Counted from the first letter of the stretch, positions 1-64,000 are shown. The stretch: DNA of 64,000 bases from Chloroflexota bacterium (GCA_020349245.1 CP070764.1:4396372-4460371); one strand, 5' to 3'. Notes: generated from the sequence alone by a model not told the origin. Program-made: numbers and translations.

Positions 1-288
1 CAGCAGCAAAGTCATCAAAAACCAGCGCGGGGTGGCCCCAGTCGTGGCGATATCGTTTACGTTCACCTGGACGGCGTACCAACCTATCTCGTCTGTGGCA
101 AAGGTGATGGGGTCAGATTTAAAAACCAGCAGGTGGGATCCGAGATCCACCACCGCACAATCCAAACCGATTCCAGGACCGACCAAGATGCGATTATCCA
201 GGAGGGGAGTTTTTGCCAGCAGGCGAGCTAAATACGCTGGGGGTAATTTACCAACAGGAAAAGTTTTGGGAATTGATTTCAAGTTCAA
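1..288 (-). CDS. AIR synthase-related protein (PurM/ThiL/HypE superfamily), 5' part only; gene continues past window start
   Basis: My own minus-strand translation; the ORF is not in the track because it runs off the window. It reads (TTG)NLKSIPKTFPVGKLPPAYLARLLAKTPLLDNRILVGPGIGLDCAVVDLGSHLLVFKSDPITFATDEIGWYAVQVNVNDIATTGATPRWFLMTLLL with no stop to position 1. The G-x-D-x-AV and VNDIA motifs fit the family. The TTG start (288-286) overlaps the TGA stop of the upstream gene (TTGA). Confidence 0.6.
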   Translation of the reverse strand, partial: MNLKSIPKTFPVGKLPPAYLARLLAKTPLLDNRILVGPGIGLDCAVVDLGSHLLVFKSDPITFATDEIGWYAVQVNVNDIATTGATPRWFLMTLLL

Positions 289-485
289 TAACTTGTGATT
301 GTGGAGGTTGTGGGGGTTCTAGTTTCTCTTTGTTCATCATCCAATTCCATGCGCTCACCACATTTGCATGGATAACCTTGTGAGCAATCCCTGCAGCAGT
401 AAGGGCGTTTGGCGACCAGCACCGGTCCCCAGGTGATCTCAGCGCCACAACCATCACACCAGACCACCTTGTCATACCATGTCAT
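285..485 (-). CDS. small Cys-rich protein, metallothionein/zinc-finger-like (66 aa)
   Basis: ORF track entry. It has 9 Cys in 66 aa, arranged CDGCG...YCCRDCSQGYPCKCG. It overlaps the USP gene end by 14 nt and the next gene by 4 nt, so it looks like part of an operon. Confidence 0.55.
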   Translation of the reverse strand: MTWYDKVVWCDGCGAEITWGPVLVAKRPYCCRDCSQGYPCKCGERMELDDEQRETRTPTTSTITSY

Positions 486-1383
486 GGTTTTCTCCTTTCA
501 CAATCAGTACCGAACAACCAGCGTAATGTACCAGTTTTCGAGAAAGACTACCTAATAGCAGGCGCCTCATCTGACTGAGGCCGCGTGACCCGGCAACAAT
601 TAAATTGATTTGGTTTTGTTTTGTATAATCGATGATCTCTGTTGCGGCATCACCCCGCAAAAGGACGCTCTTCGCTTCGATCCCATAATCTCCAAGCATG
701 TTGACAGTCTCCGCCAGGAGTGCATTACCATGACGTTCTTCTTCCTCCGCTTGCCTGGCGAGAATTTCTTCGGTTTCATAAGACGGCATCGGAGCCATAG
801 ATTCTGAACCGGCTGGCCAAGAACGGGCGATTAAGGCCGGTGAAGGGGTCGGGGGCAGAACATGCATGACATGCAATTCAGTTAAATCCGGGATTGGGAA
901 ATGTCCCAGGTAGCGCAGTGCTCGTTGGCTGTGCACTGAGCCATCTGTGACCAGTAAGATACGCCGGATTCCTTCATAAGGTGCCCGCACAACCAGTACA
1001 GGATCATCTGCATACTCAACAATCTGTTGCACCACACCACCAAGTAGGATGCCCAAGGTCGCCCTGCGTCCTTTGGCACCGAGGACGATTAAATCTGGCA
1101 CCTGGCGAGCAGCATACTCGCTGATCTGCTCTGCCGGATAGCCGGTGAGCAGTTCAGTTTTCACTGAGGGTTTTATGCCCTTGAGAATTTCTTTGCTGTC
1201 TGCTAAGGCCTTTTCCAGCCGGGCATGGTCAGATGCATTTCGTGGGACGAGAACTGCCAGGATGGTTATGGTGCTCTCCCGGGGCAGCGGCAGATCACGG
1301 AGCAATTTTGCGGCTGCTTCTGAATGCTCTGATCCGTCTACAGCAAGAATTATGTTCATTTCATGAATTTTACGCGCGGTCAT
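472..1383 (-). CDS. universal stress protein, tandem Usp domains
   Basis: Two Usp-like halves: ILAVDGSEHSEAA ... GAKG, and LLVTDGSVHSQRA ... AGSRGLS ... GSLSRKLVHYAGCSVLIV. Confidence 0.85.
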   Translation of the reverse strand: MTARKIHEMNIILAVDGSEHSEAAAKLLRDLPLPRESTITILAVLVPRNASDHARLEKALADSKEILKGIKPSVKTELLTGYPAEQISEYAARQVPDLIVLGAKGRRATLGILLGGVVQQIVEYADDPVLVVRAPYEGIRRILLVTDGSVHSQRALRYLGHFPIPDLTELHVMHVLPPTPSPALIARSWPAGSESMAPMPSYETEEILARQAEEEERHGNALLAETVNMLGDYGIEAKSVLLRGDAATEIIDYTKQNQINLIVAGSRGLSQMRRLLLGSLSRKLVHYAGCSVLIVKGENHDMV

Positions 1384-2063
1384 CCTGCACCTCCATTCGT
1401 TCGATCTCCAGGTTTTTTCGGGAGCAACATCGGAGTTCTGGCTTTATACTCCAGGTAGGATACTCCAAATCTGATTTCCAGTTCTCGCTCTTCGTAAACT
1501 TTTAGGAACAAGAAGATCACCGGGCAAACAACAATTATTAACCACACGAGGAACAGGGTCGATTGGAGCCATAACCCTAAACCAATCAGAAATGCCAGGG
1601 CGCTCAGAACCATTGGATTGCGAGTCCAGGCATACATCCACTCAGTGGCAACCATCCGCGTCAAGGCGATGGCAAAGGGTGCCCCAAATCCCTTGACGGC
1701 TAAATTCAATACCACGATGAGTAGAAATATCCCACCGGCAACCATCAGCAGCAGACCCAACCAGGCCGGTATGGGTATGGACCAGGAAGGGGAATTCAAG
1801 CCAAATTTAGTGGCAGCGATCACCGAGGCTCCGAAAGATATCGCAACTAAGTAATGCAGGATAGTAGTCACAAAGTCTGCCCGCACAATGGTTGGCTGTT
1901 GATCCAAGGACCAGCGGCCGATCAATACGATGGGAATGATAAACAGAACCCCTCCCAGCGCAATTACAAAGGAAATTGCCAGACTAAATTCCTGGTTGAT
2001 CACCCACAACCAGGTGATCCACGACAATACGAAACCGAAGGTATTAATTAGCGCTCTTAGCAT
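1380..2063 (-). CDS. isoprenylcysteine carboxyl / phospholipid methyltransferase family membrane protein
   Basis: Multi-TM protein with a C-terminal TRNPM...YEERELEIRFGVSYLEYKARTPMLLP signature typical of the ICMT/PEMT family. Confidence 0.75.
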   Translation of the reverse strand: MLRALINTFGFVLSWITWLWVINQEFSLAISFVIALGGVLFIIPIVLIGRWSLDQQPTIVRADFVTTILHYLVAISFGASVIAATKFGLNSPSWSIPIPAWLGLLLMVAGGIFLLIVVLNLAVKGFGAPFAIALTRMVATEWMYAWTRNPMVLSALAFLIGLGLWLQSTLFLVWLIIVVCPVIFLFLKVYEERELEIRFGVSYLEYKARTPMLLPKKPGDRTNGGAG

Positions 2064-2325
2064 CTGTGCGACTCACCACTGATATCAGAAACCTTCAAAT
2101 GAACCGCAGATGATTTAAATAGAAATGCCTGATAGATGCACTGTTAATAGTTCATCAAGCCAGGCATACGCGACCAGCCGTTGAGTTCAAGAGTACTTAG
2201 CATGCCCAGCTGGATCAACTGAGCAGTTCGTTCTTTTAATCTAATATATCAAATTCCCAGGAGGATTTCAAGGGATAATCGTTGGGGGAGAATTGATCAG
2301 TCCTACCGCGTATGGAAATAGGCGC

Positions 2326-2589
2326 TTAATCTTCTTCCCCGGTGATTTTATACACCTTATCGTGATTGCGAACCCTTCGTTCAACTTTCACGGCGATCTC
2401 CTGGCCTTTACCGGCTTCCGTGATGGGTTGGTGCTCGATCTGCATGGATTCCACAACCTGTTGGAAATCGGTCGAACGTCCCAGGAAATGCACATGATCT
2501 CCGATTTTCAAGTTATCAAGAAGATCGATGACTGCAACCCCTATCCGGTTATAAAAATGATTTACTTCTCCAACAAGTTTCCCAGACAT
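2326..2589 (-). CDS. small EF-Tu domain-2-like beta-barrel protein (87 aa)
   Basis: The sequence GEVNHFYNRIGVAVIDLLDNLKIGDHVHF.G...FQQVVESMQIEHQPI resembles the translation-factor domain-2 fold. The overlapping plus-strand ORF 2293-2808 is low-complexity and was rejected. Confidence 0.5.
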   Translation of the reverse strand: MSGKLVGEVNHFYNRIGVAVIDLLDNLKIGDHVHFLGRSTDFQQVVESMQIEHQPITEAGKGQEIAVKVERRVRNHDKVYKITGEED

Positions 2590-2666
2590 TGTAAAGACCT
2601 CGTTTCATCCTTGTCTTGGATTTCCAAAGTGAACAATTTACACATAAGTTGTACTCCCATTCCAAC

Positions 2667-3429
2667 TCATGTGGATTCGTTTAGAAATGCAAACACTGAT
2701 TGGTTGAACATCTGTGGGTTATCCAGATTAGCCATGTGGTTGGCCTGCGGAATGATCTCTAGTCTGGCATTTGGAATGAGTTCTGCAAGCAATTTTCCTT
2801 GGGCGTGAGTCTGAGGGTTGTATTGGGCGATTATGACCAAGGTGGGTGCCTGGATGTTTTGCAGCTGCTCTTTGCTCGAAAAACTGAAGGCTGCACTCAT
2901 CACCCGAATACCTGTCTGGTGATCATATATGCTCATCTCTCCCTTGATAAACTCACCAATATCCTGGTTTGGATAACCATACCGTTTGGCTGACATATTG
3001 ACGAATACATCCTGTGGGATCAGCTTGAGGAAGAGCTTTGCCAGGATAGTTTCTAAACGCTCCTTGACTGAATCTTGGGTGCTAAAAGCTGTCTCGGCCA
3101 GAATCATCCGCTTGACGAGTCCTGGCTGCGTAATCGCTATTTGCTAGCATACCAGAATGCCCACAGACATGTAATTCCTGGATTCCCAATTCATCTAACC
3201 TGTGGACAACGCTTTCACCAAGCTTTTGTACGGTGTATTCTCCCGGGATATCCATATCACCAGCATGTGCTGGCAGGTCGCAGAGAATTACTTGATATCC
3301 ACTGCGCAGGGCTGAAATTTGAGGTTGCCACATTGCCTTGCTGACCAGAGCCCCATGGACCAGCAAAATTGGATAGCCTGAGCCAAAAACTTTCCAAGCG
3401 ATATTTGATTTCCCTTCGATGATCCTTAT
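2667..3429 (-). pseudogene. alpha/beta-fold hydrolase, disrupted (frameshift about 3140-3150; no canonical start codon)
   Basis: ORF 3082-3366 encodes ...PILLVHGALV...HVCGHSGM (nucleophile elbow GHSxG), then runs into nonsense. ORF 2667-3107, in another frame, continues ...QIAITQPGLVKRMILAETAF... to a normal hydrolase C-terminus (IIPQANHMANLDNPQ). The second frame opens directly after a TAG at 3144-3146. Homologous N-terminal coding (IIEGKSNIAWKVFGSGYPILL) extends upstream of 3366, but there is no ATG/GTG/TTG after the in-frame TGA at 3451-3453. Confidence 0.6.
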
Positions 3430-3459
3430 TTGAAAACCAAATCTATTAATTCATCACAC

Positions 3460-3502
3460 AATCAAACCGCCTTCTTGAGCCATGCAGGAAGGCGGTTTGA
3501 TT
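3460..3502 (-). terminator. perfect 15-bp stem hairpin downstream of the radical SAM gene
   Basis: aatcaaaccgccttc (3460-3474) pairs with gaaggcggtttgatt (3488-3502) across a 13-nt loop. The stem end and tail are U-rich on either strand. Confidence 0.5.
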
Positions 3503-3661
3503 TATCTGGGTCGGTGCAGCTACCTGCAGGGATGACAGGTTTTTTGACTCGTACCTGGCTATTTTGATTCTAGCACAGCAATTAACATTATGAATAAGAA
3601 TTGGCACTTGAAAAATAAGTGCAAAGCTCGCCATGGCCTCTATAGGAAAGTATGATCAAGC

Positions 3662-4564
3662 TCAGGAGTCATATAAGCCATATACTTGATCCGGTCCCAA
3701 GAAATTGTTATAACGTGCTCGCAGGGCAATCCTGGCAGAGTAACACAGGTGACAGGCGTCTGCAAAATTCTCCTCCAGAGACAGATCGTAGTTGCGCACC
3801 AGCTCAGCAGGACCACCGCTTAATAGTGGTCCGCAAATTGGATGCTGGTCAGGTTCATAGGTTGCGCAGATTTCTTTCAAGGGTTGGTCGAATAAATTAC
3901 CGATGCTTATTCCCTGGCAGATATGCAGGTTTCCCAACGGATCGAGGTGGATCCGTCCGGGTTCACGTAAATCTTCATATGGGCATTCGACAAATTCTCT
4001 CCAGGGATGTAAATTCGCTTTCCCGACCAGCTTCTCAGCAGCTCTACCGCGATACATCACGCCTGATTCATCCGGTGGCAGCTGCCCTATTGCAGGATCG
4101 GCATTGTCTTTTCCTGGTGGGGCGATGCTGATCGTGCCAATGGGGATTCCCAGCCTTTCTGCCGCTTGACAGGCATTTTTGGCTTGCAGACTGAGTATCT
4201 CATCATAATGAAATAAATCACTGCTCACAGAAAGATCCTGCAGCTTCCCAATGAAGGGATGCAGCCATTCTTCAGCGTCCTCAATGGTGATCGCCCAATA
4301 GCCATTGGATACAATCCCGACTGTGAAGCCTTTATCATTGGCAGATTTAACTGCTTTAACCAGGATCGGGTAGTAAAGAAATGGCTCCCCCCCCTCAAAG
4401 TATATTGATTCAATCGTTCCAGTTGCTTTTGCCTGCGTGAGAACATTTTCGAGTTGCACCATGGAAAACGTCCCGTTTTGCCAGGGACTTCCCCAGACAA
4501 AGCAGTGATCGCATTCGAAATTGCACTGGTAGGTAAGGAGTATGTGCAAGCCTGTTAATTCCAT
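3662..4564 (-). CDS. radical SAM protein
   Basis: N-terminal CNFECDHC (CxxxCxxC) within LLTYQCNFECDHCF, plus the GGEPFLY motif. There are additional C-terminal cysteines. Confidence 0.85.
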   Translation of the reverse strand: MELTGLHILLTYQCNFECDHCFVWGSPWQNGTFSMVQLENVLTQAKATGTIESIYFEGGEPFLYYPILVKAVKSANDKGFTVGIVSNGYWAITIEDAEEWLHPFIGKLQDLSVSSDLFHYDEILSLQAKNACQAAERLGIPIGTISIAPPGKDNADPAIGQLPPDESGVMYRGRAAEKLVGKANLHPWREFVECPYEDLREPGRIHLDPLGNLHICQGISIGNLFDQPLKEICATYEPDQHPICGPLLSGGPAELVRNYDLSLEENFADACHLCYSARIALRARYNNFLGPDQVYGLYDS

Positions 4565-4808
4565 TTATTCCTTCCTTTTAAGCATTTCGCTTGATGTTGC
4601 GAGGTTTCGCACGTTGGTGAACAGCTGCATATCTTTCCAGGATAAAGGTTACCGATTTTCTCCCCTCGAGACAAGTGTCAAACGTCAGGAATTCAGTGGG
4701 GCAAAGGGAGGGTTTCATTTGGCCAAAATTACCAAACTTTTCTCTCCGGGAAATGAAAACGGGTAAAATTGTCAAGATACCACGCCCCAAGGAGGCTATT
4801 ACCACCCG

Positions 4809-5576
4809 ATGAGCACATTTTATACGCCCGAAAGTGCAATGGTGATCGTTGCCCATCCCGATGATATTGAGTTCACCTGTGCCGGGACAGTTGCCCGGTG
4901 GGTTCAAGGAGGTTCGCGAGTTGCCTATGTTGTGTGTACCAGCGGAGAGGTTGGCATCGCGGAGATGGGGATGACGAAGGAAAAGGCGATGAAGATTCGC
5001 GAAGCTGAACAACTCGACGCGGCTGGATTGGTGGGCGTTAAAGATGTTGTCTTTTTAAGAGAACCGGATGGCATGCTTCAGGCCACACTGGAATTGAGAA
5101 AAAAATTGGTACGGGAGATCCGCCGGTTTAAACCAGAGATCGTTGTTTGCGGTGATCCAACGATCGTGTGGGCAGGCAATAGTTATATCAACCATCCTGA
5201 CCACCGGGCAGCGGCAACAGCGGCTCTGGATGCCACCTTCCCTGCGGCTGGGCAGCCAAACCTTTTTGAAGAATTAGCCGAAGAGGGTTTTAGCGCTCAC
5301 AAACCGCGCAAGGTGTATGTTACTGGTTGGAGTGGCAGTGATTTATTTGTCAATATTGAGGATACTATCGATCGAAAAATTGCAGCTTTACGAGCGCACA
5401 AGTCCCAGATGAGAGACTGGGACCCAGAACCGCGGATCAAGGAATGGGCAGCAGAGCGTGGCCAGGGAAAAGAAATGGCTTATGCTGAAGGGTATCGAGT
5501 GGTGACTCTGGTCAGTGATGAGGATTGGGAGAAGTCCAATGGGCGGGTTATCCTCGAAGAACCTCCAACTGCTTGA
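4809..5576 (+). CDS. PIG-L/LmbE family N-acetylglucosaminyl deacetylase
   Basis: AHPDDIEF motif near the N-terminus, plus HPDHR. Confidence 0.85.
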
Positions 5577-5616
5577 TTTATAAATTTTCCCAAAGAGGGA
5601 TAGCGGTGATCAATTC

Positions 5617-6762
5617 CTATAATTCCATGAGGGCAGCTGCCAGCAGGGCAGTCCTGTCTGAAAAGGCAGGGAGATAAATATGTTCGTGGATCGCATGTGC
5701 CCCATCCCCCAAAGCACCTAAACCGTCCAGGGTTGGCACACCGAGTGCTGCAGTAAAATTGCCGTCGCTCCCGCCTCCCGTGGAACCTTCCTGGAGGTCC
5801 ATACCAAGTTGAGAGCCGATCTGCTGGACCTTGACGAACAGGTCTGCGATGGCTTTATTTCGGACCATCGGCGGTCGATTAAAACCGCCCTGTACGTCCA
5901 ATGTAATACCAGGAGACAGGGGCTGTATACTTCTCATTGCGCTTTCAATACGCTGAACTTCCATTTCCGTCCAAGCGCGCACATCAATTCTCGCTTCTGC
6001 GTAAGCAGGAACTACATTACTACGCGTTCCGCCTTTGACCACCCCGACAATTACTGATGTGCCTTTGCCCTGATCTGCGAAATCCTGGATATGCAGAATT
6101 TGCCTGGCAAGCTCGTCGATGGCGCTTATCCCCAGCTCTGGTTGGGTACCAGCGTGAGCGGCTCGCCCGCTGATTTTCAACCGGTAAATACCAACACCCT
6201 TGCGAGCTGTTTTTATTGCTCCCTCTGCTGTGGGAGGCTCAAGCACCAGGACATATTCTGATTGCAGGGCGAGCTCTTCGATGAGGTTTCTCGAAGTGTG
6301 GCTGCCGATCTCCTCGTCTGAGGTGAATAAGATTTCTATCGGCCGGGGGAGAATTTCACCAATTTCCAGAACCCCGCGCAAGGCGAATTCAGCCATCACG
6401 TGGCTGGCTTTCATATCATAAATCCCTGGTCCATATGCTTTGTCTCCATCGATCCGGTAGGGCTGGGTATTGATTGTGCCAAGGGGCCAAACTGTATCGT
6501 AATGCAACAGCAGCAAGCCTGGTTTTTTTTGTTCGTGACGCGGATTTTTGAAGGAGACCCTCAGGTGAATCCCGCTGGTCGGGTTTGGGATCAAAGTTGT
6601 ATCAGTTGCGAGAGGTGAAAAACGATCAGCCACGATCTGAATATAAGAGTCCAAGGAATCTTTATCTGTACTCGGAGATTCGTGAGTGACCAGCTGTTCC
6701 AAGACCTCCAACATCTTACTCTGGTACCCATCAATTTTCGTGTGCAGGTCGCTGTAATTCAT
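5617..6762 (-). CDS. M20 family metallopeptidase (carboxypeptidase G2 / deacylase-like)
   Basis: HYDTVWP, GIYDMKA and TSDEEIGS metal-ligand motifs. Length 381 aa. Confidence 0.8.
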   Translation of the reverse strand: MNYSDLHTKIDGYQSKMLEVLEQLVTHESPSTDKDSLDSYIQIVADRFSPLATDTTLIPNPTSGIHLRVSFKNPRHEQKKPGLLLLHYDTVWPLGTINTQPYRIDGDKAYGPGIYDMKASHVMAEFALRGVLEIGEILPRPIEILFTSDEEIGSHTSRNLIEELALQSEYVLVLEPPTAEGAIKTARKGVGIYRLKISGRAAHAGTQPELGISAIDELARQILHIQDFADQGKGTSVIVGVVKGGTRSNVVPAYAEARIDVRAWTEMEVQRIESAMRSIQPLSPGITLDVQGGFNRPPMVRNKAIADLFVKVQQIGSQLGMDLQEGSTGGGSDGNFTAALGVPTLDGLGALGDGAHAIHEHIYLPAFSDRTALLAAALMEL

Positions 6763-6864
6763 CTTGTTTTATCCCTATAATGTGTGCTCTTTTGATTGGA
6801 AAGAAAAATGCTGTGTGGCAATTAATTACTAAGTATAAGCCTCAGCAAAGCAATGCTATGCACC

Positions 6865-7884
6865 TCAATACCCCCGGTGGAGATCGATTAAGTTATACAA
6901 GTCTTTACCTTCCAGATAGCGGTTCAGGTTTTCCAGGAACAGGTCAACCGCCCGCTGATTGTATAGGCGGGAAACCCCGGCAATGTGGGGTGTTAGGATC
7001 ACATTGGGGAGATTCCATAAGGGATCATCTTCGGGCAGTGGTTCTTCAGGAAAAACATCCAGTGCAGCTCCAGCAATTTTCCCATCCATCAAGGCAACCT
7101 TAAGATCTTCGTGATTAATAATGCCTCCCCTGGAGACATCGATCAGGAAAGCAGTGGGTTTCATCGCCTCAAAATGTTTGTGATCGATCAGGTCTTGGCT
7201 GTTCTTGGTCAGCGGGAGGCTTACCACGACAAAGTCACATTCTTTCACCATGGATTGCAGTGCTTCGGCAGGGTAAAGCCGGTGAAAATAATCTCCATCT
7301 GGATCACCTAACCCTTCAATTGTATAGCCTGGATCTGCTGGATGCATGGCATTTTGTTTGGTGGCCAGCACAACCGTGCCGAAATGGTTCAGCAGCCTGG
7401 CTATCTCGCGACCGATACTACCGTATCCAACGATCCCCACGGTAGATTGACTTAATTCTAGCGGTGCATAATATTCGAGGCGGTCTGCACGCCACACGCC
7501 ACCCTTCTGATCTTCTAGGATCTGCGGCAGGCGGTGTCCCAAGGCCAAGATCATTTCAAGGGCATATTCTGCGACCTGGGGTGCCGAAGCACCGCTCATC
7601 GTCGTGGCAATCAGATCTGGCTTGTCCAAGATCGGTTCGTCCATGAATTGTTCGTTCCCCGCCCGGTAGAATTGGATCCATCTTAATTTTGGTGCAAGGT
7701 CAGGACTTGGAACGACTTTATGGGTGAAAAGAATTTCAACCTTCTGCCAAGCCTCCTGGGGAATATCATCAGTTTTTAGTGCCACGAAATGGTGTATTTT
7801 CAGTTTTTCAGATGCTGCTTGAATTTGGTGAAGTAATTCTGTTGGCAGGTGGAAAGATATTATTATTTCTTTTGGTGAATTCAT
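6865..7884 (-). CDS. D-isomer-specific 2-hydroxyacid dehydrogenase, NAD-binding
   Basis: GIVGYGSIGREIARL Rossmann motif. The catalytic region contains SRGGII, LDVF..EP and LTPHIAG. Confidence 0.85.
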   Translation of the reverse strand: MNSPKEIIISFHLPTELLHQIQAASEKLKIHHFVALKTDDIPQEAWQKVEILFTHKVVPSPDLAPKLRWIQFYRAGNEQFMDEPILDKPDLIATTMSGASAPQVAEYALEMILALGHRLPQILEDQKGGVWRADRLEYYAPLELSQSTVGIVGYGSIGREIARLLNHFGTVVLATKQNAMHPADPGYTIEGLGDPDGDYFHRLYPAEALQSMVKECDFVVVSLPLTKNSQDLIDHKHFEAMKPTAFLIDVSRGGIINHEDLKVALMDGKIAGAALDVFPEEPLPEDDPLWNLPNVILTPHIAGVSRLYNQRAVDLFLENLNRYLEGKDLYNLIDLHRGY

Positions 7885-8025
7885 GCTGGTTACCCGTGTG
7901 ATAACGTGGGATAAATGTGGGATATTTTGGGATAAGGATGCGATTCAGCCCTATTTGGGGAGGCAGGTATATTGGACTGCAGGCAGTGTATCAAAGTCAG
8001 TAATGATTGTCAAATTTCGGGCAGC

Positions 8026-9672
8026 TTATATCTGACCATCGACGATCTCCCCCAGATATCCCAATTCCGCCAGGGCGGCCAGCACTTTTTCCCGCGCGCC
8101 AGGTTTGACGATCACGGTGGTTGGTCCCAGCGGGTCACCCAGAAAGCGAGCAGCGCGGGAAGCACGCAGTTCCTGCAGAATATCTGGAGAACCAAGCCGG
8201 AGGATATAAACCTGCTCCATGCGGGCTTGCCTTCCGTGTTCTTGCCAGTGTACAAGGGCTTTTACCAGACTGGGTGGAACATGATCGGCATATTTACGCA
8301 GCAAGCTTAATAAATGGTCGGTGTGCAATCCGCTAATACTCGCCCGGCTTAATGAGGAAGGTGTCAGGTGGTATTGGTATGTTTCCCGCTTGATCCCATC
8401 CCATTCGCTGAACCTGGCAAGCTGATAACGAACTGAGCGTGGTACTCGGGGAGACACGATGACTCTTCCGTCGGAGTGCACCGAAATTTTATGATCTTCT
8501 CGAGGTAAATTCTCCGGCACCTGACCCTGCAGAAGCGCCTCTGCCCATCGAGAAAAGCGGAAAGCAGTTGGCAAATTCCCCTCCCGGGGAGCTGCAAGAT
8601 CGAGTATCCCCAACCAATGTAAAGGACCGCTGACCACAAATCGGATCAGCTCACCTTCTATTTGATCCCAGTTCTCAAAACCGCGCAGGTATTCTCCATG
8701 TTCCGCATGACGGATGAACCAGGAATCATAATCTCCAGCAGGTCGCTGAAAATCGGGATATTGCTGGTATATTGCGGTGACAAAGGAGGCAATATTCCAC
8801 CACTTCCCCTTTGGAATGTTTGCCATGAACTGCAGGATTGATTCTCGCGCTCGAAGTGGATCGTTGCTCCATTCGCCTTCGAAGAGTATATGGGGCAGGA
8901 AAGCGAGGTCATTGAGCTTAATGCTGCCCAGCCAATTCATCGCTAATTGTGCCAAGGCTGCTCCACGTCCAGCCTCAAGCAAGAAACGCACGGGTTCCGC
9001 TAATGGCTTTTCTTGCTTATCCAGCAAACCGGACTCCGATAACAGCATCTTCATGTACGGAATTGTCAGCGGGAAGCGCCCCGGGTAATCGTTGAGGGGG
9101 ATCTGCTGCTCGGGCAGTTCAAGACGCAGCGCGGCCAGAACTGTGCAGGTATCATCCAGGATTCGATCCGTGGCAGGGATCTGGTAGGCTTTTTCTCCAG
9201 GGGATGCTTCCCGGCCAAACTCTTGTCCGGCAAAATCTTCGTCAGCTTTAAGGAAAGGTATCAGATCTTGAGGAATATAGGCAAACTCCTCTGGACCGCG
9301 TGGGGAGTCAAAAAATGCACGTCCAACCAAGGCGCGATAGAATAAAAACTCAGCGGTCGAAACCGGGTTTAGGTATGGACGGTCGCGGTCCCTGCGCCCA
9401 GAGCCCATCTCGCGGATTTCACCATAGGCCCGGGTGAAGAATGCCCAGGGCAAGCGTCCACCGTTACGGATAAGATCTGCAACGGTAGTTCGGGCTTCAT
9501 CGGGCAGTGTCTCAATCAATTCGTCTACCAGTTGTTGATCAAGCATTAATGGGATTAATTTGTCTATACCCTGGCTGAGCTCGGCAGCTTTGAATTCGAT
9601 TCCCCACAATTCGGCTACAATCTGTAGATAACCCAGGTCATATGTCCCAAGGCTTTGAGCAAGATCGGGCAT
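8026..9672 (-). CDS. conserved hypothetical protein (548 aa); C-terminus possibly XPB/Ssl2-N-terminal-like helicase-associated domain
   Basis: Long clean ORF with protein-like composition. The functional guess comes only from a vague resemblance of the C-terminal ILRLGSPDILQELRASRAARFLG...VKPGAREKVLAALAELGY segment. Confidence 0.35.
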   Translation of the reverse strand: MPDLAQSLGTYDLGYLQIVAELWGIEFKAAELSQGIDKLIPLMLDQQLVDELIETLPDEARTTVADLIRNGGRLPWAFFTRAYGEIREMGSGRRDRDRPYLNPVSTAEFLFYRALVGRAFFDSPRGPEEFAYIPQDLIPFLKADEDFAGQEFGREASPGEKAYQIPATDRILDDTCTVLAALRLELPEQQIPLNDYPGRFPLTIPYMKMLLSESGLLDKQEKPLAEPVRFLLEAGRGAALAQLAMNWLGSIKLNDLAFLPHILFEGEWSNDPLRARESILQFMANIPKGKWWNIASFVTAIYQQYPDFQRPAGDYDSWFIRHAEHGEYLRGFENWDQIEGELIRFVVSGPLHWLGILDLAAPREGNLPTAFRFSRWAEALLQGQVPENLPREDHKISVHSDGRVIVSPRVPRSVRYQLARFSEWDGIKRETYQYHLTPSSLSRASISGLHTDHLLSLLRKYADHVPPSLVKALVHWQEHGRQARMEQVYILRLGSPDILQELRASRAARFLGDPLGPTTVIVKPGAREKVLAALAELGYLGEIVDGQI

Positions 9673-9690
9673 GATTGAATCTTAGTTCAG

Positions 9691-10605
9691 TTAAATGATC
9701 ACTTCTAAAGCAGATGGCAGGACCTTTACGGAAAGCTCCCTTACATCGGTGCCGAATCCAGCGAAGATCTCGCCGTCTGTGTGGATCACGAGGGGTCGGT
9801 CGGAGGTGATTTTCAACTCCCGGAATTTATTGATTCTGACTTGAGAGAAGCGACCATGTGTGCCATTCATCACCTCGGGCAGCAAGCGGAACATCATCGG
9901 ACGGGAGACGTCTTTGATCGCTGCGTAATCCAGCCATCCGTCATCTACCAACGCTTCGGGGGCGATGTGGAAGCCGCCTCCCTCGCGAGGGCCGTTGCAC
10001 AGCACGATCAGCAAGTTCTTTTCTTGCCAGGATTCTTGATCAGATTCGAATTGGATTATCGCCGGGTCATGATTCAACATGATCGTTTTGATGGCTGCAA
10101 TCAAGTACACCAAAAACCCGCTCAAGACCGGCACGTTTCGCGAATGAATAGTAGCCTTTGCATCAAAACCGATGCCCAAGGTATTATCCCAGAATTCCTT
10201 ACGGATGCCGCTTTCGATTTGAGCGATATCAATTGATTTTGGTTTGCCCGTGAATGCCTGGCGCATCGCTTGGGCTGGATCGGTTGCCACGCCGATATTG
10301 CTGGCGAAGTCGTTGCCTGTACCGACTGGAACGATACTCAGACGTGGCCTGCTTTCAGCAGGCACTTGCATGAGACCATTGATCACCTCGTGAGTGGTGC
10401 CATCTCCGCCGACAGAGATCACCTGCTTATAGCCTTCCTCGGCTGCCTGGCGAGCGAGCTCGGTAGCGTGGGTCGGGTAGACGGTGCCGCTCCAATCGGC
10501 TCCACCGAATTCCTCAACGAGCGACCGCAAATCCGCTCCCCATCTCCAGGCGCGTCCTAAATCTGCGTTGGGGTTAATAATTAATTTTGTATTATGTTTG
10601 GGCAT
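9691..10605 (-). CDS. diacylglycerol kinase family lipid kinase (YegS/BmrU-like)
   Basis: NP.A..G N-terminus, GGDGTTHEV motif and GTGNDFA motif. Confidence 0.85.
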   Translation of the reverse strand: MPKHNTKLIINPNADLGRAWRWGADLRSLVEEFGGADWSGTVYPTHATELARQAAEEGYKQVISVGGDGTTHEVINGLMQVPAESRPRLSIVPVGTGNDFASNIGVATDPAQAMRQAFTGKPKSIDIAQIESGIRKEFWDNTLGIGFDAKATIHSRNVPVLSGFLVYLIAAIKTIMLNHDPAIIQFESDQESWQEKNLLIVLCNGPREGGGFHIAPEALVDDGWLDYAAIKDVSRPMMFRLLPEVMNGTHGRFSQVRINKFRELKITSDRPLVIHTDGEIFAGFGTDVRELSVKVLPSALEVII

Positions 10606-10610
10606 AGACC

Positions 10611-11381
10611 TTACGGGTACCTGTGGAGAATTTCTGAGATTGGCAGGACAACCTGGCCTTCGAGTGGATCACCAACAAAGCAGACCTGTTCTGGATGAGT
10701 ACCTGCCAACCAGGCGGTGTAAGCCGCGACCAGTGCATCCAATTCTTCAGCTTCGTAGAGCTCCTCCAGGGGCAATATCCCTTGCAACAGGCGGTGCCTG
10801 GTGATTTCCTCAAAAATATACATCGGATCATGAATTTCTAAATCGCACTTATAGAGGATCAACTGGCGCTGTATGCGACCTTCGAGGGAATGCTTCGGCA
10901 GGGGCAGGTGTTCAAGGAGTACGGAGAAACAGGCGTGAGGGTAGACTTCCAGATATTGGTGGTCACTGTCTTTCTCAGACAAAGTGCGGTAATTCATCTG
11001 GTGCAGTCGCTGGTAAAGAATGAATCCCTGTTGCATCCACCTTGGGCAATCCTTCGCCTCGGCTGAAGTTTGGGGCATGTAAATATTGTGCTGACGCAAC
11101 TGATATTCAACGACCCGGAAATTCACCCACCGTCCTGGTCGAGGAGGCGGTGAAAGGCGGTCGCGCACCTCAACCCGATCCATTAAACCCTGATTTGGTC
11201 TGCGTGGGGAGCTTATAGCGACGACTGCCGAACGCTGCCCGGCTATAAAAGCCAGCACTTCCTCCATATCTCCATGGCCGATCGCCAGCAGGCCGAGATC
11301 TCGATCTAGAGCAGCGTAGGTTAACGGGCGGTCACCAGCAGTAGGATCAATGCCGAGGTATGTCGTGTGGCTATAAAACAT
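10611..11381 (-). CDS. DUF429-like (predicted RNase H-fold) protein
   Basis: YLGIDPTAG...AVVAISSP N-terminus, EVYPHACF and DALVAAYTAW segments resemble DUF429 proteins. Confidence 0.5.
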   Translation of the reverse strand: MFYSHTTYLGIDPTAGDRPLTYAALDRDLGLLAIGHGDMEEVLAFIAGQRSAVVAISSPRRPNQGLMDRVEVRDRLSPPPRPGRWVNFRVVEYQLRQHNIYMPQTSAEAKDCPRWMQQGFILYQRLHQMNYRTLSEKDSDHQYLEVYPHACFSVLLEHLPLPKHSLEGRIQRQLILYKCDLEIHDPMYIFEEITRHRLLQGILPLEELYEAEELDALVAAYTAWLAGTHPEQVCFVGDPLEGQVVLPISEILHRYP

Positions 11382-11559
11382 CGTGGTCGCAATTGCGTCT
11401 TGGAATTGGCTATGTTGAATAGAGTTTAGCGCAAAAGCTCCGAGGATGCAATATGGAAATCAGGATGTCTGTCATCTGGAGATCACGTCACCTATCTTTG
11501 ACTTGTCTGTTAGCCTGGACTATACTTAACAACGAAATCCAGAGATATTACATAAGGAG

Positions 11560-13146
11560 ATGGCGCAAATGGCTGAATCAACTTTCAAATTAACCTACGC
11601 AACCATGTTTAATCCGCCTGAAGAGCTGCACACTCGCTTTGAAGATGTTTTAGCTGGTGTGAAAGCCAACTTGGGGCAGGAACATGGCATGATCATTAAT
11701 GGTGAAGAGCGGTTTGCAGAAGAAAAATTTGAAGATCGATCTCCTGTAAACACAGACCTGGTTCTGGGTGTTTTCCAAAAGGGGACAGCTCAAGATGCGA
11801 ATGATGCTGTGGCTGCAGCTCGCCAAGCATTTCCCGTGTGGAGCAAGATGAAATGGCAAGAACGGGTCAGCCTGCTTCGCAAGGCAGCCGATTTGATCGA
11901 CCAGCGGACCTTTGAAATAGGCGCTGTCATGGCAATGGAAGTAGGCAAAAACCGCATGGAATCCTTAGGTGATGTTGCTGAAACCGCGGATTTAATCCGT
12001 TACGCCTGCTACCAAATGGAGAAGAATGAAGGCTATGTTGTCGAGATGGGTCGGGATCCATTGGTTGGTTACACTTCTACCAACACCTCTATGTTGCGAC
12101 CTTACGGTGTCTGGCTTGTGATCAGTCCCTTTAATTTTCCAGCTGCATTGACCGGAGGTCCCTCTGGTGCTGCCCTGGTTGCTGGAAATACAATCGTCAT
12201 CAAGCCAGCCACGGATACGCCTTTTGTGGTCCGCTTACTGGCAGAGTGCTTCCGGGATGCAGGTCTTCCAGATGGAGTCTTCAATTTCGTCACCGGACCT
12301 GGCAGCACATTGGGCCAGGCTTTAATCGACAACCCGGAGGTGGACGGTGTCACCTTCACTGGTTCCTATGATGTGGGCATGGGGATTTTCCGGAATTTTG
12401 CGCAGCGAAATTATGTGCGACCAACTATCCTGGAATTGGGTGGGAAAAATCCAGCGATTATCTCGCGCCACGCCGATATCGAACGGGCTGCGATCGGTAT
12501 CGTGCGTTCGGCATTTGGCCTGCAGGGACAGAAATGCTCTGCCTGTTCGCGGGTGCTTGTCGAAGAACCACTCTATGATGCTCTGGTCGAACAGGTCGTT
12601 GGGCTGACAAAGAAACTGGTGGTTGGCGATCCCACAGAACGGGAAGTTTATATGGGCCCAGTGATTAACCGCAGCTCCTATAAGGATTTCCAGGATTTCA
12701 CTGAAGAGCTTTCTGGGGCTGGTCGCTTCCTGACCGGTGGAAAGATCCTGACCGAAGGAGATTTTGCCAAGGGTTATTTCTGCCCTCCCACGCTGGTCGC
12801 TGGTCTCCCGCATGACCACCGCTTGTGGAAACATGAGATGTTCCTGCCCATTACCACGGTAACCAAAGTTGCCAATCTGGATGAAGCCATGAAAATGGCC
12901 AACGAGGTCACCTATGGATTAACCGCAGGATTTTATGGTTCAGCAGAGGAAACCAAGTGGTTCTTTGAGAATATCCAAGCGGGAGTAAATTACGCCAACC
13001 GGCCACAAGGCGCTACCACTGGTGCTTGGCCTGGATTCCAGCCATTTGGTGGTTGGAAAGGTTCCGGATCGTCTGGCAAGAACGCTGGTGGTCACTATTA
13101 TCTGCAGCTTTATATGCACGAACAGATCCAAACCCTTGTCGACTAA
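11560..13146 (+). CDS. pruA: L-glutamate gamma-semialdehyde (1-pyrroline-5-carboxylate) dehydrogenase, aldehyde dehydrogenase family
   Basis: LELGGKNP and GQKCSACSR catalytic motifs, 528 aa. The RBS aaggag abuts the ATG at 11560, so the ATG at 11569 may be the true start. Confidence 0.8.
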   Translation: MAQMAESTFKLTYATMFNPPEELHTRFEDVLAGVKANLGQEHGMIINGEERFAEEKFEDRSPVNTDLVLGVFQKGTAQDANDAVAAARQAFPVWSKMKWQERVSLLRKAADLIDQRTFEIGAVMAMEVGKNRMESLGDVAETADLIRYACYQMEKNEGYVVEMGRDPLVGYTSTNTSMLRPYGVWLVISPFNFPAALTGGPSGAALVAGNTIVIKPATDTPFVVRLLAECFRDAGLPDGVFNFVTGPGSTLGQALIDNPEVDGVTFTGSYDVGMGIFRNFAQRNYVRPTILELGGKNPAIISRHADIERAAIGIVRSAFGLQGQKCSACSRVLVEEPLYDALVEQVVGLTKKLVVGDPTEREVYMGPVINRSSYKDFQDFTEELSGAGRFLTGGKILTEGDFAKGYFCPPTLVAGLPHDHRLWKHEMFLPITTVTKVANLDEAMKMANEVTYGLTAGFYGSAEETKWFFENIQAGVNYANRPQGATTGAWPGFQPFGGWKGSGSSGKNAGGHYYLQLYMHEQIQTLVD

Positions 13147-13227
13147 TACTCTGATGGGGAATGGGAAATGATCTGCTGGGGATAAGGTGGATACCATATC
13201 CCCAGCTAACTGCGCGCTGGTCTTTGT

Positions 13228-14139
13228 ATGGTGACTATGGATAAAATTACCTCCCTCTCTGAAGCGATTCGGGAAAATGTTCACTCAGGTGATACGGTTT
13301 ATGCAGCTGGTTTCACCCACCTGATCCCATTTGCCGCTGGACATGAGATCATCCGTCAGGGAATCACTGGTCTGGTCTTAGCCCGAGCGACACCCGATCT
13401 AATCTATGACCAGCTCGTGGCTGCTGGCTGTGCAAAGAAGGTAATCTTTTCTTATATGGGCAATCCGGGTGTGGGTTCGCTGCGGATCGTAAGAGGGGAG
13501 ATCGAAGCAGGCAATCTGGAGTGGGAGGAGTATTCCCATTTTGGCATGATCACCCGGCTGCAAGCCGGGGCAGCTGGCTTGCCTTTTCTGCCCATGAATC
13601 CCACAGCCGCGGACGATCTAGAGGGGGCAAACAATCATTATCGCAAGATAAAAGATCCTTATTCGGATCAAGAGGTTGTCACCGTCCCGGCGCTCAACCC
13701 GGACGTGGCAATTGTCCATGTCCAGAGAGCAGATGCGGAGGGCAACGCGCAGATCTGGGGCATCATCGGTGAACAGAAGGAAGCGGCCTTCGCAGCAAAA
13801 CGGGTGATCCTGACAGCGGAGGAGATCGTCGATCAGGAGGTTATCCGTTCAGATCCGAATAGAACTTTGATCCCAGGTTTCATTGTAAGCGCTGTTTGCC
13901 ACGTCCCCTACGCAGCACATCCATCTTATACTCAGGGTTATTATGATCGGGATAATGCTTTCTACCTGGAGTGGGACTCGATCAGCTCTGATAAGGATTC
14001 TGTGCAGGCATACCTGGACCAATGGGTGTTCGCAGTCGAAGATCGCGCTGAATATTGGCACAAGCTGGGACCCGAGGTCCACGCTCGCCTGAAAGTAGTC
14101 AGCCGGTACAGCGAACCGGTGAACTACGGTCAGTATTGA
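13228..14139 (+). CDS. CoA-transferase subunit A (glutaconate/3-oxoacid CoA-transferase family)
   Basis: Family I CoA-transferase A-like sequence (ITSLSEAI...GDTVYAAGF; AIVHVQRADAEGNAQI), paired with a B subunit downstream. Confidence 0.8.
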   Translation: MVTMDKITSLSEAIRENVHSGDTVYAAGFTHLIPFAAGHEIIRQGITGLVLARATPDLIYDQLVAAGCAKKVIFSYMGNPGVGSLRIVRGEIEAGNLEWEEYSHFGMITRLQAGAAGLPFLPMNPTAADDLEGANNHYRKIKDPYSDQEVVTVPALNPDVAIVHVQRADAEGNAQIWGIIGEQKEAAFAAKRVILTAEEIVDQEVIRSDPNRTLIPGFIVSAVCHVPYAAHPSYTQGYYDRDNAFYLEWDSISSDKDSVQAYLDQWVFAVEDRAEYWHKLGPEVHARLKVVSRYSEPVNYGQY

Positions 14140-14201
14140 ACGGAAAAAGGCGAGAATATCAGCCGAATCAATTTTGGAATTTGCTTCTTGTAAGGAAAAA
14201 G

Positions 14202-14372
14202 ATGGAATCCCAACTGGTGAAGCATTGGAAAATCCAACCGGGTGGTGAGCAGCCATATTCCCCATCTCTTGCCACCAGGCTGGGATATACAACCCGAGAG
14301 GTCAATCAAATTCTTTATGTCAGTGGTCCATTAGAAAATGATTGTGCACCATATCAACATGAGTCTCCCTAA
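14202..14372 (+). CDS. possible 56-aa winged-helix-like small protein between the CoA-transferase subunit genes
   Basis: My own reading: aagga RBS, then ATG at 14202. It encodes MESQLVKHWKIQPGGEQPYSPSLATRLGYTTREVNQILYVSGPLENDCAPYQHESP. The LA..LG....VN..LY pattern is wHTH-like. It fills an otherwise empty 240-bp gap. Confidence 0.3.
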   Translation: MESQLVKHWKIQPGGEQPYSPSLATRLGYTTREVNQILYVSGPLENDCAPYQHESP

Positions 14373-14384
14373 AGAAACTTGAAC

Positions 14385-15149
14385 ATGGACAAATCCTACA
14401 CCTCTGCTGAATTAATGACCATAAATGCCGCTCGATTATTGCGGGATGGTGATGTTGTATTTGTTGGGGTAGGTTTACCCAATCTGGCGTGCAATTTAGC
14501 CAGGCGGACCCATGCACCGCAGTTGGTGATGATATACGAGGCGGGGGTGATCGGTGCTCAACCGGCACGGCTACCCCTCTCGATTGGTGATCCGACCCTT
14601 GTCAGCGGGGCACTGAGTGTCTGCAGCATGTACGACATCTTCAGCTTCTATTTACAGCGCGGTAATATCGATGTTGGTTTCCTGGGCGGCGCACAGATCG
14701 ACCGGTTTGGCAACATCAATGCCACAGTTATCGGGGATTACCAGCAGCCGAAAGTCCGCCTGCCTGGATCCGGTGGTTCGATGGAAATTGCCGCCTGGGC
14801 AAATCGCTGCTACATCATGACCCCGCACCAAAAACGGCGTTTTCCCGAGCAGGTCGATTTTCGCACCTCTGCTGGCTTCCTCGGTGGGTTGGCGCAGCGT
14901 AAGGCAGCCAACTTGCCTGGGCAAGGCCCCCTAGCTGTAGTGACTAACCTGGGTCTGCTGGAACCAGACGAAAACGGTGAGCTGATCCTGACTGCCCTGC
15001 ACCCGGATATTGATGTGGAGCAGGTCCGTGAAAATACAGGTTGGACCCTTAAAGTCGCCCACCAGCTGGAGTTCACCCAGCCACCTACACGGGAGGAGCT
15101 CAACATTCTACGTGAAGACCTCGATCCTGATGGGATATATCTCAAGTAG
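14385..15149 (+). CDS. CoA-transferase subunit B
   Basis: Contains GSGGSMEIA, matching the SENG-like active-site region context of family I CoA-transferase B subunits. The track start at 14379 is TTG; the ATG at 14385 gives MDKSYTS.. Confidence 0.8.
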   Translation: MDKSYTSAELMTINAARLLRDGDVVFVGVGLPNLACNLARRTHAPQLVMIYEAGVIGAQPARLPLSIGDPTLVSGALSVCSMYDIFSFYLQRGNIDVGFLGGAQIDRFGNINATVIGDYQQPKVRLPGSGGSMEIAAWANRCYIMTPHQKRRFPEQVDFRTSAGFLGGLAQRKAANLPGQGPLAVVTNLGLLEPDENGELILTALHPDIDVEQVRENTGWTLKVAHQLEFTQPPTREELNILREDLDPDGIYLK

Positions 15150-15188
15150 GGACGGGGAAATAACCATTCGATAGCTGAGTAAAACCGC

Positions 15189-16109
15189 ATGGAATCACCA
15201 ACCTCTCCACCACGCCACTGGCTACAGAAAATCTTCATTTCTCCGCACGAATCTCGCCTGCGCGCTGGTTGGCGATTGGCAGGACAATCCCTGCTTTTGA
15301 TTTTTGCCTTGAGCCTTTTTAGCTCGCTGGGAAATGGTGTGCTGAGCACGCGGAGCGACATATCTTATGCCGGCTTGCTCCTGTTTTCGACTATGATCTC
15401 CAGCCTGGCAGTCACTGCCTCGATTTTTATCGCCAGGAGATTATTAGACCAGCGGTCATTTGTCTCCTTGGGATTGGAGATCAAGAGTCAGTCTGTTAAG
15501 GATATCTTATTTGGGGTCCTGCTGAGCGGTTTGATGGTCGGGGTGATCTACCTGTTGTTTTGGGCATTTGGCTGGTTGGAGGTCGAATCGCTGGCCTGGC
15601 ATGTGGAGGGCTGGGGGTCCTTATTGTCCTCCGTCCTGGTCATGATCTCCTTTTTTGTACTGGTAGCTTGGCAGGAGGAACTGCTGCTGCGCGGCTACTG
15701 GCTCCAGAATCTCAGCGATGGACTCAGCCGGTCCCTGGGTGTTCTGCTATCATCCGCTTTATTTGCCTTTGCCCATGTGGTTAATCCGAACCTCTCATGG
15801 GAAGCATATCTCGGTATTTTCCTGTCAGGCCTGTTCCTGGCATACGGTTACCTGCGAACAAATCAGCTCTGGTTACCGATAGGTTTGCACATTGGCTGGA
15901 ATTTGTTTGAGGGGACGGTTTTCGGTTTTCCAGTAAGCGGTCAGTACTATTATCAGCTGGTCCGTCAAACGCTTAGCGGACCGGAGATCATCACAGGGGG
16001 CGCTTTTGGACCTGAAGCGGGATTCATCTTGCTACCTGTTTTACTGCTGGGTGTGGCAGGTATATTCTGGTATACGCGCAACCGGAGTCCGGTTCAGGGG
16101 GCGAATTGA
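15189..16109 (+). CDS. CPBP family intramembrane glutamic endopeptidase (CAAX protease-like)
   Basis: EELLLRGY and FAFAH motifs in a multi-TM protein. Confidence 0.85.
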   Translation: MESPTSPPRHWLQKIFISPHESRLRAGWRLAGQSLLLIFALSLFSSLGNGVLSTRSDISYAGLLLFSTMISSLAVTASIFIARRLLDQRSFVSLGLEIKSQSVKDILFGVLLSGLMVGVIYLLFWAFGWLEVESLAWHVEGWGSLLSSVLVMISFFVLVAWQEELLLRGYWLQNLSDGLSRSLGVLLSSALFAFAHVVNPNLSWEAYLGIFLSGLFLAYGYLRTNQLWLPIGLHIGWNLFEGTVFGFPVSGQYYYQLVRQTLSGPEIITGGAFGPEAGFILLPVLLLGVAGIFWYTRNRSPVQGAN

Positions 16110-16162
16110 AGTGCAGCTAAATTCTCCCAGCCACTCAATAATATAAGTTCCTTGAAAGCGAA

Positions 16163-17695
16163 ATGAACTTCTTCTTGGCCTTCATCCCTATTGCATTCAT
16201 CCTGGTTCTGATGGTTGGTTTTCGCTGGGGAGCTGCCCGTTCAGGGGGGATTGGATATCTAAGCGCGCTGCTTATCGCCGTCCTTTTCTTCGGTGCGAGG
16301 GAGAATTTACTGGCTTACGCTCATACAAAAGCGCTTCTGCTCACGATAGATGTGCTTTTCGTAATCTGGGCAGCCTTCCTCCTCTACCGGGTGGCTGATG
16401 AAGCTGGCGCCATAAACACCATCGGCCAGGCTTTACCCCACCTAACCGCAGATAAAGGCATGCAAGCCTTGATCATCGGTTGGGTTTTTGCCTCATTTTT
16501 GCAGGGTGTCGGGGGGTTTGGCGTTCCGGTGGCGGTAATTGCCCCGATACTGGTTGGTCTCGGCTTCTCCCCATTGCAGGCAGTTGTTATCCCTTCGCTT
16601 GGTCATGGTTGGGCAGTTACCTTTGGTTCCCTGGGCTCATCATTCATTGCGCTGATGGCGGCTACGGGTTTACCTGCCGAGGTGCTTGCTCCCCCCGCAG
16701 CATTATTCCTCTCCCTTTCCGGTCCCTTAACTGGTTTCTTTGTTGCCCACGCAGCTGATGGCAGGCAGGCTGTTCGTCGTTTGGCTGTGCCCATCATGGT
16801 ACTGGGAATATCGATGGGCTTGACGCAATATTTTGTAGCCACTTCCGGGTTGTGGAATATTGGCGCATTCTCTGCCGGAATGGTTGGTCTATTGCTCTCC
16901 ATACCCCTTGCACGCCGATATCGGGGAGAAGAAAGGGATAATGGTTCGCTTGACCAACGAGCTTTGATGGTGGCCGTATCAGGATATATCATCCTGATCG
17001 TGATTACTTTGAGTGTGCAGCTGATTCAACCAGTGAATGATTTTCTGGGACAAGTGGTTCTGCGGGTGAATTTTCCAGCTGTCGAAACTACGCTGGGGTA
17101 TTTCACTGAAGCTGGACCAGGCCGTGTAATTGCACCCTTTCGTCACGCAGGGGCTATACTGACCATATCTTCAGTTATTGCCTACCTAATTTACAACAAT
17201 GCAGGTCTTTATCAGCGTGGAGCTGCGCGCAGGATTATTTCCGGCATGGTAAAACGGGTCATGTCCTCCAGTGTGAGCATAGCCTCCATGGTGGCTATGG
17301 CGGTGATCATGCAAAATTCCGGCATGACTGACACCTTGGCGCGCGGTCTGGCGAACAGCATGGGCAGAGCCTATCCTATAGTTGCGCCCTGGATTGGTGC
17401 ATTAGGGGCCTTCATGACTGGAAGTAATACCAATTCGAATGTTATTTTTGGTGCTCTGCAGCTACGCACTGCCCAATTGCTTGGTTATAGTGCCGCGATT
17501 ATATTGGGAGCACAGACTGCTGGCGCAGCCTTGGCTTCGATCCTGGCCCCCACGAAAATTGTGGTCGGTGCGAGTACTGCCGGTATGGCAGGCCGGGAGG
17601 GTGATGTACTGCGCAAGCTTTTGGTATACACGGGTGTGCTTTTGTTGTTCATCAGTTTGCTTGCATTCCTGAGTATCTGGCTAAACCTGTGGTAA
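16163..17695 (+). CDS. lctP: L-lactate permease (LctP family)
   Basis: 510-aa polytopic protein with the LctP-type GALGAFMTGSNTNSNVIFGALQ segment. Confidence 0.8.
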   Translation: MNFFLAFIPIAFILVLMVGFRWGAARSGGIGYLSALLIAVLFFGARENLLAYAHTKALLLTIDVLFVIWAAFLLYRVADEAGAINTIGQALPHLTADKGMQALIIGWVFASFLQGVGGFGVPVAVIAPILVGLGFSPLQAVVIPSLGHGWAVTFGSLGSSFIALMAATGLPAEVLAPPAALFLSLSGPLTGFFVAHAADGRQAVRRLAVPIMVLGISMGLTQYFVATSGLWNIGAFSAGMVGLLLSIPLARRYRGEERDNGSLDQRALMVAVSGYIILIVITLSVQLIQPVNDFLGQVVLRVNFPAVETTLGYFTEAGPGRVIAPFRHAGAILTISSVIAYLIYNNAGLYQRGAARRIISGMVKRVMSSSVSIASMVAMAVIMQNSGMTDTLARGLANSMGRAYPIVAPWIGALGAFMTGSNTNSNVIFGALQLRTAQLLGYSAAIILGAQTAGAALASILAPTKIVVGASTAGMAGREGDVLRKLLVYTGVLLLFISLLAFLSIWLNLW

Positions 17696-17720
17696 GCATA
17701 GCAAGGGGAGTGATCTGCTG

Positions 17721-17903
17721 ATGGAAAAATTCAAATATAATCTCAGTGAGAAAAAGTTTAAGCTGCACTTGGTAGCACTGCTGCTTATGCTGATTCCATC
17801 GGTGCCAATGTTCTTCGCAGCGCAATACTCTGCGACAGGCTTGATCTGGTTTCTGGTTGGAATTGTCGTCCTGGGAAACCTGATCGTGGTTTTTATCCCT
17901 TAG
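17721..17903 (+). CDS. small two-TM membrane protein (60 aa)
   Basis: ORF track entry with two hydrophobic helices. It is tightly packed between lctP and galK. Confidence 0.4.
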   Translation: MEKFKYNLSEKKFKLHLVALLLMLIPSVPMFFAAQYSATGLIWFLVGIVVLGNLIVVFIP

Positions 17904-17905
17904 AG

Positions 17906-19081
17906 ATGGATATCCCAAGATTACGCAGAGATTTCCTCAGGCGAGTTGGTCACGAACCGGAGAAGATCTTTCGCGCGCCGGGTCGGGTAAACCTGCTCGG
18001 CGAACACGTGGATTACAACGGGGGACCGGTACTGCCAGCGGCAATTGACCGGGCGGTTTATCTGGCAGCCAGGTCAAATAAATCCACCATGCTGGAGTTA
18101 TATGCCTTAGATCTCGATGAAGAAACAACAATTGATCTCGAGATACTCGAGGCAAAGCAGGACTCGGCAGGTAAGCCTCTACCAGGTTGGGCGTGTTATC
18201 CGGCTGGTGTTGCCTGGTCTTTGAGCAACGCTGGCCTGCAGCTCAGCGGAATGCAAGCTGTTTATTGTTCAGAGGTACCCATTGGGGCAGGACTGAGTTC
18301 TTCTGCAGCGGTAGAAATGGCATTTGCCGTTACTTGGCAAGCCTTTGGTGATTGGACATTAGAAAGAATGACCTTGGCCAAGCTCTGCCAGCAAGCCGAG
18401 AATGAATATGTCGGTGTTGCCAGTGGCTTAATGGATCAATTTGCCAGTGCGCACGGGGTGGCAGGAAGTGCATTGTATTTTGACACGCGCAGCTTGGACT
18501 GGTATCCGGTGCCTCTACCCCCGGATACAGTCTTGATCGTCGCCGATTCTGGTATCCGCCGCAGTTTGACGAGTTCGGCATATAACGAACGCAGAGCATC
18601 TTGCGAGGAAGCCGTGGCAATTCTCAAGCAACAACTTCCCTGGATAGAGATGCTGGCGGATGTCAACCCAGAAGATTTTGATAATTACCAAGACCACCTT
18701 CCTCCTGAAGTCAGCCTGCGCGCCCAGCATGTGATCGGGGAAATCGAGCGCGTTGGTTCAGCAGTGAGCGCATTGGAAAGTGGAGACTGCGAGAGATTCG
18801 GTATGTTGATGTATGCAGGCCATGCCAGTCTGCGCGATCTCTACCAGGTTAGCACGCCAGAACTGGATATGCTGGTTGAGATTGCCAGCCGTATACCCGG
18901 TTGTATCGGTGCCCGCTTAACCGGCGCGGGTTTCGGGGGGTGTACGATCAATCTTGTTGAGGAACACCAGGCACAAGACTTCATGTATAGGCTCAAGGCA
19001 GGTTACCTTGAAGAAACAGGTAAAGAAACGAACATCTATCTGTGCCAGGCAAGCCAGGGTGCAGGCCAGATCGAGGGGTAA
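17906..19081 (+). CDS. galK: galactokinase
   Basis: GRVNLLGEHVDYNGG signature, GAGLSSSAA (GHMP ATP motif) and GAGFGGC. Confidence 0.92.
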   Translation: MDIPRLRRDFLRRVGHEPEKIFRAPGRVNLLGEHVDYNGGPVLPAAIDRAVYLAARSNKSTMLELYALDLDEETTIDLEILEAKQDSAGKPLPGWACYPAGVAWSLSNAGLQLSGMQAVYCSEVPIGAGLSSSAAVEMAFAVTWQAFGDWTLERMTLAKLCQQAENEYVGVASGLMDQFASAHGVAGSALYFDTRSLDWYPVPLPPDTVLIVADSGIRRSLTSSAYNERRASCEEAVAILKQQLPWIEMLADVNPEDFDNYQDHLPPEVSLRAQHVIGEIERVGSAVSALESGDCERFGMLMYAGHASLRDLYQVSTPELDMLVEIASRIPGCIGARLTGAGFGGCTINLVEEHQAQDFMYRLKAGYLEETGKETNIYLCQASQGAGQIEG

Positions 19082-19149
19082 TTTCAACTTCTTCCACCAC
19101 ACACACCGAGACCAAAACTAATCGGGCAGAATATTAAATCATCCTTATG

Positions 19150-19183
19150 ACATCCATCTGGAAGGAATATGGATGTTTTTTTT
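19150..19183 (+). terminator. rho-independent terminator after galK
   Basis: acatccat (19150-19157) pairs with atggatgt (19169-19176), followed by a run of 8 T. Confidence 0.7.
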
Positions 19184-19184
19184 C

Positions 19185-19213
19185 TTGACAAATTACTGAA
19201 TTTGCGATAAAGT
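19185..19213 (+). promoter_or_regulatory. candidate sigma70-type promoter
   Basis: TTGACA (19185-19190), a 17-nt spacer, then TAAAGT (19208-19213), about 40 nt upstream of the ATG at 19254. Confidence 0.3.
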
Positions 19214-19253
19214 ATTCCATACACCATCCATGTGGATGGTGACAGGAGTTTCG

Positions 19254-19424
19254 ATGAATACAAACTTGAAGATTCTTGAATTATTTGAAAAAGCCCAAAT
19301 TACTTTCGATGAAGCAATAGAATTGCTGCAGGCACTGTCGATTAAGTTTCCATCTTTACCGGTCAATAGGGAACAGGATGGGATTGAGATCAAGCTCTTC
19401 ACCCGGAGGGAAAAAGATGTCTGA
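19254..19424 (+). CDS. small hypothetical protein (56 aa)
   Basis: aggag RBS, then the ATG at 19254: MNTNLKILELFEKAQITFDEAIELLQAL... Its stop overlaps the next gene's start. Confidence 0.4.
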   Translation: MNTNLKILELFEKAQITFDEAIELLQALSIKFPSLPVNREQDGIEIKLFTRREKDV

Positions 19425-19803
19425 AACGGAAAAAATTACCATCAATATGAGCGTAGTTGATCTGGGAAAGATCGATCTCCTGGTTCAGGAAGGGCTTTAT
19501 TCGAACCGCACGGATTTCATCCGGACTGCCATCCGCAACCAGATCAAGTCGAATGAATTCGAATTGCAGCAATCTGTTCGTCGTCATTCATTTGGCATCG
19601 GAGTATTTTATTTCAATCGGGCTGATCTGGAGGCAGTCAAAGCAGAAGGGAAAATGCTCACCATCACCGCAGTTGGTTTGCTGCAGTTCTCCGATGATGT
19701 CTCTCCTGAATTGGCCGCGGAGACGATTGAGAGAATCCGCATCAGAGGTGTTTTCCGGGCGCCAGAAGTTGTTAAGCAGGTCCTTTCAGATCGGATTGAA
19801 TGA
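19417..19803 (+). CDS. ribbon-helix-helix (CopG-like) domain protein
   Basis: ggaggg RBS, then the ATG at 19417. The N-terminus ITINMSVVDLGKIDLLVQEGLYSNRTDFIRTAIRNQI has a typical RHH pattern. Confidence 0.55.
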   Translation: MSETEKITINMSVVDLGKIDLLVQEGLYSNRTDFIRTAIRNQIKSNEFELQQSVRRHSFGIGVFYFNRADLEAVKAEGKMLTITAVGLLQFSDDVSPELAAETIERIRIRGVFRAPEVVKQVLSDRIE

Positions 19804-19814
19804 TCAATTGCTCT

Positions 19815-22244
19815 TCAGTTAGCCTTTAATTTCGCAAGGGTAACTCCATCGCCCCCTTCACCTGACCCGCCCGGTTCGTGGGAGCGGATATGGGGGTGTG
19901 ATGATAACGCTTCCCGAACTGCCTGGCGCAACTTCCCGGTTCCTTTTCCGTGGATGATGCGAACATAAGGCAGTCCTGCCAGGTACGCGGCATCCAAGTA
20001 ATTTTCTAGTTGATCTATCGCGTCATCAGCTCGCTGCCCGCGCAGATCGAGCTCCATACCGGGTGAAGGAGCGTTTAAACCGAGCTGCGAATCACCGCTT
20101 CGCTGAGCTCCTTGAGGAGTTCCATCCCGGTTCCTGCCTGATTCTTCAGCGATTTGATTCCCGGCCAGCTCCACTTCTGAAAGGCGTGTCCTTACTCGAA
20201 GAGAGCCCACCTGGACCTCCAGCTCTTCTTCCCCCAGGGAGGTGACAATGCCTTTGGTGTTGAGTGAGCGCAGCTTCACCCGATCCCCGAGGCGAACAGG
20301 TCGGTCTGGGCGAATTTCTTCATCCTCAATTGGCAGACGTTCGATAGGTTCTTTGAATTCCTGTTCCAATTCGCTGACCTGCTTTTCAACCGTCTCCAGC
20401 GCATCCAGTGGTTGGCGTGCTCTTGCCAGCCCACTGCGCAGCGCAGCTAAATCCTGTTCTAATTCGGCAATCTTTGCTTGAGAATCCTGGCGGGCAAGGT
20501 CTAAAATCTCCAAGCGTTCATCCTCGATTTGCTCAAGGCGTTTAACCAATGTTGAGCGAAGCTCATCAACCTGCTGGCGAGCTCGCTCTGCTTCGATGCG
20601 TGCCTGACGAGCAAGATCTCGCTGGCGGTGAATCTCCTCCAGCAGATTTTCTGCACGCAAATCTTCCGGATTGATCTCAGCCCGGGCGCCATCGACGATT
20701 GACCTCGGCATGCCCAGACGATCGGCGATGGCGAGTGCATTGGACCTACCCGGGAGGCCAATTGTCAGGTGGTAAGTAGGCTGGAGGGTTTCAAGATTAA
20801 ACTCAACGCTCGCATTGGTTACCCCGGGAGTGCTGTGGGCAAAAGCTTTTAATTCTGGATGGTGGGTGGTGACCAGGGTGGTTATGCTGCGTTCCAGGAC
20901 GTGCGTCAACAGGGCACGCGCCAGGGCGGCTCCCTCCTGTGGATCGGTTCCGGCTCCCAGCTCGTCCAATATCACCAGCGACTGCCGGTTTGCTTGGGCC
21001 AGGATGTGTATGATATTGGTGATATGGCCTGAGAAAGTTGACAAGGATTGTTCAATCGATTGTTCATCGCCGATGTCCGCATAGATAGCTTGAAAAACAC
21101 TGATCTCGGAACCTGAACCAGCAGGGATGTGTAAGCCAGATTGGGCCATTAATGCCAACAGCCCAACGGTTTTTAATGTGACCGTTTTTCCACCGGTATT
21201 AGGCCCTGTGATAACCAGGGCAAAGGTGTCTGGATCCAGGTCCACGTCCACGGGGACAACGCTCTCGGGGTCGAGTAAAGGGTGGCGGGCTGCAAAAAGG
21301 CGGACCACGCTGCCAGGATGGTGATTACCTCCGGGGATGGCATGTCCTTTCTTAGGAAAAATAACCAGATTTGGTTCGATAGCATGAATTTGCTCAGCAT
21401 ACTTCGCTTTCGCCAAGGCAAGATCGATCTCAGCAATGATATCAACCAGCGTTTCGATCTCCTGTCTGAAAGCACCCACTTCTGAAGAGAGTGCCAGCAA
21501 GATGCGCCGTTCCTCATCTCGCTCCTCAAGCTGCAGTTCACGATATTGATTGTTCAACTCCACGACCGACAGCGGCTCAATGAACAAAGTGGCACCGGAG
21601 GCAGATTGATCGTGGACAATCCCCCTCACCCGGCCTTTAAAATCTGCCCTGAGAGGTAATACATAACGACCATCTCGCTGAGTGACCAGATTTTCCTGCA
21701 GGTATTGGGTGATATTGGAGTCAGTGATCATGCGCTGCATTTTCGAAAGCAGGCGTTCGTGGACAATGCCTAAATCACGGCGGATGATGGCTAACTTTGC
21801 CGAGGCTGAATCCAACAGTTCTCCGCGATCAGAAATAGCGCGGGAAATGGTGTCAATCAAGCCCGTAGGAAGGGGCATTTGAGAGGCAATCTCGAAAATT
21901 TTTGGATAGCTGTCACCCAAGCGGTCAAAGGCACGCCCCAGGGTTCTACCAGCGATCAGGGTAGATTTTATATCCAAAAAATCTACCGGGGTAAGCACAC
22001 CGGCATGACTGGCCAGATCGATCTGTTGGCGGACATCCCGGGCACCACCGATGGTTAGATCCGGGTGGGTTTTCAGCAGCTGGACAGCTTCTTCGGTTTC
22101 TGCTTGCCAGCGCTGGGCTTCCGCGATATTGGGACTGGGTTGGAGCAATGCTATCTTTTCAGCTGTTGGTGCGAAAGAAGCATAGGCGGCAACCTGCTCC
22201 AATATCTTGGGATATTCAAGGGTATGGAGAGTTTTTGCATCCAT
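19815..22244 (-). CDS. mutS2: endonuclease MutS2 (MutS domain plus C-terminal Smr)
   Basis: GPNTGGKT Walker A, DELGAGTDPQEG, long coiled coil, and a C-terminal Smr domain (LDLRGQRADDA...IIHGKGTGKLR). Confidence 0.92.
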   Translation of the reverse strand: MDAKTLHTLEYPKILEQVAAYASFAPTAEKIALLQPSPNIAEAQRWQAETEEAVQLLKTHPDLTIGGARDVRQQIDLASHAGVLTPVDFLDIKSTLIAGRTLGRAFDRLGDSYPKIFEIASQMPLPTGLIDTISRAISDRGELLDSASAKLAIIRRDLGIVHERLLSKMQRMITDSNITQYLQENLVTQRDGRYVLPLRADFKGRVRGIVHDQSASGATLFIEPLSVVELNNQYRELQLEERDEERRILLALSSEVGAFRQEIETLVDIIAEIDLALAKAKYAEQIHAIEPNLVIFPKKGHAIPGGNHHPGSVVRLFAARHPLLDPESVVPVDVDLDPDTFALVITGPNTGGKTVTLKTVGLLALMAQSGLHIPAGSGSEISVFQAIYADIGDEQSIEQSLSTFSGHITNIIHILAQANRQSLVILDELGAGTDPQEGAALARALLTHVLERSITTLVTTHHPELKAFAHSTPGVTNASVEFNLETLQPTYHLTIGLPGRSNALAIADRLGMPRSIVDGARAEINPEDLRAENLLEEIHRQRDLARQARIEAERARQQVDELRSTLVKRLEQIEDERLEILDLARQDSQAKIAELEQDLAALRSGLARARQPLDALETVEKQVSELEQEFKEPIERLPIEDEEIRPDRPVRLGDRVKLRSLNTKGIVTSLGEEELEVQVGSLRVRTRLSEVELAGNQIAEESGRNRDGTPQGAQRSGDSQLGLNAPSPGMELDLRGQRADDAIDQLENYLDAAYLAGLPYVRIIHGKGTGKLRQAVREALSSHPHIRSHEPGGSGEGGDGVTLAKLKAN

Positions 22245-22486
22245 TGTCGACGCGTATTATACCCGCCACCAGGGGTTAAAAAGTAAAATCGAAATCCCTG
22301 AAAATTAAACCAAGAAAAACACATATTGTTAAATGGACCAACGCAATAAGCGGTTAGAGTTTAAACTGACCAAGCATCGGTCTGCGAATTTGCTGCAGGT
22401 CCTGATTGAGGGGTAAAATTGTTTTATCCCGATCATTTAGTAAGTCGGGAGGACGAACACTTAGAAATCCCATATGGAGGTCAGCC

Positions 22487-23359
22487 ATGATAGATCTTAC
22501 GGATCCGATCCTCGAATTGATCCGTCTTGCAGCAACTGACCTGCCGCCAGATGTGGAGGCGGGTTTGCGAACAGCGGTCGGGCAGGAAGAACCCGGGTCG
22601 GCTGCTCGGGGAGCGCTGGAAACAATCTTGAAAAATGTGGAGATGGCTCGCCAAGATTCAACCCCCATCTGCCAGGATACAGGGACACCCATCTTCTATG
22701 TGAATTATCCAGAAGGATGGAGCACTCGCCTGCTGCGTAGTCAGATTCAGCAGGCTGTAGCTGAGGCAACCCGGCGTGCATTCCTGCGCCCCAATGCTGT
22801 TGATTCGTTAACTGGAAAGAACAGCGGCAACAACCTGGGGGACGAGCATTTTCCCACCATCCATTTTGAAGAGGTTGATGGCCGGATATTGAAAATCGAT
22901 TTGATGCTCAAAGGAGGGGGTTGTGAGAATGTGGGTGCCCAATATTCACTGCCGAATAGCGAATTAGGAGCTGGCAGAGATCTCGCTGGAGTGCGGAAAG
23001 CAGCCCTCGATGCGGTTCAAAAGGCACAGGGCAAGGGTTGTGCTCCCGGGATTCTGGGCGTGGCGATCGGTGGTGATCGGGGATCTTCGTTTCTTGCCTC
23101 CAAGGAAGTGCTCCTGCGCCAGCTGGATGACTCGAATCCTGATCCTGAACTGGATGATCTGGAGAAGCGACTCACCAGAGAAGCAAATCAGTTGGGGATT
23201 GGACCGATGGGATTTGGCGGTAATACGACTGTGCTTGACACAAAAATCACCAGCAAGCATCGCTTACCAGCCAGCTTCTTCGTATCCGTTTCCTATATGT
23301 GCTGGGCATACCGCCGACGTCAGATGATCGTAGAAGAAGGTCAGATTACCTATAACTGA
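22487..23359 (+). CDS. Fe-S type hydro-lyase alpha subunit (class I fumarate hydratase / tartrate dehydratase alpha)
   Basis: CQDTGTP motif. The RBS ggagg at 22476-22480 precedes the ATG at 22487. The track start at 22406 is an upstream TTG. Confidence 0.85.
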   Translation: MIDLTDPILELIRLAATDLPPDVEAGLRTAVGQEEPGSAARGALETILKNVEMARQDSTPICQDTGTPIFYVNYPEGWSTRLLRSQIQQAVAEATRRAFLRPNAVDSLTGKNSGNNLGDEHFPTIHFEEVDGRILKIDLMLKGGGCENVGAQYSLPNSELGAGRDLAGVRKAALDAVQKAQGKGCAPGILGVAIGGDRGSSFLASKEVLLRQLDDSNPDPELDDLEKRLTREANQLGIGPMGFGGNTTVLDTKITSKHRLPASFFVSVSYMCWAYRRRQMIVEEGQITYN

Positions 23360-23369
23360 GAAGGAGAAC

Positions 23370-23996
23370 ATGATGAAGCAAGTTACAATTCCGATCAGTG
23401 ATGAGACAATTCGAAATCTAAAAGTTGGTGACCCGGTGCTGCTATCAGGGGTGATGGTGACTGGTCGGGACGCGGCACACAAATGGATGGTCGAATCATT
23501 TATCAAGGGTACCCAGATCCCGACGCCAGAAGATGAAACTATCTATAAGGAGATTAAACCGCTGCTGGAGCGTGGGGTGATTTATCACTGCGGACCGGTT
23601 GTTGCTGGTCTTGAAAATAAGGATTACAAGTTTGTGGCTGCAGGTCCAACGACCAGCACTCGCGAAGAACCTTACCAAGGCGATGTCATGCGGCATTTCA
23701 ATCTTAAGGGCGTGGTCGGCAAGGGCGGGATGGGAGCCAAAACGCTGGCAGCCTGCCAGGATGTTCCGGGGGTTTATTTTCATGCTGTGGGTGGTGCAGC
23801 GACCCTGATCGCCAAGTCAGTAGAAGAAGTGCTCGGCGTGTACAAGTATGAATTTGGGGTACCAGAAGCGATGTGGATTATCAGGGTGAGGGATTTTCCT
23901 GCCGTGGTGACCATGGATGCACATGGCGCCAGCCTGCATGCGGAGGTTTACAAGAAATCCCGCGCAGTCCTCGAGGATTTACTTGCAGTAGCATGA
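23370..23996 (+). CDS. Fe-S type hydro-lyase beta subunit (class I fumarate hydratase beta)
   Basis: GPTTSTREE and KGGMG motifs, adjacent to the alpha subunit. Confidence 0.85.
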   Translation: MMKQVTIPISDETIRNLKVGDPVLLSGVMVTGRDAAHKWMVESFIKGTQIPTPEDETIYKEIKPLLERGVIYHCGPVVAGLENKDYKFVAAGPTTSTREEPYQGDVMRHFNLKGVVGKGGMGAKTLAACQDVPGVYFHAVGGAATLIAKSVEEVLGVYKYEFGVPEAMWIIRVRDFPAVVTMDAHGASLHAEVYKKSRAVLEDLLAVA

Positions 23997-24063
23997 TAAC
24001 CCTGCCTTTAGTTCGCATCCAGCAATATCTTCCCTATCCAAAGGTTGATCGACCAACAATCAC

Positions 24064-25332
24064 ATGGAAGACAAGCAACCCCTGCTGACCCCCATCATGC
24101 GCTGGTTCATGTTTGCCATGGTGCTGGCGAACATAGCAGGGACGATGTATACCATCTTGTTGCCGATCTACCTCACCGAACTTGGAGCGAGCATAACTCA
24201 GGTTGGCCTGGTTTTCAGCCTCTCTTCTGTGGTTATTTTGATCCTGCAGATATTTGGCGGGTGGCTATCAGATTCAATTGGACGCTTGCGAGCCATCGCT
24301 ATCGGCAGTGTGGGTGGGGTGATTGGATTCACGTTTATGCTTTTAGCAAATTCGTGGCCAACCATGCTGATGGCGATCGCTGTCAATCAAATTCCTTATG
24401 CCTTTGTCGGGCCGTCCTTTGGAGCATTCATTGCCGAAAATTCCACTCAAGAAAACCGGGGCAGAGTATACGGCATCACTGAAACGATCTACCAGATCAC
24501 TGGTGTTGTCGGACCCCCATTAGGTGGGTATATAGCTGGGGTTTACGGTTTTAAGCCGATGCTTTTGGTGGCGACGATTTTCTATACGTTTGCAGCTGGA
24601 TTGCGGATCTGGATGGCGACCACCATGCGCTCTCCAGATGAGCCAACGCCCGAAAAGCTTACCCGGGGGTCTTTTAAAAATAGTTTTGCTTTGATGATCG
24701 GGATGATCCTCAGCGGAGGGGTGGTGACCTGGATCTTTGTCACGGATGGTGTTCGGGATATCGCTTTCCTATTGTCAGATGAGCTGTTGCCGCTGTACCT
24801 GGAGCAGATAGCCGGCATCTCACTCGTTCAGATTGGACTTTTGGGGTCGATCTTCTCAATCTCCATGATGTTTACACCTCTTCTCTCTGGGCGCATATCA
24901 GACAGATATGGCGAGCGGGTGCCAATTTCAGCCGGATTCTTGATGATATTCTTTGCATACTTGATATTTCTGCAGGCCGGTGATTATATTGGCTTTGCAA
25001 TCACTTGGGCAATTTTTGGCGTCAGCGTTGGCTTGCTGAGTCCGGCATACCAATCCCTGATCTCAAAAGTTGTTCCCCAAAAGAACCTGGGTATTTTTAC
25101 CGGGATGTTTCGCAGTAGTATGGGGTTTATCTCACTGCCAGCACCTTATATAGGTGCACAACTATGGGAGCGCTTCAATCCAAGGATTCCTTTTATCCTT
25201 ACGGCTTTATTGGCTGGGATCAGCGTGATTCCTACTTGGTTCAAGTTCAAGCTACCTGAAGAAGGTTCAGCCCTGGGAACTGTGCCGCTAGAGACAGTGG
25301 CAGGGACGGGCGAGAATCCTGCAGATGATTGA
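24064..25332 (+). CDS. MFS transporter
   Basis: About 12 TM helices, with an MFS loop motif GGWLSDSIGRLR between TM2 and TM3 and a second GRISDRYGER. Confidence 0.85.
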   Translation: MEDKQPLLTPIMRWFMFAMVLANIAGTMYTILLPIYLTELGASITQVGLVFSLSSVVILILQIFGGWLSDSIGRLRAIAIGSVGGVIGFTFMLLANSWPTMLMAIAVNQIPYAFVGPSFGAFIAENSTQENRGRVYGITETIYQITGVVGPPLGGYIAGVYGFKPMLLVATIFYTFAAGLRIWMATTMRSPDEPTPEKLTRGSFKNSFALMIGMILSGGVVTWIFVTDGVRDIAFLLSDELLPLYLEQIAGISLVQIGLLGSIFSISMMFTPLLSGRISDRYGERVPISAGFLMIFFAYLIFLQAGDYIGFAITWAIFGVSVGLLSPAYQSLISKVVPQKNLGIFTGMFRSSMGFISLPAPYIGAQLWERFNPRIPFILTALLAGISVIPTWFKFKLPEEGSALGTVPLETVAGTGENPADD

Positions 25333-25410
25333 CTAATTGGTTCAACCAGACGGATATCTTCAATTACCGTTCGGGCAATACAATTCCACCGGGATAATTT
25401 GCCTGGATAT

Positions 25411-26751
25411 TCAATCTCCATCCACGGGCAGCGTTATAACGAATTTCGCTCCCTGACCAGGGAGGCTTTCAACTGTAATCTGTCCATTCTGGCTTTCCAC
25501 CAGCGATTTGGCAATGGCAAGACCTAACCCCGATCCGCCTGCTTCCCTTTGGCGTGATTTATCCCCCCGGTAGAAGCGTTCAAATAAGTGGTCAATTTCC
25601 TCGGCAGGGATTCCTGGTCCGGTATCTTCAATTTCTAGAGATATCTTTCCCCGGAGTTCCTGGGCAGACATCCTGATCATGCCACCTTCAGGTGTGTAGC
25701 GCAGGCTATTGTCAATGATGTTGACCAGAACTTGTGTCATCCGATCTGGGTCGACATTCACCAGAGGAAGAGTCTCAACAGTCTCAATTCGCATGCCGAT
25801 ATTTTTAGATTTGGCCTCATTTTTCTTAGCAGCTGCGGAATGTTCAAGCAAATCGCGCGGCGAGACCTTGTTCCAGTTAAGATGCAGCTCCCCGGCATCG
25901 GAGAGGGAAAGCGTGCGCAGATCTTCCACCAAGCGATTGAGGCGCTTGGTCTCATCATGGATGATAGCAAAAGTCTCCTCGTCTGGTGGTAGCTCCCCTT
26001 CGCTGAGCGCCTCGGTATGGCCCAAAATAACCGTGAGCGGTGTGCGCAGCTCATGAGCGATATCTGCTGTCATCTGCCGGCGAAGATCTCGGGATTGGGC
26101 TAAATCAGCACTCATCTGATTAAATGAGACAGCGAGCTCACCCAGCTCGTCATTCGAACGAATGGGCACCTGTTGCTCAAGATCCCCCTTGGCGACTTTC
26201 TGGGTTGCTACAGTCAGTTCTCTCAAGGTACGGGTGAGGGATCTGGCTAATAAGATTCCCAAGAACACAGATACCAGCACTGCGCCGATAGAAGCAATTA
26301 CCAAGGTATTGTAGAAGCGGGTTAATTGGGTCGGTAAGGGAGGTCGCAGGTCAAAGCGTGTCTCAAGACTGAAGTATGTCCCCACGACCTTTCCATCAAC
26401 AATGAGGGGAACGCCATCTTCAGATCGTAATACCCGCCAAGGAAGATTGGGTAACCGGACCGCAAGGGGACTGTGAAGAATTACCCTGTCGCGAGTATCG
26501 AGGATAACATATCCCCAGTTGTACCTTTGGTTGAAGATGACTTCATTTGCCAAGCGCTCTATGCCTTGCCAGGTACCATTTTGCTGGTAATAATCTTCCA
26601 GTTCCGCGATCAAAGACTCGCGATTCTGATTCTCAAAAAACTCGCGGAATTGATTGCCGGTAAAACGGGCGGTCATGACGACGACCAATGCAATGCCAAC
26701 CAGACTGACCAGAGCAAAAGCAAGTACCAATTTGACTGTCAAAGAGCGCAT
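25411..26751 (-). CDS. sensor histidine kinase (two TM, HAMP, HisKA, HATPase_c)
   Basis: H-box AHELRTPLT, N-box NSLRYTP, G-boxes DTGPGI and GGSGLGLAIAK. Confidence 0.9.
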   Translation of the reverse strand: MRSLTVKLVLAFALVSLVGIALVVVMTARFTGNQFREFFENQNRESLIAELEDYYQQNGTWQGIERLANEVIFNQRYNWGYVILDTRDRVILHSPLAVRLPNLPWRVLRSEDGVPLIVDGKVVGTYFSLETRFDLRPPLPTQLTRFYNTLVIASIGAVLVSVFLGILLARSLTRTLRELTVATQKVAKGDLEQQVPIRSNDELGELAVSFNQMSADLAQSRDLRRQMTADIAHELRTPLTVILGHTEALSEGELPPDEETFAIIHDETKRLNRLVEDLRTLSLSDAGELHLNWNKVSPRDLLEHSAAAKKNEAKSKNIGMRIETVETLPLVNVDPDRMTQVLVNIIDNSLRYTPEGGMIRMSAQELRGKISLEIEDTGPGIPAEEIDHLFERFYRGDKSRQREAGGSGLGLAIAKSLVESQNGQITVESLPGQGAKFVITLPVDGD

Positions 26752-26755
26752 TGAT

Positions 26756-27439
26756 TCACCTCACCGAAAAGCGATAACCTACTCCGTAAACCGTTTCAAT
26801 ATAGCGCGGCTGCCGGGGGTCATCCTCGAGCTTTGCCCGCAAGTTCTTTATGTGGACATCGATCGTGCGGGCGTATCCGATAAATGAGGTGTCCTGAATT
26901 TGATCGAGCAGTTCGAGTCTTGAAAAGGTACGCCCGGGGGCGGACATGAGCGCTGCCAGCAGATCGAATTCCGAGGGGGTCAGATCGAGGACCTTCTCGT
27001 CCGCTGTCACCAAGTGACTTTCGCGATCAAGGGTAATACCCGCAATACGCAAAATCTCTGTTTGGGGGAGGCTTTGACCAGTCCGGCGAAGAACTGCTCT
27101 CACCCGGGAGGTAAGCTCGCGAGGACTGAAAGGTTTGGCAACGTAATCATCAGCGCCCAACTCTAAGCCCAGCACCTTGTCATCTTCCTCGACTTTGGCG
27201 GTCAAAAGGATTATAGGAGTTTCGCGTTCCTTGTGATGCTGGCGCATGAATTCAAAGCCATCCAATTCCGGCATCATAATATCCAGGATAATCAAATCGG
27301 GTTTCTCATGCCTGGCGATAAAGAGAGCTTCCTTACCATTCGAGGCAGTAATCACGCCAAATCCCTGCTGCTCCAAATAGGCTTTTAATAGAGAAAGAAT
27401 GCGTTTTTCATCATCCACAATAAGAATGGTCTTTGCCAT
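26756..27439 (-). CDS. OmpR-family response regulator
   Basis: Receiver (LIVDDE, DLIILDIMMPELDG, KV..DD) plus a wHTH output domain (TVYGVGYRF). Confidence 0.92.
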   Translation of the reverse strand: MAKTILIVDDEKRILSLLKAYLEQQGFGVITASNGKEALFIARHEKPDLIILDIMMPELDGFEFMRQHHKERETPIILLTAKVEEDDKVLGLELGADDYVAKPFSPRELTSRVRAVLRRTGQSLPQTEILRIAGITLDRESHLVTADEKVLDLTPSEFDLLAALMSAPGRTFSRLELLDQIQDTSFIGYARTIDVHIKNLRAKLEDDPRQPRYIETVYGVGYRFSVR

Positions 27440-27492
27440 AATATACGCATCTCCAGACCAGGTGATAGGAAGTGGGTGGATTGTACACCCAA

Positions 27493-27983
27493 TTACTCGG
27501 CTGCCCGTCCTTCTAATATCCCGATTAAAGGATCGATAAAACCTAGGTTGAACCGGAGGCGAGTGTCACTTCTCTCTGCACGGGCAGCTTCCATCGTGGC
27601 TTGCTGCTCGGGCGTCAGATTTCCATGGCCAAAACCCGGACCTCCAAATTGTGGTCCTCCAGCAAATCCTTCTCCACCAGGTCCACCACCTGGATTACCA
27701 CCTCCTGGAAATCCTTCTCCGTTTTCATGAAAAGCCTGAGCAGTCTCCTGCATTTTGGGAGTGAAGTTTCCAAATCCAGGATTTGCAAACCAAAATTGAT
27801 CCCCAGTTCTTCCATTCGCTGGGCTATTTCTTCTCCTGAGAGCTGCATTTCTTGGATGGTGAGAATCTGGTCAGCAGTCATTGTATCTTCGATTTGGTTA
27901 AAGAGGGCTTCCAACTCCACTTCCGCCACGGTATCACTCTCACTCAGACTTCTGGCTGCTTTCCAAAGCGGTAGCAGCTGCAT
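27493..27983 (-). pseudogene. Gly-rich LTXXQ-motif (Spy/CpxP-like) protein, reading frame broken
   Basis: ORF 27615-27983 reads ...MTADQILTIQEMQLSGEEIAQRMEELGINFG, then becomes implausible. ORF 27493-27753 and its upstream extension, in the adjacent frame, read FANPGFGNFTPKMQETAQAFHENGEGFPGGGNPGGGPGGEGFAGGPQFGGPGFGHGNLTPEQQATMEAAR. The two join smoothly with a 1-nt shift around 27784-27800. Confidence 0.45.
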
Positions 27984-28003
27984 CGCTTGTTCGGGAGTTA
28001 CCG

Positions 28004-29587
28004 CTAATTCAGTATTTCAGCGGAGGTATAATCCATCAATCCAACTGTCACCACGCGTAATTGCGGTTCGCCGTCCTCCATTACAAAGACGGCATATTCA
28101 TCTGGGCCAATTTCTCTTACTGCTTCTACGGGTACGAGGACTGCATCCTGGGTCCGTCCACCAATCACGTCCACAGATGCATTTGATCCTACGGGTAATG
28201 CCTTTGGTTTGGAGAAAGAATCGGGTTCTAGCTGCACCCGAGCCAAAACGGAGTCTACATTTGATACGGATTGCAAGCTGGGGCTTACTTCAATAACATG
28301 ACCAGTGTAGATGTCATCAGGCAAGGCATCAAACACCACCTCGACCTCGAATCCTACCGCCACTTTATCCAGATCACTTTCATCAAGGAAAATTTCCAGA
28401 ACCGGTTGCTGGAGATCAGCAATGCTAATGATGGCACCTGTTCCCACAGATTCACCGACACTGGCCTCAATGGACATTATCGTCCCGTCCATCGGAGCGA
28501 GCAGCTCGATCACCGCCTGGTCTTCTTTGGCAACCGCGAGCTTTGCCTGGGCATTTTTAAGATTTGCTTCTGCCAGCGAAACCTCAGCAGGATCAACCCC
28601 TGCTTTTAAGGTCTCATACTTGGCTTGGGCAACAACCAGGTTGGCTTCAGCTAAGGCGATTTCCCCTGGGGTAGGACCATCTTTAACCCGTTCGTATTCT
28701 CGCTCTGCTTCAGCCAACTGGGTTTGGGCAGCTGCTAAGTCGGCGGCACTCAGCTCGAGTTCCAATTCGCTGCCAGTTCCAGTGACAACATTGTAGTAGC
28801 GCAAGGCATTATCATAGGCAGCCTGGACTGCGGAAAGCTTCAGCTGTGCGTTTACCTTGCCTAAATCCTCATCCAGTTTATGGATATAGTCATCAAAACT
28901 TGCTTCCTGGTCCTTGAGCTGTTTCTCGGCTATCACCAGCTCTGCGTAAGCGGCGTCAATGGTCGATTGGCCTGCTGTAGAACGGACAGCATTGTAAGTC
29001 CTCTCAGCCTGTTTCACCGTGTCCTGAGCTTCAGCAATAGCTTGCAAAGCGAGCGCTTGGCTTAAATCACTGTTATATAAATCCTCGAGTGCTTGTTCTG
29101 CAGCCTCAATATCCAAGAGCGCTTGGGCTGTATCAACTTGTACGTTATCGTAGATAGCATCAAGAGTTTCCGGCGCGGTTACGACATTCAGCTCGGCTTC
29201 TGCTAGGGCTAATGCGATTTCTTCCTTTGAACGATTGGTTTGTAATCGAGCGAGCACATCACCGGCTTGTACTTGATCGCCTACCTTGATTAACAAATCA
29301 GCCAGGGTCCCAGATTCGCTAAAACCGAGATTAATTTCACTGGAAGGAATCACTTCTCCTGCACCTGTGGCGAAGACTGTTAATTCTCCGCGCCGGGCAA
29401 CTGCGGTCTGGACTTTAGGCGATTCGGAGACCGGCATGCTGGCAGGAGAATAGAGTCCGTAAAGGTAATAACCAAGAATTATAGTGAATAAGATCGCGCC
29501 TAGAGATATCCACAGAAGCTTGTTCTTCAGGAATTTCTTCAAGTTAGGATAAGACCCAGCCTGCTGATTCAATTCGCCAGTGTTCAT
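28004..29587 (-). CDS. HlyD-family periplasmic adaptor (membrane fusion protein) with very long coiled coil
   Basis: N-terminal TM, a lipoyl-like half (VGDQVQAGDVLARL ... APMDGTIMSI), about 250 aa of Ala/Glu/Leu coiled coil, and a beta-barrel C-terminus. Confidence 0.85.
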   Translation of the reverse strand: MNTGELNQQAGSYPNLKKFLKNKLLWISLGAILFTIILGYYLYGLYSPASMPVSESPKVQTAVARRGELTVFATGAGEVIPSSEINLGFSESGTLADLLIKVGDQVQAGDVLARLQTNRSKEEIALALAEAELNVVTAPETLDAIYDNVQVDTAQALLDIEAAEQALEDLYNSDLSQALALQAIAEAQDTVKQAERTYNAVRSTAGQSTIDAAYAELVIAEKQLKDQEASFDDYIHKLDEDLGKVNAQLKLSAVQAAYDNALRYYNVVTGTGSELELELSAADLAAAQTQLAEAEREYERVKDGPTPGEIALAEANLVVAQAKYETLKAGVDPAEVSLAEANLKNAQAKLAVAKEDQAVIELLAPMDGTIMSIEASVGESVGTGAIISIADLQQPVLEIFLDESDLDKVAVGFEVEVVFDALPDDIYTGHVIEVSPSLQSVSNVDSVLARVQLEPDSFSKPKALPVGSNASVDVIGGRTQDAVLVPVEAVREIGPDEYAVFVMEDGEPQLRVVTVGLMDYTSAEILN

Positions 29588-29792
29588 TTTCTTACTCCTG
29601 AATTGAGGTGCAGATCCTTTTTGCTACCTAAAATCGGCTAAATTTGCGGATTGCTCTGATCATTATATGTGCCCAATATAAAGAGGTGGTTAGCAAGTTG
29701 TGTATAAAATGTGAAGATAATTTTGGAGAATATCCCCCTGAGTAGAAGTCCTGCTAAATGGGAAATCTATCCAAGTTTGATGGTATAAAACA

Positions 29793-29821
29793 CGCCGGTA
29801 AAACCATTCGTTTTACCGGCG
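29793..29821 (-). terminator. rho-independent terminator of the ccm/YHS operon
   Basis: cgccggtaaaac (29793-29804) pairs with gttttaccggcg (29810-29821) across a 5-nt loop. On the minus-strand RNA it is followed by a tgttttat tail. It lies 49 nt after the YHS stop. Confidence 0.65.
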
Positions 29822-29869
29822 CACAAATCCAGAATTTTAATACAAAGATTTACCAAGTTGGTTGGATTA

Positions 29870-30079
29870 TCAATCCGCCTCTTCGCGTATATGATTGGTA
29901 AGGCAGGAATTTTGAGGATCTCGGATAAAATCCTGCTGGCATCCAGGGGTACAGAAAAAAATCCATTTACCATCGTGAAGCACGTGCGGTGTCTCAAAGG
30001 TAAATTTATCTGGTGAACCACAAGCAGTGGTCACTTCGCTGCCGATGATTGGCAAAGGGATGCTGGACTCAGACTTCAT
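29870..30079 (-). CDS. YHS-domain-like small protein (69 aa)
   Basis: ACGSPDKFTFETPHVLHDGKWIFFCTPGCQQDFIRDPQ matches the YHS pattern (C-G ... H-x-G ... FC..C...F..dP). Its ATG overlaps the ccmD stop (ATGA). Confidence 0.55.
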   Translation of the reverse strand: MKSESSIPLPIIGSEVTTACGSPDKFTFETPHVLHDGKWIFFCTPGCQQDFIRDPQNSCLTNHIREEAD

Positions 30080-30252
30080 TGTCCTTCCCCCTGGATCTCT
30101 TCCAGGACTTGAAGGTCTTTCTGCAAATTCCGTTGGCGAACCAACAGGCTGATCAAGTAAATAAACATCAAGCCAAAAATTACCGTATATCCTGCGATCA
30201 TGTAATTCGTTGTGTTAGCGGGTGCTTCTTGCAAGAAAAATGTCAGTAACAT
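30076..30252 (-). CDS. ccmD: CcmD-like haem exporter small subunit (58 aa, absent from ORF track)
   Basis: My own translation: MLLTFFLQEAPANTTNYMIAGYTVIFGLMFIYLISLLVRQRNLQKDLQVLEEIQGEGQ. It has a single TM followed by a basic stretch and sits directly after ccmC, as ccmD does in System I operons. Confidence 0.6.
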   Translation of the reverse strand: MLLTFFLQEAPANTTNYMIAGYTVIFGLMFIYLISLLVRQRNLQKDLQVLEEIQGEGQ

Positions 30253-30265
30253 TTTGTGAATCCTT

Positions 30266-30964
30266 TTATTCCATGGTTTTCAGGCGGAGTTGTTCAACCC
30301 GGTCAGCTTGTTGACCGAGGCGGATGCGATGCCAGAACAAGTCGATGAAAATGAATGTAAAAGTTAATAAGCTGAACATGAAAGTCTGCAGCATCAGGGG
30401 CGTCATATCGAAAGAACCCGTGGCACCTGGGTCCCCGCTGCCTATCACCACGGGGTGAATTGTGCGAAATATCCGGGCAGAGAAGTATGTAATGGGTACA
30501 CTCAGGGATCCCACGATGGCGTAGACTGCGCCGAAGCGCGCCCGTCGATCCGGATCTTCGATCCCCTGGCGCAACATCAGATAAGCGAGATAGATCAAGA
30601 GCATCACCGTGGCTGTAGTTAACCTGGGGTCCCAGGTCCACCACGTATTCCAGATCGGTCGAGCCCAGATTGAACCGGTCACGATATTGATGAAGATAAA
30701 GACAATGCCGATCTCAACAGCTGCCAGACCGACAATATCCCACTTGCGATTCTTCTTGATTAAATAAATGATTCCAGCCACGGCAGCTCCAATGAATCCA
30801 AGCATACCCACCCAACCGGCGGCTACATGGAAATAAAATACTCGCTGGACGTCACCCATCACCGCTTCTTGGGGTGCGTAGAAGAACACCATATATGAGG
30901 CAACCAGAAGCAGGATTATAGTGACGACGTCCAGTATGGAAAGGAGGCGAGGTTTTGATACCAT
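30266..30964 (-). CDS. ccmC: haem exporter protein CcmC
   Basis: Trp-rich WWD motif WARPIWNTWWTWDPRL in a 6-TM protein, following ccmAB. Confidence 0.9.
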   Translation of the reverse strand: MVSKPRLLSILDVVTIILLLVASYMVFFYAPQEAVMGDVQRVFYFHVAAGWVGMLGFIGAAVAGIIYLIKKNRKWDIVGLAAVEIGIVFIFINIVTGSIWARPIWNTWWTWDPRLTTATVMLLIYLAYLMLRQGIEDPDRRARFGAVYAIVGSLSVPITYFSARIFRTIHPVVIGSGDPGATGSFDMTPLMLQTFMFSLLTFTFIFIDLFWHRIRLGQQADRVEQLRLKTME

Positions 30965-31007
30965 AAATTAACTCCAGGAAAGATTTGATAAACACCTACA
31001 ACGTCGC

Positions 31008-31745
31008 TCACTCTTCAACCACGTAATCAAAAACCATGAATGCGACTGCGGAAAATATTATATCGTAGACGATCAGTAAATTTAACCAGGGACGGATGAG
31101 TTCCATTTCACTCCCATCCAGGAAGCCTGTACTGGCCTTAACTGCAGAGAGAATAACTGGCAGCACGACCGGGAATAGCAAGATGGGCAGCAGGATATCG
31201 CGTGTACGGGCTTGAACTGCCATGGCAGCCAGCAGGGTGCCAACGGCGACGTAGCCAATCGAACCGAGCAAGATCACCAGCAACAAACCCAGGGTAAATA
31301 GATTGACGTTGTAAAGAATACTGTAGATTGGCAGGACGATAATCTCAACCATCAACATGAAGACCAGATTACCCAGAGATTTGCCGAAATAAATAGCGCT
31401 GCGGTCGACCGGAGCGAGAAGCAATCCATCGATACAGCCGCGGTCTTTTTCTATTGCCATTGACCGGTTGAGGCCCAGGGTTCCTGCAAAAATAAAAATC
31501 ACCCAGAGAATACCCGCGGTGATGGTCGGCTCTCTCCTTGTTGCTGGATCGAGGTCAAGCGCAAAATTGAAGATCAGGATCACCAGTAACGCAAAGACCA
31601 GCATCGCAGAGAGCAGCTCCCGACTGCGCAGCTCTGCAGAGAGGTCTTTCCAAACCACGGCACCCATGGCACGCAAAAAACCAACCGCCTTATCCGCCGT
31701 CCGCGGTTTCCCTTGTGTAATGGAGGATTCGCGCTGGATGCTCAT
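31008..31745 (-). CDS. ccmB: haem exporter permease CcmB
   Basis: 6-TM ABC-2 type permease between ccmA and ccmC; its start overlaps the ccmA stop. Confidence 0.85.
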   Translation of the reverse strand: MSIQRESSITQGKPRTADKAVGFLRAMGAVVWKDLSAELRSRELLSAMLVFALLVILIFNFALDLDPATRREPTITAGILWVIFIFAGTLGLNRSMAIEKDRGCIDGLLLAPVDRSAIYFGKSLGNLVFMLMVEIIVLPIYSILYNVNLFTLGLLLVILLGSIGYVAVGTLLAAMAVQARTRDILLPILLFPVVLPVILSAVKASTGFLDGSEMELIRPWLNLLIVYDIIFSAVAFMVFDYVVEE

Positions 31746-32443
31746 ATTTTTTTGAGAGCCTCCCGATAGAAACTTAGCAGTTGATCAGTTTTGATCTCCT
31801 CTCTGTTAACTGAGGCGCTGATTACCCCGCGCGAGATGACATCGAAACGGGATGCCAGGTCTGCGGCGCGCGCCAGGTCATGGGAAGTCATGTCAACCGT
31901 GAGGCCTTTAGCGGCAACTTCTCTTAAAACAGTATCCAGCATGGCGCTGGCATCCTGATCTAAGCCGGTGTGGGGTTCATCAAAAAGCATCACGTCAGGA
32001 TCATGCAGTACTGCCCGTCCGATTGCCAGTCGCTGCTGCATCCCACGGGAATAAGTGCGGACCAAGGCCCTGCGGCGGGTTGTCAAGCCGACCAGTTCCA
32101 AGACCTCTGCCACGCGATTGCCCAGATCCTGTACACCGTACATCCGTCCATAAAATCGCAAATTTTCCTCAGCCGTTAGGTCCCCATAGAGGAGAGGTTG
32201 GTGAGAAACGACTCCCAGCCGCCGGCGTACCGCGGCAGCCTGGTCAGGCAGTCGGTATCCAGCGATGATGACCCCTCCCATCGATGGCCGGGAGAGTGAA
32301 GCCAAGATTCGCAGGAATGTGGTTTTTCCTGCGCCATTCGGGCCCAGAAGAGCAACAAATTCTCCTTGTTTTACTTGAAAATCCATCCCGCGCAACACGG
32401 TTTTCAAGCCAAATCGCTTGACAAGCTTGTGAACTTCAATCAT
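31742..32443 (-). CDS. ccmA: haem exporter ATP-binding protein CcmA
   Basis: Walker A GPNGAGKTT, signature YSRGMQQRL, Walker B MLFDEP. Confidence 0.9.
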   Translation of the reverse strand: MIEVHKLVKRFGLKTVLRGMDFQVKQGEFVALLGPNGAGKTTFLRILASLSRPSMGGVIIAGYRLPDQAAAVRRRLGVVSHQPLLYGDLTAEENLRFYGRMYGVQDLGNRVAEVLELVGLTTRRRALVRTYSRGMQQRLAIGRAVLHDPDVMLFDEPHTGLDQDASAMLDTVLREVAAKGLTVDMTSHDLARAADLASRFDVISRGVISASVNREEIKTDQLLSFYREALKKI

Positions 32444-32521
32444 TTCTACTTTGACCTAGATCGCCCACTTGGTAGGTTTCTATACAGTTGGAATTGACAG
32501 AAACCCTTGCTGGCTTCGGGA

Positions 32522-34486
32522 TCACTCCTGTTCCTTATATAAAGACTTGATTCTCGATTTCAGCTCATCGCGTCGCTTGAGGTAAGCATCTTTGGGCAAT
32601 TCTCCCGCCTGGTATTGATCATCAAGAGCCAGTACCGCGTCGAGCAATGTATCCGCATCGTCTTCATCCTGCACGATGAGTGCATCCTTATCGGGTTCGC
32701 TCACCTCTCGCGACTTCTTTCCGTTGCGATTTTGCAGGAACAACCAGCCACCGGCAATGATTAATGCAACACCGAAGGCAAGCAACCCGATGATCAGGTT
32801 TTTGGATGCACCAAGGACAAATCCTGCACCGGTAGATTGGGGGCGTCCAGAAAGGGATATCACCAAATCAGAGCCAGCTTGAACAAGCTCGCTGGAATAC
32901 ATGTGGTAGGCAGTGCCCTGGACATCGCGGGTCCCCATGTCGCTGAGCTGTTCACTTTGGATTTTTATCCCATCCTCCGGTAAAAGGATAATGACTGCAT
33001 CGACCGGCAGGTTGATCAGCTGTTTGAAATCTAACTTGTTTTTGTACGGCAGATCGTATGAATAAATTACCTGGTGCTGACTCGCGCCAGGGCGGACAGG
33101 GGCATAATCACCAAATCCACCATCCTGTATGACATATCTTTCTCCGCTGGTGCCATCCTGGAATTGAAGATTGGTTGCACCTTCTGGCAGGGAGTATGAC
33201 AGGACAGGCTGACCTTCTTCTGCAGCCACAACAGCTTCGTCGCCAGAATTGGATATGATGTACATCTCGACGACTCTCAATGTATCCGGTTCTAGATATT
33301 CAAACAGCAAATGCAAGCGATCAACCGATACGTTTGAGGTATCGCTGGTGGTGTCGTAATAAGCAATGGAGAGGACAATTCTCGCAGTTTCCGGGTCGAC
33401 TACCGCAATATCCGAGCTGTAAGCGATCCCTTCATGTTCAATGCTGGCCAGGAAAGCCCGCCCGGACGGCATGGGGACATCCTCAAAAGTGAAAGAACCA
33501 TCCGCTGCCAGGGGAGAGTCGGCAGAAAAGGTTTGCTCCATCTGGTCAAACCCGTGCAGGGTAACAGACAGATTAGGTGGAAGGTCGACCCCTGAAATAC
33601 TGGTTACATTACCTTCCACGCTGCCAACGCCGGAGGTAATTTCAACTGTTGGAGCTGCTGGTGTGATTTCGCTGGACTGAGATACCGGGGGAGATGGCGT
33701 GATAGCATCACTACTGACTGCGACTTGGGAGGTAAAAGTCAGCGAACGCAGATATGCGCTAAGAGCCCAGCGTTCTTCAGCTGATAGTTTTTCTGAGAAG
33801 GCGGGCATACCTGCAGATTTCCCATCGCTGATCGCCTGGAAGAGATTTTCCGCAGAAAGGTTTGCCATTAATTTTTGGTCTGTAAAGTTTGTGGGCGGTG
33901 CTAATAGATCACCTGCCTGGAGACCTTTCCCATCACCTTCCTCACCGTGACAGGAGACGCAATTTTCCAGGAATAACTGCTCGCCTTGCAGAATTCTTTC
34001 CGCAGGACTGCTTAAAGCATAAAGGTAAGCGACCACATCCCAGCGCTGGCGATCCGTCAGGCTATTGAAAGGCGGCATGCGCCTTTCCAGGTTGCCCTGG
34101 GTAACTATCCGGTACCATTCAGCGGGTGTGGATTGGCGGGCGATTTCATTGGTTCCCAGGGCTGGCGCGGGAACTGGCAGCTGCCCAGCCATTACACCAT
34201 CTCCTAATCCTGTCACACCGTGACAAGGCGCACATTTTTCTGCATAAGTAGCACTACCGGACGACGGGTTCGGGGGGACCATGGGATATAGCGGTCCATT
34301 CATTGGAGGTTGCGTTGGCTGTTCGAATGGTACCTCGGCCCCTGGAGGGGGGGTGATATCCTCTGCAAGCGAGAACGAACAGGCAGTTAATATCAACAGA
34401 AAGAACAGGGAGCAGAAGATGGCTTTTCCCATCGGAAAGCGGGGCTGGTTGATTGTAATAAAAGGAATTTGATTCATGGAATGCAT
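32522..34486 (-). CDS. dihaem cytochrome c lipoprotein fused to beta-sandwich-like domains, a C-terminal TM helix and a short cytoplasmic tail
   Basis: Lipobox LILTAC, CAPCH and CVSCH in two class-I cyt c units, about 330 aa of Ser/Thr/Val-rich extracytoplasmic region, TM helix LIIGLLAFGVALIIAGGWLFL, and tail LALDDQYQAGELPKDAYLKRRDELKSRI. The start may be the internal M (MGKAIF..) at 34432. Confidence 0.75.
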   Translation of the reverse strand: MHSMNQIPFITINQPRFPMGKAIFCSLFFLLILTACSFSLAEDITPPPGAEVPFEQPTQPPMNGPLYPMVPPNPSSGSATYAEKCAPCHGVTGLGDGVMAGQLPVPAPALGTNEIARQSTPAEWYRIVTQGNLERRMPPFNSLTDRQRWDVVAYLYALSSPAERILQGEQLFLENCVSCHGEEGDGKGLQAGDLLAPPTNFTDQKLMANLSAENLFQAISDGKSAGMPAFSEKLSAEERWALSAYLRSLTFTSQVAVSSDAITPSPPVSQSSEITPAAPTVEITSGVGSVEGNVTSISGVDLPPNLSVTLHGFDQMEQTFSADSPLAADGSFTFEDVPMPSGRAFLASIEHEGIAYSSDIAVVDPETARIVLSIAYYDTTSDTSNVSVDRLHLLFEYLEPDTLRVVEMYIISNSGDEAVVAAEEGQPVLSYSLPEGATNLQFQDGTSGERYVIQDGGFGDYAPVRPGASQHQVIYSYDLPYKNKLDFKQLINLPVDAVIILLPEDGIKIQSEQLSDMGTRDVQGTAYHMYSSELVQAGSDLVISLSGRPQSTGAGFVLGASKNLIIGLLAFGVALIIAGGWLFLQNRNGKKSREVSEPDKDALIVQDEDDADTLLDAVLALDDQYQAGELPKDAYLKRRDELKSRIKSLYKEQE

Positions 34487-34501
34487 ATCACCGATAATTT
34501 T

Positions 34502-35122
34502 TTAGCTAGTATTTGTCAGGGCATTACCACACTTGGGGCAGAAGCGATCGGATTTCTGTACAGGGCGCCCACATTGCGGGCAAAATCCTGCAGATTTATC
34601 CTGACGGGCGCGTCGTCTGGCGGCGAGCTGCACTTCAACTTCGTCATCTGCATCGACGATTACGGCATGCGGTTGCTGGTCAGCAAACACATCATCTCTG
34701 TCTCCAGCGGCTGTACGACGTTCCGCGATGGCTGCTTCAATTCGCTCTTCTATCTCAGCATCGGAGATTTCCCCCTGTAACTGATCCAAGTTTCGCAAGA
34801 CCTCAGCTCCTTGCATTAGCAGGCGCTCTCGTTGACCAGGATAATCCTCCTCAGGGATTTTCCCCAGGGTGTTGTCAAAATCCAGTTCTTCAAGAGCTGT
34901 CAGAACACGATCGCGTTCCGCAAGCAGGGTCGAGAGTTCATGTTCCTTTTCATCTTCTTCTGGCGTCAACCCAACTTCCAGCGGGGCAAGCAAGGGTCTT
35001 GAGATATAAAGAGCGGTTAAAATGAGCAGGGCGAGCAGTAGAAAAATCGAGCCAATGTCCATGATAGTTCTTTCTTCAACCAGGGGTATAGTGTTGGCTG
35101 ACGTGTTAGTTGCTGGATTCAA
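34502..35122 (-). CDS. CcmI-like N-terminal module fused to a C-terminal zinc ribbon
   Basis: A TM helix, then LLAERDRVLTALEELDFDNTLGKIPEEDYPGQRERLL. This resembles the CcmI/CycH N-terminal pattern L..L..D...G.I....Y....R. The C-terminus is CPQCGRPVQKSDRFCPKCG. It is located between ccmG and the dihaem gene. Confidence 0.5.
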   Translation of the reverse strand: MNPATNTSANTIPLVEERTIMDIGSIFLLLALLILTALYISRPLLAPLEVGLTPEEDEKEHELSTLLAERDRVLTALEELDFDNTLGKIPEEDYPGQRERLLMQGAEVLRNLDQLQGEISDAEIEERIEAAIAERRTAAGDRDDVFADQQPHAVIVDADDEVEVQLAARRRARQDKSAGFCPQCGRPVQKSDRFCPKCGNALTNTS

Positions 35123-35720
35123 GCAGAGGGTCGATCAAGCTTTGAATCTCAGCCAGAGAAAGGAAAGGAGAAATTTTGAAAGAGGCTAATTTCCCGTCTC
35201 GATCGATAATGTAGGTTTCCGGCACTCCCCGAATTCGGAATGCCTGCGAAATCTTTGTCCTCAGGTCAGGACCGTTAGGGTAAGTGATATCAAATTTTTC
35301 CAGGTATGCTTTTGCTTCGGTTTCAGTGTCAACGTAATCCACGCCTAGGAAGATCACATCACCCCGTGGCTGGTACATCCGCCAGGCAGTCTCCAAATCA
35401 GCAGCCTCCTGTTCGCAAGGTTTGCACCATGAAGCCCAAAAATTCAGCACAACTATTTTCCCGGAGAGGTCCTTTAGGCCAATCTGGTCGCCCTCAAAGG
35501 TGGTCAGGGTAAAATCCGGTACTTTCTCACCAACAGAAACTGGACCTTCCTGGTTGCGCAGGAGGCCAAAAGCCAACAGGGTTAATAAGGCAAATATACC
35601 GACCCAAGCTGCAATCGCGCCAAATGAAAAATTCCTACCAAATAAGGATAATCTGCGTTTTGCCGGTGCGCTGCTTTCACTTCTCTCCAGGTCCGGAGCG
35701 TTTTCTGGCATCTCTGACAT
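35106..35720 (-). CDS. ccmG: thiol:disulfide oxidoreductase CcmG/DsbE (TlpA/ResA-like thioredoxin)
   Basis: N-terminal TM, WASWCKPC active site and GVPETYIID. Confidence 0.88.
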   Translation of the reverse strand: MSEMPENAPDLERSESSAPAKRRLSLFGRNFSFGAIAAWVGIFALLTLLAFGLLRNQEGPVSVGEKVPDFTLTTFEGDQIGLKDLSGKIVVLNFWASWCKPCEQEAADLETAWRMYQPRGDVIFLGVDYVDTETEAKAYLEKFDITYPNGPDLRTKISQAFRIRGVPETYIIDRDGKLASFKISPFLSLAEIQSLIDPLLESSN

Positions 35721-35761
35721 AAATGTACTCCAATAATTTTCCCGGTTTTTCTTTCTGAAAT

Positions 35762-36271
35762 TTACCGGCGCCGTAGTTCGTCTTCAATCCTGGCAACATA
35801 CTCATCTCCCGGCTCTTCAGCGGGCTGACTTTCTTGTGCGAGGATTGGGGAGGCTTGTCTCCAAGATTTCAGGGCACGGTAGAGGATATAAATACCAGCG
35901 ATGAGGACCAAGGGGGGGATGATGTAAACGAGCCAATTCAGACCTCTGGCTGGAGGCGCGGCAAGCACACGATCACCGTATTGGTTTACAAAATAGGTCT
36001 TGATCTGGTCTTCAGTCCATCCCTCAGCTAGCTTTTCGCGAATCAATTCACGCCATTGGGCGCAGGCCTGGGTAGGACAAACGTCCAATGGAATGTTCTC
36101 ACATACCGGGCAGTAAAGTTGTTTTGCTACTGCGTTAACCTCATCATCAGTTGGTCCACTGGCAGGCACTTCCTGGGCAAAAACTGTGCTCACTGATGCG
36201 AGGGAGGCTACTATCGCGATGAGGACAAGCAGGAAAACGAAAATGGGAACTGAACGACTGTTGGGTTTCAT
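35762..36271 (-). CDS. ccmH: cytochrome c-type biogenesis protein CcmH
   Basis: Signal peptide, LYCPVCEN (LRCxxC-type) motif, and a conserved ...QYGDRVLAAPP segment followed by a TM helix. Confidence 0.88.
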   Translation of the reverse strand: MKPNSRSVPIFVFLLVLIAIVASLASVSTVFAQEVPASGPTDDEVNAVAKQLYCPVCENIPLDVCPTQACAQWRELIREKLAEGWTEDQIKTYFVNQYGDRVLAAPPARGLNWLVYIIPPLVLIAGIYILYRALKSWRQASPILAQESQPAEEPGDEYVARIEDELRRR

Positions 36272-38337
36272 GGTTTTGCTGCCACGAAGCTCGTGCTGGT
36301 AGTCTTGACTCGCAACTCTTCAGGATCGCGATCAGGCCAGGCAGCGACAAGCGTGCCGAGAATGAATACAAAGCCTCCCAACCAAAGCCAATTGACGAGC
36401 GGGTTGTGGTAAATTTTGAACGTTGCACCTGCGGTTGAGATAGGCTGCCAGTCAACCAGAAGGATATAGAAATCGTCTTCCCAAGAGCTGCGAACACCGG
36501 GAATCGTCATTGGCTGTTGGGATTCGTAATAGTAATCTCTGCGGGGGTAGAGCTCACCGAGGAACTGATCATTCTTGTTGACACTCATTACTGCTCGGGC
36601 GACATTGCGCCCGTCAGCGGTATCAAAAACCGAAAGCGAATTAAATGTCACAGAATAATCCCCAAGCGTAATCTGCTCACCCTGTGAGATAGTGCCTTGG
36701 GTTTCACTCTGAAATACTTCGATTCCGATGATACCGATTGCCATCAGCACAACGCCCAGATGGATGATATAGCCGCCATACCTGCGCCGGTTACGGCCGG
36801 CTAAATGCCATAATGCAGCTGGAAAACGCTCGCCAGAGCGGCGGTGACGGGCCAGGGCGCCACGCCAGAATTCATACAGGGTTACTGCAGATACGAAGGC
36901 GCACAACCAGAAACCGAGAATCGCTGCCCAGTTGCGCATCCCTCCGACCAGGATAATGACTACGATGACCAATGAGGCGATGAAAGGCTTCCAAATCGCC
37001 TTACCCAAAGTCTTGGTGGAGGAATATCTCCAGGCAGCGAGGGGAGCGACTCCCATGAGAAGCAGCAGACCAGCGAACAGGGGTGCAGTTGCCCTTTCGT
37101 AAAATGGCGGCCCTACGGTGACTTTCTGACCGGTGAATATCTCCGAGATCAGTGGGAAAAGAACTCCCCAGAAGCAAACCACGAGAATACCAATAAAAAG
37201 TAAATTGTTGAGCAGAAACAAAGCTTCCCGGGATAGGAGAGATGACATCTGAGTCTGGGATTTCAACTCATTCCATCGCCGGAGTAATAATGACAGGGAG
37301 ACAATAAATGTCAGACCGATGAAAGCGAAGAAAACAGGACCGATGGCACTCTGTGCAAATGCATGGACTGAGGAAAGCACACCGGAGCGGGTCAAAAAAG
37401 TACCGAAAATTACCAATTCGTATGTCAGGATGATGAGGATCATGTTCCAGTGTTTCAACATGCCGCGTTTTTCCTGGATCATTACCGAATGCAGGAAAGC
37501 TGTGCCTGTTAACCAGGGCATAAATGCCGCGATCTCCACGGGGTCCCATCCCCAATAACCTCCCCAACCCAAGACATCGTACGCCCAACGCCCGCCTAGG
37601 ATTAAGCCGAGAGAGAGAAATAACCAGGCTACCAATGTCCAGCGCCGGGTGATGCGGATCCAGCGATCATCTGTACGACCCGTAACCAGGGCGGCAATCG
37701 CAAATGCATAAGGAATCACAAATGACACAAAACCCAGGTAGAGCATCGGTGGGTGGATGATCATGCCAGGATGGCGGAGAAGCGGGTTCAGCCCGCTTCC
37801 ATCGGCTGCTATATAAGGAACCGAACCGGCTGGCTGTAGCATACCGGTGGTAAACTGCCCGGTGGCTGACTGCCAAATTCGAACAAACGGGTTTTCAATG
37901 AATATACTCAGAGAAAGGAAGAAAGCCAGCGTGACCAGGGAGACAATGATCACCCAGGGTAAAAATTCCTGGTCTCGCTTCCATTTTCGCAGCGTGACAG
38001 CCGAAGCGAAAGCTGCCAACAACCAAGACCAAAAAACCAGCGAGCCTGCCTGACCACCCCATAAAGCTGTGACCTTCAAGTAAAGGGGCATGCTGTTGCT
38101 AGTCACACTGGCGACATACTCTACTTCGTAGGCATTGGTGACCAGGAGATAAATGATGCTCAACGCTGAGACCGTCACCAGCGGGAAGGTCAGCAGCATG
38201 GCGCTGCGCGCACTGGCAATCCAGCGGTGGTCCTTTTTTCGAGCTCCATAGTATGCTGCACTGATTCCAAAAAGAGATATTAAAAACGTGATGATAAGTG
38301 CGCCGTAACCTATATTTGCTACCATAAATATCTCCAA
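36268..38337 (-). CDS. ccmF: cytochrome c haem lyase CcmF
   Basis: 689-aa polytopic protein with the WWD motif WGGYWGWDPVE. Confidence 0.92.
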   Translation of the reverse strand: MEIFMVANIGYGALIITFLISLFGISAAYYGARKKDHRWIASARSAMLLTFPLVTVSALSIIYLLVTNAYEVEYVASVTSNSMPLYLKVTALWGGQAGSLVFWSWLLAAFASAVTLRKWKRDQEFLPWVIIVSLVTLAFFLSLSIFIENPFVRIWQSATGQFTTGMLQPAGSVPYIAADGSGLNPLLRHPGMIIHPPMLYLGFVSFVIPYAFAIAALVTGRTDDRWIRITRRWTLVAWLFLSLGLILGGRWAYDVLGWGGYWGWDPVEIAAFMPWLTGTAFLHSVMIQEKRGMLKHWNMILIILTYELVIFGTFLTRSGVLSSVHAFAQSAIGPVFFAFIGLTFIVSLSLLLRRWNELKSQTQMSSLLSREALFLLNNLLFIGILVVCFWGVLFPLISEIFTGQKVTVGPPFYERATAPLFAGLLLLMGVAPLAAWRYSSTKTLGKAIWKPFIASLVIVVIILVGGMRNWAAILGFWLCAFVSAVTLYEFWRGALARHRRSGERFPAALWHLAGRNRRRYGGYIIHLGVVLMAIGIIGIEVFQSETQGTISQGEQITLGDYSVTFNSLSVFDTADGRNVARAVMSVNKNDQFLGELYPRRDYYYESQQPMTIPGVRSSWEDDFYILLVDWQPISTAGATFKIYHNPLVNWLWLGGFVFILGTLVAAWPDRDPEELRVKTTSTSFVAAKP

Positions 38338-38352
38338 TTTTATTTACATGCA

Positions 38353-38388
38353 ATGCGTGAAACGTATCCCAGCTTACGTTTCACGCAT
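38353..38388 (-). promoter_or_regulatory. perfect 13-bp inverted repeat between ccmE and ccmF
   Basis: atgcgtgaaacgt (38353-38365) pairs with acgtttcacgcat (38376-38388) across a 10-nt loop, inside the 83-bp ccmE-ccmF spacer. There is no U-tract, so it is not a classic terminator. Confidence 0.4.
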
Positions 38389-38420
38389 CATTAGATTCGA
38401 AACTATGTTAGGTCAACACA

Positions 38421-38948
38421 TTAACCTTCAGCTTGCTCCGGCACCACCTCTTCGTATTTTGTGGGGCATTTAAGCAATAATTCGTCCGCGTAGAAAACGC
38501 CATCCTCCGCTAGTTTTCCAGTCATTATGGCTTGGGCTTCATGTCGTAATAGATCAGGCTTGGGTCCAATGTAAACGACCTCCATGCGAGCTCGGTTTGG
38601 GTCGTTTACGGCATCATATAAGACTTTCGCTAATCCACCTTGTGCTTCGATCTCGCTATTATCTCCCGGCACATGGGCGACTGTAAATTTCAAAGTCAAT
38701 GATTGCGGGTCATAAGCAACAGTGTCCCCTATCACGGCGCCAGACACACGCACATCGCGGCCGATATCACTACCTTTTCGCTCGGTTAATTCATCAACGG
38801 TCAGGAAATACTGGGCACTTGCCTGGGTTGAAGTAACAATTAAATAAATAATAGCTGCTACGATCAACAATCCACCTACAATGAACTTTACCCGTCCACC
38901 TGAACCAGTTTGTGTTGGGACGCTGCTATCAGACTCTTGATTTGTCAT
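38421..38948 (-). CDS. ccmE: haem chaperone CcmE, CxxxY variant
   Basis: N-terminal TM plus an OB-fold (RVSGAV...FTV.H; VVYIGPKPDLLRHEAQAIMTGKL..DGVFYADELLLKCPTKYEE). The haem-binding position reads KCPTKY rather than KHxxxY. Confidence 0.85.
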   Translation of the reverse strand: MTNQESDSSVPTQTGSGGRVKFIVGGLLIVAAIIYLIVTSTQASAQYFLTVDELTERKGSDIGRDVRVSGAVIGDTVAYDPQSLTLKFTVAHVPGDNSEIEAQGGLAKVLYDAVNDPNRARMEVVYIGPKPDLLRHEAQAIMTGKLAEDGVFYADELLLKCPTKYEEVVPEQAEG

Positions 38949-39060
38949 AGGTACCTCGTGGATGATGATTTCTTATTTCTCTTCATGGGAGTTAATTTTG
39001 TCACAATTTGATTAACGTAACCTGAGATAATGCGGAATAAAGTATGAGAATGAGATTAAT

Positions 39061-39750
39061 TTATTTCAGATCGATTAAACCCGTGCGGATCGCAAATTTT
39101 ACCAATTCTGTTGAAGAATGTAAATTTAATTTATGCATGATCCGCTCACGGTGTCTGGCAACGGTCTTGGGGCTGATGCCCAGCTGTTCGCCTATTTGGT
39201 TATTTGTATAACCCTCAGCAACCGCTTCTAGAACCTGAAGTTCTCGATGGCTGAGAATATCCAATCCTTTCTCTTCATGTTCATGATTTTCAAAATGTCT
39301 CACCCCGGGTGGTGTCTGGCTTAACAATCGCCGGTAATCCTCCAGCAGCCAGCGAGCCAGCGCAGGTTGCAGATAGACGTTGCCAAGTGCCACACAGCGG
39401 ATCGCTGTAACCAGTTCCTCGGCTGCGACTTGCTTGGTTACATACCCGGAGGCGCCTGCAGAGAGCATCTCAAACAGGTATTGTTTGTCCTCGTGTACGG
39501 TTAAGGCTAATATGTAGCAGTCGGCATCCAACTCCCTCAACCGCCGGGTAGCCTCCAAGCCATCCATCTCCGGCATGGTGATATCCATCACCACCACGTC
39601 TGGATTAGTATTCAATGCTTGTTCGAGCGCTTCCTGTCCGCTGCTGGCTTCAGCGACAACTTCTAAACCATCCTGGGTATCCAGAAAAGACTTCAAACCA
39701 GTGCGGACAATATCATGGTCATCAACGAGCATCAGGCGGATTGTGGTCAT
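39061..39750 (-). CDS. NarL/LuxR-family response regulator
   Basis: Receiver (MLVDDHDIV, DVVVMDITMPEMDG) plus a LuxR HTH (LSHRELQVLEAVAEGYTNNQIGEQLGISPKTV). The likely start is the ATG at 39750 (MTTIRLML); the track start is 39798. Confidence 0.9.
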   Translation of the reverse strand: MTTIRLMLVDDHDIVRTGLKSFLDTQDGLEVVAEASSGQEALEQALNTNPDVVVMDITMPEMDGLEATRRLRELDADCYILALTVHEDKQYLFEMLSAGASGYVTKQVAAEELVTAIRCVALGNVYLQPALARWLLEDYRRLLSQTPPGVRHFENHEHEEKGLDILSHRELQVLEAVAEGYTNNQIGEQLGISPKTVARHRERIMHKLNLHSSTELVKFAIRTGLIDLK

Positions 39751-41269
39751 CGCGCTTCTCCTCGATCTCTGAATATTGAGAACTGAAGGTGGGGACAATC
39801 ACTTCCACAATCGTCCCCCCACCCTCAGGACTGAAAATCTTCAACTGTCCTTGAACCGAGTCAACTCGCTCCCGCATACCTTCCAGACCCCAGCCACGTT
39901 CTTGAGAGTTAGTGGCAGCCTGGCTGTTTATCCCGATACCATGATCGCGGATCACCATTACCACTCGCTCCGAGTTGAAAGCTAATTCGAGATCTGCCTG
40001 GTCGCATTTTGCATGGCGGATAACATTGGTTAAGGCTTCCTGGGCGACACGGAAAAACACGGTCTCCACCAGTGGATCCAGGCGTTGACGTTTTCCATCA
40101 ATTATTAAATTTACCTGTAAACCGGCTCTCTTGTATTCTTCCTCAGCCAAATACTGTAAGGCTGGCACCAAGCCCAGATCATCCAATTGTGCTGGTCGCA
40201 GGTCATGCACCAAGCGGTAGATCCCATCAGACATTTGGCGTGATAGGGATTGTAAATCGTTAATCAGATCCAATGTGGCAGCTTGCTTTGGGAGCAAGTT
40301 TTTCAAGGTTGCCAGATTGAGGCTGAGTGCAGTCAAGAATTGAGCCGTTTCATCATGCAGTTCTCTAGCAATGCGGCTGCGTTCTTCCTCCTGGGCGATA
40401 ACAGTGTGGCGCAGGAGCTCCCGCCGCATTAATTCCCGCTCTTCTAAATCTTTGCGAACCTGCTCAAGTGCTTCCAGCCTTTGCTTTTGGGCAGAGAGGA
40501 GCTGCTCTTCTCGCTCCTGATCAACGACTTGGATGGCCTGGATCAGGTTGAAGGTCACCAAGACAGCCATGGCTGCTCGTACCAATTGGATTGGGAAACT
40601 GAAAATGTCGATGAATACAGCGGAATTGATCCAAGTTGCGGGAAACAAGTTGATTGGCCCAACGAAAATCTGGGTCAATCCATACAATACAAAACCCACA
40701 GCTGCCCAACGGAAGCGCTTGGTCAGATCTTTTCGTCCTTCTTTGGTTACCTGCTGGGCGCGTTTACGCAATCCCAACCCGGCTAAAATGCCTCCCGGGA
40801 CTGCCAGGAAGTAGCGAGCCAATGTATCCGCTGGAGCAAGTTGTAAATCTGGGCGTAGTTGTGTGACGCTGAATAGGACAAAAACATAAATGAGCAGCAT
40901 GCCGCACAAGATCAGCACCGGAACCCCGAAACCTTTTTGAGAATCGGCCAGCATCAGTAAACCAAAATAGATCAATGGAATAAAAGAGACAACCAACAGA
41001 GTGTATCGCAACCAGATCAATTGTTCAGGAAAGGGAACCCCCAACCATACACCCTGGAGGAGCAGCATCTCGAACCACTCATGCATGCCATGCAATATGC
41101 CGAAAACCGCCAGCGGCTGAAGAACGCGTCGATCTGCCAGGCGTGGTGCCCGCATCGTTTCCAAACCAAGGGCGATGCCCATGCTGAAGAAGGCCAATCC
41201 ATAGACGAAGAAGATGAGTACGATGTCCCATTGCATGGTCTTCATCAATCCTTTCAACCTCTGCCACAC
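39722..41269 (-). CDS. membrane sensor histidine kinase (polytopic N-terminus, HisKA_3, HATPase_c)
   Basis: About 6-7 TM helices, a coiled coil, H-box ARELHDETAQ, and ATPase motifs NVIRHA, DHGIGI and GWGLEGMRER. Confidence 0.88.
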   Translation of the reverse strand: MWQRLKGLMKTMQWDIVLIFFVYGLAFFSMGIALGLETMRAPRLADRRVLQPLAVFGILHGMHEWFEMLLLQGVWLGVPFPEQLIWLRYTLLVVSFIPLIYFGLLMLADSQKGFGVPVLILCGMLLIYVFVLFSVTQLRPDLQLAPADTLARYFLAVPGGILAGLGLRKRAQQVTKEGRKDLTKRFRWAAVGFVLYGLTQIFVGPINLFPATWINSAVFIDIFSFPIQLVRAAMAVLVTFNLIQAIQVVDQEREEQLLSAQKQRLEALEQVRKDLEERELMRRELLRHTVIAQEEERSRIARELHDETAQFLTALSLNLATLKNLLPKQAATLDLINDLQSLSRQMSDGIYRLVHDLRPAQLDDLGLVPALQYLAEEEYKRAGLQVNLIIDGKRQRLDPLVETVFFRVAQEALTNVIRHAKCDQADLELAFNSERVVMVIRDHGIGINSQAATNSQERGWGLEGMRERVDSVQGQLKIFSPEGGGTIVEVIVPTFSSQYSEIEEKRDDHNPPDAR

Positions 41270-41512
41270 TCATCGGCAATGAGGTGTGAAATTATTGTAC
41301 AGCAAACTAGAAAAACTATGCCTGTCTTCAATGTGACTTTTGTCACGTAAGCAGCATTACATATTCACTCATCTGGGGTTAAGTATTGGGGTAAAATAAC
41401 TATCCAAAATTGAGTGACCAGCTCAAAAATAACAATATTTCCGATGAATTTTGATGGCAAACTATCCCAATTTCTTCTGGAAGCAAGGGTCGTTGACCTG
41501 CGAGGTGGATGA

Positions 41513-42775
41513 ATGATGAAGCAGATAAAGTTGATCACTCTGCTGGGTATATTGATGATCGTCGCAGCAAGTTTAGCGGCTTGTGCAGGCTCTGAAGGAC
41601 CTGCGGGTGCCAGTGGACCAGCGGGACCACCTGGACCAGAAGGACCTCAGGGTCCCCCAGGCCCGGAAGGTCCAGTAGGCCCAGTTGGACCCGCTGGAGA
41701 AGCAGGTGCTGGGTCTTTGGGTGCAGAGTATGTTGGCAGTACCGTGTGCAGCGGTTGCCACCTGGACACCTATGAGGTGTTTATGAAATCGGGTCATGCA
41801 TATGAGCTCACCCAGGTAGTTAATGGTCAGCCACCAGAATATCCGTTCACTGAAGTAGCTGAATTACCAGAAGGCTATACCTGGGAAGATGTCTCCTATG
41901 TGATCGGTGGTTATAACTGGAAAGCCCGTTTTCTCAACCAGGATGGGTACATAATCACTGACGCGCCAGGCTCATCAGGGAATGAGGAATATCTCAACCA
42001 GTACAACTTTGCTAATCCAATCGTTGGCACTGAGGCGGGCGGGGTTACCTATCACTCCGGTGAAGAGAACCTGCCTTATGACTGCGGTAGTTGCCACACA
42101 ACAGGTTACAGCCTGACGGGAAATCAGGATGATTTGCCTGGTTTGGTAGGTACCTGGGCTGAATCCGGCATCATGTGTGAGGCGTGTCACGGTCCGGGTG
42201 GTCTGCATATGCAGAATCCCCAGGGTGTACAGATGACTATCGATCGGGGTGCCGAGATGTGCGGTCAGTGCCACCGCCGCGGGGAGATCGAGTCCCTCAA
42301 TGCCAGCGAGGGATTCATTCAGCACCATGAACAATATGGGGATCTCTTCCCGGGAAAGCACGCCGTTCTTGATTGTGTCATCTGCCATGATCCGCATTCG
42401 GGTGTGGTCCAGCTCCGGCAGGATGAAGAGGTACCTACCATGCGCACCCAGTGTGAAAATTGCCACCTGGAACAGGCTCAATTCCAGGACTCGCTGATCC
42501 ACCCGGCGGCAGCTGCCTGCATTGACTGCCACATGCCGCGGATGATTAAATCAGCGGTTGGAGATGCTGAAAAATTCACCGGCGATATCCGCACTCACCA
42601 GGTGCGCATCAATCCTCGACAGATTGAGCAGTTCACAGAGGATAGCAGCACCTCCCTGCCTGAGATAGGGTTAAATTTTGCTTGCCGGCACTGCCATGGT
42701 GTTACGGCTTCAGAGAAAACAGACGAGGAGCTGATCGATAAAGCTGTTGGCTACCATACACCGACGGAGCAGTAA
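41513..42775 (+). CDS. octahaem c-type cytochrome lipoprotein with collagen-like N-terminal stalk
   Basis: Lipobox SLAAC, then 14 uninterrupted G-X-Y triplets. Eight CXXCH motifs: CSGCH, CGSCH, CEACH, CGQCH, CVICH, CENCH, CIDCH, CRHCH. The CEACHGPGGLH context is cytochrome c554-family-like. Confidence 0.88.
   Translation: MMKQIKLITLLGILMIVAASLAACAGSEGPAGASGPAGPPGPEGPQGPPGPEGPVGPVGPAGEAGAGSLGAEYVGSTVCSGCHLDTYEVFMKSGHAYELTQVVNGQPPEYPFTEVAELPEGYTWEDVSYVIGGYNWKARFLNQDGYIITDAPGSSGNEEYLNQYNFANPIVGTEAGGVTYHSGEENLPYDCGSCHTTGYSLTGNQDDLPGLVGTWAESGIMCEACHGPGGLHMQNPQGVQMTIDRGAEMCGQCHRRGEIESLNASEGFIQHHEQYGDLFPGKHAVLDCVICHDPHSGVVQLRQDEEVPTMRTQCENCHLEQAQFQDSLIHPAAAACIDCHMPRMIKSAVGDAEKFTGDIRTHQVRINPRQIEQFTEDSSTSLPEIGLNFACRHCHGVTASEKTDEELIDKAVGYHTPTEQ
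41588..41713 (+). repeat. collagen-like (Gly-X-Y)14 coding repeat
   Basis: [42 protein letters not shown], starting 2 residues after the lipobox Cys. Confidence 0.9.
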
Positions 42776-42813
42776 TTTTCTCCCCTTAAGGTGTCCTTTT
42801 GAACCATCAATAA

Positions 42814-42836
42814 CGGGCCGGAGAAATACCGGCCCG
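42814..42836 (+). promoter_or_regulatory. GC-rich hairpin between the octahaem and NapC-like genes
   Basis: cgggccgg pairs with ccggcccg across loop agaaata. The T-tract is weak, so this is a possible attenuator or mRNA-processing/stability element. Its sequence is related to the hairpin at 52224-52248. Confidence 0.4.
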
Positions 42837-42885
42837 CTTGACTATCATATATAATATTGGGGTAATTCCCAAGTGGAGTTATTTT

Positions 42886-44595
42886 ATGAGAAAGTATTGG
42901 CAGAGGATCAAATCCGGTTTAAAGAATTTCTTCTTTCCCCCAGTAGGTTCACCTCGCTGGGTGCGTATTCTGCCTTATGCCGTGTTGGGTGTCTTAACTT
43001 TAATCGTCTTAACCGGTGCGGTATATGGTTGGGAGTATACGAATTCGCCAGAATTCTGTGGTACGGCGTGCCACACGATGCCTCCTGAATTCACCAGCTA
43101 CCTCACTTCCCCACATGCGCGCATTGATTGTGTCGATTGCCATATTGGGAAAGGTTTTCTCGCCACGCGCGTCTCCCGTAAAGCTGGAGACCTCCGGCAC
43201 ATCGTCGCTACCGCGTTCAATACGTACGAATTTCCCATCCGTGCCCGCCAGCTGCAGCCTGCCCGAGAGACCTGCGAGAAGTGCCACTTTCCTGAAAAGT
43301 TCTCGGATGACAGCTTGCGGGAGATCAAGCATTTCCAACCGAATAAAGATAACACCCCGCTGACTACCTACTTGGTGTTGAAGACCGGCGGCGGCAGCAA
43401 GCGCCAGGGACTGGGTCGTGGTATCCATTGGCATATTGAGAACAAGATCGAATATTTTCCTGTTGATCCAGAGGAACAGGAAATCCCATACATACGCGTT
43501 TACGAAGATGATGGCACGGTCACAGAATATATTGATATCGAATCCGATTTCGATCCACAGGATGTTGCACCCGAGGATATGGTTGAGATGGACTGCATCA
43601 CCTGCCACAACCGCATCACGCACTTGGTGAAGACACCCCAGGAAACGGTCAATGAAATGATGAATCGGGGGATAATCGATCCGGAAATCCCCGAGATACG
43701 CAGGATAGCCACCGAAACGTACGGACAGATTTATGAAACAACCCAAGTAGGCTTGGATGGCATTGCCAGTATCTCCAGCTTCTATGAGACCTATTACCCA
43801 GAATATTACGCAGAGAATAAGGATAAGATCGATACAGCGATCACCGCTCTCCAAGAGGCGTATGCACAAAGTGTATACCCGGAACAGAACTCCGATTGGA
43901 CTACCCATCCCAACAATATAGGTCACAGCGACACGTCGGGCTGCTTCCGCTGTCATGGCGGAAAACATCTCAATGCCGATGATGAAGCGATCCGGCTTGA
44001 GTGCAATTTATGTCATTCGATCCCTGTCATCGCTGGACCTGGAGACTTTGTCTCTCAGATCGAGATCAGCCGGGGTCCTGAGCCCGACAACCACAAGAAT
44101 CCCAACTGGATCACCCTGCATCGGGATGTATTTGATCCGACCTGCAGCAATTGTCATTCCACCGACAATCCCGGTGGAATCGACAATACTTCTTTTTGTT
44201 CGAACAGCGCCTGCCACGGGAATGTCTGGGAATACGCGGGCTTTGATGCACCTGGCTTGCGCGAGATACTGCTTGATCAATTGCCGCCAGAACCCACGCC
44301 CATCGCTCCACCTGAAGGCGAGGCACTTACTTTCACGGGCACGATCGGTCCCCTGTTAGAGAGCAGATGCGGTGCCTGCCATGGAAGATCAAACAGCTTG
44401 AAGGGTTTGGATCTGACGTCCTATGCCAGTCTGATCGATGGTGGCGAAAGCGGTCCAGCGATCATAATCAATGATCCTGCCAACAGTTTGATATTAATCG
44501 TCCAGACCGGTGAGCAACCCCATTTCGCCCAGCTCACTTTGGATGAACTCACGCTTTTGGAAGAGTGGATCGCCAACGGTGCACCCGAGGAGTGA
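42886..44595 (+). CDS. membrane-anchored NapC/NirT-like multihaem cytochrome (8 CXXCH plus 1 CX4CH) with a C-terminal PSCyt1-like domain
   Basis: N-terminal TM, then CGTACH, CVDCH, CEKCH (NapC/NirT-like spacing), CITCH, CFRCH, CNLCH, CSNCH, CSNSACH and CGACH. The start is the ATG at 42886 after gtggag; the track start at 42838 is upstream. Confidence 0.85.
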   Translation: MRKYWQRIKSGLKNFFFPPVGSPRWVRILPYAVLGVLTLIVLTGAVYGWEYTNSPEFCGTACHTMPPEFTSYLTSPHARIDCVDCHIGKGFLATRVSRKAGDLRHIVATAFNTYEFPIRARQLQPARETCEKCHFPEKFSDDSLREIKHFQPNKDNTPLTTYLVLKTGGGSKRQGLGRGIHWHIENKIEYFPVDPEEQEIPYIRVYEDDGTVTEYIDIESDFDPQDVAPEDMVEMDCITCHNRITHLVKTPQETVNEMMNRGIIDPEIPEIRRIATETYGQIYETTQVGLDGIASISSFYETYYPEYYAENKDKIDTAITALQEAYAQSVYPEQNSDWTTHPNNIGHSDTSGCFRCHGGKHLNADDEAIRLECNLCHSIPVIAGPGDFVSQIEISRGPEPDNHKNPNWITLHRDVFDPTCSNCHSTDNPGGIDNTSFCSNSACHGNVWEYAGFDAPGLREILLDQLPPEPTPIAPPEGEALTFTGTIGPLLESRCGACHGRSNSLKGLDLTSYASLIDGGESGPAIIINDPANSLILIVQTGEQPHFAQLTLDELTLLEEWIANGAPEE

Positions 44596-44704
44596 ATCAT
44601 ATAAATGAATCAGGATTAATCTTGAAGATATTATAAAAGCCTTATAATATTTTGATGATCAGTGCGTGAGTTCGACGAGTTGGTATACGCCTAAGGAGAT
44701 AAAT

Positions 44705-45190
44705 ATGGAAGAAGAGAAAGACCAACTTAGCCGACGGAACTTTCTGGCGATTGCGACCGGAGCCATTGGAGGATTGATCGGAATTGTGATGGCTATCCCC
44801 GCAGTGGCTTATGTCGTCGGTCCTGCATTACAACGCAGGACAGCAGAAAACTGGGTCCGGCTCGGTCCAACTTCAAAAGTTGAGCTTGGAATCCCCACCC
44901 TTTTCAAAACCATCATAGAAAGTCAAACTGGTTGGATCGTTGCTGAGGAAGAAATCTCAGTTTATGTGTTGACTGAAGATGGGCGGGAATATATTGCCCT
45001 CTCAAACATCTGCACTCACCTCGGTTGCCGGGTTCGTTGGATTACCGACCAGGGACAATATTTCTGTCCTTGTCACAACGCAGCCTTCGATAAAACCGGG
45101 GAAGTCGTAGCAGGACCTCCGCCAAGTCCGCTCGATCGCTACGAGACCAAGGTTGAGGAAGATCAATTGTATATCCTGTTGGGAGGTTGA
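44705..45190 (+). CDS. qcrA: Rieske [2Fe-2S] subunit of a cytochrome bc-type complex, Tat signal
   Basis: SRRNFLAIATGAIGG twin-arginine/TM region, plus CTHLGC and CPCHNAAF cluster boxes. The RBS aaggag at 44693 precedes the ATG at 44705. Confidence 0.9.
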   Translation: MEEEKDQLSRRNFLAIATGAIGGLIGIVMAIPAVAYVVGPALQRRTAENWVRLGPTSKVELGIPTLFKTIIESQTGWIVAEEEISVYVLTEDGREYIALSNICTHLGCRVRWITDQGQYFCPCHNAAFDKTGEVVAGPPPSPLDRYETKVEEDQLYILLGG

Positions 45191-45191
45191 G

Positions 45192-45851
45192 ATGAGTGCT
45201 GGAATTGGTAATTGGCTTGATGAACGCATCGGTTGGCGCAAGGTCTGGGATGCCATTTTTCTGCGCAAGATCCCCAAGGTAAATTGGTTTTACACCCTGG
45301 GCAGCGCGACCCTCTTCGTGGCAATTCTGCAGGGGGTGACAGGTATTTTACTGACCATTTATTATGTCCCCACTCCGGACCACGCCTATGACAGCGTCCA
45401 GTTTATTACTACCCAGGTTGCCGGCGGCTGGTTTGTCCGCGGCGTCCATCACTGGGGGGCCAGCGCCATGGTGCTGCTCTCAGTACTGCACATGCTGCGA
45501 GTCATCCTTTACGGGGCATACAAATTCCCGCGTGAGGTGACGTGGTTCACGGGAGTAGGGCTGTTGCTGGTTGTGATGGGGTTTGGATTTACCGGTTACC
45601 TTCTACCCTGGGATCAGAAAGCGTATTGGGCGACTACGGTTGGGACCCGCATCGCGGGGGTAGCTCCTTTCATTGGTGAACCGATCCTGCGCATCATGCG
45701 CGGTGGGGAGGAGCTGTCCGCAGTTACCTTGGCGCGATTCTTTGGCACCCACGTCTGGGTCTTGCCGACAATCCTTTTGCTGCTGCTCGGAATCCATATG
45801 TACCTAGTGATCCGCCTCGGTATCAGCGCGGTACCAAAGAGGGAGGAGTAG
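45192..45851 (+). CDS. qcrB: cytochrome b6-type subunit (N-terminal four-helix half of cytochrome b)
   Basis: Haem-ligand helices (FVRGVHHWGASAMV..LHMLR; FFGTHVWVLP), TGYLLPWDQKAYWAT, 219 aa. The ATG at 45192 lies 1 nt after the Rieske stop. Confidence 0.9.
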   Translation: MSAGIGNWLDERIGWRKVWDAIFLRKIPKVNWFYTLGSATLFVAILQGVTGILLTIYYVPTPDHAYDSVQFITTQVAGGWFVRGVHHWGASAMVLLSVLHMLRVILYGAYKFPREVTWFTGVGLLLVVMGFGFTGYLLPWDQKAYWATTVGTRIAGVAPFIGEPILRIMRGGEELSAVTLARFFGTHVWVLPTILLLLLGIHMYLVIRLGISAVPKREE

Positions 45852-45854
45852 AAC

Positions 45855-47978
45855 ATGAAAGAGAAAGAGCGAAAGGAGTATCTCGAGAAGTACAATAAAG
45901 AGAAGGAGAAAGGAGTTCCCTTTTTCCCAGATATCCTCTTTAAAGACGCGGTTGTCTCCCTGGTGATATTTATCGCCCTGGTGGCTCTGGCATACTTTGT
46001 TGGTGCACCTCTGGAACCACGCGCCGATCCGGCAGACACCAGTTACACGCCGCGTCCAGAGTGGTATTTCTTATTCCTGTTCCAGCTGCTGAAATACTTC
46101 CCCGGATCCTTGGAAGTGATTGGCGTTGTTATCATCCCCACCTTGGCGATCATCCTTTTGATCGTCCTTCCATTTATCGATCGTTCAGCCAAACGGCATT
46201 TTATGCGCCGACCAGTGATCCTGGGATTAGTAGGATTGAGTACAGCTGGGATTTTACTGCTCACCTACCAATCCTACCGGGAGATCCCCCCACCCCTGGA
46301 AATTGTCGGAGGTGACCTGACAGCGCTCCTGTACACGGAGAACTGCGCTCCTTGTCACGGACCTTCGCTAACCGTACCGCAAGGTGTCAACTTACACGAG
46401 ATTATCGCCCAGGGGCGCCATGAGGATATGCCCGCCTGGAGTGGAGATCTCACGTCGGATGAAATTGATGCTCTGGCAGGCTTTATTATTTCGCCAGGAG
46501 GCAGCCAGCTGTTCACTGAGAATTGCAGCGAATGTCATGATGTGGCTGATCTGGTCGCCAGCGATCCGATAACCTTAAGGGAGTCTATCCGGCTCGGCAC
46601 GGAATTTGGATCCCATGCAGAGGCGGAGGTTCCGGATTGGACGACAACTATCAACCCCGAAGACCAGACAAAGCTGCTCAATTTCCTGGTCGCTCCTGAT
46701 GGACAACGCTTGTTTGCCACCAATTGTGCCCCCTGCCACGGTCAATCAGTTGCCTATGCTGGAGGCGAGGAAGAATTATTGGAAACGATCAGCCAAGGTG
46801 GAATGCACCTGGATATGCCCCCCTGGCGGGATATGCTGGACGATTCCGAATTGGATATTCTCGCTCGCTATGTGGTCAATCCATCGAATACACCGGAAGG
46901 GGTGGAGCTTTTTCAAACCAATTGTGCAAGTTGCCATGGTGAACGAATTCCCTCCGCTGAAGATGTAGAAGTGGCCCGGCAGATCATCGCTGAGGGCGGG
47001 GGTCACGAAACCATGCCAGTGTGGGGGGAAGTCCTCACCCCTGAACAGCTGGATGCCCTGGTTAACTTTACCGTGGCAGCTGCATCGGGTACCTCCGTTG
47101 AAGTTGGCCAGGAACTCTATGTTCAAAATTGTGCCCCCTGTCATGGAGAATTCGGTGAAGGTGGTCCTAACCCCTCCCGGGCAGGCGATATCATCTTCCC
47201 GATCAGCACCGCAGACTACCTCAAGACCAGGGATGATTTCACCTTGCGCTCCGTCATCGCTCAAGGTCAGCCTAATTTCGGCATGTCTCCTTTTGGCAGC
47301 GCTTTTGGAGGTCCTTTGGAAGAGGAGAACATCGATGCAATCGTGGCATATATTCGATCCTGGGAAGCCAATCCTCCAGTCGAATTGCCACCTGAAGTTG
47401 TTATTGATCTGGGTCAACAGGAAACCGTCACCCTGGACACGAAACAAATTTATGACCAGCTTTGCTCACAATGTCATGGGATTAATGGGGAAGGTGGTGT
47501 CGGACCATCGTTTGAAAACGCGCAATTTCAAGCTACCCGAACCGACACCCAGCTATTTAATGCCATCAATATCGGTCACGAAGCGACTTCCATGATCGGT
47601 TGGGGTGAAGTTTTGAGTGCTGAGCAGATCCAGCAGATCGTTCAGCTTATCCGCGAATTTCGAACTTCTCCAGGTGTCAGTCAACCGCCAACTGGTGGGG
47701 TATCATTTTCTTCCGATGTGATGCCCTTATTTGAGGCGAAGTGCGCTGCGTGCCATGGGAATTTTGGTGGTTGGGATGCCAGTACCTATACTACGGTTCT
47801 GGGAACAGGGAATAACGCTCCCGTGATTATCCCCGGTGACCCAGATAATAGCCTGTTGGCGCAGAAAATGGTTGGCACGCAATCGATTGGCAATATCATG
47901 CCGCCAGCGGGTTTGTTACCAGATGATGAGGTTCAGCTTATCCTGGATTGGATAGCAGAAGGAGCACTCGATAATTAA
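45855..47978 (+). CDS. qcrC: cytochrome b subunit IV fused to seven c-type cytochrome domains (QcrC-like, heptahaem)
   Basis: The N-terminus carries the Qo-site PEWY motif (RPEWYFLFLFQLLK) and 3 TM helices. Then CAPCH, CSECH, CAPCH, CASCH, CAPCH, CSQCH, CAACH; the last sits in a PSCyt1-like module. Confidence 0.88.
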   Translation: MKEKERKEYLEKYNKEKEKGVPFFPDILFKDAVVSLVIFIALVALAYFVGAPLEPRADPADTSYTPRPEWYFLFLFQLLKYFPGSLEVIGVVIIPTLAIILLIVLPFIDRSAKRHFMRRPVILGLVGLSTAGILLLTYQSYREIPPPLEIVGGDLTALLYTENCAPCHGPSLTVPQGVNLHEIIAQGRHEDMPAWSGDLTSDEIDALAGFIISPGGSQLFTENCSECHDVADLVASDPITLRESIRLGTEFGSHAEAEVPDWTTTINPEDQTKLLNFLVAPDGQRLFATNCAPCHGQSVAYAGGEEELLETISQGGMHLDMPPWRDMLDDSELDILARYVVNPSNTPEGVELFQTNCASCHGERIPSAEDVEVARQIIAEGGGHETMPVWGEVLTPEQLDALVNFTVAAASGTSVEVGQELYVQNCAPCHGEFGEGGPNPSRAGDIIFPISTADYLKTRDDFTLRSVIAQGQPNFGMSPFGSAFGGPLEEENIDAIVAYIRSWEANPPVELPPEVVIDLGQQETVTLDTKQIYDQLCSQCHGINGEGGVGPSFENAQFQATRTDTQLFNAINIGHEATSMIGWGEVLSAEQIQQIVQLIREFRTSPGVSQPPTGGVSFSSDVMPLFEAKCAACHGNFGGWDASTYTTVLGTGNNAPVIIPGDPDNSLLAQKMVGTQSIGNIMPPAGLLPDDEVQLILDWIAEGALDN

Positions 47979-48053
47979 TCAATTTATAATTGTGATATCA
48001 ACAAATGATTTACAGGTGATAATTTTTCGGTAAGCGATTTAATAGTAAATAGC

Positions 48054-49568
48054 GTGGATTCACATACTAAAATTGGAAACCGGTTCCTCAAGTCAAATTT
48101 ACGCGCGAAGATCACACTTGGCGTGGTTATCCCTTTGACTTTAATCCTGGGTCTCTTCACGCTTATCGAAGCTTCCCGCCATCGGGATGTTGAAATCTAC
48201 AACTTGACCCTCCTTGCTTCGCAATCTGGAAAGGTGATCGAAAGTTCCTTGCGTAATGCAATGATGGAATCCAATTTTTCCGAGATGCAAAGGATTTTGG
48301 ATGCAGTCGGGGACACTGGTGATTTTAACGTCGTTTATTTGTTGGATAGCAATGGAAAAATTATCTTCTCTCCACATGGGCAGGACGTCGGTAAGCGCTT
48401 AGACAACAGCCATCCTACCTGCCAGGAATGCCATAGATTATCCCCAGAAGCCAGACCGAGCAGTGTTGTGGTTGCAGATGATGGTCAACGAGTCTTCCGG
48501 AGCATGTATCCAATTCGGAACTCCCCAGAGTGCATGACATGTCACGATCCCCAGGAACCCATTATTGGGCTGTTGCTGACGGATATCCCTTTTGCAAAGG
48601 TGGAATCGGCTTTGGGAGCAGACCTCCGGGAAAATCTTTTATGGTGGTTAGGAACGATACTGGCAACAGTTGTCGTGGTTAATGTTTCCCTAAGCAAAAT
48701 TGTCATTGAAAGATTGCAAAGATTATCGCAGGCCTTGACTGGATTTGGTCAAGATCGATTGGGTCTCCGCTTGCCAACCGATGCTCCTGACGAGATTGGT
48801 CAGCTATCAGAAGCCTTTAATAACATGAGCCGGCGTATTGAAGAAGAGGTCGCCGAGAATCTTGCCCTATCCGATCATCTATATCATCAGAGCCAACAGC
48901 GTGGTGAGCTGCTCAAACACTTGATCACTGCACAAGAGGACGAACGCAAGCGGGTTGCACGGGAACTCCATGATGATTTGGGCCAGGCCCTGGGGGCACT
49001 TTCCCTGCAAACCGAGGCTGTCGAACGGCTCATCGACAGTAATCCAGAAGGTGCCATCCAGCAGTTGCGCTTAACCCGGGAACTTATCGATGGCACCACT
49101 GAAAGCATGTATGAGCTGATTTTAGATTTACGCCCTTCTGTACTTGATGATCTTGGGTTACTATCTGCGCTGCAAGCTCAGGCAGAAAGGTGTTTAGAAG
49201 GCAGCTCAATTCAATTCGAGCTGAATACAGACGGCCTGACAGAACGGCTTGAGCCAGAACTTGAGACGACCCTATACAGAATTTACCAAGAAACCCTGAA
49301 CAATGCCAGGCGTCATTCTGGTGCAAGGAATATCTCTATCACCATCTCGATCCATAACGGATATCTCGAGAGTGAGATCCGGGATGATGGTCACGGTTTC
49401 GATTTACAAGAATTGGATACCGACCGCGGTCATCACCATGGATGGGGATTAATCGGGATCAAGGAGCGAGTCAGCCAATGGGGAGGACAGATTGAGATTA
49501 TCACAGATCCAGAGAATGGAACCCTTATCAAATTACGTTTTCCCTTGCTGGAGGTAAATGGTGGCTGA
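48054..49568 (+). CDS. sensor histidine kinase with a periplasmic dihaem-c-type (2 x CXXCH) sensor domain, HAMP, HisKA_3, HATPase_c
   Basis: TM1 (aa about 20-40). The extracytoplasmic domain contains CQECH (48420-48434) and CMTCH (48531-48545). Then TM2, HAMP, H-box ARELHDDLGQ, NNARRHS and GWGLIGIKER. Confidence 0.88.
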   Translation: MDSHTKIGNRFLKSNLRAKITLGVVIPLTLILGLFTLIEASRHRDVEIYNLTLLASQSGKVIESSLRNAMMESNFSEMQRILDAVGDTGDFNVVYLLDSNGKIIFSPHGQDVGKRLDNSHPTCQECHRLSPEARPSSVVVADDGQRVFRSMYPIRNSPECMTCHDPQEPIIGLLLTDIPFAKVESALGADLRENLLWWLGTILATVVVVNVSLSKIVIERLQRLSQALTGFGQDRLGLRLPTDAPDEIGQLSEAFNNMSRRIEEEVAENLALSDHLYHQSQQRGELLKHLITAQEDERKRVARELHDDLGQALGALSLQTEAVERLIDSNPEGAIQQLRLTRELIDGTTESMYELILDLRPSVLDDLGLLSALQAQAERCLEGSSIQFELNTDGLTERLEPELETTLYRIYQETLNNARRHSGARNISITISIHNGYLESEIRDDGHGFDLQELDTDRGHHHGWGLIGIKERVSQWGGQIEIITDPENGTLIKLRFPLLEVNGG

Positions 49569-50211
49569 TCAAATAGCCGTACTGATTGCCGATGATCATA
49601 CAATCGTCCGCTCGGGTGTGCGCTTATTGCTGGAAGCTGAAATGGACATTAAAGTTGTAGGTGAGGCATTAAATGGCCAGGAGGCGCTCAAATTGGCGGA
49701 AGAGCTGCAGCCAGATGTCGTGCTTATGGATATCTCCATGCCTGAGATGGATGGACTGGAAGCGACCAGGGAAATCAAGTCTCGTTTTCCCCAAATCAAT
49801 GTACTTATACTGACCATGCACAGGTCTGACGAATACTTTTTTAATGTTTTGAAAGCTGGTGCATCTGGTTATATTCTGAAGGGTGCCAAGACCAGTGAAC
49901 TTATCGAGGCCGTGCATATCGTCCAGCGGGGCGAGGTTTTCCTGTACCCATCGATGACCCAAAAACTGGTTCAGGGATATTTACAGTTGGCAGATTGGGA
50001 AAGTGAGGGGGAAGATCCATTGAGTCCCCGGGAAAAAGAGATTTTCAAGCTTTTAGCTGAAGGTTACAGCAACAAGGAGATCGCTGATAAGCTGGTAATC
50101 AGCCCGAGTACTGTTCATTCACACCGCGGCAATTTGATGGAAAAGCTGGGTCTTCAGAATCGGCGAGATTTGATTCAATATGCCAGAAAGCAAGGTCTCT
50201 TGAAAGAGTAA
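49558..50211 (+). CDS. NarL/LuxR-family response regulator
   Basis: Receiver (LIADDHTIV, DVVLMDISMPEMDG) plus a LuxR HTH (LSPREKEIFKLLAEGYSNKEIADKLVISPSTV). It overlaps the kinase stop. Confidence 0.92.
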   Translation: MVADQIAVLIADDHTIVRSGVRLLLEAEMDIKVVGEALNGQEALKLAEELQPDVVLMDISMPEMDGLEATREIKSRFPQINVLILTMHRSDEYFFNVLKAGASGYILKGAKTSELIEAVHIVQRGEVFLYPSMTQKLVQGYLQLADWESEGEDPLSPREKEIFKLLAEGYSNKEIADKLVISPSTVHSHRGNLMEKLGLQNRRDLIQYARKQGLLKE

Positions 50212-50245
50212 TTTCGGGAAATCTTTACGAAAAAAGCATGTCCAT

Positions 50246-50280
50246 AAGAATCGCCAAATTATTTGGCGATTCTTTTTATT
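50246..50280 (+). terminator. rho-independent terminator after the response regulator
   Basis: aagaatcgccaaa (50246-50258) pairs with tttggcgattctt (50262-50274), followed by tttatt. Confidence 0.7.
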
Positions 50281-50333
50281 CGATTTGGCAAATTCCGTGA
50301 TTCACAAACGCACCATTTTTCACTAATATTATT

Positions 50334-50355
50334 CTAAGGATCCACTAAGGATCCA
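50334..50355. repeat. perfect 11-bp direct tandem repeat (ctaaggatcca x2)
   Basis: Units at 50334-50344 and 50345-50355. Each contains the palindrome GGATCC. The repeat lies about 15-20 nt upstream of the next ORF's start region. Confidence 0.8.
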
Positions 50356-50368
50356 CGTAGGACATGGA

Positions 50369-50710
50369 GTGATGATGGCCAACCGTCAGGTTTACGTGAT
50401 ATGGGTGAACCCACTATTCCATGATAGTTTGCACCAGTTGTTGGCTCATGCTGAAATCGAATGGGTGGGTGCTGCCTCAGATTTCTCAACCGCTGTAGAA
50501 GAGATCTCTCACCTCCATCCTGACACAATTCTCATCGAAGAGATGGCTGGAGCGACGACCACTTCTGCTTTCATGGAAATCGTGGAAAAGTTTCAGTGGG
50601 ATTTGCGGGTGGTGGGTGTCAGTCTCAGGGATAACCAAATGAGTGTTTTCCAGCATGCACAACAGACGGTGGGGCAACCAGAGGATTTGATACGGTTAAT
50701 TATCCAATGA
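50369..50710 (+). CDS. receiver-like (pseudo-receiver) domain protein, 113 aa
   Basis: CheY-like layout (VYVIWVNPLF...VGAASDFSTAVEEI..LHPDTILIEE), but the phospho-acceptor position reads E (LIEE), not D, and the N-terminal acidic pair is missing. The start is one of GTG/ATG/ATG at 50369-50377. Confidence 0.45.
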   Translation: MMMANRQVYVIWVNPLFHDSLHQLLAHAEIEWVGAASDFSTAVEEISHLHPDTILIEEMAGATTTSAFMEIVEKFQWDLRVVGVSLRDNQMSVFQHAQQTVGQPEDLIRLIIQ

Positions 50711-50847
50711 TAAAACACTTATTTTTCCGCATAGCAGATTGTTTTCTACCGTATATTCAACTGGCAAAGGAGGTTATTTATCCACTGGCAGATAATCATA
50801 GCTCAATTTGTTTGCCATCCTGCATGATAGTTAGAGGAGAATAAAAA

Positions 50848-52194
50848 ATGTTTAAAAAATTCATGCTTATTACGGGACTATTGTTGTTTGCCACCATCGT
50901 TTTGGTGGGGTGTGCTGGATCAGAAGGTGCTGAAGGCCCTCCTGGCCCTCAGGGTCCTGCTGGACCAGCTGGCCCTGCAGGTCCACCAGGATCTGGGGGA
51001 ACAGAGCTGACTGAAGATCAGCTTGCTGCGTTAGAAACGGCAGGTAACCTAGGTGGGATCCAATTCCCTGGTTTGGATGAGGTCCGCAGAGGTTGTCCAG
51101 CCTGTCATGTCCTTGTAAATGAGGAGACTGGACAATACACCTTGCCATATGAAGCTCATGAGAGGGCAGAAGCGCGCGGAAAAGAGCATCCAGAAGTCGC
51201 CCCCGATGGTACCTCGCTCGCCGCAACCGAGGATGTAAAGGTGACCACCTGCCTGCAGTGTCATGGGGCAGGAACCGGAGACCGTGCTGGTAAAGGAGTT
51301 ATCGCGCCGTTATCCCTGCGGGATATCGTCCATCCCGCTCATATGTACAGCCAGTGGTTTAAGCTGCACTACGGTGGCAACTGCTTTACCTGCCATAATG
51401 TGGATGGTGAAGGGAATTGGGAGCTTCTCACCGAGAAAGTTGAGGTGAATGAGAAAGGTGTCCCAGATCCTGAAGCGCTGCCAATCCCAGGTGCTGTTCC
51501 CATTGGGGAAGGGGCTACATCAAGCGCACTGTCCGGTTCAGTAGCTGCTGGCGGCCGGTTGTACGACAAATGGTGGACCGAAGCTGGTGTGGATGAGCCC
51601 AGCGGGGATCAGCCTGTGTGGGCAACCCAAACCACAAACACACGCAGCGGTGGGGATACCTGGCGCTGTAAAGAATGTCATGGATGGGATTACATGGGTG
51701 CTGCGGGTGCCTATGGTTCTGGATCTCACTTCACCGGTTTCCCGGGCGTATTCGATGTCCAATCGGAATCCGCTGAGGCGCTTGTGGCAATTCTGGATGG
51801 CAGTGCAAATCCAGATCACGACTTTTCTGCCATGGGAGAAGAAGCTCTCAACAACCTGGTGACATTCCTCAAAACGGGTTTGATTGATATGTCCACTCTG
51901 GTGGATGCCGAGACAAAAGCACCCGTGGGTGGCGATGCCGCGAATGGCGAGGCACTTTATGCTGCCTGTGCCGGCTGTCATGGTGAGGATGGACGAGCAG
52001 TCAACTTCGGTGATGATGAAGAACCGGAATATGTAGCAACAATCGCACTGGACAATCCCTGGGAATTCTTACATAAGGTGAGAGCGGGACAACCTGGCAC
52101 AGCCATGCCCGCCTCCTTGGATCTAGGATGGAGTACAGGTGAATTGCTCGATTTATTAGCTTTCGCCCAAACCTTGCCTGTTGAAGCACCCTAA
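50848..52194 (+). CDS. pentahaem c-type cytochrome lipoprotein with collagen-like stalk
   Basis: Lipobox LVGC, 10 G-X-Y triplets, then CPACH, CLQCH, CFTCH, CKECH, CAGCH. Confidence 0.88.
   Translation: MFKKFMLITGLLLFATIVLVGCAGSEGAEGPPGPQGPAGPAGPAGPPGSGGTELTEDQLAALETAGNLGGIQFPGLDEVRRGCPACHVLVNEETGQYTLPYEAHERAEARGKEHPEVAPDGTSLAATEDVKVTTCLQCHGAGTGDRAGKGVIAPLSLRDIVHPAHMYSQWFKLHYGGNCFTCHNVDGEGNWELLTEKVEVNEKGVPDPEALPIPGAVPIGEGATSSALSGSVAAGGRLYDKWWTEAGVDEPSGDQPVWATQTTNTRSGGDTWRCKECHGWDYMGAAGAYGSGSHFTGFPGVFDVQSESAEALVAILDGSANPDHDFSAMGEEALNNLVTFLKTGLIDMSTLVDAETKAPVGGDAANGEALYAACAGCHGEDGRAVNFGDDEEPEYVATIALDNPWEFLHKVRAGQPGTAMPASLDLGWSTGELLDLLAFAQTLPVEAP
50917..51006 (+). repeat. collagen-like (Gly-X-Y)10 coding repeat
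   Basis: [30 protein letters not shown], starting 2 residues after the lipobox Cys. Confidence 0.9.
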
Positions 52195-52223
52195 AAGGAT
52201 TTTGTAATAAAGTAAGTGTCGAA

Positions 52224-52248
52224 GGGCCGGAGATAACCACTCCGGCCC
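52224..52248 (+). promoter_or_regulatory. GC-rich hairpin after the pentahaem gene
   Basis: gggccggag pairs with ctccggccc across loop ataacca. There is no clear T-tract. It shares the gggccggaga...ccggccc core with 42814-42836. Confidence 0.4.
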
Positions 52249-52280
52249 AATGCAATATATGCTTGCCTTATGAGAATAGT

Positions 52281-52796
52281 ATGAAACGTTTTTGGTGGAT
52301 CGGACTCTTTGTTTTTGTGGTCATTGTCATCGTGATCGGAGCAATTCTGACCCGTATGCAGGTTTATGCCGCGCCTGAACAACCGATCGAGTACAGCCAC
52401 CGGATTCACGTGGAGAAAGACATCCAATGTTTATATTGTCATCCGGGTGCTGTTCAATCAGCAGTCGCTGGTATACCTTCCGTGCAAAAATGCATGGGTT
52501 GCCACAATGTAATTAAAGCCGATAGTCCAGAAATTCAGCAGGTTGCCAGTTATTATGATGAAGGCAAACCGATCCCTTGGATAAAGGTCAATCGTCAACC
52601 AGATTTCATCTATTTCAGTCACCTGCCTCACCTCGGCGCAAGTCTCAATTGTGAAACTTGCCATGGTGAGGTTGGCCAGATGGATGTAACGAAACAATTC
52701 GTCAAGATGGATATGGGTTGGTGTTTGGATTGCCATTTGAACCAACCAGCAGAAAAAGTAGGCCGTCTTGCGGACTGCCTGACTTGTCACAAGTGA
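52281..52796 (+). CDS. actA: alternative complex III subunit ActA (membrane-anchored pentahaem cytochrome c)
   Basis: N-terminal TM plus CLYCH, CMGCH, CETCH, CLDCH, CLTCH in 171 aa. It is the first gene of the act cluster. The track start at 52263 is TTG; the ATG is at 52281. Confidence 0.85.
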   Translation: MKRFWWIGLFVFVVIVIVIGAILTRMQVYAAPEQPIEYSHRIHVEKDIQCLYCHPGAVQSAVAGIPSVQKCMGCHNVIKADSPEIQQVASYYDEGKPIPWIKVNRQPDFIYFSHLPHLGASLNCETCHGEVGQMDVTKQFVKMDMGWCLDCHLNQPAEKVGRLADCLTCHK

Positions 52797-52804
52797 AAAA
52801 ATTT

Positions 52805-55018
52805 ATGACCAAGAAGATATCTCGGCGTGATTTTCTGAAGCTAAGCAGCGGAGCTATGGTGGTTACAGGTATTGCACCCAGCATCCGCAAGCTGGTTCTC
52901 GAACCCTATGTACAACCTCCGGAGGAGATTTTACCCGGGCAGGACACTTGGTATGCTAGTACCTGTCGCCAATGTCCAGCGGGATGTGGAATCATTGTGA
53001 GGGTGATCAATGGGCGAGCGAAGAAAATTGAAGGCAATCCCCTGCATCCGCTCAACCAAGGAAAATTGTGTGCTCGGGGCCAGGCTGGGCTACAAGTACT
53101 CTATCACCCGGATCGTCTTAAGAATGCAGTTCGCCAAGTTGGTGGGCGGGGCTCCCTGCAATATGAACCCCTCTACTGGTCAGAAGCTCTAGACATATTG
53201 ACAGAAAAACTCGAATCCTTGAGCACGCCGAATCGGGTTGCATTCTTGGGTGGTTTATTACCCTCTCATTTATACATATTGAGCACACGTTTACTCAACT
53301 CAATTGGGGCGGAGTCGCCGATTATTTATGACTTGCACTCTGCTCTTGAGGGTCGGTATTCGACCTTGAAATTATCTGAAACCTTATTTGGTTCTCCAGA
53401 ATTACCAATTTATGATCTGGCGAATGCTGAGGTGATCTACTCTTTTGGGGCAAACTTCCTGGAAACCTGGATGTCACCGGTCTCACAAAGTCATGCATAT
53501 GGGAATATGCGCCAAGGTCAATTTGGAGGTCGGGGTTTTCTTGTCCAATTTGAACCACGCTTATCAGCCACGGCGGCTTCTGCAGATGAATGGGTCCCAT
53601 TAAAACCAGGGGTAGAAGGATATGTTGCACTGGCGATTGGACGCATCATTGTAGAAGAACGGCTTGGAAATGTAGGCAGTCACCGACCCTATGCCGGTTT
53701 GTATCAAAACATTGATGTCCGTGAGATGGCGGCAGCGAGTCAGGTTCCGGCCGAAGATCTCAACCGGCTGGCACGAATTTTTGCGAATGCTGACCAGGCA
53801 ATGGCCATTCCTGGGGGCGGGTTATCTGGACAATCGAACGGGCAAGCAAGCATGCTGGCCATTCAAACCTTGAATTTACTGGTTGCTCAATTTGGAAAGG
53901 TGGGAGGAATATTTTTATCCCAACCTGGTCCAACAGCCGCTTATCGCCAAAATCCAAAAGTTGATTCGTTTGGGAATGTAACCGATTTAGTGGATCGCAT
54001 GCAAGCTGGTGAGATCGACCTGCTCCTGGTCCATGGAACGAATCCGGTCTTCGAATTACCCGCCTCGACAGGATTCGCAGAGGCAATTGCCCGGGTTCCA
54101 TATGTCATTTCTTTCAGTTCATTTGTGGATGAAACCACTATGCATGCTGACCTGGTCTTACCGGATCATACCTACCTGGAATCTTGGGGCCACGAAGTCC
54201 CCTCGCCAGGGTCGGGAAAACCCACAGTGAGCAGTCAGCAACCGGTAGTGCGTCCACTGTATGATACCCGCTCATCGGCGGATGTTTTCCTGGCAGTAGC
54301 GAAACGTTTGGGAGGTGAGGCAGCAAAGGCACTACCCTGGACTGATGAGGTTGCTTTCCTGCAAGAATTAGCTGATGAGCTCCATGGCTCCAGCCTTGGG
54401 GCATACGATGCAACGACCTCCAATAGCTTCTGGGCTCTCTGGCGTCAGTACGGTGGATGGTGGACGGAGAAAGAGATTCCTCGTGAACCCGATCTTTCCG
54501 CAATTCCTCAAGATCCACTGCCTATAACCGAACCGGTTTACGATGGAGAAGAGCAAGACTATCCATTCCATCTGCATCTATATCCATCGGTAACGCTGTC
54601 GGATGGGCGGGGTGCGCATTTACCCTGGTTGCAAGGAGCGCCGGATCCGATGACCACCGCAACTTGGGGGACCTGGGTGGAACTCAATCCTGAGACTGCC
54701 AGTAAATTAGGTGTCGATGACAATGATATTGTGCGGGTGATCTCTCCCTATGGAGAATTAGAAGCGCCAGTTGTTGTCTATCCAGGAATTCGTCCTGATG
54801 TGGTTGCAATCCCGGTTGGGCAAGGCCACCAGCAATATGGTCGCTTTGCCCAAAAGCGGGGTAGCAACCCGGTCGCTCTGGTATCTGCGATCACAGATTC
54901 CGAATCTGGCTCCCTTGCCTGGGGAGCTACCAGGGTGCAGATAGAAGCGACTGGACGAAAGGAAATCCTACCAAGATTAGAAAGTTTAGCTGGGGAAGGG
55001 CGTGAATCCATTGGATAA
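52805..55018 (+). CDS. actB: ACIII subunit ActB1 (molybdopterin-oxidoreductase-like, Tat signal), encoded separately from ActB2
   Basis: SRRDFLKLSSGA Tat motif, N-terminal CRQCPAGCG...KLCARG Cys cluster, 737 aa CISM-family-like protein. The start is the ATG at 52805; the track start at 52718 overlaps actA. Confidence 0.8.
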   Translation: MTKKISRRDFLKLSSGAMVVTGIAPSIRKLVLEPYVQPPEEILPGQDTWYASTCRQCPAGCGIIVRVINGRAKKIEGNPLHPLNQGKLCARGQAGLQVLYHPDRLKNAVRQVGGRGSLQYEPLYWSEALDILTEKLESLSTPNRVAFLGGLLPSHLYILSTRLLNSIGAESPIIYDLHSALEGRYSTLKLSETLFGSPELPIYDLANAEVIYSFGANFLETWMSPVSQSHAYGNMRQGQFGGRGFLVQFEPRLSATAASADEWVPLKPGVEGYVALAIGRIIVEERLGNVGSHRPYAGLYQNIDVREMAAASQVPAEDLNRLARIFANADQAMAIPGGGLSGQSNGQASMLAIQTLNLLVAQFGKVGGIFLSQPGPTAAYRQNPKVDSFGNVTDLVDRMQAGEIDLLLVHGTNPVFELPASTGFAEAIARVPYVISFSSFVDETTMHADLVLPDHTYLESWGHEVPSPGSGKPTVSSQQPVVRPLYDTRSSADVFLAVAKRLGGEAAKALPWTDEVAFLQELADELHGSSLGAYDATTSNSFWALWRQYGGWWTEKEIPREPDLSAIPQDPLPITEPVYDGEEQDYPFHLHLYPSVTLSDGRGAHLPWLQGAPDPMTTATWGTWVELNPETASKLGVDDNDIVRVISPYGELEAPVVVYPGIRPDVVAIPVGQGHQQYGRFAQKRGSNPVALVSAITDSESGSLAWGATRVQIEATGRKEILPRLESLAGEGRESIG

Positions 55019-55715
55019 TACAGAACCTCGTTGGGCAATGATCGTTGATTTAGACAGGTGTACTGGATGCCAGGCATGTGTGGTTGCCTGCCAGGCGGAA
55101 AACAATGTACCAACCGTAGGTGAGGCTGAAACGGCAAAAGGCCGCTGGCTCCATTGGATCCATATTGAAAGATATTGGGAAGGCGAGTACCCGAATATCA
55201 AGGCACGATTTATGCCCGTGATGTGTCAACAATGCGGAGAGGCGCCTTGTGAGCCAGTTTGTCCGGTCTTTGCCACCTATCATACGCCGGAAGGATTGAA
55301 TGCCCAGATTTATAACCGCTGTATTGGGACTCGTTTCTGCGGCAGCGCTTGCCCCTACAAAGTGCGAACCTACAACTGGTTTCGCCCAGAGTTTCCGGAG
55401 CCATTGAATGAGCAGCTCAACCCTGATGTATCTGTTCGCTCGCGTGGCTTGATTGAAAAGTGTACATTTTGCATCCAGCGCATACGGCGGGTAGAAATTG
55501 AGGCTCATGCGCAAGGACGTGAACCCGCTGATGGTGAAATCCAACCTGCCTGTGTACAAACCTGTGCTCCCGGTGCATTGGTCTTCGGAGATTTGAATGA
55601 TCCCGAGAGCCGGGTAAGTCAGTTATCTACGAGTCATCGATCCTTCAAACTCCTCGGCGAGCTGGGCACCAGCCCCGGGGTCATCTACCTTAAAGGAGGC
55701 GAAACGAATGTCTGA
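55002..55715 (+). CDS. actB: ACIII subunit ActB2 (4Fe-4S ferredoxin-type, NrfC/PsrB-like)
   Basis: RWAMIVDLDRCTGCQACVVAC, CQQCGEAPCEPVC, CIGTRFCGSACP and CTFCIQR...CVQTC cluster motifs. The GTG start at 55002 overlaps the ActB1 end by 17 nt in another frame. Confidence 0.85.
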   Translation: MNPLDNTEPRWAMIVDLDRCTGCQACVVACQAENNVPTVGEAETAKGRWLHWIHIERYWEGEYPNIKARFMPVMCQQCGEAPCEPVCPVFATYHTPEGLNAQIYNRCIGTRFCGSACPYKVRTYNWFRPEFPEPLNEQLNPDVSVRSRGLIEKCTFCIQRIRRVEIEAHAQGREPADGEIQPACVQTCAPGALVFGDLNDPESRVSQLSTSHRSFKLLGELGTSPGVIYLKGGETNV

Positions 55716-57129
55716 ATCAGAGGTGGTAGCATACCCTGAGGAAAGCAGTTCTGCGGAATTCGAAGATCGCCTGCTCCTCTCTGAACGAACAAGCGAAGAA
55801 ATCAATCGTGCTGTCCTAGAACCGATGTTCAGATCAAGTTGGCGCTTCTGGTTGCTGGTGGCCTTTTTAAGCGTTTTAGTTCTCTGGGGAGTGTTTGCCT
55901 GGGGGTACTTAATCTATTGGGGAATGGGAACCGCGGGCATCAATCGACCTGTTTATTGGGGATTTTTCATTGCTACTTTCGTATTTTGGGTTGGGATCAG
56001 TCACGCCGGAACAATGATCTCCGCGGTTTTACGGCTATTGAAGGCGGATTGGCGCCGGCCAATTACCCGGGGTGCAGAGGCCATGACAGCCTTTGCCCTG
56101 ATGATGGCTGGCTTATTCCCTTTCATTCACTTAGGAAGGGTTTGGAAATTTTATTGGATGATTCCCTATCCCAATAATCGTTTTATGTGGCCGAATTTCC
56201 AATCTCCCTTGATGTGGGATATGGTCGCCATCTTTACTTACCTGATTGGCTCGAGTCTCTATCTCTACCTGGCACTGATCCCAGATCTGGCCATGGCTCG
56301 TGACCACACTTCAAAATGGCGTCAGAAGCTCTACAGAATTTTATCCCTCGGATGGCGAGGTACGGAGGCGGAGTGGCATAAGCTCCAGCGGGCATTAAGC
56401 ATTTTTTCGGTGGCCATTATTCCAATCTTCCTCTCAGTCCACTCGATTGTCTCTTGGGATTTTGCCGTCACCATTCAACCTCGCTGGCACAGCACGATTT
56501 TCGCGCCCTACTTCGTGGTTGGCGCGATTTATTCGGGATTGGCTGCACTGGCTGCCATCCTTGTGATTGTTCGCAAGGGCATGCAGCTTCAGGAATTTCT
56601 ACGGGCTGAGCACTTTAATGCTCTCGGAAAATTAGTCATGGTGGCTGGCATGGCCTGGACCTATTTCTGGTTTGCAGGCTTTATCGTGGAATGGTATGGA
56701 AATGAACCGGTGATTCGTGAATTGATCCATGAAGAAGTATCCGGCGATCTCGCGCCACTCTTTTACCTGCAGATGTCTGCCAATTTGATCCCGATTGTCA
56801 TGCTGGTGTTTAAAAAAGTCCGCGTGACACCCTGGTTATTACTCCTCGCCGCAGTAATGGTCAACATTGGTATGTTTACAGAGCGTGTACTAATCGTTGT
56901 CGGCAGTTTGCAGCGCAACTTTATGCCTTTCAACTGGGGGGATTACAGTCCATCCTGGGTTGAAATAAGCATCGTTGTGATGACATTTGCTGGCTTTGCG
57001 CTTTTGTATACGCTTTTTTCACGTGTTTTCCCCTATGTCCCGGTTTGGGAGATCAAAGAAGGGCGTTTGCGTTATACGATGCGCCGGATTGGCCGCTTAT
57101 TGGTGCCAACCGCAGCTGAGATTGAGTAA
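55708..57129 (+). CDS. actC: ACIII subunit ActC (NrfD/PsrC-like quinol-interacting membrane subunit)
   Basis: 473-aa polytopic NrfD-family protein directly after the Fe-S subunit. Confidence 0.85.
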   Translation: MSESEVVAYPEESSSAEFEDRLLLSERTSEEINRAVLEPMFRSSWRFWLLVAFLSVLVLWGVFAWGYLIYWGMGTAGINRPVYWGFFIATFVFWVGISHAGTMISAVLRLLKADWRRPITRGAEAMTAFALMMAGLFPFIHLGRVWKFYWMIPYPNNRFMWPNFQSPLMWDMVAIFTYLIGSSLYLYLALIPDLAMARDHTSKWRQKLYRILSLGWRGTEAEWHKLQRALSIFSVAIIPIFLSVHSIVSWDFAVTIQPRWHSTIFAPYFVVGAIYSGLAALAAILVIVRKGMQLQEFLRAEHFNALGKLVMVAGMAWTYFWFAGFIVEWYGNEPVIRELIHEEVSGDLAPLFYLQMSANLIPIVMLVFKKVRVTPWLLLLAAVMVNIGMFTERVLIVVGSLQRNFMPFNWGDYSPSWVEISIVVMTFAGFALLYTLFSRVFPYVPVWEIKEGRLRYTMRRIGRLLVPTAAEIE

Positions 57130-57245
57130 TTGTGCATTTTACGGCAGGAGACTACATTGGTAGAAATTCCTGGTATTGCTTGCCAGATGATATGATGAGA
57201 CGAGTATTCAAGAAAAAAATATAACGAAGCGATAGATGAAAATCA

Positions 57246-57773
57246 ATGAGTGAAAAAACAATCTCCCTGGTCGCTCTATTTCAAGAGAGTACTGATACCG
57301 CCAAGGCCATTGATGACCTCCACAATTTAGGGATCCCGGATGAAAATATGGTGGTCATGTCAGATGTACCCTATCCCGAAAAAGCCTTGGGCAGAACAGG
57401 TGAGTGGCTCACCCTGCCATATATCGTGCTTGCTGGAGCTGTGGTGGGCCTGTTGATTGGATTATTTTTGTCTGCGATCACCCCTCATCTCTACCGCCTG
57501 GATGTAGGCGGTCACCCACCGGTTGGATTTCCTCCCGCAGCAGTGATCACTTTTGTTTTTACCATGATGGCGATCATCGTGTCCACATTTCTCGGTGTGC
57601 TCTGGGAGATGGATTTCCCCAGCTTTGGTCCTGTACCGTACAACAAAGCTGTCACTGATGGCAAATTAGGTGTGCTTGTTGAATTCCCAACTGAATTGAA
57701 GGATAGCGTCAACCGGGTGTTCAAGGAAAACCAGGCTGATTTTATCGGGGAACCGGAGATGATATCGCTATGA
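57246..57773 (+). CDS. actD: ACIII subunit ActD (DUF3341-type membrane protein)
   Basis: A soluble N-terminal part (LVALFQESTDTAKAIDDL) followed by two TM helices, at the position expected for ActD after ActC. Confidence 0.7.
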   Translation: MSEKTISLVALFQESTDTAKAIDDLHNLGIPDENMVVMSDVPYPEKALGRTGEWLTLPYIVLAGAVVGLLIGLFLSAITPHLYRLDVGGHPPVGFPPAAVITFVFTMMAIIVSTFLGVLWEMDFPSFGPVPYNKAVTDGKLGVLVEFPTELKDSVNRVFKENQADFIGEPEMISL

Positions 57774-58276
57774 ACTCTCGCTTACAGCGTGGATTGATCT
57801 TCATCCTCGTCCTTACGATACCTTTCTTAATTAGTCTCTTGTTTACTTACGAGGTCTTGAAAATCCCGTTTACCACGGATATGCAGTATCAAGCCTCCAT
57901 AAATTATCAAGAGGGTCCTCGCCTATTGCCACCGGAAGATGCGGTTCCGATACAAGGCCTTGCTATCATCCCCGATGAATTTCCGGAAAATCCAATTACA
58001 GCGGATGATGTCTCCTTGCAGCGGGGAAAAATCCTCTTCGATATTCATTGCCAGATTTGTCACGGAGTAAATGGACATGGAGATGGTCCTTTGGCGCAAT
58101 ATTTTGAGCGTACCCCGGAAAATCTAACCGGCCCACAAATATCGGCAGAATTCGATGGGGCTGTCTACTTAACCATCCGAAATGGATTTGGCCAGATGCC
58201 AGCATTATCTGAAAATCTGACGCCGCATGAAACCTGGGATGTGGTGAATTATCTTCACACGCTACCCGTGAGGTGA
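57770..58276 (+). CDS. actE: ACIII subunit ActE (monohaem cytochrome c)
   Basis: N-terminal TM/signal, a single CQICHG, and a Met ligand region GFGQMPA. Confidence 0.8.
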   Translation: MNSRLQRGLIFILVLTIPFLISLLFTYEVLKIPFTTDMQYQASINYQEGPRLLPPEDAVPIQGLAIIPDEFPENPITADDVSLQRGKILFDIHCQICHGVNGHGDGPLAQYFERTPENLTGPQISAEFDGAVYLTIRNGFGQMPALSENLTPHETWDVVNYLHTLPVR

Positions 58277-58285
58277 AAGGTAAAG

Positions 58286-59332
58286 ATGATAACCAAAATT
58301 GCATTCATGTCTTCAGTCGTTATCTTGTTACTTGCTGCTTGTTCTGCACCGCAGAGTCTACCTTCGGGTCCTACCCCGATCCCAACCCTCATCCCTGCCA
58401 CAGATCTGGGCAGTCCTCTGACTGAAACGGCACAACCTTCTTATCCCATTCAGAGTTACCCAGCCCGGTTGCCCTCAGCAGAGCTCGGTTTTCCACTTTA
58501 CCAGGCTCACTGTGCCAGCTGTCATGGGGATGATGGGAATGGGGTTGTCCCAGGAGCCCGAAATTTTGGTGATTTGGATTATATGCGCGGAGAAACTCCG
58601 GCCTTTTTCTATACCACGGTTGCTGAGGGTCGCGGTGAGATGCAGGGATTTCGTGATGAACTGACTTCAGATGAGCTTTGGGATGTTGTTTTTTACGTGT
58701 GGCGGTTTTCTACCGATACCGAAACACTTAACCTTGGACAAAATATCTATGAGGAGAATTGCCAGGTTTGCCATGGGCTCGATGGAACGGGAGCAGTGCT
58801 TGGCGCTGCTGATTTCTCTGATTTGCGGGTAGTTGATGACCAGGCTCCTCGAGATTTCTACCTCGTAACGACACAAGGGAAAGGTTCAATGCCGGCCTGG
58901 CAGGGGCGCTTATCCCAGGATGAACGCTGGGCAGTGATTGATTATCTGCGCACCTTCTCGTACGACCCGAGTCTCCCGGGGGAAGTTGTAGAACAACCGC
59001 CCCCAACGACTGTTCCAGAGGAGAGTGGCTGTGATCCGAATTATCTTACCCAAACCAATCCCTTTGATTGGAACGATTCGGCTGCCAGCATCGCCGGTCA
59101 AGTAATTTATGACCAGGCGTGTGGCATGTGTCACGGGGTTGATGGTTCCGGAGGTCTTCCGGGTACCCCTGACTATACTGATGCCGCAGTTGCACAGGAT
59201 CTTCGCTCCAATGGTGGTGAAAAACTATGTGTAGTCGCCGAGGGGAAAGAATCAATGCCCGGTTGGAAAGAGACCCTTACAGAGCAACAGATGTGGGAAG
59301 TGCTCACTTACCTGTATTCATTTGGAAAATAG
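58286..59332 (+). CDS. trihaem class-I-type cytochrome c lipoprotein
   Basis: Lipobox LLAAC, a Pro-rich linker, and three cyt c units: CASCHG, CQVCHG, CGMCHG. Confidence 0.88.
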   Translation: MITKIAFMSSVVILLLAACSAPQSLPSGPTPIPTLIPATDLGSPLTETAQPSYPIQSYPARLPSAELGFPLYQAHCASCHGDDGNGVVPGARNFGDLDYMRGETPAFFYTTVAEGRGEMQGFRDELTSDELWDVVFYVWRFSTDTETLNLGQNIYEENCQVCHGLDGTGAVLGAADFSDLRVVDDQAPRDFYLVTTQGKGSMPAWQGRLSQDERWAVIDYLRTFSYDPSLPGEVVEQPPPTTVPEESGCDPNYLTQTNPFDWNDSAASIAGQVIYDQACGMCHGVDGSGGLPGTPDYTDAAVAQDLRSNGGEKLCVVAEGKESMPGWKETLTEQQMWEVLTYLYSFGK

Positions 59333-59680
59333 GTTTTAAAACCGAAACTTAATTTTTGAGCTTCGGCGGTTCTTAATCACCAAAGTCAGCCATAAAATAA
59401 ATTTTGGGTCGCTGGATTCGCATTGCATTGTTCAAATATGCGAGAAGTATATATATACGGTTTTTAAAAAGGACTGTTTTTGCCTTATTCGTCGCTGAAT
59501 ATATGATATACTCCCTAACCTGTTACTCATCTTAGGGTGATAATCATATGCAAAACTACAAAATAGGAATCTGGTATACAGGGAAGTATGCCAGCTACAT
59601 TCGTTTAGACCTTGCGAGAAAGGAGGCTGCCGCTCACCAAATAAAAAATAAAGAAAGACACATCAGTATGACCTCAATTT

Positions 59681-59698
59681 AGTGTATCCGGATACACT
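59681..59698. promoter_or_regulatory. perfect 18-bp palindrome agtgtatccggatacact upstream of hexahaem gene A
   Basis: Self-complementary over 18 nt. It ends 3 nt before the aaggag RBS of the ATG at 59712. An identical copy sits at 61228-61245. Confidence 0.6.
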
Positions 59699-59711
59699 CA
59701 AGGAGAATGCA

Positions 59712-60773
59712 ATGAAACATAAACATCTTTTCATCGGGCTATTACTGCTGATCGCTGCCTTGGCTCTGGCAGCCTGTGCAGGAACGCCCGGCCCTGAAGG
59801 ACCGCAAGGTCCTCCTGGGCCAGAAGGCCCCCCTGGTCCAGCTGGTCCAGCTGGTCCTGCCGGTGCTGCCGGTACCGCAGGGGAGGCTGGCGCAGCTGCA
59901 GAGATGGGCGATCTGTCCTGCACTGAATGCCATAATGATACAACCTTGATCGTCGGCAAGAAAACAGCCTGGAGTGAGTCCCTGCATGGTTCTGGTGAAG
60001 CCTACGTGCGCGGGACCAATGCCAGCTGTGCAGGTTGTCACTCAGGGGGTGGTTTTAGCGCCAGGATTGCAGCTGGGCTGAATCCAGATGAGGTTGCGGA
60101 AGGGGATCCCAACCCAACCCGCCAGGACTGCCGAACCTGTCACCAGATTCACGTCACCTATACCGGCGAGGATTGGGCTTTGGAGTCCACCGATCCGGTG
60201 GATTTCTTCGCGGTCGAAGGCGCGACTTATGATGGCGGTGAAGGTAACCTGTGTGCCAATTGCCACCAACCTCGGCGCGTTTTCCCGGGTGCAGTCGATG
60301 GTGTGGTCACCGGTATCTCTGAGCACTGGGGCCCGCACCATGGCGGACAAGCTCCGATGTTGCTCGGTGTCGCTGGTGCGGGTGATGTTGAAGGCAGCCC
60401 CAGCTCGCATTACAACATGGTGGAAGACACCTGCGTGGCCTGCCATATGGGTCCAGATCGAGTTCATACCTATGAACCAAATGTTGCCGTGTGCCAGGAG
60501 TGCCATTCAGGAGCTGAAAACTTTGATATCAACGGCGTGCAAACCGAGGTCCAGGCTCAGCTAGATGAGCTTGGGGACGCTCTGGTCGCAGCGGGTGTAC
60601 TCAGTGAAAATGGTCCTGAAGGACACCCGACTGTCGAGGAAGCTCCCGAGGGCTTGGCCATCGCTCTTTGGAACTGGATCTACATCGCCCATGAGGACAA
60701 GAGCTTGGGTGTCCACAATTCAGCCTACACCAAAGCTCTGCTCGAGGAGGCTTTCGCCGCCTTAGAGCAGTAA
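59712..60773 (+). CDS. hexahaem c-type cytochrome lipoprotein with collagen-like stalk (paralog A)
   Basis: aaggag [25 protein letters not shown] lipobox, 13 G-X-Y triplets, then CTECH, CAGCH, CRTCH, CANCH, CVACH, CQECH. The C-terminus [17 protein letters not shown] helix motif is like NrfA/HAO-type multihaem proteins. The track start at 59682 is a GTG inside the palindrome. Confidence 0.88.
   Translation: MKHKHLFIGLLLLIAALALAACAGTPGPEGPQGPPGPEGPPGPAGPAGPAGAAGTAGEAGAAAEMGDLSCTECHNDTTLIVGKKTAWSESLHGSGEAYVRGTNASCAGCHSGGGFSARIAAGLNPDEVAEGDPNPTRQDCRTCHQIHVTYTGEDWALESTDPVDFFAVEGATYDGGEGNLCANCHQPRRVFPGAVDGVVTGISEHWGPHHGGQAPMLLGVAGAGDVEGSPSSHYNMVEDTCVACHMGPDRVHTYEPNVAVCQECHSGAENFDINGVQTEVQAQLDELGDALVAAGVLSENGPEGHPTVEEAPEGLAIALWNWIYIAHEDKSLGVHNSAYTKALLEEAFAALEQ
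59781..59897 (+). repeat. collagen-like (Gly-X-Y)13 coding repeat
   Basis: [39 protein letters not shown], including a perfect ggtccagct x2 tandem. Confidence 0.9.
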
Positions 60774-60826
60774 AATATGTGGGTAATTTTGCATAAATAA
60801 CCGCATATTTTTCAATTAAATTGCTG

Positions 60827-60867
60827 CTGTGTGCGTCGCCAGATACGCGGCGCACACAGTCTTTTTT
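60827..60867 (+). terminator. rho-independent terminator after paralog A
   Basis: A 13-bp stem (ctgtgtgcgtcgc / gcggcgcacacag, one G-U pair), then c and a run of 6 T. Confidence 0.8.
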
Positions 60868-61227
60868 AACATTCAAAAGCAATGTCTTTCCAGGATATGC
60901 GAATTATCCAGGACATAGCAAGGCTTGGTTTCTACTTGGTGCTGGGGTGAGAATCCAAGCTGATCGAATCCCCAAAAATGAAATATTTTCCAACTCATGT
61001 TCTCCCAAAATACTGGGAAGCCATACATTTGTCATATAGTGTAATGTGACATAATTCACTAATATCCTTCTCATAATTGGGGTATAAATCATATGCAAAA
61101 TTACCCAATTGAAGCCTGGCAGCACGGGAGGTATGCTGGGAATATTCGTTTATAGATACAACGAGAGAGGAGGACGCCTATCCCTGTAAAGTATTGAAGA
61201 AGGAACGCCCTAAAAAGACTTTATTTT

Positions 61228-61245
61228 AGTGTATCCGGATACACT
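61228..61245. promoter_or_regulatory. second copy of the 18-bp palindrome agtgtatccggatacact
   Basis: Identical sequence and identical spacing to the RBS/ATG of paralog B. Confidence 0.6.
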
Positions 61246-61258
61246 CAAGGAGAATGCA

Positions 61259-62326
61259 ATGAAACATAAACATCTTTTCATCGGGCTATTACTGCTGATC
61301 GCTGCCTTGGCTCTGGCAGCCTGTGCAGGAACGTCCGGACCTGAAGGACCGCAAGGTCCTCCCGGCCCAGAAGGTCCTCCCGGACCAGCTGGACCTGCAG
61401 GGCCTGCTGGCCCTGCCGGTACCGCAGGGGAGGCTGGCGCAGCTGCAGAGATGGGTGATCTCACCTGCACTGAATGTCACAATGACTCGGCAGTTATGGC
61501 TGGCATTTCAAATTCATGGTCAGAATCGTTACATGGCAGTGGGGAAGCCACGGCCTATGCAGGCAGCAGAACTTCCTGCACAGGCTGCCATTCTGGCGGT
61601 GGCTTCAGTGCGGCTGTTGAAGCCGGGGTAAGTCCAGTAGGTGAACAGGAGTCAGCGGCTGCGAACCCAAGCCGCCCAGACTGCCGGGCCTGCCACCAGG
61701 TCCACGTTACCTATACCGGTGAAGACTGGGCTCTGGAAACCACAGAAGCAGTGCCGATGGCTGCCTTCGAAGGCGAGACCTTTGACGGTGGAAAGGGCAA
61801 CCTGTGCGCCAACTGCCACCAGGCTCGCCGCGGCGTTGATGAACCCAATGCTGATGGCGATGTTGAAGTAACCAGCACCCACTGGGGACCCCATCACGGT
61901 CCTCAGAGTGCCATGCTGCTTGGCCTGGCTGGCGCGGGTGAAGTTGAAGGCGCTCCCAGCGCACACGCCACCATGGTGGAAGACACCTGTGTAGCCTGCC
62001 ATATGGGTGATGGCAAGGTTCATACCTTTGAGCCAAATGTAGCTGCCTGTCAGGAATGCCACTCCGGTATGGAAACCTTCGATGACACCGGTTTGCAGAC
62101 CGAAGTCCAGGAAAAACTGGATCAACTGGAAGAGGCACTCGTCGCCCGTGGTTGGTTGGACGAAGAAGGTCATCCAGCAGTAGAAGCCATCCCCGCACCT
62201 GAAGCTTATGCTCTGTGGAACTGGATCTACATCGCCCACGAGGATAAAAGCTTAGGTGTCCACAACCCCACCTACACCAGGGCTCTACTAGATGAGTCGC
62301 TGGCTACATTAGGACTTGGGGAGTAA
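61259..62326 (+). CDS. hexahaem c-type cytochrome lipoprotein with collagen-like stalk (paralog B)
   Basis: Same signal peptide and lipobox as paralog A, 13 G-X-Y triplets, then CTECH, CTGCH, CRACH, CANCH, CVACH, CQECH. The track start at 61229 is upstream, inside the palindrome. Confidence 0.88.
61328..61444 (+). repeat. collagen-like (Gly-X-Y)13 coding repeat
   Basis: [39 protein letters not shown]. Confidence 0.9.
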
Positions 62327-62374
62327 TAAGGACGAATAATTCAGGTTAATTAGCTAACCTCGAATTGCGAGACC

Positions 62375-62421
62375 ACTGCTGTGTGATCTTTACAAACACG
62401 AGATCACACAGCAGTTTTTTT
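62375..62421 (+). terminator. rho-independent terminator after paralog B
   Basis: A 15-bp perfect stem (actgctgtgtgatct / agatcacacagcagt), an 11-nt loop, and a T7 run. Confidence 0.85.
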
Positions 62422-62555
62422 GTATATAATTTTTTTATGGGAAAATTCAAGAATGGAATCAAAATCGAAAGGAGGAAGCTGAACTGGATTAATCTCCATA
62501 GATTGCCCCATAATCTCGATCGTATGTAGATGGTGATACGCTCAAGGAGAATATT

Positions 62556-64000
62556 ATGAAATATAAATATTTTATTGTTGGTTTCCTAGTGCTGTTAGCT
62601 GCCCTCGTTCTGGCAGCGTGCGGTACTGCGGGGCCAACGGCAGAAGCCACGCCATGCCCTGTACCGGAACCCTGCCCGGAATGCCCGCAGGTCAGCTGCC
62701 CGGATTGTCCTGAGTGCCCGGAACCAGTGGTAGCTGTAGTGCCTTTCGAACAGGAGTGGGCTAATTCACCCCACAACGCTGCCGATGCAGAGGCTTTCCG
62801 TCACTGGGATGAAGATGATCCGGCGCAGATTCCCGAATCTTGTGCCAAGTGTCACAGCACACCCGGACATTTGGACTTCCTGGGTGAGGATGGCAGTGAA
62901 GCCGGCGTGGTGGATGCTCCCGCGCCGATCGGGACAACCATTGAATGCGTCGCTTGTCACAATGACACCAACCTGGTCAAAGATAGCGTGGTCTTTCCCT
63001 CGGGGGTGGAGTTAACTGACCTGGGTGACCAGGCCCGCTGCATGGAGTGCCACCAGGGACGATCCTCCAAGTTTACCGTGGATGAAGCTATTGCTGAGGC
63101 AGTCGGCGAAAATCTCGACATGGTCAGCGAGGACCTGGGCTTCATCAATATCCATTACTATGCTGCAGCAGCCACGCGCTATGGTACGGAGGTGATGGGC
63201 GGGTACGAGTATGATGGTCTGGCTTACGACCCGCGCTTTGACCACGTGGAGGGCTACCAATCCTGCATCAACTGCCACGACATGCACACGCTGGAACTTA
63301 AGGTTGAGGAATGCGGTGGCTGCCACGCGGGCGTTTCAACCCTGGAAGATGTGGAACAGATCCGTTTCGCTGGCTCGCTGAATGACTATGATGGTGATGG
63401 TGATGTTGAAGAACCTATTAAGGATGAACTCACCGGGTTGCAAGAATTGCTCTACCTGAACATGCAGGCTTATGCCAGTGAGGTAGCTGGTTCTTCACTG
63501 GTCTATGATGCCGCCAGCTATCCGTATTTCTTCGATGAGGCTGGTGAAAGATATGCTGCCTGGACCGGTCGCCTGGTGAAAGCAGCTTACAATTACCAGG
63601 TCTCTCTCAAAGATCCGGGTGCCTTCGCCCATGGTGGCAAGTACATCATCCAGCTGCTCTATGACTCGATCGCGGACCTGAATGGTCAAGTAGGAACGCC
63701 GGTTGATATGAGTATCCTACACCGCGAGGATCCTGGGCATTTTGCAGCTGCTGGTGAACCCTGGCGCCACTGGGACGAGGACGACCCCAAGGAAGTCCCG
63801 GCCAGCTGCTCGAAGTGCCATTCAGCCGAGGGACTGCCGACCTTTATCACCACCGGCGGAGATACCTACCCGCAACCGGTGGCCAGCGGCTTGAACTGCG
63901 CTACCTGCCACGACGACCTGTCGACTTTCACTCGTTACGTTTCGGAGGAAGTGACCTTTCCCAGCGGGGCTACCGTATCGTTTGAAAATGTGGATGCGAA
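62556..64000 (+). CDS. large multihaem c-type cytochrome lipoprotein with Cys-Pro-rich linker, 5' part (at least 7 CXXCH in window; continues past window end)
   Basis: Not in the ORF track because it has no stop. My own translation from the ATG at 62556 (RBS aaggag) has no stop through 64000. It reads MKYKYFIVGFLVLLAALVLAACGTAGPTAEATPCPVPEPCPECPQVSCPDCPECPEP..., then CAKCH, CVACH, CMECH, CINCH, CGGCH, CSKCH, CATCH. Confidence 0.85.
   Translation, partial: MKYKYFIVGFLVLLAALVLAACGTAGPTAEATPCPVPEPCPECPQVSCPDCPECPEPVVAVVPFEQEWANSPHNAADAEAFRHWDEDDPAQIPESCAKCHSTPGHLDFLGEDGSEAGVVDAPAPIGTTIECVACHNDTNLVKDSVVFPSGVELTDLGDQARCMECHQGRSSKFTVDEAIAEAVGENLDMVSEDLGFINIHYYAAAATRYGTEVMGGYEYDGLAYDPRFDHVEGYQSCINCHDMHTLELKVEECGGCHAGVSTLEDVEQIRFAGSLNDYDGDGDVEEPIKDELTGLQELLYLNMQAYASEVAGSSLVYDAASYPYFFDEAGERYAAWTGRLVKAAYNYQVSLKDPGAFAHGGKYIIQLLYDSIADLNGQVGTPVDMSILHREDPGHFAAAGEPWRHWDEDDPKEVPASCSKCHSAEGLPTFITTGGDTYPQPVASGLNCATCHDDLSTFTRYVSEEVTFPSGATVSFENVDA

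Follow-up and report, generated by a model that had tools for sequence, protein, structure and literature searches.

The window, the 64,000-nucleotide stretch of Chloroflexota DNA analysed here, carries four genes for multihaem lipoprotein cytochromes in which the lipobox cysteine is closely followed by an uninterrupted run of Gly-X-Y triplets (Table 1). Two of them encode tandem hexahaem paralogs, A and B, and the others an octahaem and a pentahaem protein. The palindrome found 5' of A recurs as an identical copy at 61229-61244, upstream of B (two matches against 0.13 expected by chance). Immediately upstream of the trihaem and hexahaem genes is an operon for alternative complex III (ACIII), encoding a pentahaem ActA, ActB with molybdopterin-like and FeS parts, an NrfD-like ActC, ActD and a monohaem ActE. 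The bc-type complex comprises a NapC/NirT-like membrane cytochrome, a Rieske protein, cytochrome b, and a cytochrome b C-terminal part fused to a multihaem c subunit. The stretch that holds the System I cytochrome c maturation genes also encodes a class-I c-type cytochrome with two matched cytochrome c domains. Two further lipoprotein cytochromes flank the hexahaem pair and have linkers of another kind. The trihaem gene, with the same type of Pro-rich linker, recurs at loci L006, L008, L011, L017, L045 and L065; the cytochrome that begins at 62556 has a Cys/Pro-rich linker, TPCPVPEPCPECPQVSCPDCPECPEP, in place of Gly-X-Y, and shows seven CXXCH motifs in the part within the window, its homologs of 710-733 aa having ten.

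Table 1. Features of the window discussed in the text (positions counted from its first nucleotide).
Feature	Position	Strand	Evidence or remarks
System I cytochrome c maturation genes	30266..38337	-	Pfam: CcmA, CcmB, CcmC-like, thioredoxin-like, CcmF
Octahaem lipoprotein cytochrome	41513..42775	+	Cys codon 41582-41584; stalk 41588-41713 (14 triplets)
bc-type complex	42838..47978	+	Pfam matches; directly downstream of stalked octahaem gene
Pentahaem lipoprotein cytochrome	50848..52194	+	C-terminal class-I cytochrome c domain; Cys codon 50911-50913; stalk 50917-51006 (10 triplets)
ACIII operon	52263..58276	+	Pfam matches; ActD and cytochrome annotations at locus L001
Trihaem class-I lipoprotein cytochrome	58286..59332	+	Pro-rich non-G-X-Y linker; between ACIII and hexahaem A
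Perfect 16-nt palindrome GTGTATCCGGATACAC	59682..59697		14 nt 5' of A's ATG
Hexahaem lipoprotein cytochrome A	59712..60773	+	ORF, translation; Pfam Collagen, cytochrome c7/c3 and MtrC-like matches
A, signal peptide	59712-59777	+	
A, lipobox Cys codon	59775-59777	+	
A, stalk	59781-59897	+	13 triplets
A, haem domain	59898-60770	+	six CXXCH
Hexahaem lipoprotein cytochrome B	61259..62326	+	Tandem paralog of A; Cys codon 61322-61324; stalk 61328-61444 (13 triplets)
Decahaem-type lipoprotein cytochrome	62556..64000	+	Translation; cut by window end

The four Gly-X-Y runs had been picked out in a first-pass annotation of the sequence, and their positions and lengths were borne out; the pentahaem run reaches 11 triplets if the one containing the lipobox cysteine is counted. 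When all six frames of the window were scanned for uninterrupted runs of at least five triplets, the only matches outside these stalks were antisense mirror frames and one trivial antisense run of five. The lipoprotein signal peptides claimed for all four cytochromes were likewise recovered as sequence patterns, with a basic n-region, a hydrophobic h-region and a lipobox, [LVI][ASTVI][GAS]C, at residues 18-25, reading LAAC|A-G in three genes and LVGC|A-G in the fourth. Each stalk begins one residue past the lipobox cysteine. The runs lie 3' of the Cys codon and are therefore in the mature protein, which disposes of the concern that they might be lost with the signal peptide; a later cleavage between stalk and haem domain could still occur. 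The CXXCH motifs number six in each hexahaem protein, eight in the octahaem and five in the pentahaem protein, and the first of them is indeed close to the run, although the spacing of 10-45 residues given previously has to be corrected to 8, 8, 11 and about 33. The Pfam Collagen model (PF01391) recognises hexahaem A and B at 28.8 and 30.1 bits, above its gathering score of 27.2, and scores the octahaem and pentahaem proteins below it at 26.6 and 19.7 bits, these values being limited by the shortness of the runs. No prolyl hydroxylase was seen within the 64-kb window, which counts against a triple helix.

The runs contain perfect 9-nt tandem repeats, as had been pointed out (2.8 copies at 59833-59857), and might in principle be chance low-complexity sequence or the product of DNA-level repeat expansion with no role in the protein. 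They are not young homogeneous repeats: stalk A alone is built from nine distinct triplet types and has all four Gly codons, and the tandem arrays inside the runs are short. We surveyed homologs of the hexahaem and octahaem families, the host genome being of Anaerolineales type, and the run proved to be kept in orthologs far more widely than had been expected. An unbroken run of 7-23 triplets is present in every one of the 111 full-length close homologs of hexahaem A, and 93 of 105 full-length octahaem homologs have one of 4-21 triplets, in all but one case at least eight. Searching with the haem domain alone gave distant hexahaem relatives at 35-60% identity, and of the best 150 of these, 99 have at least four triplets, so that runs persist down to 35% haem-domain identity. 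The differences between paralogous stalks are mostly synonymous, and among 114 lipobox-bearing homologs of an Anaerolineales substrate-binding lipoprotein, chosen as a control family from the same taxa, not one has even three Gly-X-Y triplets. An origin by chance or repeat expansion is thus effectively refuted. The suggestion that slippage might vary the length of the stalk finds weak support in occasional one-triplet changes within 90%-identity clusters, but length is mostly fixed in these clusters.

The composition of the stalks changes with distance and their period does not. In the close set (169 stalks, 1,799 triplets) X is Pro in 68% of triplets and Y is Ala, Gln, Glu or Pro, the run starting one residue past the cysteine in 147 stalks. 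In the distant set Pro falls to 35% at X and Asp accounts for 31% at Y, with GKD, GVD and GAD triplets; GKD and GVD characterise the most distant, Bacteroidota-like relatives. What stays constant is only the glycine at each third position, strict over about 2,500 triplets, and stalk lengths differ by whole triplets only. These alignments show an old module in which purifying selection keeps glycine at each third residue; measured against the one control family, it is specific to these cytochromes and not a generic lipoprotein tether. Many automatic gene calls begin 3' of the stalk, and current annotation therefore conceals it.

The same haem domain also occurs with other N-termini, namely an SLH-like wall-binding domain in Thermoleophilia relatives, a plain signal peptide in MAGs labelled Planctomycetota, and a short 'CDR...' linker in Krumholzibacteriota and Eisenbacteria. 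The Gly-X-Y module is thus one of several interchangeable N-terminal modules that anchor or position this domain. That a wall-binding domain can take its place would also suit a tract that serves not as a stalk but to bind or adhere to a wall polymer, the S-layer, a sheath or a partner protein. Bacterial collagen-like proteins such as Scl1 and Lcl are adhesins, and octahaem stalks share a nearly fixed GPEGPQGP core that suggests sequence-specific contact. We nevertheless regard a binding module as very unlikely, given that X and Y residues vary freely in the hexahaem family, even inside 90%-identity clusters, and that the tract invariably adjoins the lipid anchor, the expected place of a spacer.

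An AF2 model of the haem domain of A, built from an alignment of 142 sequences, has a pLDDT of 95.9 and supersedes an earlier run on 28 sequences (pLDDT 55). Its best PDB matches in Foldseek are OcwA (6i5b, E 1.8e-5, TMq 0.52-0.57) and OmhA (6qvm, E 9e-4), with TMq values to the two spanning 0.50-0.57 at 20-22% identity and weaker matches to NrfA, ONR and MccA. As modelled, therefore, the domain resembles cell-surface electron-export cytochromes. All six CXXCH motifs are invariant or nearly so across the 142 hexahaem sequences, together with conserved His residues, and these features, the Ccm genes in the window and the fold match place it in the NrfA/OcwA-type superfamily. The OcwA/OmhA family proper, marked by nine or eleven haems and by homology at the sequence level, does not extend to the hexahaem proteins: phmmer retrieved no cytochrome homolog of A from the PDB at E < 0.3, matching only collagen peptides over the stalk, and no curated NCBIfam model reached its cut-off, none of those families covering these cytochromes.

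We consider it somewhat better than an even bet (about 0.55) that a lipid-anchored, collagen-like stalk, triple-helical in the inferred part of this reading, raises OcwA-like haem domains within the envelope. The stalk would probably be a triple helix of some 6-20 nm standing next to the ACIII and bc complexes. The four genes encode lipid-anchored multihaem c-type cytochromes with a true collagen-like (Gly-X-Y)n module one residue past the acylated cysteine. Three such chains would wind around one another, kept close by lipid anchors in the membrane and perhaps also by haem domains that touch. With a rise of 0.286 nm per residue, the helix would measure about 11 nm here and 6-20 nm over the close homologs. 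A hexahaem trimer would in this way carry 18 haems, and an octahaem trimer 24, at a constant distance from the cytoplasmic membrane, within the multilayered wall that surrounds a Chloroflexota cell without outer membrane. Electrons could then travel between the quinol oxidoreductases, ACIII or bc-type, and more outlying partners. Since haem 1 would be attached only 1-8 residues beyond the last triplet, a trimer would gather three haems at the tip of the stalk. Chloroflexota have been described as having no outer-membrane biogenesis genes and multilayered envelopes (bioRxiv 10.1101/2025.08.19.671072), and the proposal that such a stalk spans a periplasm or sheath is plausible. The crossing of a monoderm wall does not suffice as the full explanation, because stalked Bacteroidota-type relatives have an outer membrane.

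Several properties of the stalks bear on whether they trimerise. Pro at X with Ala, Gln or Glu at Y is favourable to a triple helix without hydroxyproline, GKD triplets resemble those of the triple-helical Scl2, and N-terminal lipid tails, in the peptide amphiphiles of Fields and Tirrell, reportedly stabilise short collagen-model peptides strongly. The Gly period, the whole-triplet changes, the two X/Y compositions and the stalk-free control family together support, at the level of sequence, a collagen-type structural constraint over a generic tether. The charges point the other way. Because they are almost solely acidic (481 acidic residues against 8 basic ones in the close set), the stalks lack stabilising ion pairs, and like charges would repel one another in a trimer. 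The 4-8 triplets of many distant relatives would moreover be short for a stable unhydroxylated triple helix. Elsewhere in the superfamily HAO and MccA are trimers, and C-terminal oligomerisation helices are known among its haem domains (PMC9250108). OcwA, the nearest solved relative, is a mixture of monomer and dimer with a small interface, which by analogy would speak against a trimer.

These same points could be accommodated by an extended, polyproline-II-like and protease-resistant tether for a monomeric or dimeric cytochrome, with no triple helix at all. Pro, Ala, Gln and Glu have a high polyproline-II propensity, and acid-only charge, very short runs and a monomeric or dimeric head would all be in keeping with it. 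The trihaem and 62556 cytochromes of the same operon have Pro-rich and Cys/Pro-rich tethers where the stalk would be, so a plain spacer can do a similar job, and the Pro-Thr repeats of Geobacter PgcA gave no collagen-like CD signal (PMC5732950). Such a spacer, however, leaves unexplained why the third-position glycine should be invariant in two families, why insertions and deletions should come in whole triplets, and why the period should outlive a complete change of X and Y; the linkers of the control lipoproteins are of just the aperiodic kind, P/A/T/S-rich and 12-90 residues long. We accordingly judge a monomeric spacer unlikely, if still a serious contender, and retain the trimeric stalk as the preferred reading.

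If the trimeric stalk is correct, A and B, whose stalks match in length and almost in sequence, may co-assemble. The two proteins are 71% identical overall; in the DNA, the 5' part (ribosome-binding region, signal peptide and stalk) is 85-98% identical and the rest 52-87%, mostly 55-75%. Their linkers differ at 20 nucleotides, 17 of them third codon positions, and at three residues, and counting the pair at L008 as well there are 17-19 synonymous differences against 3-4 residue changes. Linker length is equal in five of five tandem pairs, where 0.109 would be expected for random pairs and linkers otherwise range over 20-58 residues, and both paralog types occur across the hexahaem family. Mixed A/B trimers formed through matched stalks would be a refinement of the model, and a rather improbable one. 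A second copy is present at only six of 81 loci fetched, most loci being single-copy, and in a seventh pair found later (L085) 10 of 48 linker residues differ. The five pairs may not be independent, because those at L001, L008 and L085 may be related lineages. Gene conversion at the 5' end could by itself have made the stalks alike, as the 5' end is also homogenised in the SLH module of the L030 pair and the effect is thus not specific to stalks. Recent conversion as the sole cause was rejected on the 17 synonymous differences between the stalks of A and B; an older conversion followed by purifying selection is possible. Trimers that mix cytochrome families were also considered and set aside: linkers in the window are 47 and 54 residues long, and the third family has 10 triplets and a longer tail, so that the lengths are unmatched within one genome and give no evidence for such mixing.

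A more far-reaching proposal, to which we would grant a little less than even odds, is that the lipid-anchored collagen helix is a widespread and unrecognised prokaryotic device. Three acylated N-termini at the membrane surface would start the short helix, in the manner of a natural 'peptide amphiphile', and the resulting towers of 18-24 haems, homo- or heterotrimeric, would have a height set by the genome and a trio of first haems at the stalk's tip. In Chloroflexota and Actinomycetota they would carry electrons from ACIII or bc complexes to the outer envelope, and Bacteroidota would have related versions. How electrons cross a thick, multilayered wall in bacteria without an outer membrane is poorly understood, and to our knowledge only a few Gram-positive cytochromes, OcwA and OmhA, have been characterised. 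A conserved stalk of genomically encoded length would solve the problem by simple structural means and lends itself to direct testing. Literature searches turned up no paper in which a multihaem or c-type cytochrome is connected with collagen-like sequence. Should the triple helix prove real, no earlier collagen-like protein that we could find has a redox domain as its head, and none has a helix that begins at a lipid anchor. Prokaryotic collagens would then have a role besides adhesion and the spore surface, and a natural scaffold would be available for mounting redox proteins a set number of nanometres from a membrane or an electrode.

The closest relatives of the two halves of these proteins lie in separate systems. 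For the haem domain they are OcwA of Thermincola potens and OmhA of Carboxydothermus ferrireducens, which belong to the NrfA/HAO/MccA superfamily and likewise come from hosts without an outer membrane. Three C-terminal helices are common to both and to the hexahaem model, and an invariant HWGPHHG motif recalls the His-His motifs above the five-coordinate haems of OcwA. The differences are in haem number, six here against nine in OcwA and eleven in OmhA, and in anchoring: the signal peptide of OcwA is a plain one, the deposited OmhA entry names an S-layer cytochrome, and neither is known to us to have a lipobox or a G-X-Y stalk. For the stalk the relatives are the bacterial collagen-like proteins (Scl1/Scl2, BclA, Legionella Lcl, Burkholderia Bucl8), with which it shares uninterrupted G-X-Y, the PF01391 match, weak matches to the NCBIfam Scl and Lcl models, Pro at X, GKD-type triplets and a 'lollipop' layout of stalk and globular head. 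Those proteins have tens to hundreds of triplets, whereas here there are 4-23 placed directly past an acylated cysteine; they are adhesins, spore-surface or efflux proteins and not redox proteins, and they are anchored by LPXTG, the exosporium basal layer or a beta-barrel instead of a lipid on the N-terminal cysteine. In Bucl8, too, a trimeric envelope machine is reported to carry a collagen-like tract (PMC7682875). Cytochromes and lipoproteins are both absent from a review of collagen-like proteins in prokaryotes (PMC8968730). Geobacter PgcA is similar in being a lipid-anchored extracellular trihaem cytochrome with Pro-rich repeats between anchor and haem domains, but its repeats are (P-T-x)n, also lie between haem domains and show no collagen-like structure by CD, and the protein is processed and released (PMC5732950).

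In overall design, the nearest parallels are found in animals, in collagen XIII/XVII, MARCO, SR-A, the collectins, C1q, ColQ-tailed acetylcholinesterase and CTHRC1. These proteins are stabilised by hydroxyproline, have a transmembrane or other anchor, carry no redox cofactors and are not linked to the cytochromes by evolution. The parallel is one of architecture: a membrane or matrix anchor is followed by a short triple helix, of 11-25 triplets in ficolins, CTHRC1 and CTRPs, which presents C-terminal heads as trimers at a set distance.

A six-frame scan of the window recovered four uninterrupted Gly-X-Y runs, with the coordinates and triplet counts that the first-pass annotation had given from the sequence; the 9-nt tandem units it had claimed within the runs are present, and short. 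At a threshold of five triplets the scan gave nothing more than the antisense mirror images of these runs and a single trivial run of 5 triplets, also antisense. Each stalk starts one residue past the lipoprotein signal-peptide Cys (LAAC/A-G in three genes, LVGC/A-G in the fourth), in proteins with six CXXCH motifs (each of the tandem paralogs hexahaem A and hexahaem B), eight (octahaem) or five (pentahaem). The hexahaem stalks match the Pfam Collagen model at 28.8 and 30.1 bits, above the gathering score of 27.2 bits, and the octahaem and pentahaem stalks fall just under it. The runs are diversified, stalk A having nine kinds of triplet and Gly encoded by all four of its codons, and so are no recent expansion of a repeat. 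The antisense ORFs over the hexahaem stalks also read as G-P-x repeats, a mirror effect of GGN-CCN periodicity and no sign of real genes.

Stalks and neighbouring features, in window order
Feature	Position	Strand	Remarks
Ccm maturation genes	30-38 kb		
Stalked octahaem gene, then NapC-like cytochrome and bc-type complex			next after Ccm genes
Gly-X-Y stalk, octahaem protein	41588-41713	+	14 uninterrupted triplets
Cytochrome b fusion, bc-type complex	45855-47978		707 aa total
Stalked pentahaem gene			between bc-type complex and ACIII operon
Gly-X-Y stalk, pentahaem protein	50917-51006	+	10 uninterrupted triplets
Alternative complex III (ACIII) operon			after stalked pentahaem gene
Trihaem lipoprotein			between ACIII operon and hexahaem A
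Hexahaem A, hexahaem B			after trihaem lipoprotein
Antisense ORF over stalk A	59663-59959	-	
Palindrome, first copy	59682-59697		GTGTATCCGGATACAC; 14 nt upstream of hexahaem A start codon
Gly-X-Y stalk, hexahaem A	59781-59897	+	13 uninterrupted triplets
Antisense ORF over stalk B	61210-61470	-	
Palindrome, second copy	61229-61244		14 nt upstream of hexahaem B start codon
Gly-X-Y stalk, hexahaem B	61328-61444	+	13 uninterrupted triplets
Decahaem-type lipoprotein	62556-64000		downstream of hexahaem B
Cys/Pro-rich linker, decahaem-type lipoprotein	~62640-62720		TPCPVPEPCPECPQVSCPDCPECPEP; past lipobox

The annotation had tied its proposal of trimeric collagen stalks to their conservation in orthologs, which is what we find. 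A search with hexahaem A returned 2,526 matches; of the top 120, every one of the 111 full-length proteins carries 7-23 uninterrupted triplets straight after the lipobox Cys, and the other nine, which have no run, are gene calls truncated at the N-terminus. The haem domain alone retrieved 1,126 clusters at 50% identity, and 99 of the best 150 cluster representatives have at least four triplets, down to 35% identity, one distant stalked cluster bearing a Bacteroidota name. Among full-length octahaem homologs, 93/105 have 4-21 triplets (at least eight in all but one) and the remaining 12 have a hydrophobic N-terminal anchor in place of the run. Loci surveyed in related genomes include a stalked decahaem protein (L008) and stalked octahaem proteins (L002). 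Public gene calls, mostly from JGI, often begin at the first Met past the stalk, giving 288-293 aa and 329-337 aa versions (P0064, P0070, P0284, P0404-P0408 and others), so that signal peptide and stalk are often missing from existing annotation. A distant stalked relative (L084, 6001-7113) lies immediately downstream of the ferrous iron uptake genes feoAB, and a Bacteroidota-like one (L082, 6001-6996) is followed by an unannotated 402-aa protein, another cytochrome and a protein of the DoxX family. An Anaerolineaceae homolog (L011, ~2525-3568) keeps the stalk with Gly for the lipobox Cys; either a sequencing error or a form that lacks the lipid anchor could explain this.

Sequence search matched no solved structure to the haem domain, and no NCBIfam model covers it. 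Its AF2 model (pLDDT 95.9, 142-sequence alignment) was closest in Foldseek to two proteins, Thermincola potens OcwA and Carboxydothermus ferrireducens OmhA, with weak matches to NrfA, ONR and MccA after them. OcwA and OmhA are Gram-positive cell-surface cytochromes, OcwA being the terminal reductase of extracellular electron transfer (PMC6703420, PMC9250108). The invariant HWGPHHG here recalls the His-His motifs of OcwA over its five-coordinate haems. The stalk is a conserved cytochrome-associated collagen-like module of the mature protein and separates the lipid anchor from a head that resembles OcwA.

Across stalks, the sole constant is Gly at each third position, and lengths vary by whole triplets, which is exactly what a triple helix demands, unlike a generic tether. 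In a close set of 169 distinct stalks, totalling 1,799 triplets, Pro fills X in 68%, and Ala, Gln, Glu or Pro is found at Y; 147 of the 169 start one residue past the Cys, and the commonest distance from run end to first CXXCH is seven residues. Composition is wholly different in distant relatives (X = Pro 35%, Y = Asp 31%; GKD, GVD and GAD triplets), where the last triplet lies 1-4 residues ahead of the haem-binding Cys. As a control we searched homologs of a NitT/TauT-type substrate-binding lipoprotein encoded close to these loci in Anaerolineales: among 114 homologs with a lipobox, not one reaches three G-X-Y triplets, and their linkers are aperiodic, P/A/T/S-rich and 12-90 residues long. 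The octahaem stalk (homologs P0281-P0399) has a near-invariant mid-run core, GPEGPQGP(P), whereas X and Y vary freely in hexahaem stalks; the core may mark a point of specific contact or of helix nucleation.

We put at slightly better than even (about 0.55) the probability that three chains form a triple helix and that the 18-24 haems it carries stand at a defined height within the wall and relay electrons. With a rise of 0.286 nm per residue, the 39 residues of such a helix would span ~11 nm; its nucleation would be helped by three acyl anchors and possibly by the haem domains, and the elevated haems would carry electrons between partners further out and the ACIII or bc complexes. Counted against it are the monomer/dimer state of OcwA (PMC6703420), the almost purely acidic stalks, the many relatives with only 4-8 triplets and the non-G-X-Y tethers of neighbouring cytochromes. 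The main rival, a monomeric polyproline-II-like spacer, leaves the strict Gly period unexplained and seems to us rather unlikely.

Hexahaem A and B are 71% identical overall, and the 5' portions that comprise ribosome-binding region, signal peptide and stalk share 85-98% DNA identity. In their linkers 17 of 20 differences fall at third codon positions and only three residues differ; an independent pair in L008 has 19/23 such differences and four residue changes. X and Y differ freely between orthologs inside a 90%-identity cluster. In each of the five tandem pairs found, both members have the same Cys-to-CXXCH distance (47/47 in three pairs, 40/40 and 34/34 in the others), against a probability of 0.109 for random family members, kinship being ignored. 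This matching hints at co-assembly or at a common requirement for height, and is no proof of either. As caveats, the L085 pair differs at 10 residues, and the SLH modules of the L030 pair (89% identical in DNA) are homogenised too. The perfect 16-nt palindrome preceding both genes, matched twice in the window against 0.13 expected by chance, could be an operator site or leader hairpin.

A scan of species-representative genomes gave 235 relatives whose N-terminus differs by lineage label: lipobox and G-X-Y stalk in Anaerolineales and Acidimicrobiia/Actinomycetota, an SLH-like wall-binding domain in Thermoleophilia, a plain signal peptide leading directly to the haem domain in Planctomycetota, and a lipobox with a short 'CDR..ITR' linker in Krumholzibacteriota and Eisenbacteria. 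The same head can thus be anchored or positioned by several interchangeable devices, of which the stalk is one. The SLH-like domain replaces the stalk in Thermoleophilia-type relatives of the hexahaem cytochrome at L030 and L036 (also P0126, P0127, P0139, P0142 and P0143). Chloroflexota are without outer-membrane biogenesis genes and have multilayered envelopes (bioRxiv 10.1101/2025.08.19.671072). The linker of the decahaem-type lipoprotein, of a type kept in L013, L017, L029, L032 and L053, might be a disulfide-bonded or metal-binding rod. In the bc-type complex, the C-terminal (subunit IV-like) part of cytochrome b continues into a long fused extension in which five cytochrome c domains are matched.

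A full-text literature search found no paper joining collagen-like sequences with multihaem or c-type cytochromes, and neither cytochromes nor lipoproteins come up in a review of prokaryotic collagen-like proteins (PMC8968730). The co-occurrence of collagen and cytochrome is discernible in precomputed Pfam matches, and the stalked proteins are named 'hypothetical' or 'cytochrome c3 family' at source. Among lipoprotein cytochromes tethered by repeats, the closest precedent is Geobacter PgcA, whose repeats are Pro-Thr and which gives no collagen-like CD signal (PMC5732950). The stalked cytochromes combine two known kinds of protein, bacterial collagen-like proteins and tethered surface cytochromes.
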